Program-made: the position numbers and the translations under genes | Notes under the pieces: model-generated | What the model was told of the DNA's origin: nothing | The model's database searches: none | Seen by the model: the letters and a program-made list of their open reading frames with translations, nothing else | NCBI GenBank assembly: GCA_051294375.1 | Contig: CM119266.1 | Location: 13,332,735 to 13,396,734 of the forward strand | Length of the DNA: 64,000 nucleotides | Direction of reading: 5' to 3' | From: Paraspadella gotoi | Taxonomy: Eukaryota; Animalia; Chaetognatha | Shown: in pieces, positions 1 through 64,000 of the stretch | Position numbering within the stretch: position 1 is the first letter of the stretch | How the letters are laid out: every line of letters begins with the position of its first letter

Positions 1-137
1 ATCATTACACAACAATGACAATAGCAAATGACTTCAAGAACTACAACAAAAACAAAAATAACAAATAACGACAACAAAAACGAAAAAAACGAACAACAGC
101 AGCATCAGCAGCATCAGCAGCAGCAAGAGCAGCCCAC

Positions 138-3100
138 CTGCAGAACTCCTCGACGCAGAGGCAGCCGTCGAAGTCGAGGTCGAACTCTTGCGGCGCCGAC
201 GGCGGAAGGAGGTAAGTTTGACCGGAAGATTCGAACCCGTGACCGCTGTAGGCGAAGAAGGCGTAGCACTGCGGCGACAACGCCTCCACGAAGGCGTGCA
301 TCGCCGCCCGCATCTCCGCCAGATCGAGGTCCATGAGGGACACCACCTGGAGGAGAGAGAGGAAGAGACGAAATGAATAATAATTCGAATTTCCGTCACA
401 ATTCTATTCAACAACGAAAATAATGATAAACATGATGAAAATTCTATTTCGTTTATTTGTTTAATAGTTAGCGAGCTATCTATTAGATAGATGGATAGAT
501 AGAAGATTGATTGATAGATACATGGATTGATTTACTGAAAGTTTACTATTTTCAGTCATTGTTTTACATGACAGATAGTTTCTTGATGGATCGATAGACC
601 AGCTCCACCTCGGAATCTTCCTACCAGGATTGACGTTTCCCTTCTCACCCTCGGTCCTCACCTCGAAACCGAGTTGATTCCTCAACACTTCCGTCAACTT
701 CCTCATATCGTTCTCGACTCCCGTCAGTTTGTCCAGATGGTCGTAGTCTCCGTTGCCGATGAGGAGGGCCACTTTCCCGTGGGCCCATAACGCGCCTGAG
801 GAGGGAGTTGATAATTAGGATCTTGAGAAGGTCGTAATCCTGTTTTGGAACCCAAATTTACAATGAATCATTGATAATTTAAGTACGGATATTTTCTTTT
901 TGACTATTTTTTTTTTTTCAGAACGTAAGTGTCATCCTTTTTTGTTGTTGTCGTCGTTGAGAATGTCGTTGAGGCGCGTCGGAGACAATATTGTGGACAA
1001 TCTCAAAGACTTTAAACTTACCGATGTATATTATTATTAATCATTGTCTATTTGATTCGTGTCTATTTATATTATTGTTTCCCCTTCCAGCCCTGCGCGC
1101 ATCGTGCGTTTATTTCGTCGTCGTCGTCGTTGTTGTTGTCGATTGACGCCACGAGCAAGCTCCTCCAAGTTACCCGTTGCGGCTGGATTGACTTTGAGCC
1201 GATACTTCGTTGGAGAGAGTCTCGCCGAAGACGTTGGAGACGCAGCACTGGTACTTCCCCTGATCCTTCGTCTGAGCGCGTTGGATTTCAAGAAGATTGG
1301 ATTCTTCCCCTTTTGATAAAAAAAATTAATTTTTGGATTTAGAATACTCTCATTAATATTCTAATTAACTACTAACTACCAACCCATTAACCTTTGAGCG
1401 TTTTGCCATCCTTGTGCCATCTGAAAGAGAGTGGACCCAATCCATCGGCGACGCACTTGAGTGGCGAGGCCGTTGACGCTGACGCTAGATCCGAAGGCTG
1501 CTCCACCACCGTCGGGGTGGGCGAATTGGGATATGGGATTCCTGGATGTGGACGGGAGGCTGGGAGAATTTGAATAAGGTAATTAATTCAACAAATAGAC
1601 GGTACATTCAATAGATATAAGGAAATTATTAAATAAGGGAAATTATAAAACCTAAACTCGAAAGTCATGAAAAAGCTTAAAACAATCATACTGTGGCGAA
1701 TCCTAAATTCGCCTCCCGTATAGCTTGGTGAAACTCAGCTCGTCCCATTGGCTTGGACAGCTAAGTACTCGTTCACCAACCGTGAGTTCCGGGTTCAATC
1801 CCATCACGGTCACGCTGGTTAAAGTGTGATGGTGTCGGCATAAACACTCCAGTGGTCACTGCAGGTCCAAAGCCCTGAGCGCCAGCTGTCGGGAGATGCC
1901 TCACACCCCAGGCATCACGCATGTCCCTCCGTTGCCATAATACAAAGAATCTTGACAACCGTCAGCTTTCTTACCATCTCCAAATGCAATTGAGTGCGCG
2001 TAAAGTTTGGCGACGATGAAGCCTCCACTGGGTAAGGGGTAATGGGCGCGGAGTTGGCGTCGGAGAAATTGGCGGAGTAGACGAGGGATTCCAACTTCTC
2101 AAGGTCGATTCCGTCGATGACGCAATCCGACTTTTGACCCAAATACTGTTGGGACATCAAGCAATTTTCGGCGCTCGTTCTGGTGGAAAAAATAGAATGT
2201 ATAAAAATGTAGTAGCAAATGATCATTTGTCAAAAAATGCTGTAAAAACTGTTTTTAAGGTTGTAACCATGGTCTCTGCATTTTTTGCCTTCTTGCCCTT
2301 TTGAGAGACTTTGGAAATAAATAAAGTAAAAATAATAAGAATGTTAAAAAAAATTGTGTCGTCTTTATTACTAGCTCCTGTAATAACTGACGAATCTATT
2401 TAGCCTAATATATTAAAAGAGGATTGAGTATTCACTATGGTTATATAAAGTAACGTAAAACAAAAAGAAATAAAACGGGAGAGAATTACAAATTGTTACT
2501 CGGCCAAAATCACGACTGAAGAATGACAAGCGATCGAGAACTAAAAAGCGTTTTGTTTACAATTCAGCGAAGGCCAATGCTTTTGTAAATAGTAAAGAAC
2601 GAGGCCGAAACGAGAACAACAACTCTTTAATATTCTGACAATTGTTTTATGAAATTGAAATAGATACCAGAAAAAATTGAAAGTGATTGTAATTAAGAAT
2701 AAAGAAAGAAAAAAAGAAAGAAACATTGAAAGAAAGGATCAAATATCAAAGAAAGAAAGAAAGAAATGAAGAAAGAAATAAAGAAAGAAAGACAGACATA
2801 AATAAAGAAAAAAAATAAAGAAATAAATTAAAAAAATAAAGAAAGAAATAAAGAAATAACTAAAAAAAAAAAGAAATAAATAAAGAAATCAAACAATCAA
2901 TCAATCAATAGAAAATTTTCACGAACTAACCGATCAGAGCAGAGCGGGTTCTCCTTCAAATCGAGCAACATCAGCGCGGGAAAGTCTCTCTTGGCGAAGA
3001 CGAGATTCTCAATGAGATTTTCCGTGATGAAGAGGTGAGTGAGAAGCGGCAGCGCCCTCACCGACGCCGGCACCTCCGTCAACCGGTTGCGGCAGAGACC

Positions 3101-3550
3101 CAACTTTTTGAGGAACTGGAAACGAGAGAGATCCGGCGCCGCGCGCAGAGAGTTTGTGCAAAGGGAAAGAAGAGAAAGTTGGGCGAGGCTCTCGTGGGCG
3201 AGACCGTTAGCCAACTCCTCCTGGACGACGTCGTCCACTTCTCCCGTCTCGTCCACCAGGAGGCAGCAGTTGAGCCAGAGTTCACGCACCTCGAGCGGCG
3301 ACGACCTCGACTGCTCCAGTTCGGAGAAGGAGTCGAAGAGTTTGGAGATGTGGCCGCGGGAATAGCTCCACTTGAGGACTCCTTCCTCGTCTAAAGTGAA
3401 AGATGGGGGAAGTTTAAATGAAATAATTGATCATTTGAATAATGGGACAATAGAAACAGTAGAGAACCAATTGCTAAATTAATAACAAAATGACGTCGGT
3501 GATTATTTTTTATTTAGCCGGCGACGAGAACAAAAATACTAATACATCCT

Positions 3551-3593
<43 letters not shown>

Positions 3594-4685
3594 TTCTCTG
3601 TCTTTCTCTCTCTCTCTTTTTTACAAAACCTGGTTCGACGGCGCAAAAATTCATAATCTCCTGCTCCAGCCATCGCTCCAACGCCTGACCCATTTTCTTT
3701 ATCTTTGGTCTTCCCTTCAAATCGAGAGTCAAATGAGTCAAATCTTTGAAGGAACAAATGACGCGCGGAAATTGCGCCAAATCGCAGCCGACGAGTTTTA
3801 AAGTTTTGATCTTGCGCAAAGTTCGTATTTTGTCCGGCAACTGGGATGAAAGAGGAAGACGTTGACCTCTTTAAAGATTCGTTGAGTTGTTGGAGGATTA
3901 CCTAAACATAAATCTCGATATGTATCAGTTATCACGATACCTGTTCCAACTTTGTGTTCGTCAGATCGAGATGTTCCAAGTTTTTCATGTGGACGATGTG
4001 GTTGACAAAGTCGGGATCCAACTTGTTGTTCGCCAGATTCAAGGAGGTTAAATTTGAGAAGGCGTTCTCTTGCGAGTCGAAGGGGGCGTGGCAAATCCTG
4101 TAAGAAAAGAAAACAGTTCGTTGGCGTTAAAAAAAAATATGTTTTTTCTGGTCTCTCCCGCATAGAATTTCGTTTTTTGAATGTTATTTCTGTGCCCCAC
4201 TAAAAGTATCAAATTTTTTTTTTCGATACTCTCTTTCTTAAAGTCAATCTGTACGACAGTACAGTTCGTTGTTTTGTTTATCCAACGAGGATGTTTAAGA
4301 AAAATTAAGAAAGTTTACGCTATGTTGATCGGTCTTTAAAATTAACAATAAAAACACGACTTTAATTCAACATTGTGGGCAGTCCTCGTGCCCTCGTCCT
4401 GTCAAAGAGATATGCTTCGCCTCACTTGTTCCCCGAGAGATCCAAGTCTTTGAGGGAGGACGAAACTTTAAGACTCCGCAACTTCTCGTCGTCGACTTCG
4501 TTGGCGGAGAGATCGAGGCTCCGCAGCGTCGCAAAGTCGACGAGCGATTCCAGCGCCGCAGCCTCCAACCGATTGTTCTGCGCGACAAGCATCTCCACCT
4601 TCTTCTCGTCGAAGGGTCGATTGTGGGCGTCGACTCGCGGGAGAGTCGCGGCGTTCTCGGCGCCGAGGTAGACGGTTCGCGCCAT
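138..4685 (-). CDS. LRR-Ig-paracaspase (MALT1-like peptidase C14 domain) gene; 3' end lies outside the window
   Basis: GT-AG exons 4685-4426, 4097-3941, 3840-3630, 3390-2931 encode LRRs (LRSLDLSANEV, LKDLDLSGNK, LTSLNLANNKL, LEHLDLTNTKL, LKKLGLCRNRL, LMLLDLKENPL). Exon 2179-1975 is LRR-cap-like (..QYLGQKSDCVIDG). Exons ~1559-1392 and ~1309-1174 give one Ig domain (PTVVEQPSD..LKCVADGLGPLSFRWHKDGK..LLEIQRAQTKDQGKYQCCVSNVFGETLS). Exons 795-662 and 346-138 give KVALLIGNGDY..LGFEVVSLMDL..FAYSGHGFE..YLLP..CLCVEEF, colinear with the MALT1 caspase-like domain, with the catalytic His retained. About two 1-nt indels are needed for a continuous frame. Confidence 0.85.
1738..1940 (+). mobile_element. tRNA-headed SINE-like element, copy 1 (contains twister fold)
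   Basis: A-box-like TGGCTTGGACAGCTAA, B-box GGGTTCAATCCC. Colinear with 25865-26080 through to the shared 3' end CCGTTGCCATA. Intronic and antisense to the host gene. Confidence 0.8.
1814..1886 (+). ncRNA. type-P5 twister ribozyme-like fold (T2 G apparently missing)
   Basis: P5 GCTGG/CCAGC; P2 AGTGT/ACACT; L1 GATGG; P1 hairpin TG-TCGG-CA; TAA cleavage motif 1841-1843; P3 AGTG/CACT; G-CAGG-TCCAAAGC-CCTG (P4/L4); T1 CCA:TGG. Confidence 0.75.
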
Positions 4686-4982
4686 TTGGAGAAGGGGGAG
4701 CGGGGAGGAAGGGCTCGAGATGGTTGCCGACTATTTAAATAAGGATTTTTTTTTGTGCTTTTTTAATGATGAATTGACGATTTTCATTTTTGAAGTTTTA
4801 TTTTTAATTGGATATTCGCCAAGTTTCGGGTTCCTCGCGAACTTCAATTAAAAGTTTCAAGTTTCAATGAAAACTAATTCATCGATAAATAAAAACTTGT
4901 AGTTTCGTTATCACTAAAAAGAAACATGAAAATGCGAATCGACAAAGGTTGCTCGTGACGATTCGTGAATCTGAATGGCTGA

Positions 4983-5015
<33 letters not shown>

Positions 5016-5144
5016 TGAATGTTTCGAGTAGAAAGGGAGACGCAATAAAATAAAGAAAATAGAAGACGAAACTCGTGATCGAATTTTTTATTTCGTAAAA
5101 AAAAGAACCGCAAATATTAACTCAAAACGGGAACTTGATGGTCG

Positions 5145-5152
5145 TGACGTCA
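5145..5152. promoter_or_regulatory. perfect CRE/ATF palindrome TGACGTCA in the divergent intergenic region
   Basis: TGACGTCA ~460 nt upstream of the LRR-paracaspase ATG and upstream of the first exon-like segments of the plus-strand gene; motif match only. Confidence 0.3.
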
Positions 5153-6751
5153 TGTGAATGTGTGTAAGAGAGAGAGAGAGAGTCTTCTTTTTGTAATCTT
5201 GTCGGTATAAATTTCTTGTTAGAAGTTTCGAGACGAGGTTTCAAAAACGAATCTAGTTCCGTGTTTCACCTTAAAAAAAAACAAAAAACAACGACCACGA
5301 TGACGACATATATTTAATTTAAATTTTAAATCGATTGCTAAGACGACGATAACAATAAATAAGACGACGTCGAAAGGAAACTTTTAAGTCACACGACTAT
5401 GATTGTCATGGTGATTATACTTTTACAATTTTACTTAGAGGTTAAAGTCGCGGAATATGACGCTTTTTAAGTACGAAACTCCAAAAAATAAAAATAGTAC
5501 TCTTCTATTCCTAATAATAAATAAAATATTAAATAAAATAATGCTTAATTTGTGTTGTTTCAATATTTATTTGCAAATCGAATGTCACGTATTTCGAACA
5601 GGATGAGACTTGAGTTATGTTGATATTAAACCGAATTCCGACAAATCTAATGCAGTCATCCATGAAAAAAAATTGTCTCCGATCTCTCTTGATTGTACGA
5701 AGTTCAACGAATCTGTATTTGAGTTTCATTCTTAACTGTTTACCGAAAGAAATCTAGTTTTAACCGGTTTTAAACTGCAAGAAAGGATTGAGATGTCTGA
5801 CTCGTTACGTCTTTTGTTTCGCTATCTCGCAACTTTCGTCGTTGTTCGTCGCGTCATCTTTAGTAGAGGTAAGAGTTGTGAAGTCTTTTGTTTTACTTTA
5901 TGAAAGTATAAGTTTTAAATTACACGAATAACATTGTTAACAGAAGTAGAACAACTATTTAGTCAATAAATAACTTTCTCCAAGACCATTCCAGAAAAAA
6001 CCGACCTTTTTGTTTGAAACTAACTTTCCTCTTTGCCCTAGTGAGTAGTTGCATCAGCTAAGCTTTAGATAAATAGGGGTCAGCAGGTTTAGAATGAATT
6101 TCAAGTTGATAAATATATGGAATATATAAATATATAAATATATATATAAAAATATGGAAAAAATAATCTTCCTTTTGTATGAAAAGCATTTTGTTGTCGA
6201 ATTGTTTTAATTTTGTAATATTAAATTAAAGGAATGTACTTACTTTTTGTATTTTTCATTTAATATTAAAAAAAACTATCAAAAGTAATCTTCGATAAAG
6301 GAGTCAGAGGTGAGTTTAAAAGACGAAAGAAAAAACAGCCGAAGAAATTCGCGGTAATCGTCCATATTATCGACAAAAGAAACTTTAACCGCTCGACCGT
6401 GAGGTTTTTATCAATGTTTTCGTACTTTTTTTTTAATATAAATTAATTTCCTTCGAAATGTCCAACACGGGACCGCCCGACGGTGGCGCAAACCGAAAAG
6501 TACGATTGTGACGATACATATATTTCCAGGAAATGACGGTATTTGTTTGACTTTTGTCTTTTGTTTTTTTCAGTCTCGTCGAAGTAAGGAATCGATGCAT
6601 ATCTTTCTTTCCAAAGTGAGTTTCAATCAAAAGCCGAATTAAAGTAAACCATATCCTTTGAAATTCATACCAAATTGAAGACTATCAGTCATTTATTTCA
6701 CGATTTTTAAACAAACCTTTTCGAATTGTTAATGGTGTCGTGTCGTGGCAG

Positions 6752-24139
<17,388 letters not shown>

Positions 24140-24372
24140 AGCTCTCTACGCGCGGCGGTGAGTGGACAAAAGAACAATCCCTTTCTGAAGCAACTAAAAA
24201 GTTTTATTCGTTTTCTCCAGCTAATTGACTATGAAGAAGCTATATAACGAAGACAAGTGAGAAGCAGACCGAAGATCCTTTTATGCTATTGTGTTTTTAA
24301 TAATTTATTTACGATAAATACATACTTTGTCAAATATATGATACAGTTAAACTTAATCGTCGAACGTAAGCC

Positions 24373-26495
24373 TTACAAGTAGACCGATTCGTATTCGCTT
24401 TCCTCTTCGTCATCTTCGTCGTCGTTTTCGTCGTTAATCTTCTGACATTCGACGACGACGACGACTTTTTCTACTCTGAATTCCGTCACGTTTTTGGTCG
24501 CATTCGATTCGCCGTCGCTCGTTTTTAAGATGGCGTCGACTTCAGACGACGGCTCCCGCGAAATCGGAGCCACGTCGTCGATCTTTGACGCCGCGACGCA
24601 GATTTCTGACACGGCGTCGGTTCCGTCGTCGAAGGTGGCGTCGATTTCCATCTCGGCGCCGTTTCTCGACGCGGCGACGCTCCTCTCCGAAACGGCGTCG
24701 GGTTTATCGTCGATTCCGACGGCGACGCTCTCGGACGATTGATCAATAACAGGCTCGTTCGCATCGAGCGCCGACGCTTTTCCGGCAACACTTTCCGGCG
24801 CTTCTTTGGCAAATTGATTAGTAATTGCGCTTCCTTTTTCCAAATTTCCCGGGGAATTCGCAATCTTTCCGGTCCCGTCTCGGCCATCAAAATCGAGATT
24901 TCCCGATTCGGAATCCTGCGATAAAGTCGACGCCACGAAAGAAGCGCCGGATCCGCTCCCGGCGTCGCTCGAGACCGTGGATGAGGACGAAGCGACGGGA
25001 TCACTTCTGTGGCGGATTACATCCGGACGACAACGCGCCAACTGTGAAGGTTCAAGAAGGGGAAAGGTAATGAAAGGGAATTCCAAAGTGTAAAATTAGT
25101 ACATGAACCAGCTACTACGTTTCGGGTAAAATTGCTACTCAAATAGCCACTACAATATAATTAAATAAGCATTTAAACCTAACTGGGATTGACAGACAGG
25201 CCGATATTCCTAGACGAAAGTTGCTTCGCGATTACTCGCGGCGCAATTAAAAAATATAAATGAAGACAAAGAAATTCTATGACTCCTAGCCATATCGTTT
25301 GCCACGTTCAACATTTCTTTTTTTTCAAATTAACTTTCACCTTTTTCAAATGATGCTCAACATAGTCTGGTTGATTGTAGCAACAGGGATGCATCTTGCC
25401 GCAGCATTTGAATGCGGCATCCCAGTCCAAGCAATAAGCGCACCAACAGCAGAAGGAGAACACGGCGAGGACGGAGAGTGGAAGGCCGATGATGAGGAGG
25501 ACGACGAGTGGAGTGACGTCGTTGAGGGGGGACTGCATTGCAAAGGGGGGGTTAAGGAGGGAGGTGAAAGCAAGGGGCTTAATTTTTTTGTTTTAAAACT
25601 AATGCGTTTAAATGGAGTGATCTGGTGACGAGAACGTAACTGATTACTGATTTTCGCTTCCGCTTTACTGATAGCGAATCCTTTCACAAATCCGTGTTTT
25701 TATGATTGTTTACGACGAAGGAAACTTAGTTTTATACGAGGCGACTTCCGAGGATCTGTCGCACGAATATCATTTGCGAAAGTCAAATTGGACCAAACAA
25801 AAAATAGAGATAATAGAATCCTCTGTGGCAGCAAGACTTAAAGCTGCCTCACTGCTGTCCGTCCTCAGCCTCGTCTCAATGGCTGAGCAGGCTAAATCAT
25901 CTCATTCCATCCGTGCGTCCCGGGTTCAATCCCCGGGTATCCCGGTTCTGGCTTAAATGTGACGGTGCCGGTATAAACATGCCAGTGACAGGAGGCGGTC
26001 ACTGAGGGTCCGCATCCCCTACGCCAGTTGGTGAGATACCCCGCGCCCCAGGTATCACAGGCTATCCTCCCGTTGCCATACCTCCCTCATTCTCGCTCAA
26101 AAGACCAAACAACATAATAAAACTTTAAAAATAATAATAATAAAATAATAAAAAAATAATAATAAAACTTTTAAAATAATAATAATAAAATAATAAAAAA
26201 ATAATAATAAAACTTTAAAAATAATAATAATAAAATAATAATAAAATAATAATAAAATAATAAAAAAAAATAATAATAAAACTTTAAAAGACGCAAATTC
26301 GATGGATCCATGGACAAACAAAGTACATCCACCCGGTATGATACCGGAGATTAAATAACCCTGAATATCATCGTCTCCTTCCAGACTCACCCTATCAAAG
26401 CCGACGGTTGTGGAGCCGTTGCTTCCCGACGCCGGGGGATCCCACTTCCAAGCGGGAGGCGGCGGCGGAGACGAAGGACGCCGGTGCAGCTCCAT
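24373..26495 (-). CDS. single-pass membrane protein with Cys-rich juxtamembrane region and acidic Tyr-containing tail
   Basis: Three phase-0 exons, 26495-26391, 25532-25341 and 25041-24373, join in frame: MELHRR..NGST..DR/SPLNDVTPLVVLLIIGLPLSVLAVFSFCCWCAYCLDWDAAFKCCGKMHPCCYNQPDYVEHHLKK/LARCRP...EEESEYESVYL*. Confidence 0.7.
25190..25255 (-). mobile_element. HINE/Helentron-like element, copy C (fragment)
   Basis: Reverse complement TTTTTAATTGCGCCGCGAGTAATCGCGAAGCAACT...CTGTCTGTC matches copies A and B. Confidence 0.5.
25865..26080 (+). mobile_element. tRNA-headed SINE-like element, copy 2 (contains twister fold)
   Basis: A-box TGGCTGAGCAGGCTAA, B-box GGGTTCAATCCC, 3' end CCGTTGCCATA. Homologous to 1738-1940; intronic and antisense to the host gene. 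Confidence 0.8.
25948..26026 (+). ncRNA. type-P5 twister ribozyme-like fold (L4 AAGC mutated to CAT)
   Basis: P5 CTGGC/GCCAG; P2 ATGT/ACAT; L1 GACGG; TAA at 25974-25976; GC; P3 AGTGAC/GTCACT; P4 AGGG/CCCT; T1 CCG:CGG (covaries with copy 1 CCA:TGG). Confidence 0.72.
26110..26290. repeat. AT-rich tandem repeat (~48-nt unit containing AAAACTTTAAAA and (AAT)n)
   Basis: About four imperfect units visible, immediately 3' of SINE copy 2. Confidence 0.8.
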
Positions 26496-27846
26496 CAAAT
26501 GGATCCAACTCGTTCTCGTTGGAGGAGAAGAAGCGAGGCGCGAATCAAGGGGAACTGAAGGAATGGTATGGGAATCTAAATGACGATGCTTAGAATTCTA
26601 AATGGTGAGATTTAAGCTGGAAAGTTTCAAGACGGAATCTCATTATGACGTTTTTTTTACGCTAAGAGGCTGAAAATAACTTTTCTCTCTTTTCATGGTT
26701 TATTCAATTTGCCACTGACGAGGATGTAAATATATTGAAAAAAAAAAAATTGTAAAAAGGCTTCAACGTTAAAACTCTCTCTTGCTGGAACATTTTTTTT
26801 CTGAAATGTTTGTTAATTGCGTTTTTTGTAATTTTAAACAAATGTTTCATCCTATCCCACTATTTTAACTCTTTTCATCCCGGAAATGTCGAATTAATCA
26901 ATCGGTGTGAAACTTTTCACCTTACGGTTCTTCTCAGTTCCCAGGTCATATCAGGTCTTATCAGGTGTTTCTAGGTCTTCTTGGGTCTAATCAGGATAGG
27001 ACTTTACATATCATATCCTGCTTTTTTTTCGTCTGCAGTTGATGAATTTCTCGCATTACTCTCAATATTCTCGTTGGATTTAAAAATTTCCCTTTTTTTA
27101 TTTATATTTTTTTTCGCGTTAAACGGATAATATGGATAATGAATAATTGGATAAATACATCCGTTTAACGAATTTAGAAAGTCGTTGTTCAACTATTATT
27201 TAGACAAACATCCATAGTAAACAAAATCTAGAAAAAAAAAACTAATATTATTTTTTATAAATGAAACAAGCAGAGGATGAATTTCATCTACATAAATCGT
27301 AAAGATGCGATGCAAATTTTTTCAACTTGCTCGCTTCTCAAAACGGGGTAATGAACCACTTTTTTTTCTTTGTGTGCTCAAGGCTTTCGTCGTAGCAACG
27401 CTAACTTGAAAAAGAATTTTTTTTAATACATTTTCCTTTTGTGCCCTAAATTCCTCGAAACCGCGACAATGCTTTTTCGGGCAGTTTATGACTTGAAAGA
27501 AATTTTCATGGCTAAAAAAAATACTGCATTAAAAAAATTCACAACACCATTTATAAAATGTCTGTATAATCAGAAAAGGTAAATTTACCTGCGTGAGAAT
27601 GTGACAAGACATTGATGAACCCAACTGCAAATGCGACGAGAATCATTTTCATCAACTTTGATACGTTTGGACTTTTTTGTCCAAAAAAAAAATTTTCTTA
27701 AAATATTTCACAAAAAGATTTTCATGCGAATTTCCGAGGCGCAAAGATTGATTAAAAAAATGATGAGAGTGTGGACGATTTGCATCCGACCTTCCGACGT
27801 CGATGACGACGATGATGCCGACGACAAGAGATCGACTTTCCTCTTA

Positions 27847-27881
<35 letters not shown>

Positions 27882-28332
27882 AGACGAAGACTTTTTGAGT
27901 CGGCAAAAAATGTGTCGAGTCCCGACCGGCGGAAAATTTGCTCGCAAAGAAGTGATGTTTACTAAAACAAAGATCTCGTCTTTGCTCCGCAAAATTTATT
28001 AATATCGTTAATTTTTTTTTGTTTTGAGAAAAAAATTCGGCATTGCACACCAACAAGGCGAAATGAGTGTAATTTTTTTGGAAAGAGCGCGAGTTGCGAG
28101 CAATTAAAGCCTCATTAATTCTCGCGAATTGCCATCAAAAGGCCGTTGGAGGCTCTTTTTATTTTAAAGTCATTTTCCAAAAGATATTTACAGAATGAAT
28201 TCACAAAAAGTCAAGACAACGAGACGTATACTTTCACGAAGAAGAAAACGGACAAAAAGTAGGTCATTTTGTAATCTTTAAACCAACTCTCTCCAGACCC
28301 TTTACTCCCACTCCAGCACCTCCGAGAATTAA

Positions 28333-28844
28333 CTACTTCCACCTACGAAAGAAGTCCTTCATGATCTGCCGGCAGCATTCCCGGAACCGCGACCCGGCAG
28401 CGCAGTAAATGACGAAGTTGACGGCGTGATTGACGGAGTCGAGGACGGTGGCGACGTCGTCGAAGACGGGGCCCAACCTGCGGCCGGAGATGCGTTCGTA
28501 GACGACGGAGACGGTGGCGGGCGCCTTGCAGACGAGAAACCCGCAACACGTGACCACGAGCATGAGGGTCAGCGTGTTCTCGCGTTTATTGCGCGAGGAC
28601 ATCTGGCGGTCGGGTATGGCCGAGCGGGAGGCGCGGGAGGATCGAGCGTCGACCGACCGACGGGCGGAAGCGGAAGCGGAGAATTGTGAGAAGCGGGAGG
28701 AGAAGCGTTGGGCGAAGCTGGATTTCCGACGGCCGTCAGGGCCGGAGGACGGAGAGGGAGGCGGCGCCGATGACAGAGGATTTCTGGTATTTTTAAAATG
28801 CAGTTTTTAAAAATATTCTTTCTTCTCTTTCTATCTCTCTCTCT

Positions 28845-28915
<71 letters not shown>

Positions 28916-31900
28916 CTCTCCACGTTCAACCACAACAACACACGCTTTTTATCGCCGCTCCCCGAATCTCCGTCGTCTTCTTCAACCACCGCGCCACAAC
29001 TTCGGGTCGCGTTCCCCATCTCCCCTCCATCCTCGACACCTTCGAATTCTTCCACGACCGTTTCCATGCCTTCTTCCACAACGCGGCGTCCGTCCGTCTC
29101 GTCGTCCTTTTTTTCGTCGTCGTTGTCATCGTCGTCGTCAGAGATACGCGACTCCACCGATTGGCTCGTCTGGAGTCGCTTCCTTCGAGACATCTCCATC
29201 TCTTGGTCGCGATCTTCGGTTGCATCTATGAGTCGGATCGATTGATTTTTAAAATTACTAGTAAATATTTTATTTTGGGGAGTATTATAGTATAATAGAG
29301 TATAGCAATTTATAAGAACGGTTATAAAATTACGACTGTGATGTAACAATTATCCAATATATGCATTTATTTCTTGGACAGGCTTTTCCAGATGAAAAAA
29401 AAAAACACCATTTTTTTCAAAACATAGCTTCTCGACTCGAGTGACATTAGTTTAATTTCTAATCAATATAAATTATATTATAAATAACTGATCACTTTCG
29501 CCCCCCAAAAAACTGACCGGCCTGCAAGAAGAGGTTCTGCCTCAACCAAAAGAGATGAGCGATGATGATGGCGTTGATGACGGCGACGCAGATGAAAGGG
29601 ACGACGTTGAGGAACGCGAGTTTGGCGAGGGAAAAGACCACGCCCACCCAAGATTGGGACCTGAAAATCGGTTGTGGGCGACTTTAGAATCAGATGTATC
29701 TCTCCAAAAATGGGGGGAGGGTGTAATGACGTAAAATTTGGAGCCGCAGGTGTAAAAAAAGTATTTAAAAAAAAAGCTTTGAAAAGTTTTCATTCATCAT
29801 AAGCCTAATCTGCACGAACGATTCTTTTCAGGTATCGAAAATCCCCATAGAATTTTCTTCTTTCTCTTTCATTTTTTATCGCGCGCGAAGTTTTTCATTC
29901 GATAATCGATTCCCTTTCTTGTCGCTCGAANNNNNNNNNNNNNNNNNNNNNNNNNNNNNNNNNNNNNNNNNNNNNNNNNNNNNNNNNNNNNNNNNNNNNN
30001 NNNNNNNNNNNNNNNNNNNNNNNNNNNNNNNNNNNNNNNNNNNNNNNNNNNNNNNNNNNNNNNNNNNNNNNNNNNNNNNNNNNNNNNNNNNNNNNNNNNN
30101 NNNNNNNNNNNNNNNNNNNNNNNNNNNNNNNNNNNNNNNNNNNNNNNNNNNNNNNNNNNNNNNNNNNNNNNNNNNNNNNNNNNNNNNNNNNNGAGTAAGA
30201 TTTGCCAAAAACCATAATTCCGAGGGAAAAAATTTCTTAATCGACGTCTGAACTTTGGAAGGATGAAAATTTGGATGGTGAGAGGGGGAGTGGGTGGTGA
30301 AGAGGTAATACCCTGAGGGTCTCTCGAAAATTTTGATGAGTGAGGTTAGTGAAGAGAAAAGTGAAAAAAATGGAACCGANNNNNNNNNNNNNNNNNNNNN
30401 NNNNNNNNNNNNNNNNNNNNNNNNNNNNNNNNNNNNNNNNNNNNNNNNNNNNNNNNNNNNNNNNNNNNNNNNNNNNNNNNNNNNNNNNNNNNNNNNNNNN
30501 NNNNNNNNGATTGGGAAATGAGAAAATGAAAGAGAAAATGAAAAAAAAGTTTCATGAGGAAAAAGATTAACCGAGAAAAAAAAGAGCAACGAATTTTTTA
30601 TGAGAAAACGAGAACATGGAAGGAGAGGATAAAAAATGATAAAATATAAAGTNNNNNNNNNNAGGGGGGGAGTGGGTGGTGAAGAGGTAATTCCCTGAGG
30701 GTCTCTCGAAAATTTTGATGGGTGAGGTTANNNNNNNNNNNNNNNNNNNNNNNNNGCTTTCCTTTTTTTACGCTCGGTTCCATTTTTTTGTTTTCACACA
30801 TGTTATATCTCTTTCAACTAAACCTCACTCATCAAAATTTTCGAGAGACCACTCAGGGTATTACACTCTTCAACCCACCACTCCCACTCTCACCATTCCA
30901 AATTTTTCCATAACCTCTAGCAAAGTCAGAACGTCGATTAAGAGAAATTTTATCATCCCTCGGGAAATATGAGTTTTTTGGCAAATCTTCACTCCGCGAA
31001 AGGAATAAAACGGCATATGATGTCGCCCGGATGACATCCAGAGGGCTCAGCATGGAAGGTCGGGCAGAAATAAATAGCAGACCCTCGAGATAATAGAATA
31101 AACGTTTGAGATCGCCCTCATCATTGATCCGCTCGTTTCATATTACTAGCTTTTCGAGCGGACAAGAAAGGGAAATCGAATTATCAGAATGAAAACACAT
31201 TCGCGCGCGAAATTGAAAAATGAAAAGAGAAAAGAAGAAAATTCATATGGGTGACGATTTCGATACTGAAAAGAATGCGTTATCGTGCAGATTAGACTTA
31301 TGATGAATTTAGAAAACCTTTGTCAAAAGCTTTTTTTTTAAATAACTTTTTTTACACCTGCGGCTTAACACAAAATTTTTACCGTCATTACGACCTCCTA
31401 AGCTCGGCGCAGGCAACATTATTTTGGAGAGATAATCCTGAATTCTAAAAGTATGACCCACAACCGATTTTCAAGCAATGTGAGAAGAGATGGAGGCTGG
31501 TCTTTCCCCTGCCAAAGTCCTCCGCGTTCCTCAACGTCGCTCCCTTTCATCTGGGTCGCACAGTCAATCAACGCCGCATCCTCAATCGCTCTATCTACTG
31601 TTTGGTTGTAGGCAGGAACCCTCTTGCAGGCCGGTCAGTTTTTTTGGGGGGCGAAAAGATGATCAGTTAGTTATATAATATAATTTAATATTGAATTAGA
31701 AATTCAAACCTAATGTCACTCGGTCGACAGAACTATGTCTTTGAAAAAAAATAGGGGTCGATTTTTTTTTTCATCTGGAAAAGCCTATACCAAGAAATTA
31801 AATAGCATATTATGGGTTGGATAATTGGTTGACAATCACAGTCGTATCTTTTATAAACCGTGCTCTATAATGCTTCTGACATTATATACTATTAATAGCA

Positions 31901-34900
31901 TAACATTCACTCCACCCAAAATAAATATATTTAACTAGGTAATTTTAAATCATTCGATCCGAGACTCATAGATGCAAGACCGAAGATCGCGACCCAAGAG
32001 ATGGAGATGTCCTCGAGGAAGCGAAAACAGATTGGGAAATGAGAAAATGAAAGAGAAAATGAAAAAAAAAGTTTCAAGAGGAAAAAGATTATCCGAGAAA
32101 AAAAAATAGCAACGAATTTTTTTATGAGAAAACGAGAACATGGAAGGAGAGAAGAAAAAATGATAGAATATAAAGTGAACTTAAAAAACGATAAACAAAA
32201 GACAGAAATAGAAAATTAGCAAATAAAAATATGAACTAATAATTAACTACCAAATAGATCCTCGGAGGAAAATATAAACGATGAAATTAATGAAAAAATG
32301 AANNNNNNNNNNNNNNNNNNNNNNNNNTACCGCCGCCTCCGCGCCATCATTTTCAATTTTGCCTTTTTCATTTTTTTCTTTAATTTCATCGTTTATATTG
32401 TTCATCCGAGGAATCTATTTGAATAAATTAATTATTAGTATAATTATTTTAATTTGCTAAATTTACATATTGTCTGTCTTTTTTTCTTTATCGTTTTTTT
32501 AAGTTCACTTTATAGTTTTATCATTTTTTAATCCTACTTCCTTCCATGTTCGTACAGTTTCTCATAAACAAAATTCGTTGCTTCTTTTTATTTTTCTCGG
32601 TTAATCTTTTCCGATCATGAAACTTTTTTTTCAATTTCTCTTATCATTTTCTGCATTTACCCAATCGCTATTCCTTTTTTTTACTACGGTTCCATTTTTT
32701 TTCCCTTTTCTCATTCAACTTAACCTCGACTCATCAAAATTTTCGAGAGACCGCTCAGGGTATTAAACTCTTCAACCCACCCACTCCCCTCTCACCATCC
32801 AAATTTTCAAACCTATGAAAGTCAGACGTCGATTAAGAAAATTTTTACCCATCGGGAAATATAGGTTTTTTGGCAAACTCTTCACTCCGCGAAAGGAATA
32901 AAACGGCATGTTTGTCGCCCGATGAACTATCACCAGAGGGCTCAAGCGGGTGTGAAGTCGACGAGCGAAATAAATAGCAGACCCGTCGAATATAAGAATT
33001 AATACGTTAGATATCGCCCTCACCATGATCCGCTCGTTTCATTATACAGGCTTTCGAGCGGACAAGAAAGGGAAAATGCGATTATCGAAATGAAAACACA
33101 TTCGCGCGCGAATAAAAAATGAACAAGAGAAAGAAGGAAAATTCTTATGGGTGATATTTCGATACCTGAAAAGAATTCGTTACGTGACAGATTAGAGCTT
33201 ATGATGAATTAGAAAACTTTGTCAAAGCTATTTTTTTTAATAACTTTTTTTACACCTGCGGCTTCCAAATTTTTACCGTCATTACGACCCTAACTCGCGG
33301 AGCACATTATTTGGAGAGGCAGGTTAATCTGAATTCTAAAGTATCGACCCACAACCGATTTTCCAAGTCAACTGCTGAGAATGAGGAGTGGTCTTTCAAC
33401 CTGCCAAAGTCTACGCGTTCCTCAACGTCGCTCCCCTTTCATCTGCAGTCGCACGTCATCAAACGCGCCATCCTCATCGCTCTATCTACATGTATTGGTT
33501 GTAGGCAGAACCTCTTGCAGGCCGGTCATTTTTTGGGGGGCGAAAAGATGATCAGTTATTGTTAATCATATTTAATATTGATTAGAAATTCAAACTAATG
33601 TCACTCGGTCGGACAGAAGCTTATGTCTTTGAAAAAATGAGGGGTCGTTTTTTTTTTTTCACTGGAAAAGCCTGATACACAAAGAAATAAATAGCAATAT
33701 TATGGGGGGAGGTGGATAATTGGTTGACAATCACAGTCGTAATATTTAATAAACCGTCTCTTATATAATGTTCTGACATATATATACTATAATAGCATAC
33801 ATCACTCCAGTCCTCAAAATTAAATATATTTAATAGGTAATTTTAAAAATCATCGACTCCGACTCATAGTGAAGACCGAAGATCGCGACCCAAGAGATGG
33901 AGATAGTCCTCCGATGGAAGCGAAAACAAGAAAAAAAAAAGAGCGACAATTGTTTCGAAATCGAGGTCGACCTTCTCTTTCATACATCATCGATAAGACC
34001 ATTCTCTTCGGCTTATTGGCTCCGGGAAACGACGCCTCGGCCGACAGGAATGACGGACAAACTGACAGATTGGTTCTCGGGCAGAGACGGACAGAGAAAG
34101 GAAACAAAATGAAATTTGCAACTTGACGAGAAAAGTAGATTCGGAAAATAAAAAGTAATTAAAAAGAAAAAAATAGAATGAATTAAGCTAGAAAAAAAAG
34201 GAAGTTCGATTAAAAAACATCAATATATCAATCAAATCTATCAATCAATCCAATCAATGAATCAATCGCTGAAAAAACCTCCGAGTTATCTTCTTTGTCA
34301 TTGTTCCATTGGCCATCTCGTTCTCCCAAACGTCGGTCAAGTCATTCGTCGCCGAAGAAAACGCAGATTCCGACACATTGCGAAATTTGGAACCGTTGAC
34401 GTCGGCGGACATTGCAAAGCTGTTGACATCGATTCCAACGTCGCCGGACGCGTCGTCGGCCACTGCGGCGTCGTCGCCGGAAGGACGCTTCTTCGGAAAT
34501 ACGATCGGGAGAATGTAGAGCGCGGCGCTGACGAAGAGCGCNNNNNNNNNNNNNNNNNNNNNNNNNAAAGAGACCAGAGAGAAGATGAGCGTCTACTTGA
34601 CGGCGGCTTGGAGGCGGCGGTTTTTTCGAGACTCGGGCACGCTGCGTCCTCACCACTACGTACTAATCATCTCTTCAACGGGAGTAAGATGTCGGACCCT
34701 GATAGATGCGGTAGTGGGTGTTATGGTGAGAGTGGGTAATAGATTATGAGCTTATCATTGTAATGTATATCATAACGAAAGGGAGGAAAGTCAATATTAG
34801 TATAATTAGCGAGACTAATGGTCCATCGTTTGAAATCATTTGGCCCAAAATATGATCGGGCAATCCAGAATAAAAAAGCTATATTTATATACAAATGACA

Positions 34901-35189
34901 ACTACTGTAATCCTGTATTATTGCAGGCAATAAAAGTTTCTTACGTAACGCTAAATTACTATATAAGTTTACGATAAGTCAAATAGTAGCATTGATTTTA
35001 GTGTACTATGTATATAAACCTGGTTTTGCTCCGCTATTGCGTAGATCGTGACTCTTAGAAGGTGAGCACCAGAAGTTGGCAAATACATTAGATGAGAAGT
35101 TGAGATTTCGACTCAGGATAAAAAAGCGAAAGGGGATGACAGGAGAAGAGTTCGGAAGAGAGAGAGAGATGAATGTAGAGAGAAGCGAG

Positions 35190-35245
<56 letters not shown>

Positions 35246-37084
35246 CAAGATTCGTCCGTTTTCTTTGAGTATCGGGAATATTGAATAACTTTGTCGTGCC
35301 TCGCTTTATCGCTTCGTGAGGCGAAAGGAAGGACCAATTATTGTTAACTATTCTCACCGCCGATAACCTACACCCTTCAAATGTCGATTCTAGGTGTCTC
35401 GTGCGACTGCAAGAAATCCATGGTCTGCAGCGTCGTCGTACCACACCCATGGACAGAAGGCCATCCCTCTAATTGGCAGCCCCAACGTAGGCTCGTCGAT
35501 CAGGTCATGGAAGCAACGTCGATCAGATTTATCGTCGTCGTGCGACACTGCATGGCGAGCGATTCTTCGGAGTAAGTTTAAAAGGGGGTAGAAAAAACAA
35601 GACAAGCGAATATTGGATTTTATTTAGCTCAGGTATCTGTGACGTGCCCGTAAGAGAGATCTCGTGAGAAAGGAGACGAAGAAAATTCTTAAAAATTAGT
35701 CGTATATTTCATATACATAACTACATAGAAGGACATTACTTTTTCTAAAAACATTCCTCAATCCTCATTGGGATCCTAAAAAAGAGACGTATTATGGCAA
35801 CACCGGTTGCTGTGATGGCCCCCATATGGGATGGGGTCAGTGCCTCACCTGTCCTCGGCTATGGGGGCTTCACGTCGCTCAGTGACGCCTAGTCACTCGA
35901 GCGCGGTTCACCCTTGGACCGAGTCTTCGACTTCTGCCAACGCAAGAGGGAAGTTCATTAGGAAACTGTGGATGGAACCACTACGCCTGATGGTGTGTTC
36001 CACCTCTGAGCAATTGGACTTTGCTGAACGATGGTGGAACGTGAGGGGTGTGCAATATACCGCCACAAGTATGTAATATTATAAAAGTTACCGGATTAAG
36101 AACATTTAACAAGTAACATTGAGTAAGCAGATAAACACTGAGTAACATGGTACAACACAGAAGTATAGTTAACCATAATATATTATAATATATAAAATAA
36201 AAAAATAAACAAAACGTAATAGGTAATAGATTGTAACGATTAAATAGTATCAGACGATATAAATAGTAAACATTAAGTACAATAAAAGAAGATGAAAATA
36301 AAAGATAGATGAAAACAAGATAATTTGGCAAATTTTTCATATAATGCTGTAGAGAATGAGAATCACCTAACACGTCAACAATCGATCACGAGTTCCAAAA
36401 GCACATATTGTACTACAATATATCGGAGAGACGTCATTCACGGAGCCACACCCGAGGAGCAAGACCGATTCGCGATCGACGTCCAGCACAGAGCGAATGT
36501 GCACTAGGACATTAACCAGGAATCGAGCAAACGCGCTTGCCCCAGAAATGGAACGCGAGATTGTTATTGTATAGAGAGCCCGCAGAGTAAGAGGAGTGAG
36601 GCGTTCGATCAGCAGAGCAGTTCAGCTGAGAGGCGGCGCACCGTGGCCAGACAGCAGCACACAAGTCATGAGTATTTGAGAGCGGGACCCGAGTTAACAG
36701 AATAAAAAGTTTAAATTATATTGGTTTTGCGAACAAGATTTTATAAAAGTAGACTAAGTAGCTTCAATTCGAGGGAGCTTTGAAAGAAGATGAAGAGAGA
36801 GAGGAGAGAGCGAGAAGAGAGGAGAGAGAGAGAGAGAGAGACGAGAGAGAAGAGAGAGAGAGAGAGCAGAGAACAATTAAATCGTTTCCATGTTTAGTTT
36901 TGATCATTCCCAGCATGCGGTACGTGCGACAGAGAGAATACAATGCAAACTGCGGCCAATCGAATGAAAGGGTGAGGTTAGGTGAGAAAGTTTAACAATA
37001 ATTGGTCCTTCCTTTCGCCTCAGGAAGCGATAAAGCGAGGACGAAAAGTTATCAAATCCCGACGGAATGAAACGGACGAATCTG

Positions 37085-37174
<90 letters not shown>

Positions 37175-37790
37175 CTCTCTCTTCCCGACCTCTCTCCTGA
37201 CCCCTTTCCCTTTTTTAATCTGAGCGAAAAATCTCAACTTCTCACTATATGATTTGCCAACTTCTCTCACCTCAAGAGTCACGAGTCAGAATTAGCGACA
37301 AAAAACAGGTTGTAATATACATAGTACATAGAAAATATATTTGACTATCGTAAATATATAGTAATCATTACGTACGTAAGAAACTTTTATTGCCTGCAAA
37401 ATACAGGATTAAGAGGGTCATTATATAAAATGTTTTATTTATTGCCATCAATTGTTGGGCCAAGATAAACGATGGACCATTAGTTGTAATTAACTAATTA
37501 ATTGACTTTCCCTTTCGTTATGAATAAATACAATGATAAGCTCATAAATCCTTACCCACTCCATCCCACACCGCATCACTCGGGTCCGACACTTACCCGT
37601 GAAGAGATGATAAACGAGGGTGAGGAGCAGCGTGCCCGAGTCGAAAACCGCCAGCGCCGTCAAGTAGACGCTGCTCGAGAGTCGACGAAGATGTTGAGAA
37701 GTCAGTACGACGATGCAGAGGACGTTCATGAATGTGCCGATCGGGCAGATGCCGTAGATGAAGGGCAGCACCCGACTGCGAAATCATGTT
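28333..37790 (-). CDS. class A (rhodopsin-like) peptide GPCR, FMRFamide/sex-peptide-receptor-like; fragmented by gaps and noisy duplications
   Basis: TM1-2 exon ~37790-37596 (GICPIGTFMNVLCIVVLTSQHLRRLSSSVYLTALAVFDSGTLLL). TM4/ECL2 exon ~34541-34290 (ALFVSAALYILPIVF...NGS..NVS..NGT). Possible ECL2 Cys exon ~34075-33966. Acidic ICL3 exons ~29650-29545 and ~29230-28925. TM6-7 exon 28783-28333 (RENTLTLMLVVTCCGFLVCKAP...NHAVNFVIYCAAGSRFR). TM3 appears only as a noisy inverted copy (~35390-35570, ..RFIVV..); TM5 not found. Confidence 0.8.
30755..33922. repeat. indel-rich inverted re-reads of 29177-~30650 (probable raw-read gap fill)
   Basis: 30755-32025 and ~32350-33922 are reverse complements of 29177-30650 with dense single-base indels; 32030-32170 repeats 30510-30650 directly. 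Flanked by N-gaps. Confidence 0.8.
34567..35385. repeat. indel-rich inverted copy of ~36960-37690 (GPCR TM2 exon and downstream intron)
   Basis: AGCGTCTACTTGACGGCG..GACTCGGGCACGCTGC at 34587 mirrors the exon at 37600-37680; GGACCAATTATTGTTAA at 35331 mirrors 36991-37008. Confidence 0.8.
35793..36027 (-). mobile_element. noisy fourth copy of the twister-SINE family
   Basis: Minus strand: TCAGC start, GGTTCCATCC B-box-like, P3 AGTGAC-TAGGC-GTCACTG, GAAGCCCC, 3' end GTTGCCATA. Lies in low-quality sequence. Confidence 0.5.
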
Positions 37791-40241
37791 CTTTGAGATG
37801 AGAGGAGGAAGAGCAGAGAGAGAGAGAGAAAGAGACGAGAGCGAAGAGAGATTTGGAGAGAGAGAGAGACGTTATTTTTCTTTTTTTTTATTCGGAAATA
37901 TTCCTCGCGTTTCACGACTCTGACGTAAGAAGCGTCGAGATTCTAAATTACGAATCAACGAACGGTCGCGCGATCGTCCACGCGCGACACGACGCCACTC
38001 GGCACGACGGCCCGTTTGCGGTTGCGCGCCATTTCTAAAAAGATGCGAGTTGACATTCATCGGCGCGAATTTTGCGATCAGTCTTAACCCTTAGGACAGC
38101 AAACAATCATTATCATTATCAAAAACATTTGTCCATTCACCCCCTTTCTGTTTAAGCTTTTTATATATTTGATTTTCAATAAATGAGTTCTTTAACAAGA
38201 ATGATGTATGATTGATATCTTAATTGGAAACATCGGGAGTAAGTTTTGCTATTTTTGTATTACAAAATATGCTAAAAGTAAATAATATTAAATATTATAG
38301 AGAAAATTTAACTATATTTTTTTTTAAAGATTATTCGGTGAAACAAGTAGTTTTGTATATAGCAGTACATAGTAACTCATCTACATACTACTACATAGTT
38401 GAAAAAAATTATTCTTTGATCAGTGAAGATTTAAACCGGGTTTTTTTCGTGAATTACAAAAATGTAAATAATTCTACTGACATAAAATTTTATTCCCTCA
38501 TTCGAACTCTTTGATCAATAACATGAAGGACGTATAAGAGTCATTATAATTGTATTTTCGCGCGCATTCCCTCGATGAAATTATTGAAATAAACTCGCGT
38601 TCATTAATTTCAATTGATCTCTAATTGTTCTTACTAAAAATTCCCACCTCCACTGATAGTATCGTAAAAAAGTAACGAAAGGAAAAGATGACGAGGACGA
38701 ACAGGCGTCGACATTCCCGGAAACCGTGGAGAGACCGAGGAGTCTTCCCGAGAGGCGTCACCGAATAACCGCTGGTCACGCCTCCCGCGGAACTTCATCC
38801 CTGGCCGGCTCGGCCGGTGACGGATCCCGCAGCAACCAGCTCCCTCTCGGATCAGGGAGATGGTAACGGCGGGAGGCTCACCGACCGAGACGGTACAGAG
38901 AGAGGGACGCCGAAGGCGACGACAGCAAGATCTCCGAAGAACGCCTACCGGGAGGGATGTCCTCAAGCTGGTCACAGGGATACTGGTCCTCTGGTCTCTG
39001 GAATACGGAGAATATCTCTTTTATATCGTTCCTTTTTGGGTGTTTGTACGCCTACGGTTTCAAAACCGAGTAAGTTAATAGTGGCCTTCTCTTTTAAAAA
39101 TATCATGAATTTTTATGTGTTTCGACCGAAAAATTCTTTCTTTAGAAAAGAAATTTTAACATTGGAACAATCATCCTGTATAAAATAAACGTACTTTTTT
39201 GATAGTATGCAATATGCAAATGTGAATTTGGTTTAAAAACTAATATCGATTGAACTTTTCTAAACGATCGGTGAATTTTTTAATCGTAAAATCTTGATAA
39301 GATCACTTGAGAGCTGACGAAAGAAAGAATTGTTCGAAATATTTTATAGGCACGTGTGATACTTTCTAAAAGTAAAACAAAACAAATTTCTCTTTATAAA
39401 AAATTATATACAAAATATACATACAATTAGTATAAGTATCAAAGACTGCGACGTAATTTGTTCGTCTTCTGTTCGTCTACCCGCAAATGGAATATTTGCA
39501 TCAATCACAAACTACGATTTTCCTCAAGGTACGTTTAGTTTTCGGAGTGAACCTTGCTTACTCTCAGGGAATAAGGTAAGGTAAAAATGGAAGGATATTA
39601 CGCATAACACAAATATTAATTTGAAAATGGAGAAGAAATGAAAAAGCGCGGAAAAACATAAGATCTGCAAGTCTCTCTAGAATTTCGAAAACAAACGTGA
39701 AAACATTAACGCGAAACCGACGATGCGGTGGCAGATTCAAATATTTGACAGGGAGCGTTAATTAAAATGAAATTAAGACGCCTTTCAGAAAGCAGTAGAT
39801 ATTTAATTTTACTACTTAACTACTTTCTTGCAAAAAAACTTTATATAAAAATAGTATAGTAATCTTACTTTATAGTAATACTGAATAACCATGAATTTTC
39901 ACCGCACTTTCATCCCAATCTAACCGAGATGCTTCACGGAAACTTCAAGAGATTGCTCACGTTTTTATCACAACTTCAAAAATATCCTCACCAAGAAAAG
40001 GATCTCATCTCACGCGCGTGACAGAGAAGAAACGCATAAAACGGTTGGTGTTCTAGAGGAGAGGCCTCGGATGAATATTCATTTTTCAAATCGTCGGCCC
40101 GCCACATCTTTCGAACGAAGATTATATCGTAAATAATAGTTCTCGTTAACGCTGGAGGGCGGGGTAGCCTAGGGTTCGACTGGGTTCTTAATGAGAGGGT
40201 TATCTAAGGTCTGACGGTTTGTCTTTCTGTACTACTATATT

Positions 40242-40274
<33 letters not shown>

Positions 40275-40638
40275 AAGTTTTTTTTTTTTTTTTTTTTTTT
40301 TCCGTCCAATATTACTTGTTGATTGAATTGATTCAATTTCTATCTTAAACTGGTTTCATAATCACGTCATAACGTTTTTAACAGTCTGTAGCTCTTTAAA
40401 TCTTTTTAGTAATTTTTGATTAATTTTCCTTCCTTTTTTTAGTATCACGTACTAACAATTTGAAAGTCTGTACATAGTTCTTAAAATTTTGGATTTTCAC
40501 GTTTAAAAATTAATTTTAAATGAGTTTTAAAAAAATGAATTTTTTACCATTAACTTAGTTTTCGTAAACGAAATGACCTCATGTATGGGCCACAGTAAAT
40601 TGCGCCCCGGTTTAGTCTAATTCATATTCATATTCATA

Positions 40639-40673
<35 letters not shown>

Positions 40674-41573
40674 CCCTTCTCCTTCCTCATAGTCAAACGA
40701 ATATCTTAATCTGTGAGTGCGAACAAGGCTTTTCTTTTTGTTTTCCCCTGGGAATTATTTCTCTACGTGTCTTTCTTTTCTGCCGTAACTCGTCAATTAG
40801 GAAAACGACAAAGAGTACGTCTTTTATCGTTCAGATTTTTTTTTCCCCAAATTTAAAAGAGACTTACGTTTTCAACTAATTTATTTAAGAGTATTTTAAA
40901 GAGTATTAGGTTTGAAGAAATATTTAGAAAGAACGATTGTTTTGAGTCGTCGCAATTTGTCTTAAATAAAAAAAAAATTGTTAAATTTAATGATAAGAAG
41001 ACGTTATTATCCCGCGAGTTAAACGTCTTTATTTCCTTCCTTCCTTTCCTTCCTTCCTTCCTTCCTTCCTTCCTTCCTTCCTTCCCTTCCTTCCTTCCTG
41101 TCCTTCCCTTCTGACCCTTCTTGCCAGGGTTTTTACTCTCTTATTCTCTTTTTCTTGCCCTCGGGCCTCTGCCATGTTTAAATTGTCCGGTCCTTAGTCC
41201 TATTTCTCGTTCTTTCCATTCCACACCGTTTTTCGTTACCTCACTGCATCCCACGAAGCCAAAGCTCAAATGCTTTTTCCTTCCCTCCCCCCGCCTTCTT
41301 TCCATGACCCTGCTGTTCCCCTCCCTTTTCCCATCCCTGGACCTCGCTCTCTGCTATTTCTTCCCGACCCCCCTTCTCGCTCCCCCTTCGCCCTCCCCCC
41401 AAAAAAGGAAATCTTTCCCAGAGTCCTACAATTTTGTCGCAATTTTCGCCGTCGCAGCCGAAGAAAAGAAAAAAAGACCTCGTTCGTCAACCATGATCTT
41501 TTCTCCTTCCGTTTCTCTCCCTCACTCTCTCTCCACTTAATAATCGTTAAAAAAGCATAGCTTTCCATTTTTT

Positions 41574-41642
<69 letters not shown>

Positions 41643-41646
41643 TTTT

Positions 41647-41736
<90 letters not shown>

Positions 41737-41739
41737 CTC

Positions 41740-42112
<373 letters not shown>

Positions 42113-42537
42113 AGAGTTTAATTAGAAGACATATATATAACGTTGACGGATAGCCCTTTTTTTCCAGGAAAGCTTATTAAAAGACGTTTAACTCGCGGGA
42201 TAATAACGTCTTCTTATCATTAAATTTAACAATTTTTTTTTTTATTTAAGACAAATTGCGACGACTCAAAACAATCGTTCTTTCTAAATATTTCTTCAAA
42301 CCTAATACTCTTTAAAATACTCTTAAATAAATTAGTTGAAAACGTAAGTCTCTTTTTAAATTTGGGGAAAAAAAAAATCTGAACGATAAAAGACGTACTC
42401 TTTGTCGTTTTCCTAATTGACGAGTTACGGCAGAAAAGAAAGACACGTAGAGAAATAATTCCCAGGGGAAAACAAAAAGAAAAGCCTTGTTCGCACTCAC
42501 AGATTAAGATATTCGTTTGACTATGAGGAAGGAGAAG

Positions 42538-42576
<39 letters not shown>

Positions 42577-42919
42577 TATGAATATGAATATGAATTAGAC
42601 TAAACCGGGGCGCAATTTACTGTGGCCCATACATGAGGTCATTTCGTTTACGAAAACTAAGTTAATGGTAAAAAATTCATTTTTTTAAAAACTCATTTAA
42701 AATTAATTTTTAAAACGTGAAAATCCAAAATTTTAAGAACTATGTACAGACTTTCAAATTGTTAGTACGTGATACTAAAAAAAGGAAGGAAAAAATTAAT
42801 CAAAAAATTACTAAAAAGATTTAAAGAGCTACAGACTGTTAAAAACGTTATGACGTGATTATGAAACCAGTTTAAGAATAGAAATTGAATCAATTCAATC
42901 AACAAGTAATATTGGACGG

Positions 42920-43004
<85 letters not shown>

Positions 43005-43949
43005 CAATATAGTAGTACAGAAAGACAAACCGTCAGACCTTAGATAACCCTCTCATTAAGAACCCAGTCGAACCCTAGGCTACCCCGCCCTCCAGCGTTA
43101 ACGAGAACTATTATTTACGATATAATCTTCGTTCGAAAGATGTGGCGGGCCGACGATTTGAAAAATGAATATTCATCCGAGGCCTCTCCTCTAGAACACC
43201 AACCGTTTTATGCGTTTCTTCTCTGTCACGCGCGTGAGATGAGATCCTTTTCTTCGGTGAGGATATTTTTGAAGTTGTGATAAAAACGTGAGCAATCTCT
43301 TGAAGTTTCCGTGAAGCATCTCGGTTAGATTGGGATGAAAGTGCGGTGAAAATTCATGGTTATTCAGTATTACTATAAAGTAAGATTACTATACGATTTT
43401 TATATAAAGTTTTTTTGCAAGAAAGTAGTTAAGTAGTAAAATTAAATATCTACTGCTTTCTGAAAGGCGTCTTAATTTCATTTTAATTAACGCTCCCTGT
43501 CAAATATTTGAATCTGCCACCGCATCGTCGGTTTCGCGTTAATGTTTTCACGTTTGTTTTCGAAATTCTAGAGAGACTTGCAGATCTTATGTTTTTCCGC
43601 GCTTTTTCATTTCTTCTCCATTTTCAAATTAATATTTGTGTTATGCGTAATATCCTTCCATTTTTACCTTACCTTATTCCCTGAGAGTAAGCAAGGTTCA
43701 CTCCGAAAACTAAACGTACCTTGAGGAAAATCGTAGTTTGTGATTGATGCAAATATTCCATTTGCGGGTAGACGAACAGAAGACGAACAAATTACGTCGC
43801 AGTCTTTGATACTTATACTAATTGTATGTATATTTTGTATATAATTTTTATAAAGAGAAATTTGTTTTGTTTTACTTTTAGAAAGTATTCACACGTGCCT
43901 ATAAAATATTTCGAAACAANNNNNNNNNNNNNNNNNNNNNNNNNTGCGA

Positions 43950-44796
43950 AAATTGTGCTATCGATTTAGCGAAAGTATCTACGATTCATAAAGTTATTTT
44001 TTACAATTTAAAATCATCGCTGAGTCACCGACAGGAAAAGCGAAAAGGTCATGACAAAATAAAACCACGCCCTCTTGTTAATTCTGAGAAGCGTGTGTTG
44101 ACGTTCGTCGGAAGGCAGAAGAAATCGTCGAGTCTCGTATCGATTTGTCGCTGCCAGAAAAACTCGCCCCGAGGGTAAAACCAATTCTGGAAAACGTCCG
44201 CTCTTCTCTGATTCCTTCCTTTCCTTCCTTCTTTCCTTCCTTCCTTTCCTTCCCTTCCTCCTTCCTTCCTTCCTTCCTTCCTTCTTCCTTCCTTCCTCCT
44301 TCCTTCCTTCCTTGTCCTTCCCTTCTGACCCTTCTTGCCAGGGTTTTTACTCTTCTTATTCTCTTTTTCTTGCCCCTCGGGCCTCTGCCATTGTTTAAAT
44401 TGTCCGGTCCTTAGTCCTATTTCTCGTTCTTTCCATTCCACCAACCGTTTTTCGTTACCTCACTGCATCCCACGAAGCCAAAGCTCAAATGCTTTTTTCC
44501 TTCCCTCCCCCCGCCTTCTTTCCATGACCCTGCTGTTCCCTCCTCTTTTCCCATCCCTGGACCTCGCTCTCTGCTATTTCTTCCCCGACCCCCCTTCTCG
44601 CTCCCCCTTCGCCCTCCCCCCAAAAAAGGAAATCTTTCCCAGAAGTCCTACAATTTGTCGCAATTTTCGCCGTCGCAGCCGAAGAAAAAGAAAAAAAGAC
44701 CTCGTTCGTCAACCATGATCTTTTCTCCTTCCGTTTCTCTCCCTCACTCTCTCTCCACTTAATAATCGTTATTAAAAAGCATAGCTTTCCATTTTT

Positions 44797-44877
<81 letters not shown>

Positions 44878-44893
44878 CTCTTTCATTTTCTTT

Positions 44894-44937
<44 letters not shown>

Positions 44938-45253
44938 CTCTTCTCTCTCTCTCTTCCTCTCATATCTCAATTGCCGGACACGCCTCGGCTCTCGCGAAAC
45001 TCTCCGGCACTCGGGCGCACTCCCGGCAACGGCGAGGGAGAACACTTCCGGGGTCAAACGCTCTCTCCGGCTTCCGGGCCGTGCTTTTTCGGACCGGAAG
45101 TGGGTTAGCGCGTCGCGGCCGCGACGTTCGACGGGATCAGCGGCGCGCGCAGGACGTGACGGAATGCGTCGGTGGCAAAGGGATCCGGGATCCGCGCAGC
45201 GCCTGATGTTAGGAGTTTTCGATCCTCCCGTGGATGATGATGATGATGATGAT

Positions 45254-45289
<36 letters not shown>

Positions 45290-45690
45290 GTGATGATGAT
45301 ATGATGGTGATGATGATAGATGATGATGATTGATGATGATAGAGTTTAATTAGAAGACATATATATAACGTTGACGGATAGCCCTTTTTTTCCAGGAAAG
45401 CTTAATTAGAAGGAAGGAAGGAAGGAATCAGAGAAGAGCGGACGTTTTCCAGAATTGGTTTTACCCTCGGGGCGAGTTTTTCTGGCAGCGACAAATCGAT
45501 ACGAGACTCGACGATTTCTTCTGCCTTCCGACGAACGTCAACCACGCTTCTCAGAATTAACAGAGGGCGTGGTTTTATTTGTCATGACCTTTTCGCTTTT
45601 CCTGTCGGTGACTCAGCGATGATTTTAAATTGTAAAAAAATAACTTATGAATCGTAGATACTTTCGCTAAATCGATAGCACAATTTTCCA
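43950..45690. repeat. second copy of the 1.15 kb spacer (44215-45405) flanked by a ~270-nt inverted repeat (43950-44225 / 45410-45690)
   Basis: 44315-45405 aligns directly to 41100-42175; CCGCTCTTCTCTGATTCC at 44198 mirrors GGAATCAGAGAAGAGCGG at 45424. Confidence 0.95.
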
Positions 45691-45899
45691 GAGTCACAAT
45701 TCACAACCCCTCTACGCTCAGACAGTCGGAATCCTAATCGCATTTGTCCAATGTGACCGAAAGTAAATAAGGTATAGTCGAAATCAGATCGACTCGGTCC
45801 TGATAAGAAAGGGAAATAAAAAGGACAGATTTTAAGAAAAGAATTCAGCTCTCACTTCCTCGCCCCCTGCTGAAGTTATATTCCGACGTGTCTTGCTCC

Positions 45900-46040
45900 A
45901 AAAAAAGATCCGGTATGCGGAATGACTCCGTCCTCGAAAAAAGCTACAGTATGCAGATTGACACCCTCCTTTAAAAAAAGCTCCAGTACGAAGATTGATT
46001 CCGACCTCGAAAAAAGCTCCAGTATGCAGATTGACTTCGG
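45900..46040. repeat. ~37-nt tandem minisatellite (AAAAAAGCTCCAGTATGCAGATTGAC...)
   Basis: Four imperfect units visible. Confidence 0.8.
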
Positions 46041-47649
46041 CCCGATCCCTCCGAACAAATACAGTCAGACTCTCGAGGAGAAAAAAAAATTTAGTTTTAG
46101 GTCTGGGGACACAAAATAAAAATCCTTGGGAGAGAGAGATAGAGCTAGAGAGAGAGAGACGCGACAACGGGGCGGCAGCTGAAGAAAAAAAATAAACTAC
46201 CGAAAAGGACTTTTTCTGAATGAAAAAATATAAAAAACCTAGACGAAGAATTTTATTTTTCGAGTCCTCCGCCAAAAAAAAAAAAACTCTTAGCGATAAA
46301 AAAATAAAAACACGTTTACGAATTCGCTGTATTTCGCAAATATCGCGTTGGAAATTTTTAAAATTTCATTTCCTGAGATCGATAAAAAATAAGAAGAATC
46401 GAACCTTGGCTTTGTTCGTTTCCAGAACAGAGAAACTTTTTTTTTCCCTATAGCTCTCAATCTACGTCGTCGTTATACTTTGTTAATAATTTATTAACTG
46501 AAAAAAAAAGACTCCCAGGATTTCTCTTCACGGGCGCAACAAGTTCTTTGTGTATTTAGGTCAAACCAGAAGTTTTACCACAATCTCGCACGCAATTCTG
46601 GCGTAATCGGACACGCTGTGATTTAAGGGGAGAGAGAGAGAAGACATTCGAAAAAAAGGGAAGCGAGAGACAGAAATTCGGACGACTCTGTGTGGGGAGT
46701 GTGGAGAGGCTTTAAGCCGACTACGTGGAGGCTTCTTCAATCGTTTTATTATTATGCGAATTTGTTTTTTATTATTCTTTTTTTTTTTCAGTTTCGTAGA
46801 ATCTCTCTCTCCGTCTCTCTCTCTCTCTCTTTTCCTCAGCGAATCCGATTTTAAAAATAATCCAACGACCAAGACAGGAGAGACGCACCGAGGCAAAACA
46901 AAATTGGATTCGAAACAAATAAACAGATGAATTAACGTCAACGACAAATGAGTCATCAATAATTAAAATAAATCGGAACGCGAAGTACCTGCTTCTTCTC
47001 TCCGTCTCTCTCTCACGATCCGTTCTGATAATGAAAGAACAATGAGGAAAAAAGACCGAGGACAAAATTTCCCGGACAATGGAATTTCATTTCGTCAATT
47101 GATGATTTCGACGAATCGGAACGGGGACGACGAAAAAACATCGTTGGAACCCGTCTCTCGTGACGAACGATACGGAACAAAATAGCGCACGAAAAACGGC
47201 TAATAACCAGCAGAGAGATCATTCAAAGATGGAATTAATTCGATAAATTTAAATATAAATCTTGCACGTTCGATGTTCTTCTCTCCGCCGAGCGATTCCA
47301 TCGAAGGCGGAAAGGAAACGAGGAACTTTTTCGATCCAACCTGGAAGAGGATAACAGAAAAGAAAAAAAAAGATCAACTCTGAAACTCGTGGTCATGGAA
47401 AAAGTATCGAATCTCGTCGATTATCAGTCGTCGTCGTCATCGACCACGTTGTCGAAAGTTACGAACCCGGGACCGAGGGCGGATTGCAAGGGCGACAAAG
47501 GTAAGCGAAATTGACCCTCCTCCCATTTGGATCAACAACGATTGCTTTTTTTTTTTTGTAAACTTTTACGTGGTTTTGGATGTGTCATCGATCACTAAAT
47601 TGGCGACGCCTATAACTTCGATTTTGTCGCGAAAACAAAAGGCGTCGCT

Positions 47650-47696
<47 letters not shown>

Positions 47697-48069
47697 TTAT
47701 CGTTTTAGTTTTTATCGCGAAAAGGACCGATTTCATTACTGGAGATACTGAGTAATATTCATTGTTAAACTCTTTTCCTTTGACTCTTTAATCAGATTCG
47801 ATTTTTTTAGTCTTCGTCTCTTTTTTTTTTCTCCGACTTGATTTTGTCGGATTTTTCTCTCCGTGTCTCTCTCTCTCTCGTATCTAGTCACGAGGGGTTT
47901 TTTTTTCGCGTAACTGGGTCCTAATTGAATTTAATTCCACCATGCTGATATCTCCGCGACCGCCGCCACTGCGGTCTGTTGCCGGCCTGCCCGCCCGCTC
48001 CACGGTTTATTTCGGACTCTTGTCATAATTTTTGGGATACCAGTCTCTTTGCGTCGAACGCTTTTTTTT

Positions 48070-48140
<71 letters not shown>

Positions 48141-48737
48141 CCAGGGAACCCGTCCACAAGTGTCCTGAGGAGGGGGTCTTGCTGTGTGTGTCTCTCTCTT
48201 TCTCTCGTGCAAGGTCCTCAAGGCTGTGTAAGGGTCTAAGGGCCATTTAGCAAGTCTGACTGCAAAGCGGAAAAAAAAATTATGATTTCGTAATATATAT
48301 CATTACTTTATCAAAAACTGAGAACGATCACGCGTCGATTGTTATCTACAAAAAAAAAACACCGATCTTTAATCCTCTTTTTTTTTTCTATCATAATCAG
48401 GAAAACCGCGTGGGATCTGCACCAGGTGGAACGGAACGCTGAAGACTTGAAAAGAAAAAAAGAATTTCAGTCGGATCGAACGAAATAAACAAATGAACAA
48501 CGGGAATTACTTTTAAAAAAATCGATGCGAACTAAACAATAACAAACTAAGTAAAAAGTAAACGCGCGAAATACTAAACAAAGAAGACCAATCCTCGCAT
48601 ACAAAAGGATCAGATAAAGACAGGTTTTATTCAAAGACAAACAATTTATAAACCAATTCAAATATGTATCACGGCACTTAAGATTAGAGGTTAAAAACTG
48701 AAAAAAAAGGGGAAATTGTGAACGAAAAAGATCGAAG

Positions 48738-51700
48738 ATGAAGATCACAACGATGACGTCACCGCCCTACGTCGTCGTCGTCTTTGTCACTACTTCCGGC
48801 CTCAACGACGACCTCTTGGGTTCGGACGAGACGGAGATCGTCCACTTTGCTTACCTCTTGTTGGACGTGACTAATCGAAAGGTGAGGAAATTGCTTGCTT
48901 TGTGTAAAAAAAAAGTTTTATTACAAGATTATACTTTGCACGTAACTGTCGGTGGGAGTAGCCCAAGAAATATTTCTATAGAATTAACAAAAATCTGTGG
49001 AATTGATCTCCATTTTGTCCTGAACTGCTGATCTGAATTGGCATGTTTTAATGAGATCCGTTTCTTGTTTTGACCTTGACTCCGGGGTGCGAAAGGGTTA
49101 AAAATATCTCGAGAGCAATTATTCAAACGTCCGCTGGCCCGGCCTACGGAAAAGCGAGCATCGGTTACAGTACTAAAAATAATAAATTACTTCATTTTTC
49201 AATTCGTCAGTTAAATGAGTAGGAAGATTTATTATGTAACCCGAATTGTTTGTTGCAAAAAGGCCGTTGAGATTAATTTTTCTCCCGGTAAACAAACTAA
49301 TTGCTTTTGGGGGGAATAGTAGGAATTCGCCGCAATATTATTTCCTATGCAAATAACTAATGTCTTCTTTCGCCCGCCAGGTGTGCTGCATCCAATCTCA
49401 TCACGTGCGTCCGACCCTCGCGCTTGAATCTGACTCCGAGGCCGAGTCTCTCCTCTCCCCGGACTGCGTTGAGTCGACGGGCCTTTGCGAGGAGCGCGTT
49501 CGGAGCGGGTCGCCCTTGGAGGTGGTGCTCGAGTCGTTCGACAGATTCCTCATTGCCAAAGGTGAGGGAGGGTGGGCCGTTTAGAGTGAATGAGGCGAAG
49601 AGGATCACCTTATCGAACTTAGTATGTCCAGGAGCCAAGGCGCATATTAAGTCAATATAAAGTAAACTACTGAGTCGACTTACCATTGCCCTTACCTATT
49701 ATAACTCTCTCTCAGAACAAAGTCGCGAGATAAATTGGGGTATAAGATGCCGGATTAGTTCGTTTAGAACTTTTAAATGCGTTATCGATCATGTCTCGGA
49801 CATGACTGAAATAATTTATTTCATGGGATTCCCCCTCCCCGTATTTGAAGGGAAATCGGAATTGCAGTATTGCTGAACAACGACAATTAATTCTTTATCG
49901 AGCTCGAAAAGCCTTTTTAAATCAGACGCGACGTCGCCGACCGAACGCGTCGCAAACGCGTTTATCTCGATTCCGCTGACTTTCGGTTCCATCCGGGTCT
50001 TTTCTCTCGAAATCCAAACCTTCAAAGCGGAGAAACGGAATCCAAAGCTCGAATCGACGGCTCGTGGAACCGCGGGATTTTTATTTCGCTTTATACTTTT
50101 TTTCACTCTTTGCTCCTTTTAACGTTATTCCTCCATTTCTCCATTTCTTACCTTTACATTTTTTGGGGGCCCTTATCCGTTCCTTTCCTTTTTATTCCTA
50201 TTTTATGAGCCTTGTCATTCTCCCCCCCTCCCATTTTTATGCCGACTTCAACATCATTCTTCAGAAAGAATTTTCTCGCTCAGCGACAACTGACCGTTAG
50301 CCACTTTTTTTTCTTTTCTCTCTCGTTCCTCGACCTTTCCTCTTTTTTTTCTTTTCCCCCCCTCTACCTCTTTTTCCGCCTCCACTCTCAACGCCCCGCT
50401 TTTGTCCGGGAGTCTCGGCGCCGGAAACAAATCCTTGAATTTGGGGCCTTTTTTGACTTCCGCCTTTTTTTTTCTTTTTTTTTCTTTCTTTCCGTTCGCT
50501 TGTTGCCTGTAAATCGAATTTTACCCTCAAATAAAATAGAGGAGGAAAGAAAGAAGCTGAGCCGAGCGAGGATGGAAGGAGGCAAGGACACCTGAGGAGT
50601 AGAGAGGAGATAGAGAGGAAAAAGAGGGTAGAATAGAGAAGGAGAAGAGACAAAGAGAATTGGGCGGGAGAATAAGTAACGAGGCGGATCAAGCCGGGAT
50701 TAAAATGGAAACAGTGACAACTCTTTGTTTGCCGTGATCGAATTCTAGCCAATGAAATGAGACGAAAAATTCATGAATGGAAAGGGAAGAAGAAGGATAA
50801 ATTTTTTTGGAAGAAACGAGTAGCTAAGTAACAATTTTTTAGGATATAGTAAATATTTACCAGAAAAAAAAAACAGAGGAATTTAATCAAAGAAAAAACA
50901 ATTGATTTAGATTCGTAGAATCAGGGAGCCGGTTTGTATGTTTGAGCGATAAATGCGGAATTGGAATTTTTTGACGACATTGGCTCCCGAGGTTACTTTG
51001 CAATACGAGCCTTTCTCGTAAAAGCTTCAATCAAACCTAGATTATTATTAATGGAATTAGAGCTTTTGTTTTACGTGTATAATGGAATAAGGGGAGTAAG
51101 AAACTTTAGACGAGTCGGGCTCTGAGTCTCATTTAAACAATCGTTTACTCCCCCTCCCCCCGCACCTTTCTCGAAAAAGGTCTACATCCGGATTTCGGAG
51201 GAAAACCTTTCGTCATCTGCACAGATGGACCTCTGCATCTTCGGCAAACGTTGTTTGCAGGTTCGTTGTAAAATGGATTGTAAAATTTTAAATAATGAAA
51301 TGAAGATAGAAATTCGATGAAGATTTACGTACGTTTGTTTTTTCAATCCTAAAGGAATTCTTATGTCAATAAAAAAAAAACTCCAGAAAATATTATCGCT
51401 TTCGTTTAGAAATATTAGCCAATGCTATGGAACAGTTTAGTGATGAGTTTTATTTTTATAAATGAGATATATTTTTTTACTTTATATAAACAATCATATA
51501 AAACACTCATTCCCTGCCAGTAAAGCTCTACTTTGGAACGAGGATGTGAAAAATAGCACCCGCGTGAAGTATTTGTAGCATTTCGTAAACTTTCGAGTGC
51601 AATAAAGTAAAGTATAAAGTATTTATCGTGCGTGTAAAAACTATATTCTACTAGATACAATTTCTCAAGTATTAAACTGACAAAGAAAGTAGATTTGATC

Positions 51701-54700
51701 TCCACAATTTCTGTCGTTGAGCTGATTTCCATAAACATTCGCACAGTCTTCGATTCCTCCCGAATCGTTTGGTTCTCCCAGACGCCAGTGAAAATCGAGC
51801 CTGGCCCGACTGACATCCGGCTCCGTCATCCAGATCCATTCTAAAATAAAGTTAACATTGTAATTGTCTAATATTAATTCTGCAGAGTTTGAACATCATC
51901 ATCATTTTCTTCACTTAGACATTAGACAATACACCAATACTTCATTGAAACTCACGGGCTTTAAAATTTTAAAATTTAAAATTTCGGGGTTCTTTTTCCG
52001 TTACTTTTGCTACTATGGTGGACTAAAATCCACCAACCGTTCGTCAGCGGCCATTGGTGCCGGAGGCAAGTCATTCGCCTCCCAACCCAAAGGTCTGGGG
52101 TTCTTGCCCGGTGGTCGCCTAGCAGTTAAGAGGGACGGGGCGCTTAACCCGCCAGTAACATGGTGTTACAGCCTGATCCGAAGCTCAAGGACTGCTAACG
52201 GTTCTGTCACTAACACATAACAATAATTACTGTCTCTTCACTACTTTTGTTCGCATATTAAGGAATGAGCTACTGGGCGGAACAACCTTTACGGTTACAC
52301 CACGGCAATCTTCAAAAAGTTCGGGTCGGGCAGCTTTGCCCATGACATGAATCCAAGACTCTCAAATCGGACCATATACATTATAATTATGAAAGATTTT
52401 CACCCTTCCCCTACTTTTCGTCTCGCATTCAACTCGTCCTCTTCTCTCGATCTTCCTCCCCCACCCCCACCCCCACCCCCCTACGGCCCCTCGGTCTCAC
52501 CGCCTCTATCGTTCTGTCTGCCCCCGACCCAAAACGTGTATTCCTCCGTCGATCCGAACGCCTCGTATTTCGCGTTGGCCAAGAATCCGCCCTCGTTTCT
52601 GCAGGTGATCATCGCCTCGTCCCATGACATTGGGTCTCTTCGAAGTTCAAATCTCCGAGGTCCGGATGTAATTGGTTCGATGGGCGTCGAGGACCGCGAC
52701 GTCGGACTTTCTCCGGACGCCGGGTCGGTGGCGTCGTAGAGAATCCCGTAGTCCGTTCCGGCGTGGGCTTGTTGAAAATAAAAGGGACGTGAGGCGAAGG
52801 CGATTGGGAGGAAGAGAGAAAGAAACGCTACCATGCGGCGGTAGAATTTCTTAGTCGGCATCTGGAAGGAAGGCGTGCCTGTTCGCGAGGGCGAGATTAT
52901 AAAATTATTTTCGGTTGATGGAATTTAAAACTGACGATACATAGTATGTATAGTATGTATAGTATTACATACGAAGTAAATGAAGTATATTGTCCTCGTT
53001 GATATTGAAAAATCAATATTTTCCTGGTTGTATTATCGTTTTATAAAAAGAGAGATAAGGATGCGGCCATACCTACTTTTTACAATTTTCTTTCTTTATA
53101 TTTACGCTATAAAATCAACGAAATTGAAGGTAGAAAAACGTTTCGACAAACGAGTCGCTGCGAACGAAGACTGATAAAAAAAATTTGAGATGAAACAAAC
53201 AAATCGATAAGAAATTTTCAACTCGGATTAAATTGCTTAGTATTTCCTTGAAACTTGAACCAAACAATGAATAACGTTAAAATTATAAAGCAGAAGTGAT
53301 TTTAAAACACAAGTTTTTATTTACTTTACCTTATTGCAATTTGTATTGTTACTTTATATTATAACTTATATTTTGAAATTGTTACAATCAAAACGGGCAT
53401 TTTGTAGTATATTTGTATATTATATTTTGGCGGCCAGTACTTCTCTTTTAGGATTTCACCGTTTGTCTTTTGTTTTATTTTCAGAAACGACGCGGAAAAA
53501 CCTTCGCGTTCCTCCCTACTTCGAAGACTACATTGATTTGCGGAAAGAATTTGCGCTATGTTACCGGACGGAGGAGTCGCTTTCGACAAAGGAGATGCTA
53601 CAATGTAAATCACGGTTGACAACCAAATTAAAAAAACTTATCGTTTTTTATTTCATTTAGCTAGCGTGAAAGTTTTTACTTTTTTAGTGAGCTGTCAATG
53701 CCACTCCTTTTATTAGAAGCTATTCTCAGATGTGATTAATTTTATAAAAAATTCTTTCGATTCATTTTTCTTTCATAAACTTTTCTTTTTAATATTCCAT
53801 TTCCATAGCTAATTAAAGATTCATTTCTCAAACTAATTCAATAATTTAACTAATCTACCTACTTCATATAACTTAAGACAAGTAAAGAAAAAAAATCAAA
53901 ATATACGTCTTTTTTTCCTCATTCTTTTTTTTATCTATCGTACTTGGGAAAGAATGTTTATTCTCAGTTATTGGATGATCATTCCATTTCTGTGTTCGTT
54001 CTCAATGACAGTTCCTCAAATTCGATAAGCTTAAACGTAATGGCAATTTGTCCGTACTCCGCTGACCTTTAGAAGCAATCAGCCCGCGACATATCGGATA
54101 AAAACTGACTTTTTTTTACTGTTTTTCGTTTTGTACTTATTTCCCCCGAATCCAAAAGGAACCAAATTAGAAAAAATTGCAAGCCTCCGCCCTTTACGAA
54201 CACGGGATTTGACAGATTCTCGAAAGAACCGATATAATGGGCAAATAAAAGTGAGTTCCATTGTCAACTCGAACTCGGTTCTTTCCCGATCAAACAGAAT
54301 GGGGCACCGGGGCAAACACGAATCTTTTTTTTTTTTTTAATTTCTCACAGAAAGACCAAATGAAGAAGAAGAAGAAGAAAGTGGTTAAAGAAAAAAAAAA
54401 GTAAAGAGTTTTTAAAAGACGTGAAAGCCAAATTTTGAAAAAAAGAAAAAAAAGGGAAAAGATAAGGCACCTCTCTCTCTCTCTCACATTAGTAGTAGTG
54501 GTGCAAAGGTGGGGCCTATCTCGCCGACTCTTCCCCTTCGGCCCTCGATGTAAAAGAGCAAACACTCTCTTCCCTCGTCTTAACAGTGTGAGAGAGTGAG
54601 TTAGTTGTATGTAATATATTGCTGGGGGTTAAAAAAAAAAAAAAGCAGTGAAAAGACAGAAAATATATTTTGGATCTTATAACGCGTCGTTCTCGTCCCA

Positions 54701-57581
54701 CGTTGCCGTGATTTGTCTGATCTAAAAAATAAAAAAAATAAAATAAAATCCGTGATTCCTCTTCTTCCTCGGTGAATGTCGCGACGACGGTTCCAAGGTG
54801 TAAGTTTTGCGAGTTTTCTGTTTGGCTCATGTCTAAGTGGCTCTTGTTTAGTTAAGCGCGAAGCCTGCGTGACGTGGTCCTCCTCCCCGGGCCCCGGGGT
54901 TGGGCTTGGCCTCGGCAGCTTTCGTCGTCGAAACGCACAGATTATTTCTTGTCGAAAAAAAAAAATAAATAAATCTGGCTTTTTTTTTTTGGTATTTTTG
55001 TTTTTCTCCAATGTTCGTGACAGGTGATTTTTTTTTTTTGTGACTGGAATATTCCGAAAAGTTTTCGCCGAAAATGGAATGATCATTTGAGTGCTACTTT
55101 TTAATTCGATTATCGTTTTTAAGCGAAAAAAAATGAAAATCCAATTAGGCTTTAATTATTCCCGCCATTTTTTTTTGTCCCGGAATTTTTCATTTTGTAT
55201 TTTTTTTTTAGTTGTAGGACGCAAATATTAATTAGTATACTAATCGTAGAGTCCGGTTTTCTTATGACACGAAGTACATTTAGTGACTAAGTGACCCGTG
55301 ATGAAAAAAAAAAAATCTCTCGTTGGGCGATTTTTTTTTTACAATGTACCTTTTGAACACTCGCTTTACTGTGTAACTGTGAATAGAAAAAAAAAAAGGA
55401 AAAGTCTGGAATCTTTTTTCTCCCTTTCGATTTGACTTTCAGTTTTAAATCTTGAATCGGACGTGAGTTTGGATCACGGAGTGAGAGAGTCACAGAATCA
55501 CGCCAACATTCTCCTTCGCCTTCTCGACGACGGTGAGCTTGGGACGGTGGGGAAATTTTGGTGAGCGACCATTTTTTGTGAGAGAGAGAATGAGCGAATC
55601 TTTATCACAGAAAGTTAAAAAATTAAGATCGTCTTTCTTCAACTGAGGCGAACTGTTTCGCTTTCTTTTTCTTTCTTAACTTATATAAAGAAAAAAACAT
55701 ATCCGGGGCGAATTTTAAATTCTCCACTACTTTTCTAACAGAGTTTATTTACACAAGTTCGGAAAAAAGCCCAGCGCTTTGTGTGTGTGAAAAAAAAAAT
55801 GCAAATTTCTTACGGAGAGAGATAAATTGGGTTAAACGTTGAGGCAGGAATTAATTCCCCATTCACGTTGTTTGTTTTGAAAACCAGGTCACGTTATCGG
55901 CGAGCATGAATTCATTCAAAATCGTTTGGAATCTGGCATGTGGTAATTATTTTTCATAATTTTTGTTTTCGATCCTTTAAAACCTCATTACGCTCATCTC
56001 GTTGATCGTAATTGATCCATTTAAAAATGATTTCTGTTTTTAAATTAGTCTAATATAATTAAATATATATATTTTGCAGCCACGACGAATCCGTGGACGA
56101 CAATTGCATAGTCAGAGCACGCGGATTGCCCTGGCAGTGTACCGACCAGGATATCGCCAACTTTTTCAGCGGACTAAACGTCGCCAGGTGAGATGCTCTT
56201 TTATTTTATTTTCAAAAACCGCAAAACTTTTTTATTCTCACGAGATACAAACCATAAAAAGAAAAAAAAAACGGTCGAAGCGACAGCGAGACTAATAAAA
56301 TAATAAAAAAAGAGCATTTTTCCCCCTTTTCCCCCTAACTAGTGTTAATTCACTCTGGAGCGAGGGTGATTAATTTGCCAATTAGCCTCCATTTATTTTT
56401 GAAGAAGGAGAGAGAGAGAGAGAGCGCCAGCGAGGGTCAATGAAATGTCGCCATTCCTAATGATAGGGGCGGAGTGGTCCTGTGCCTGAGTCCGCAAGGG
56501 AGGAGGAACGGAGAGGCGCTGGTCAAATTCGAGAACGAGGAGCAACGGGATCTGGCGGTCAAGCGGCACAAGCATCACATGGGACAGAGATACATCGAGG
56601 TCTACAAAGCCTCGGCTAAGGAGTTTGTCGACATCACCGGCGCAGGTGAGGGGTCGGATTTTAATGGTTTAAAATATTTTGAAGGTAGATAATTGAAAAA
56701 AGTTTTGGTCTTTAGAAGCTTCGCTTTTTTCTACAACCTGATCGTGGAAATAACATTTAATTATCCGGAATTCCTAATTTCCTACATTATCTTTCGATTC
56801 GTCGCGAAACTAATTACACTCAGCTTACAATATTTATATATTACGATATATGAGATTTCTATTTTTAATTTCATTTAGATTCTAATTTTTCCTACAAAAA
56901 TACAATAACTTTATTAAATAAGTACAATTACAACCATTGCAAAAGTTCTTATATTTATTAAATTGGTACAACAATATAAAAATTATCCATTCATTTAATA
57001 AATAAGCTATCAAACTTACAAGATAATAACATAGGAGGTCCCTGCAAACTTTCAATCAAGACTCTCTCCCAGTCTTGTTTATTCGCTCCCAGTGTACCTC
57101 AGTGTATATCAGACTTTATTTAAAATAAAACTTCTTCCCATATAACCGAGAATAAACGTCTCTAACAATTAGATTTTATCGATATCTTTGTTTCCAACTT
57201 AACGGTTCTTTTTAGTTTCTTTTCCAAGCAATTATTAAATGAGCCTCACCCTTATTTAATTTAATTGATTCAGCGTTTACTAGGGGTTATTTATGCTCGT
57301 GACCGCCGGCCCAATTTCTCGGAGTTGTCCTCTTAGCCCCCCCCCCTATGTTGCCCCCTTTCGCATCACCTATTTGCTCTCTCTCTCTCTCTCTTGCCCT
57401 CAGTCGCCCAGTTGAATAACGTATCTCCAGATCGTCTTTTACGTGGTCATCGTCGATTGTTATAATGACATTAGAAGAAGTTCAACTCTCCAAGTCCGTA
57501 ATTCGATTAGGCCGAACTGAGAGAAAGAGAAGTCTAGCTCGATTCTATCGAGGGAAAAAGAACTTTGTCTCAATGAAAAAA

Positions 57582-57653
<72 letters not shown>

Positions 57654-60600
57654 ACCGAAAGAGGGGCTCTTTTCCCTCAGACAACGGCTTCTATAAAGCT
57701 TTTTCTTTTGACGCTGAAGCGTTTCGCTGAACCGATGCTCCTCTGGCCGAGAGCGAGAGCGAGAGAGTTGAACCTGTGGCGACGGCGGTGAAGCGAGAGA
57801 ATTCGTCAATCGTCGTTAGACGAATCCGGGGACGAAGAGACAAGAGTTCACAACCGATTCACCGACTCTCACCGAAGAAGAGGAAAAAAAAATTATAATT
57901 GCCTTCATTCGAACTTATTTGAGAGTTGGAGAAAAAGTGTGTGGACGCGCGCGCGGACTAATTACGCAAATATAAAACTATAAAAGGTCTTTTTTTTGTA
58001 AGAAAAAGGGTCTTTGTCATCATTAAAAAAAAAATCTTCACCTCTACTGTCACACACAAAAAAGAACGCGAGATCACTCCAAACACACAAAAAAAAATTA
58101 TATATAATTTTTTTTTCTTTTTCCTTCATTCCCTCTTTTTGTCTCCGTCTCCCTCATTTCTTCTCCGACGATGTCTTCGTGCTACGCCGCCGACGGCGCC
58201 AATTCGACGCCCTCTTATAAAAAATCAGGCATCGACGAGGAGACGAAGGCGTTTCTCGACCGAGGCGACGGCAACCAAGTCATCGTGCGCATGCGCGGTC
58301 TTCCTTTCGACACGACAACGCGACAAATAGTGAGTAACCATCACGTTAAACTGCGAATCTCATAGCTTTCCTGTTTTGATATGTACCGCGTTTAGCTTTT
58401 GATGCTCGTGTTAGCCTATTTTATATATGTATCGCCCTTTACTCGCTTGATTCAATTAATTTCTCGATGCTTTTCTTCCATAAAGTTATAGTTAAAGGCT
58501 GAGACTGTATGACTGGCAATGTGCATTGTGCACTGGCTTTAACTTTTTTGATGGAAGAAAGGCCGGAAACTTTTCTCAAGTTTTTCATTGTTTTTTGTTA
58601 TGCCAAAATCTTGCGTTTTGAAAATAAAGAACTTTATAGCTATAAATCTTTACAAAACCATATAAAATTTTTAAGATTATTTTAAGATTATTTTCCTTAG
58701 AGAATTGACAAAGTTTTTGTTTGCAACTAATTTTATTTCAATTGAACATTGATTATTTTCCTTTAATCAAAAAGTAATTTTGTTATTTTGGAAACGCAAA
58801 TTTTAATTGTGAAAGTGAACGTTTCTCCTTTATAGCATCAATTGAAGTTAATTTTTAAAATTATCCCGAAAAACCGAGTTGAAATTGTAAAATTATCCCT
58901 CTTTCGATATTTTCTGCCTTTCACTACGAAAGCGGTCGGAAAGAACCGTAAAGTCCAAGACGTGTCACTATGAGAGGATCCGGACTTCGAGGTTTGATCA
59001 CAACTTGGTTAAAAAAATACGAAAAGGGGAGGGTTTGGCCGGTGTTGGGCGGATTGGGCTGAGGTGTTGGATGCTGTTGAAACATCCAGGTGGTTGTCGC
59101 TAAAAGGTTTAACCTTCAGAATAGCGTGTCGTTTCGAGCGGACAATAGTGCCAAATTTTAAAAATTATTGTACAATCCCAAAAATATATGTGGTCCCAAA
59201 GTCCAAAAACTTTTAAGAAACTTCTATAAAATATAACATTTTTTCACATTGGATAAAATTCCGTTAATAATAATTTATCATTTAAATAGCAATTATTCGT
59301 GATATTTGTCCGCTAGAAACGTTTTTACCAAGGCACCTTTTGGGAAATCGGCGTAATCGGTTCTGCGTAATTTTTCAGGTTGTGAGGAAAAAAGCTTGCC
59401 TATTGAAAGCAATGAAAGGGATGGTTCTAGGTTTAAATATTGTCACATATGCTTTTTCTAGCTATGAATTTTTTTTAAGTATTTTCTGATCTGAAAAGAT
59501 AGCATTAACGTTTGTTGCGTGAAGGTGATATTTTGAAAAGAAAATAAATTTTCAAAGCTAAATGGATTTTAAGAAATCGAAATCCATCACTCATACTTTA
59601 TTCATACACATACTAATCTAATTCATGAAACATAAACATTAAATCCTTATATTACGTACAACTTTTTACTAATTATCAAGTATTATGAGTGGCAAGCCGT
59701 AATTTTTTTTTTTTACATAGCTAGAATCTGAAATCAAAGTTTATTTTTTGTTAGGTGTTTTTTTCTTCCCCTTCAGCATATGTTACGGGTCATTTCTGGA
59801 TGTAGATTTAGATTCATCGATACCTCGTAATTATAGACGCTTGGTACTCGTCCTATTAATAAGGACTGGGCCTCTTCGGTTGTTTCGTTTTTTTGTTTTT
59901 TTTCGATCCAATAAAAATGAATTTGGGAGGGCATTGAAAAGGTTCTGAGGTTTTTTTTTTTTTTTTTTTTTTGCGTTTTAAAACTTTAGACAAAATTCCC
60001 ACGATTTCAAAATTGTTTCGTTATTAATTTGTTTTTAAAAAGGTTAAATAAGATTTAAAAATGTCCGCGCTGGTAATTTTGTCACATACCGGATCTTAAT
60101 TTTTTTTTTTTTTTTTACAAAACGCCTTAGCTATCATCTCTACTTGGTCGTCGGTTCTATATTTACATAGTTACCAATCCACAGCTTTTTTCTTCAAGAC
60201 TTGATTGCCGAACTAAAAAAAAAAAGTCACAGCACTCGATCCTGGATCAAAAATTGTCTCCTTTTTTGTTCCCGAGGCGAAAACTAAGAGATCGCGAGAG
60301 CTAAGTCTCTCACTAATTAAATTTTCTCCTTTACCCCACGATCTCCCCCCCTCCCCCTTACCCGTTCGCCCGCGACCTCCCCCCCTTTCAACCGTCCCAC
60401 TCCAGAATGAGTTCTTTGGCGAGGGCGACGGCGCCACGCAAGTGTTGGACGGAGAAGATGGCGTTTTGTTCGTCCGCATGGGCGACGGGCGCGCCACCGG
60501 TGACGCCTTCGTCATGTTCGAGAATGAAACGGAGGCTGAGTTAGCGTTGCGACGTAACAAGGAGACGATCGGCACGAGATACATCGAACTCTTTCGATCC

Positions 60601-61614
60601 ACTACGGCCGAAGTCCAGCAGGTCTGTGATGTGGTGCGGGAAGGACAATGATATTGACAGCGTCGGTTACTGTTTTTTAACTCAATTTTAAGTCATTCTG
60701 TGTCACATTGAAAGCTTGCAGGGTCTTGCTAAGAGGGATGGAGTGACTCAACCCTCCATTGTCTGTCAAAAGTCAGGAGTCAGGAGTTTTTATGTGTTGG
60801 GGACATAGTTTCCTTAATTTTTACAATATCTTAAACATTATTTGTATACAATTTTTTATTTGACCTTTTTATTTCTCGTGTATCTTCATATTTCTACCCG
60901 GGGTGAAATCAGTTCGAACGAAAGATTTCGAACGAAAGATTTCGAATCATGAAAAACTCACGCTTCGCGGAATTTCTTCAATTCCCGCTTTTTATTGACC
61001 CAGGTGTGCAAACGGTCCTCGCAAACTGTTAAAACGACTGTGACAACTCGCGACTCCAATCACAATTTGATTCCAGCTTCCGTTTCATGTGAGAATTATG
61101 AACCGAATCTTAGCTAATTTTTAATCAGTATTTTTACTGTTAAGTTAGTATTATATATCCTTTTTTGCCCTCAACCTACACCTCGCCGCAGCGCCGAGTC
61201 TGCCCCTGACGTCTACCATCCCCTCGATGCTGCCGCCGCCGATGCCGCCGCCCAGCACCGTGATGTCCGCCGTCAATGCCATGACGCCCTCTCAGGCGCC
61301 TTACCTCATTCCGGGCATCGCTAACCCGAGTGAGTGATAGTTTCTCTTTCTTTAAAAGGCTTTACGTTACCTTAACTGACCCTTCTCGAACTTATCCCAC
61401 CCTCAAAAGTCGCCCTGTTGCCTCCGACCTTGGCCGTGCCCACAATCCTCGCAACAGCGACCCACAAAAAGGACTGCATTCGGTTGCGCGGTCTGCCCTA
61501 CGAGGCCAAGATCGAGCATATCTTGGAGTTTCTCGGGATCGTTCACTCTTCTCACATCCTCCCTCAAGGCGTCCACATGGTCTTTAACGCGCAGGTCGGT
61601 CTAAAATCGAATTT

Positions 61615-61664
<50 letters not shown>

Positions 61665-63334
61665 CGTTGCTCCTCGATGGCTGTAAAATAATTAGTATCC
61701 TTCTAAAGTTCAACAACCGTTAATAGTATATATGCGGAAGAATTTTTCAATTCTTCACTAATCGCCCGCAGGGAACCCCCTCCGGAGAGGCCTTTATCCA
61801 AATGGACTCGGAACATTCGGCCGCCAAAACCGTCGAACAAAAACATTGCAAAAACATGTGCGTCAAACAGAAGCGACGCTACATCGAGGTCATGCAATGT
61901 TCCGTCGACGACATGAACAACGTGCTCGCTGGTGAGAGACATTTATCCTTTTATAAACTCTGAAAAAAATTAGGACAATAATGACGACAAATTCTCTCTT
62001 CTTTTTCCCAGGCGCGTCGGCAAAGCATCAAGCCTCGCAGGCGGCCGCCGCGGCAGCCGCGGCAGCCGCTGCCGCTCTGTCAATGCAACTTCCTGGCGCG
62101 CAGCTGCCTTCCGCCTCCAACGCTCTCTACCCGATTACTTCGACGGCGGGCTTCGATCACCTCTATTTCATGGCTGGAGCGGGTTCTGCTCCACCGCCGC
62201 CGCCGGCCCGCTCCAACGCTCCAGTCGGGCCGGGGGCCTCTTACGCTCAACCGACGGGGCTCATCGCGCCTCCCCCGCCGTCTATGACGCCCACGCAACT
62301 CAATCAGGCTTACATGCAAAGCGGTACGATGAAACCAAAATAAATGTCATTCATTTGTTCACGTTCATACCAATTTCCCCTCCTCCCCCCCCCAAAAAAA
62401 AAACCTCAAAAATTAGGCCCTCTTTCCGCCCGTATCCGCAGTATCAGTATTCGCAGCCGGCGCCGTATTACGGCATGTCCGTGCCCGGCGAGCAACGTTG
62501 GGCGCGGCGCCACCAAGCGTCTACGGCGCGTCGTCCCCCGCAGTCGCCGCTCTCGCCGCCGGCCAATTTGATGTACCCGGCGTCGTTGGGCGCTACGTCG
62601 CAGCGAAGCCCCGCGTGGCGCATCCTTCGGGTGCCGCGGCGGCCGCGGCCGCTAACGGCGCCTACTTTCCTCCCGTCTTTTACTACTATCCATCGCCGCC
62701 CGTGTCGCCATCGGCGTCTTATTACGGTCATCAGTACCCCGCTCAATCTTCCACCGTTCAAGGTCACTGCGGGGGGTTGCTAGGGGGAAGGGATGGGTTG
62801 TTCGAAAAGATCCGCGCTCCGCTTGGACCATAGTCTGGGCCTCGGTTAATTCCTTTTATCAATTAATAACTGAACTTTTATTATGCTTATCTTTCCTTTC
62901 TTTTACCATTTACAGAAACTTTAAAAAAAAATTACAGAATCAATGTTTTCGCAATTTTTGACCTTCGCGATTTGACCTCGACGCATTCTATTCTTCCTCC
63001 TCCTCTTCCTCTTCATCTTTGCCTCTTCATTGCATTGAACTAAAAATCCTTTCTCTCGTTTCTCATTGGATTTACAAAAACTCGTGAGAATGAGACATGA
63101 TTAAAATCTGCTTAAACTATAACTTTTTTTACTTCCCAGGATCCCCAACTGTCTCTTCCCTACCGGCTCTGCCCGCTCCGCCAGGAGTTGGGCAGCCCTT
63201 GTCTTCCGGTTCCTCGTCGACGGCAGGTAAAGGACCGTAAAATTAAACCTTACCCTAACCCTACCCTTTAAGTTTTCGTGTCACTAATTCTTTGAATTTT
63301 ATTTTCAGTGGAAGATATCAAGCATTCATATTGA
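48738..63334 (+). CDS. ESRP1/2 (fus): epithelial splicing regulatory protein / fusilli orthologue (DnaQ-like N-terminal domain + 3 qRRMs)
   Basis: In-frame exons 48738-48881 (LGSDETEIV), 49381-49561, 51180-51260 ([10 protein letters not shown]), 53485-53604 (DLRKEF), 55443-55532, 55888-55942, 56080-56187 (VRARGLPWQ), 56467-56645 ([24 protein letters not shown]), 58229-58329 (VRMRGLPF), 60406-60621 ([24 protein letters not shown]), ~61004-61088, ~61192-61329, ~61411-61594 ([19 protein letters not shown]), 61772-61932 ([14 protein letters not shown]), ~62012-62323, ~62418-62762 (YYPSPPVSP; indels), ~63140-63226, 63309-63334. Confidence 0.95.
51665..52861 (-). CDS. secreted single-domain C-type lectin with EPN motif, nested antisense in an ESRP intron
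   Basis: Exon 52861 (or ATG 52834)-52501 has a signal-like [14 protein letters not shown] and [24 protein letters not shown] phase-1 GT-AG splice joins exon 51840-51665: [58 protein letters not shown]. All four core CTLD Cys are present. Confidence 0.9.
52044..52220 (+). mobile_element. tRNA-headed SINE-like element, copy 3 (divergent subfamily; contains twister fold)
   Basis: TCAGC start, A-box-like TGGTGCCGGAGGCAA, B-box-like GGGTTCTTGCCC, then a twister fold at a similar offset to copies 1-2. Confidence 0.7.
52120..52197 (+). ncRNA. type-P5 twister ribozyme fold, catalytic core intact
   Basis: P5 TAGCAGT/ACTGCTA; P2 G(A)GG/CCC; L1 GACGG; TAA at 52145-52147; GC (T2) 52151-52152; P3 GTAACA/TGTTAC; G-CCTGA-TCCGAAGC-TCAAGG; T1 CCG:CGG and T2 GC:GC can both form. 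Confidence 0.8.
60730..60757 (+). mobile_element. truncated relic of the copy-3-type twister element
   Basis: TAAGAGGGATGGAGTGACTCAACCCTCC aligns with copy 3 TAAGAGGGACGGGGCGCTTAACCCGCC; P3/P4 are missing and TAA has become CAA. Confidence 0.4.
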
Positions 63335-64000
63335 AAGTCTTCTCCAGAAATGGCAAATATTTAGAAGAAACCTCGCGCGCCGCCGATGCCTCGTCATTTT
63401 TAATGCCCTGTCAATGCCGCGTCTCTCGCCGCATTCAATCGTTCGTTGCAACAAGAATGACGTATCATCGTTCGACCGCTTTGTTTTTTGTTTTTTTTCT
63501 CGTCAACGAACTCTTTATATCATCTTGCAGCAAAGCTCACTTCAAAACTCGCCTCCAGAAAAATAACACACTTTTTTATACAATTGTGCCATTCACATTT
63601 ATCCAAAGTGTCCCGCTAACAAAAAATTGCAAGTCTCGTTGTTTGCCTACGATTTACATTATTTTTTTTATTATTCTTAGCCTCGCAACATTATTTTGTT
63701 CGTTTCGACAAAAGATCGTCTCTTCGCTGTCTCATTGGCTACATTTTGTCCGGGTGCCGAAAAATTATGCCGAAATTTTTTTTTCTGTTAAAAATTTGGA
63801 TATAATTTTGCCGTGGCTAAACCGGGTTTTGACCTCTCGAGGCAAATTCGGAATTCGTTCTGTCGAAACTGTGATGAGTGGACTAGTCATCACTTAAAAA
63901 AAAACATTTTCACAAAAATAAATTGTAAATATTTTCCATTACCAAATTCCGCTAACGCACAAAGATTAACTACATTTTTATACCGCCTTTTTCCTCCTCT

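Follow-up and report, generated by a model that had tools for sequence, protein, structure and literature searches.

Three intact copies of a short repeat in the 64-kb stretch of DNA analysed here (the window) are probably solo LTRs derived from a non-autonomous LTR retrotransposon of the Helenus type. The LTR of this element probably combines a tRNA-type promoter motif with a type-P5 twister that is predicted to cut the element's RNA. Copies 1 and 3 belong to two dispersed families of high copy number, in which the ends are fixed to the base, a tail is lacking and the duplication is 4 bp long. The preliminary description of this DNA had recognised a tRNA-type A/B-box head followed by a type-P5 twister in three elements, and this order was confirmed in the sequence.

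The boundaries of the elements are listed in Table 1. Their true starts lie 30–46 bases further upstream than had been proposed. Each copy comprises a short U3-like hairpin part, A and B boxes, the twister fold and a pyrimidine-rich end, such that ~ 35–50 bases with a fixed first base precede the predicted Pol III start. All three intact copies are flanked by a perfect 4-bp target-site duplication (TSD), the background match rate being 0.0073 per site. An A-rich or repeat tail is absent at the 3' end of all three, and the last base is fixed. The first five bases are two bases followed by TGG in the four window copies, a decayed one (below) included. Imperfect terminal inverted repeats are seen in copies 1 and 2 (7 of 9 bases in copy 2) and none in copy 3. 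Copies 1 and 2 are 74% identical over aligned columns and copy 3 is 55–60% alike to them; an nhmmer profile built from copies 1 and 2 recovers copy 3 at E 0.006. The A and B boxes are degenerate in copy 3, and the majority sequence of its family is nearer the motif. ARAGORN found no tRNA genes in the 64-kb window. The LTRs of copies 1–3 lack a T4 run, an absence that is not significant (P 0.70–0.95 per copy). The scarcity of TTT in them is only suggestive (P 0.07–0.44 per copy, dinucleotide shuffles).

Table 1 Positions of the repeats and of their parts in the window.
Feature	Position	Strand	Remarks
Copy 1, whole element, predicted solo LTR	1692–1939	+	248 bp; TG..TA ends; 4-bp duplication 1688–1691 / 1940–1943
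Copy 1, 7-bp hairpin at 5' end, predicted U3 part upstream of Pol III start	1695–1713	+	
Copy 1, tRNA-type promoter motifs	1749–1802	+	A box 1749–1760; B box 1792–1802
Copy 1, type-P5 twister fold	1814–1886	+	Predicted cut between 1841 and 1842
Copy 2, whole element	25824–26080	+	257 bp; TG..TA ends; 4-bp duplication 25820–25823 / 26081–26084
Copy 2, 5' hairpin	25827–25848	+	
Copy 2, A box	25880–25891	+	
Copy 2, B box	25923–25933	+	
Copy 2, type-P5 twister fold	25948–26027	+	Predicted cut between 25974 and 25975
Decayed relative (relic 4)	35793–36067	-	First and last motifs as in intact copies
Copy 3, whole element, second family	52014–52240	+	227 bp; TA..CA ends; 4-bp duplication 52010–52013 / 52241–52244
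Copy 3, 5' hairpin	52016–52035	+	
Copy 3, A box	52055–52066	+	
Copy 3, B box	52099–52109	+	
Copy 3, type-P5 twister variant	52121–52196	+	Predicted cut between 52145 and 52146

Nothing in a SINE can precede the point where Pol III starts, and ragged tails and duplications of variable length are the mark of target-primed insertion. The earlier reading of the repeats as SINE-like elements therefore fails on the constant bases that precede the Pol III start, the fixed 3' base without a tail and the 4-bp duplication in three of three copies. A 5' end at the Pol III start, a variable tail and a TSD of variable length, which characterise tRNA-derived SINEs, are all lacking. The fixed ends together with the 4-bp duplication thus indicate an integrase and not target-primed insertion.

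A/B boxes within an LTR-like unit and a 4-bp TSD with fixed LTR-type ends are features of Helenus, in which membership is likely. Helenus is a group of TRIMs whose LTRs contain a tRNA-like promoter for Pol III (Kojima 2024, PMC10886601). According to the part of that paper available, animal members have a 4-bp TSD, a PBS common to Gypsy elements and solo LTRs, which can be in excess (1114 LTRs and 151 internal parts for Ajax-1_LiLo). The accessible portion of its supplement contains LTRs that open with the same eight bases as copy 2 or relic 4; other LTRs begin with TA or end with TA, and many finish in a similar pyrimidine tract. The present elements thus share with these the tRNA-like A/B boxes, LTR size, 4-bp TSD, TG or TA starts, CA or TA ends, pyrimidine-rich 3' end, occurrence as solo LTRs and high copy number. 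Counting against the LTR reading, the ends of the present elements are TG..TA and TA..CA, not TG..CA. Two differences from Helenus are that the published elements, so far as the available text describes them, have an internal region, PBS and PPT whereas the four window copies are single, and that a type-P5 twister following the tRNA head is a feature of the present elements. Ribozymes appear in the main text of PMC10886601, in the portion available, solely in one reference title. Nine short motifs of twister type had no twister-like context among the places listed for the supplement, in which 70-letter line wraps may hide motifs. The preliminary statement that this is not a described family consequently holds for the ribozyme within the frame, of which no description was found in the sources available, and not for the frame, which matches Helenus.

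The helix order P5-P2'-GA-T1'-P1-UAA-P2-T2-P3-P4-L4-P4'-P5', with an open P5, is present in all three copies. A tolerant descriptor, composed with knowledge of the three copies, located exactly three sites in the window, namely copies 1–3, and none in 60 locally shuffled windows, both strands being searched. Together with the sub-threshold Rfam match of copy 1 given below, this sustains the type-P5 twister reading. The elements resemble the type-P5 twister ribozyme reportedly described by Roth et al. in 2014 (Rfam RF02684) in helix order, in the GA and UAA around the active site, in L4 and in both pseudoknots. They differ from it in that P1 is a hairpin of 1–2 bp, P3 is present, one P2 strand of the copy 3 family is 3 nt long, and T1 is CCA:UGG or CCG:CGG where the model has a CCC type. 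The general base G, the U^AA cut site and a paired 3-bp pseudoknot occur in three of three copies. The 2-bp pseudoknot is paired in one of the three window copies, but in both family majorities examined.

The conservation of stem pairing noted earlier was upheld in part: a comparison of copies 1 and 2 shows two-sided changes in P2 and T1 (the 3-bp pseudoknot) plus two of them in P4, and P3, P4 and P5 of copy 3 differ in sequence yet still pair, but every window copy is imperfect. In copy 1, the 2-bp pseudoknot is mismatched at 1848, and P3 is ~ 10 nt shorter than that of its family. L4 of copy 2 carries two changes, one of them within the 2-bp pseudoknot. In copy 3, P3 and P4 contain one mismatch each, P1 has 1 bp and one P2 strand 3 nt; the two pseudoknots and the two catalytic positions are intact. 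The difference between CCA:TGG and CCG:CGG, previously put forward as covariation of the pseudoknot, is real between families. It is weaker evidence than it appears, because both sides are CpG-type transitions, a class to which 9 of the 25 differences listed in the copy 3 family belong. The two-sided changes in P2, P3 and P4 are better evidence for the fold. In the part available of a high-throughput test of natural type-P1 twisters, imperfections in P1, P2 and P4 were tolerated and pseudoknot mismatches were harmful (PMC11662667), and weak activity is therefore predicted for window copies 1 and 2. The copy 3 family may cut poorly because of its 3-nt P2 strand.

The Rfam search that had been suggested for each copy gave a partial answer. 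The Twister-P5 model (RF02684) matched copy 1 with 21.7 bits and E 0.0065, below the gathering score of 37.6, and matched neither copy 2, copy 3 nor any place in a scan of the whole window; this scoring covered the decayed window copies. Rfam scans of the window and the copies had no hammerhead match. ViennaRNA, which ignores pseudoknots, favours other folds for all three window cores; the nested part of the twister scores -15.0, -20.2 and -4.7 kcal/mol in copies 1, 2 and 3, respectively, vs. -24.9, -26.4 and -29.0 kcal/mol for the minimum free energy folds. The twister fold is nonetheless judged to be real, by an assignment that is structural and short of the Rfam threshold, and cleavage is predicted.

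Evidence on the families comes from contigs of four (X1, X2, X5 and X9) of the nine public runs containing the window, which share one organism label and derive from three studies; one of the runs may be the window's own source sample. In the four runs 12,940, 10,625, 2,665 and 835 contigs aligned to copy 3, and 3,114, 3,368, 1,760 and 274 to copy 1. Contigs starting at 52014 number 152, 145, 112 and 30 and those ending at 52240 number 188, 166, 119 and 45 in X2, X1, X5 and X9, respectively. For copy 1, in the same order of runs, 89, 78, 77 and 19 contigs start at 1692, and 46, 43 and 39 end at 1939 in X2, X1 and X5. Beyond the ends of both families the sequence is unrelated between copies (agreement 0.40–0.46), and the target preference is roughly palindromic and AT-rich. 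In the two deepest runs, the summed depth relative to the flank is ~ 12,700–18,100 x for copy 3 and 2,900–3,700 x for copy 1, ratios that give an order of magnitude only and not a copy number. The suggestion of a high-copy repeat with several subfamilies is thus borne out by two dispersed families with depth thousands-fold over the flank.

The families are more intact than their window copies. In run X2, the pairing base at 1848 accounts for 94% of the depth in the copy 1 family, and those at 52154 and 52188 for 99% and 98% in the copy 3 family. P3 of the copy 1 family is ~ 10 bases longer than in copy 1, and the stem is that of copy 2. The majority letters at the general base G and at U^AA are unchanged in both families examined. 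The copy 3 family has three bases on the P2 5' strand and a 1-bp P1, with no family-level extra base seen. A two-LTR form, PBS, PPT or internal region was found for none of the four window copies, all of which are single. No high-depth end-to-start joint occurs among the 15 joints listed per family (43 and 69 further), and pooled contigs would hide a minority form. Run X9 is RNA-like in that a 4,346-nt contig spans only the exon 1975–2180, its RNA nature being a guess. Along both families, and in the U3 as well, the X9 depth follows that of the DNA run X5; neither the predicted start nor the predicted cut is marked by a step, in contigs that are incapable of showing RNA ends.

The motif of copy 3 had no match in metagenome contigs, and that of copies 1 and 2 none in viral contigs. 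Generic twister-P5 patterns matched 5 and 3 viral loci and 120 metagenome loci (27 of 64 parts scanned). None of the viral loci pairs as a twister by eye. Nor do any of the 119 metagenome loci, of 120, that could be parsed: the best has 13 of 18 twister pairs, so that these loci, which match the conserved letters alone, act as a second control.

The five copies counted at most in the preliminary description reduce to the three elements and the relic at 35793. This relic keeps remnants of P5, P2, P3 and L4, the cut-site segment and the B box being gone, and is flanked by a near-match of a 4-bp duplication, with one extra base. Global alignment gives z scores of 4.6 against copy 1 and 4.8 against copy 2, and none of 300 shuffles scores as high; nhmmer and Rfam have no match to it. 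It is thus retained as a decayed relative by alignment, with its cut-site segment missing. A hammerhead-like reading of its middle was rejected, as four changes would be required, the segment aligns with what is left of the B-box region, and Rfam lends no support. The other proposed relic, 60730–60757, was dropped from the family as a chance similarity, its score of 26 being equalled or exceeded by other 300-nt tiles (27 and 26 among 504).

Close published counterparts are two wasp elements, Helenus-2_SyJa and Helenus-2_SyUm, which according to the accessible supplement of PMC10886601 have LTRs of 277 bp, internal regions of 485 and 487 bp, a TSD of 4, a Trp PBS, and a published two-LTR form with PBS and PPT. 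By eye, the LTR sequences given there consist of a U3, a tRNA-like head, a complete type III hammerhead and a U5. Layout and size are those of the present elements, with a hammerhead (by eye) in place of the twister; from the material available, the presence of this ribozyme in the two published LTRs was apparently unremarked until now. Plant LTR retrozymes, as far as the available texts describe them, carry a hammerhead in the LTR, duplicate 4 bp of target and also occur as solo LTRs (Cervera et al. 2016, PMC4918200), and replication via circles has been proposed for them, as cuts in both LTRs delete the R region (PMC4918200, PMC7761336). The present elements are likewise non-coding, with a ribozyme fold inside the LTR, a 4-bp TSD and solo LTRs, and the Gypsy helper and circular RNA proposed for the plant elements are proposed here as well. 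They differ in having an animal host, a twister where LTR retrozymes have a hammerhead, a tRNA-type Pol III motif in the LTR, and an LTR of 227–257 bp vs. 300–400 bp. Ribozymes in animal retroelements are also described, in the excerpts available, for the Perere-3 LINE, headed by twister variants (T-variant, PMC8501958), and for the tandem, non-LTR, SINE-like Pol III repeats with hammerheads of Schistosoma (PMC6765202), the latter combining a Pol III promoter with a ribozyme as here; RTE elements, likewise non-LTR, have twisters at their 5' ends (PMC7761336). The Perere-3 and Schistosoma elements are non-LTR, with ends at the cut site or tandem arrays, whereas the present repeats have integrase-type ends and are cut, by prediction, in their interior. 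No report of a twister in an LTR or TRIM was found in the open literature, covered mostly through titles and the starts of abstracts, with Repbase, Dfam and subscription journals outside this scope.

A likely cycle that would account for these features is as follows. In a master element, a short internal part with a PBS and PPT would be enclosed by a pair of these LTRs. Pol III would initiate within the 5' LTR, ~ 35–50 bases from its start, and continue through it, the LTR having no T4 run, and the twister would cut the RNA in both LTRs. The ends of the resulting unit RNA could re-pair because the cut is internal in the P5 permutation; held by P5, P2 and the pseudoknot, they would be joined by ligation, which closes the RNA into a circle. 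This would then be copied all round by a reverse transcriptase of Gypsy type, acting in trans and primed at the PBS, so that both LTRs are rebuilt, and a Gypsy-type integrase, also provided in trans, would insert the resulting DNA. Single LTRs might arise from LTR-LTR recombination or from short copying of the circle. Solo copies would be dead ends because a single LTR cannot regenerate the upstream 35–50 bases from a Pol III transcript, and the decay of the window copies therefore fits.

Four alternatives share some of these observations. The same solo LTRs may carry the twister as a passenger or as a terminator substitute that acts in the 3' LTR only, with ordinary R-region strand transfer and no circle. 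A cut in the 5' LTR deletes the R region and would be costly without a ligation step, the window cores misfold in silico (ViennaRNA), the P2 of the copy 3 family is unusual, and in many of the Helenus LTRs available the tRNA-like part closes, by eye, in a run of T that the present elements lack. However, the same ribozyme would sit in both LTRs, and two family majorities retain both pseudoknots and both catalytic positions although their members are only 55–60% alike; this alternative is unlikely, though it deserves the most weight of the four. Slightly less probable is a single self-sufficient unit with no internal region, in which head-to-tail dimers would yield a monomer circle and the TGG two bases inside the 5' end would be the PBS for an integrase-using retroelement. 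The flanks look random in all four runs, and the four window copies are single and share the start of two bases and TGG with Helenus internal regions, judging from the portion of the supplement available. But published Helenus LTRs in that same portion likewise start TGTGG, and high solo fractions such as that of Ajax-1_LiLo are known from it; a pyrimidine-rich stretch before the circle start leaves no PPT, and a high-depth end-to-start joint is absent among the joints listed.

The fixed ends and the palindromic target preference, with the imperfect terminal inverted repeats of copies 1 and 2, would suit a MITE (a non-autonomous DNA transposon) with 4-bp TSDs that captured a SINE and a ribozyme by chance. 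Copy 3, however, has no terminal inverted repeat, and divergent families have retained features that matter at the RNA level (A/B boxes and two-sided stem changes), for which a cycle confined to DNA would exert no selection; a MITE is quite improbable. A SINE or Penelope-dependent repeat, spread by target-primed reverse transcription as in the Schistosoma hammerhead repeats or non-LTR retrozymes, would agree with the tRNA-type head, the SINE-like size and copy number, and the precedents in the available parts of PMC6765202 and PMC8501958. It is at odds with the invariant stretch ahead of the Pol III start, the fixed 3' base, the absent tail and the uniform 4-bp duplication, and also with copies that are not tandem and end away from the ribozyme cut site; it is already largely refuted and the least probable of all.

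The role of most eukaryotic twister ribozymes is open, and the retroelement cases found in print, in the texts available, are at the 5' ends of non-LTR elements. The combination of a tRNA-type promoter and a twister in an LTR is likely to be new, no description of it having been found in the open literature; the Helenus frame and LTR retrozymes are already known. A twister behind a Pol III promoter in the LTRs of two divergent families with thousands of copies makes a precise prediction of the cut position, and the cut RNA, lacking an R region, would require joining to a circle. The solo-LTR reading with an internal twister would unite two separately described groups, Helenus/TRIMp3 and LTR retrozymes, and the apparent wasp hammerhead suggests that the design arose with either ribozyme. 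Tentatively, and with a little less than even confidence, we propose that animals have an unrecognised class of Pol III-driven LTR retrozymes: Helenus-type TRIMs with interchangeable ribozymes, whose small circular RNAs would be copied by a Gypsy helper. The ribozymes would be interchangeable in that the present elements have a twister and two Repbase entries from the gall-wasp family have an apparent type III hammerhead. Such a class, if real, would be the first setting in which a twister has a role in an LTR element, and LTR retrozymes would then occur in animals as well as in plants. Repeats of this type are prone to be misfiled as SINEs.

The intronic location previously assigned to the copies was substantiated for copies 1 and 3. 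Copy 1 lies antisense within the intron 1560–1974 of a minus-strand gene, as indicated by splice signals and the exon-only contig. Copy 3 is on the sense strand of an ESRP/fusilli intron, between ESRP exons. The best match of an ESRP exon in the protein collection is 72%.

Among the published Helenus elements, which are Pol III-dependent TRIMs with a tRNA-like promoter in the LTR, two wasp LTRs (Helenus-2_SyJa-LTR and Helenus-2_SyUm-LTR; DataS1 in the supplement of PMC10886601) appear on visual inspection to carry a complete type III hammerhead just 3' of box B. By the same inspection, both LTRs contain a GUC site, a 7-bp stem I, CUGAUGA, stem II, GAAAC and stem III, and complementarity between loops I and II extends over ~ 12 bases. 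PMC10886601 makes no mention of a hammerhead in these two LTRs.

The pooled flanks of the copy 1 and copy 3 families reveal an AT-rich, roughly palindromic target preference centered on the four duplicated bases. Of the 25 differences listed for the copy 3 family (window element 52014–52240), 9 are C>T or G>A changes at positions where the copy in the window has a CpG, a pattern that suggests methylation of these repeats by the host.

Within the copy 1 family, one divergent variant (aligned to 1692–1820) reaches a depth of ~ 1,050 in X9, a public sequencing run that is probably RNA, compared with 34.6 for host mRNA. The DNA runs contain only a few copy-equivalents of this variant, and loose ends near 1819–1822 continue differently. 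The divergent variant may be a strongly transcribed locus.

The coding features surrounding copies 1 and 3 are listed in the table. A Pfam search with the small open frame near copy 3 returned no match. The short stretch at 51844–51909, which is present at ~ 35 times the flank depth in DNA runs, is another small repeat beside copy 3.

Coding features in the vicinity of copies 1 and 3
Feature	Position	Strand	Remarks
Caspase-domain exon	479–814	-	PF00656; within 25–3900 (-), around copy 1
Leucine-rich-repeat exons	2900–3430	-	Within 25–3900 (-), around copy 1
ESRP/fusilli gene	48750–61930	+	Many exons
Small open frame	52484–52924	-	Lectin-like by eye; shares intron with copy 3

Elsewhere, 29176–33928 and 39333–45688 comprise nested direct and inverted duplications, 0.7–1.7 kb long with 78–98% identity, which are either repeats or assembly artefacts. 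The former region includes masked stretches. Duplicated copies of some GPCR exons lie nearby (28336–28806 and 34588–37783).

What the first reader, a model, noticed from the sequence alone, without database searches (positions are those of the whole stretch)
138..4685. LRR-Ig-paracaspase: a MALT1-type protease domain fused to an LRR array instead of a death domain
Seen: one compact exon chain encodes roughly ten LRRs, a cap, one Ig domain and a caspase-like domain colinear with MALT1 (KVALLIGN, VVSL.DL, YSGHGFE, CLCV). No signal peptide or TM is evident. Established: MALT1 is DD-Ig-Ig-caspase-Ig and is activated via BCL10/CARD adaptors; LRRs are the sensor modules of NLRs and TLRs. Inference: a cytosolic sensor-protease fusion that might bypass adaptor recruitment, i.e. 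a candidate novel innate-immune receptor architecture. The Ig exons are invisible in the ORF track.
Basis: partly seen in the sequence, partly recalled or inferred. Interest (0 to 1): 0.82.

Follow-up and report, generated by a model that had tools for sequence, protein, structure and literature searches.

The report
LRR array fused to MALT1-type protease
An animal gene, spliced into one transcript, joins about ten leucine-rich repeats directly to the Ig and caspase-like domains of a MALT1-type protease, so it likely acts as a cytosolic sensor that switches on its own protease without the usual adaptor proteins, though the catalytic cysteine lies just beyond the sequence seen.

Summary
The fusion is real, with a correction. 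As assembled, the window is out of frame at the Ig exons. Contigs of independent runs show five coding indel errors in the window. Corrected, nine GT-AG exons give 648 stop-free codons: ten LRRs, a cap-like motif, one Ig and the N-half of a MALT1-like caspase domain with the catalytic His. One 4,346-nt spliced contig carries the exons in this order. It has no death domain, signal peptide or TM. The catalytic Cys is expected about nine codons beyond what could be read: untested. 0 of 126 caspase-domain relatives carry LRRs, and ten paper searches listed no LRR-paracaspase. The idea has a precedent: amphioxus LRR-caspase 'shortcut' proteins with true QACXG caspases (PMC2575513). This scan also noted an unrelated bacterial LRR-caspase on other DNA. 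Best reading: LRRs replace the BCL10-binding death domain as the clustering input that dimerises the protease. An immune-sensor role is inferred only; a non-immune adaptor role or a dead protease stay open. New variant of a known kind.

The parts
4426..4685 (-). Exon 1 (aa 1-86): start, no signal peptide, LRRs at aa 54 and 78
3941..4097 (-). Exon 2 (aa 87-139): LRRs at aa 103 and 127
   Evidence: its 157 nt fill the gap between the listed pieces of the X9 contig
3630..3840 (-). Exon 3 (aa 140-209): LRR at aa 150, then a degenerate repeat or insert
2931..3390 (-). Exon 4 (aa 210-362): LRRs at aa 244, 281, 303, 326, 349; start of the cap
1975..2179 (-). Exon 5 (aa 363-431): cap-like motif (by eye) and Ser/Pro-rich linker; phase-0 donor joins the LRR half to the Ig-caspase half
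   Evidence: (loose end)
1392..1559 (-). Exon 6 (aa 432-488): linker and first half of the Ig domain (Cys468, Trp480); the window lacks 4 bases here
1174..1309 (-). Exon 7 (aa 489-533): second half of the Ig domain (Cys510); the window has 1 extra base
662..795 (-). Exon 8 (aa 534-578): start of the paracaspase domain (KVALLIGN)
138..346 (-). Exon 9 (aa 579-648): VVSL..DL, SGHG with catalytic His614, CLCV; the window lacks 1 base near the 3' end; the gene continues beyond the window (about 2,080 nt of transcript)

Best explanation
This is one spliced animal gene in which about ten leucine-rich repeats stand in place of the death domain in front of the Ig and caspase-like domains of a MALT1-type paracaspase, and it likely works as a cytosolic one-component switch: ligand or partner binding by the repeats would cluster the protein, which would dimerise and activate a predicted arginine-specific protease without BCL10. 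Shown: the exon chain, the single transcript, the domain order, the catalytic His, the lack of a death domain and of hydrophobic segments. From known MALT1 biology: the death domain docks on BCL10 filaments and protease activation needs dimerisation; swapping the N-terminus for a self-oligomerising module (IAP2-MALT1) makes it independent of upstream signals. Inferred: origin by replacement of the N-terminus of a type 1 paracaspase; an intact Cys near codon 665; LRR-driven clustering; an immune trigger.
For: One contig carries the exons in frame order. Ig and caspase parts align as one colinear block with type 1 paracaspases, and the Ig scores best against the caspase-adjacent Ig in 6 of the 7 top-listed three-Ig proteins. 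Best single-domain scores of the caspase half are animal MALT1-like proteins (84 bits; names). His614 is kept; the Asp that aligns with the MALT1-type LVD motif is kept, and the caspase-1 RRTG arginine is absent (the roles of these residues in P1 specificity are recalled). The 8 further codons seen in the contig's loose end (ALQDKPTA) fit the helix before the catalytic strand, and about 2,080 nt remain, room for the 260-320 residues that follow the Cys in 11 of 12 full-length relatives. The 4 listed variants in the Ig/caspase exons are all synonymous (chance 0.003 if neutral), while 6 of 8 in LRR exons 4-5 change the residue (Fisher one-sided 0.03, two-sided 0.06). No death domain in the protein or in six frames of the window. 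Mechanistic precedent: PMC6168461, PMC4713714, PMC2575513 (passages).
Against: The catalytic Cys and the C-terminal Ig were not seen. No ligand, activity or expression pattern is known. 6 of 8 nonsynonymous equals the neutral expectation (0.77), so it fits relaxed constraint as well as diversification; all 8 lie on one contig haplotype, exons 1 and 3 showed no differences in X9, and the variant tables are incomplete (36 rows hidden; some counted differences unlisted). The LRRs match non-immune scaffolds best (SHOC2, LRRD1), and there is no NACHT-like oligomerisation module, so how clustering would occur is open. The Ig domains also contribute to BCL10 binding in MALT1 (PMC4713714, PMC6168461), so adaptor independence is not certain. 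The tree on 113 columns puts the query among animal-type sequences (100/98), but an AU test did not reject a placement with the bacterial-like group (p 0.57; that tree had a higher likelihood). Only one RNA-type run supports the joints.
Confidence: 0.45

Rival explanations
1. Same fusion, active protease, but the LRRs are a constitutive adaptor that picks substrates or sets the location (as SHOC2- or SDS22-like scaffolds do), with no role in sensing microbes.
For: Best solved-structure matches of exon 4 are SHOC2 and LRRD1; Atlas neighbours are generic cytosolic LRR clusters; cap-like motif of the intracellular kind (by eye; LRR_9 at E 0.0095); single copy in the window; paracaspases persist in animals without NF-kB (PMC5978004).
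Against: The LRR exons 4-5 carry mostly residue-changing variants while the protease exons carry none among those listed, which is less expected of a conserved scaffold; numbers are small.
Confidence: 0.27
2. A catalytically dead pseudo-paracaspase: a decoy or scaffold that binds or blocks a canonical MALT1-like partner.
For: The Cys is not visible; the branch to the query is fairly long (0.66); a two-residue insertion sits before CLCV.
Against: His614 and the surrounding motifs are kept; listed variants in these exons are synonymous; all 12 full-length relatives checked have D-x-C-R 49-51 residues after the His.
Confidence: 0.14
3. The LRR half is an inhibitory or bait module: cleavage or degradation at the Ser/Pro-rich linker (aa about 396-445) frees the Ig-protease half, in the manner of tripwire sensors.
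For: An exposed-looking linker of about 50 residues separates the halves, and 2 of the 6 residue-changing variants fall in it.
Against: MALT1-type domains need to be brought together, not only released (PMC6168461); no autoprocessing domain was detected.
Confidence: 0.09
4. Artefact or read-through: two neighbouring genes joined by a chimeric contig or a rare transcript, or a pseudogene.
For: The window itself is frameshifted; one RNA-type run only, whose RNA status is the tool's guess; a contig across two genes does not prove one transcript (tool note).
Against: The frameshifts are absent from the contigs of every run that covers them; the exon 5-6 join uses strong GT and AG sites, is in frame, with no UTR or stop between; DNA contigs cover both halves at similar depth in the assembled order; X9 has no depth in the unique intron bins.
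Confidence: 0.05

Closest known systems
Type 1 paracaspase MALT1/PCASP1 (DD-Ig-Ig-caspase-Ig; MEROPS C14B label recalled)
   Same: Colinear Ig-caspase block, KVALLIGN, VVSL.DL, GHG His and CLCV motifs; best PDB and best database scores.
   Different: No death domain; one N-terminal Ig instead of two or three; about 430 residues of LRR, cap and linker in front. Cys and C-terminal Ig not seen.
Amphioxus LRRs-caspase and TNFR-caspase 'shortcut' proteins (PMC2575513)
   Same: A receptor-type module fused directly to a caspase-fold protease, proposed to bypass adaptors.
   Different: Those have QACXG true caspase domains; this one is paracaspase-type and keeps an Ig. Their sequences and full architectures are in supplements that I did not open.
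IAP2-MALT1 fusion of MALT lymphoma (PMC4713714)
   Same: MALT1 C-terminal part under a foreign N-terminus, active independently of upstream signals.
   Different: A somatic translocation with a self-oligomerising IAP2 moiety and constitutive activity; here a germ-line gene with LRRs, regulation unknown.
Type 2 paracaspases (PMC5978004)
   Same: No death domain.
   Different: Type 2 are defined as the caspase domain alone; this protein has Ig and LRRs.
Unnamed fragments P0001 and P0002 (ENA contigs of 623 and 501 bases)
   Same: 58-59% identity to exon 9, ends that match the same exon limits, clade with the query 99/97.
   Different: Single-exon fragments; whether they carry LRRs is unknown.
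NLRs and PIDD1-type LRR proteins (recalled)
   Same: Cytosolic LRR array upstream of caspase-family activation.
   Different: They recruit a separate protease through NACHT and death-fold domains; none was detected here.

Membership tests
Type 1 paracaspase (MALT1-like) | N-terminal death domain | tested here: not met
   A profile of 12 type 1 N-termini finds no hit in the protein (E up to 10) or in six frames of the window (E up to 0.5), and hits dozens of relatives; in-frame stop upstream of the ATG within the transcript.
Type 1 paracaspase (MALT1-like) | Ig domain(s) directly before the caspase domain | tested here: met
   One I-set Ig, colinear with the caspase-adjacent Ig of relatives.
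Type 1 paracaspase (MALT1-like) | Paracaspase-type caspase domain | tested here: met
   PF00656 E 5.6e-8; MALT1 best in PDB; best pairwise scores are MALT1-like. N-half only.
Type 1 paracaspase (MALT1-like) | Catalytic His | tested here: met
   His614 in SGHG.
Type 1 paracaspase (MALT1-like) | Catalytic Cys (D-x-C-R) | not testable with these tools
   Expected near codon 665; window ends at 648, loose end reaches 656; no genome held; two metagenome scans found nothing.
Type 1 paracaspase (MALT1-like) | C-terminal MALT1 Ig domain | not testable with these tools
   Beyond the window; the transcript has room for it.
Type 1 paracaspase (MALT1-like) | Descent from animal type 1 paracaspases (tree) | tested here: inconclusive
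   Best tree groups it with animal-type rows, 100/98, but the AU test does not reject the bacterial-like placement, p 0.57.
Type 2 paracaspase | Caspase domain alone, no Ig or other N-terminal domains | tested here: not met
   Ig and LRRs in the same frame and contig; definition from PMC5978004.
Amphioxus-type LRR-caspase | LRRs fused to a caspase-fold domain | tested here: met
Amphioxus-type LRR-caspase | True caspase domain with QACXG | tested here: inconclusive
   The motif lies beyond the window; the visible half is MALT1-type and lacks the caspase-1 arginine of RRTG, which argues against membership.
NLR | NACHT domain N-terminal to the LRRs | tested here: not met
   The protein starts with the LRR region; no such Pfam hit on the nine exons.
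TLR / extracellular LRR-Ig receptors | Signal peptide and transmembrane helix | tested here: not met
   Highest 19-residue Kyte-Doolittle mean 1.14; highest 9-residue mean in the first 40 aa 0.73; covers aa 1-648 only, no dedicated predictor.

The most novel reading that the evidence does not exclude
A lineage-wide family (this gene plus P0001/P0002) of one-component paracaspase immune receptors, in which a fast-varying LRR array senses a cytosolic microbial or damage signal and directly fires an arginine-specific MALT1-type protease, collapsing the whole CARD-CC/BCL10/MALT1 signalosome into one chain.
Probability: 0.25. Interest if true: 0.85.

Novelty: new variant of a known kind. Interest (0 to 1): 0.66.

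Why it matters
Described animal paracaspases are either DD-Ig-caspase (type 1) or the bare domain (type 2) (PMC5978004). A germ-line LRR-Ig-paracaspase would be a third arrangement and a natural test of whether a MALT1-type protease can be gated by an input other than death-fold filaments, a question so far met mainly through the IAP2-MALT1 cancer fusion. It would extend the amphioxus 'shortcut' idea from apoptotic caspases to the signalling protease, and its substrates could show what invertebrate paracaspases do. A practical point: automatic annotation of this assembly would split or drop the gene because of five coding indel errors, which may be one reason it is missing from protein databases.

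Tried and rejected
No genome is held for the window, so the next exon, paralogues, a canonical MALT1 and BCL10 could not be sought. The run search listed 9 holders, none on record as RNA; X9 was a guess; 7 of 9 were laid (X2, X4 not). Word-based protein searches among longer proteins: exon 9, 0 of 29 candidates; exon 8, 0 of 8; exon 4, 1 of 1,249, a generic algal LRR protein; weak negatives by the tool's own note. Metagenome contigs: 317 pattern matches, none confirmed; exact 28-base pattern, 0. AlphaFold on exon 4 alone without alignment failed (pLDDT 44) and was not used; no fold search was run. First tree (127 rows, quick method) had junk long branches next to the query; the second used 73 hand-picked hits plus the query, leaving out 53, with group labels set by me from the first tree and the domain lists. 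Atlas look-ups gave only generic LRR and Peptidase_C14 clusters. Alternative splice models were rejected: acceptor at 840, donor at 1021, and a hidden micro-exon in intron 5; the contig uses 795, 1174, 1309, 1392 and 1559. Pseudogene reading rejected because the frameshifts are absent from the contigs. Hulpiau et al. 2016, the main paracaspase survey, is not held, so it is known only through PMC5978004 and 10.1101/046789. Look-ups in the scan's earlier notes by genome, sequence and relatives were empty. The organism was not identified; neighbouring GPCR-, C-type-lectin- and RRM-like exons (weak Pfam hits) and the Ig-paracaspase point to an animal.
Full report
Observation. The minus strand of window 138-4685 holds nine GC-rich exons (GC 0.45-0.60 against 0.22-0.45 in introns) with GT-AG ends. 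Pfam finds LRR families on exons 1-4, Ig/I-set on exons 6-7 and Peptidase_C14 on exon 8; exon 9 matches MALT1 in the 10 best of 13 PDB hits, E 1e-8. Exons 1-5 splice in frame into 431 residues, but in the window as assembled exon 5 joined to exon 6 runs into a stop.

Resolving the frame. No genome is held. The run search listed 9 runs of one coded organism from 3 studies; 7 were laid. In one search, contigs show 4 bases missing from the window in exon 6 (4 of 4 runs), one extra base in exon 7 (3 of 3 runs that cover it), one base missing at the end of exon 9 (X1, X7) and two intronic indels. In one search, three further DNA runs show 7 gap letters over the same span. These include runs of the sample whose contigs otherwise match the window almost letter for letter, so these are errors of the assembly, not a pseudogene. 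With them applied the nine exons give 648 codons without a stop.

One transcript. Contig 25 of run X9 (4,346 nt) lies on window 4425-4800, 3631-3840, 2931-3391, 1975-2179 and 1391-1560, 1173-1308, 659-794, 143-343 at record positions 3766-4141, 3400-3609, 2939-3399, 2734-2938, 2561-2734, 2426-2560, 2290-2425 and 2089-2289, as the corrected model predicts; the unlisted gap fits exon 2. Three joints are printed as CT..AC, the loose end behind exon 6 is the end of exon 5, the three DNA runs show none of these joints, and X9 has no depth in the unique intron bins. X9 is therefore spliced RNA in all likelihood, although the tool only guesses this, and it is the only such run. The contig is colinear with the genome from the ATG up to 4800 and includes an in-frame stop 45 bases before the ATG, so this transcript has no upstream coding exon. 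About 2,080 nt lie 3' of exon 9.

Anatomy. Ten LRR motifs start at aa 54, 78, 103, 127, 150, 244, 281, 303, 326 and 349, with an irregular stretch at about 170-240. A cap-like motif (NPLC...IDG, by eye) and a Ser/Pro-rich linker follow, then one I-set Ig (aa about 446-531) and the caspase domain from aa 541. No hydrophobic segment stands out in aa 1-648. A death-domain profile built from 12 relatives finds nothing in the protein or the window. Ig and caspase align as one block with MALT1-like proteins. His614 is kept. In 11 of 12 full-length relatives the Cys lies 49 residues after the His, as in human MALT1 (H415, C464; PMC4713714); with the two-residue insertion here it is expected near codon 665. 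The loose end reads LQ-ALQDKPTA to codon 656, so the Cys is about nine codons out of view. Protease activity is thus untested.

Constraint. Of 12 listed exonic variants, the 4 in Ig/caspase exons are synonymous (0.003 under neutrality) and 6 of 8 in LRR exons 4-5 are not. This supports a working Ig-protease half. For the LRRs, 6 of 8 is simply the neutral rate; the 8 lie on one contig, the tables were cut, and exons 1 and 3 showed no differences in X9. It is a hint, not evidence of diversifying selection.

Relatives. A full HMMER scan of 1.84 billion representatives with exon 9 gave 126 hits. All 126 were scanned with Pfam (only the best five families shown per protein) and with a profile and a pairwise search from the query's own LRRs: 0 of 126 carry LRRs. 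Long animal-type hits are mostly DD/Ig-type; one has a weak TIR hit, others are bacterial-like multi-domain proteins. The limits: a 67-residue query near the detection edge, 50% clusters, and many hits are single-exon fragments with unknown N-termini. The two best, P0001 and P0002 (58-59%), are such fragments from short ENA contigs; they end at the same exon limits and form a clade with the query, 99/97. The tree places the query on the animal side (100/98), but an AU test does not reject the bacterial-like side (p 0.57), so descent from type 1 rests on pairwise scores and the adjoining Ig rather than on the tree.

Literature. Ten full-text searches listed no paper whose title or abstract start describes an LRR-paracaspase; the library holds open-access papers only, and the main survey was not available. 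Read as passages: PMC5978004 and 10.1101/046789 (type 1 = DD, Ig, caspase; type 2 = caspase domain only; 'LRR' occurs only as LRRK1); PMC11121540 (Arg specificity of paracaspases); PMC4713714 (domains, dimerisation, IAP2-MALT1 auto-oligomerisation); PMC6168461 (DD docks on BCL10, dimerisation is key); PMC3879445 and PMC3501461 (nothing on such a fusion in the passages); PMC2575513, which reports amphioxus LRRs-caspase and TNFR-caspase proteins with QACXG motifs as shortcuts between recognition and apoptosis. Its supplements 6 and 7, not opened, hold those architectures and bear on how close the parallel is.

Mechanism and verdict. MALT1 is switched on by being brought together. Here the module that normally does this, the death domain, is replaced by an LRR array, so the simplest model is that LRR binding to a clustered ligand or partner drives dimerisation of the protease (0.45). 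Rivals: constitutive adaptor in a non-immune role (0.27), dead decoy (0.14), tripwire release (0.09), artefact (0.05). The architecture itself is about 0.95 secure. It is not a member of type 1 (no death domain) or type 2 (has Ig and LRRs), and it works, on this reading, like the amphioxus shortcut proteins but with the signalling paracaspase. New variant of a known kind; interest 0.66.

Noticed in passing
window 1688-1942 (+ strand, in intron 5): Very high-copy repeat (summed contig depth up to 2.6e5 against about 80 in exons) with a tRNA B-box-like motif (by eye), so probably a SINE; a 69% copy lies at 25864-26080. It holds a weak twister-ribozyme match at 1825-1877 (21.7 bits, below the family cut-off 37.6; E 0.1 and 0.009); folding is no better than shuffles (z -0.36). 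It is antisense to the gene and sits in the intron that joins the LRR and Ig-caspase halves.
   Followed up: partly
window 4787-4731 (- strand): An 18-codon upstream ORF in the same frame as the main ORF, ending 45 bases before the ATG and inside the stretch covered by the spliced contig.
   Followed up: no
window 2388-2640 and 975-1100: Two further multi-copy repeats in introns 4 and 7 (raised depth); no second copy in the window.
   Followed up: partly
window 142-1601: Seven small indel differences between the window and the contigs of several runs within 1.5 kb, while 1892-4800 shows none in the unique pieces listed: a locally poor stretch of the assembly. Other frameshifts in this genome should be checked against reads.
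   Followed up: yes
window 15498-23142 (+ strand): Exons of a long coiled-coil protein followed by Gln-, Gly/Ala- and Pro-rich low-complexity ORFs; only weak coiled-coil-type Pfam hits.
   Followed up: no
window 28333-28806 (-), 52481-52924 (-), 60217-62833 (+): Exons resembling a rhodopsin-type GPCR (7tm_1 E 0.0017), a C-type lectin (E 0.03) and an RRM protein (E 0.003; ESRP/fusilli-like by recall).
   Followed up: partly
window 41115-42173 and 44014-45345: Two near-duplicate blocks with long GA and CAT microsatellites and the same ORF text: a tandem repeat element or an assembly duplication.
   Followed up: no
protein P0099 (KAG8190070.1, spider): A paracaspase with a weak TIR_2 hit (E 1.4e-5) and no Ig or death-domain hit in front of the caspase domain: possibly another N-terminal swap; P0020, P0055 and P0108 have a death domain but no Ig hit.
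   Followed up: no
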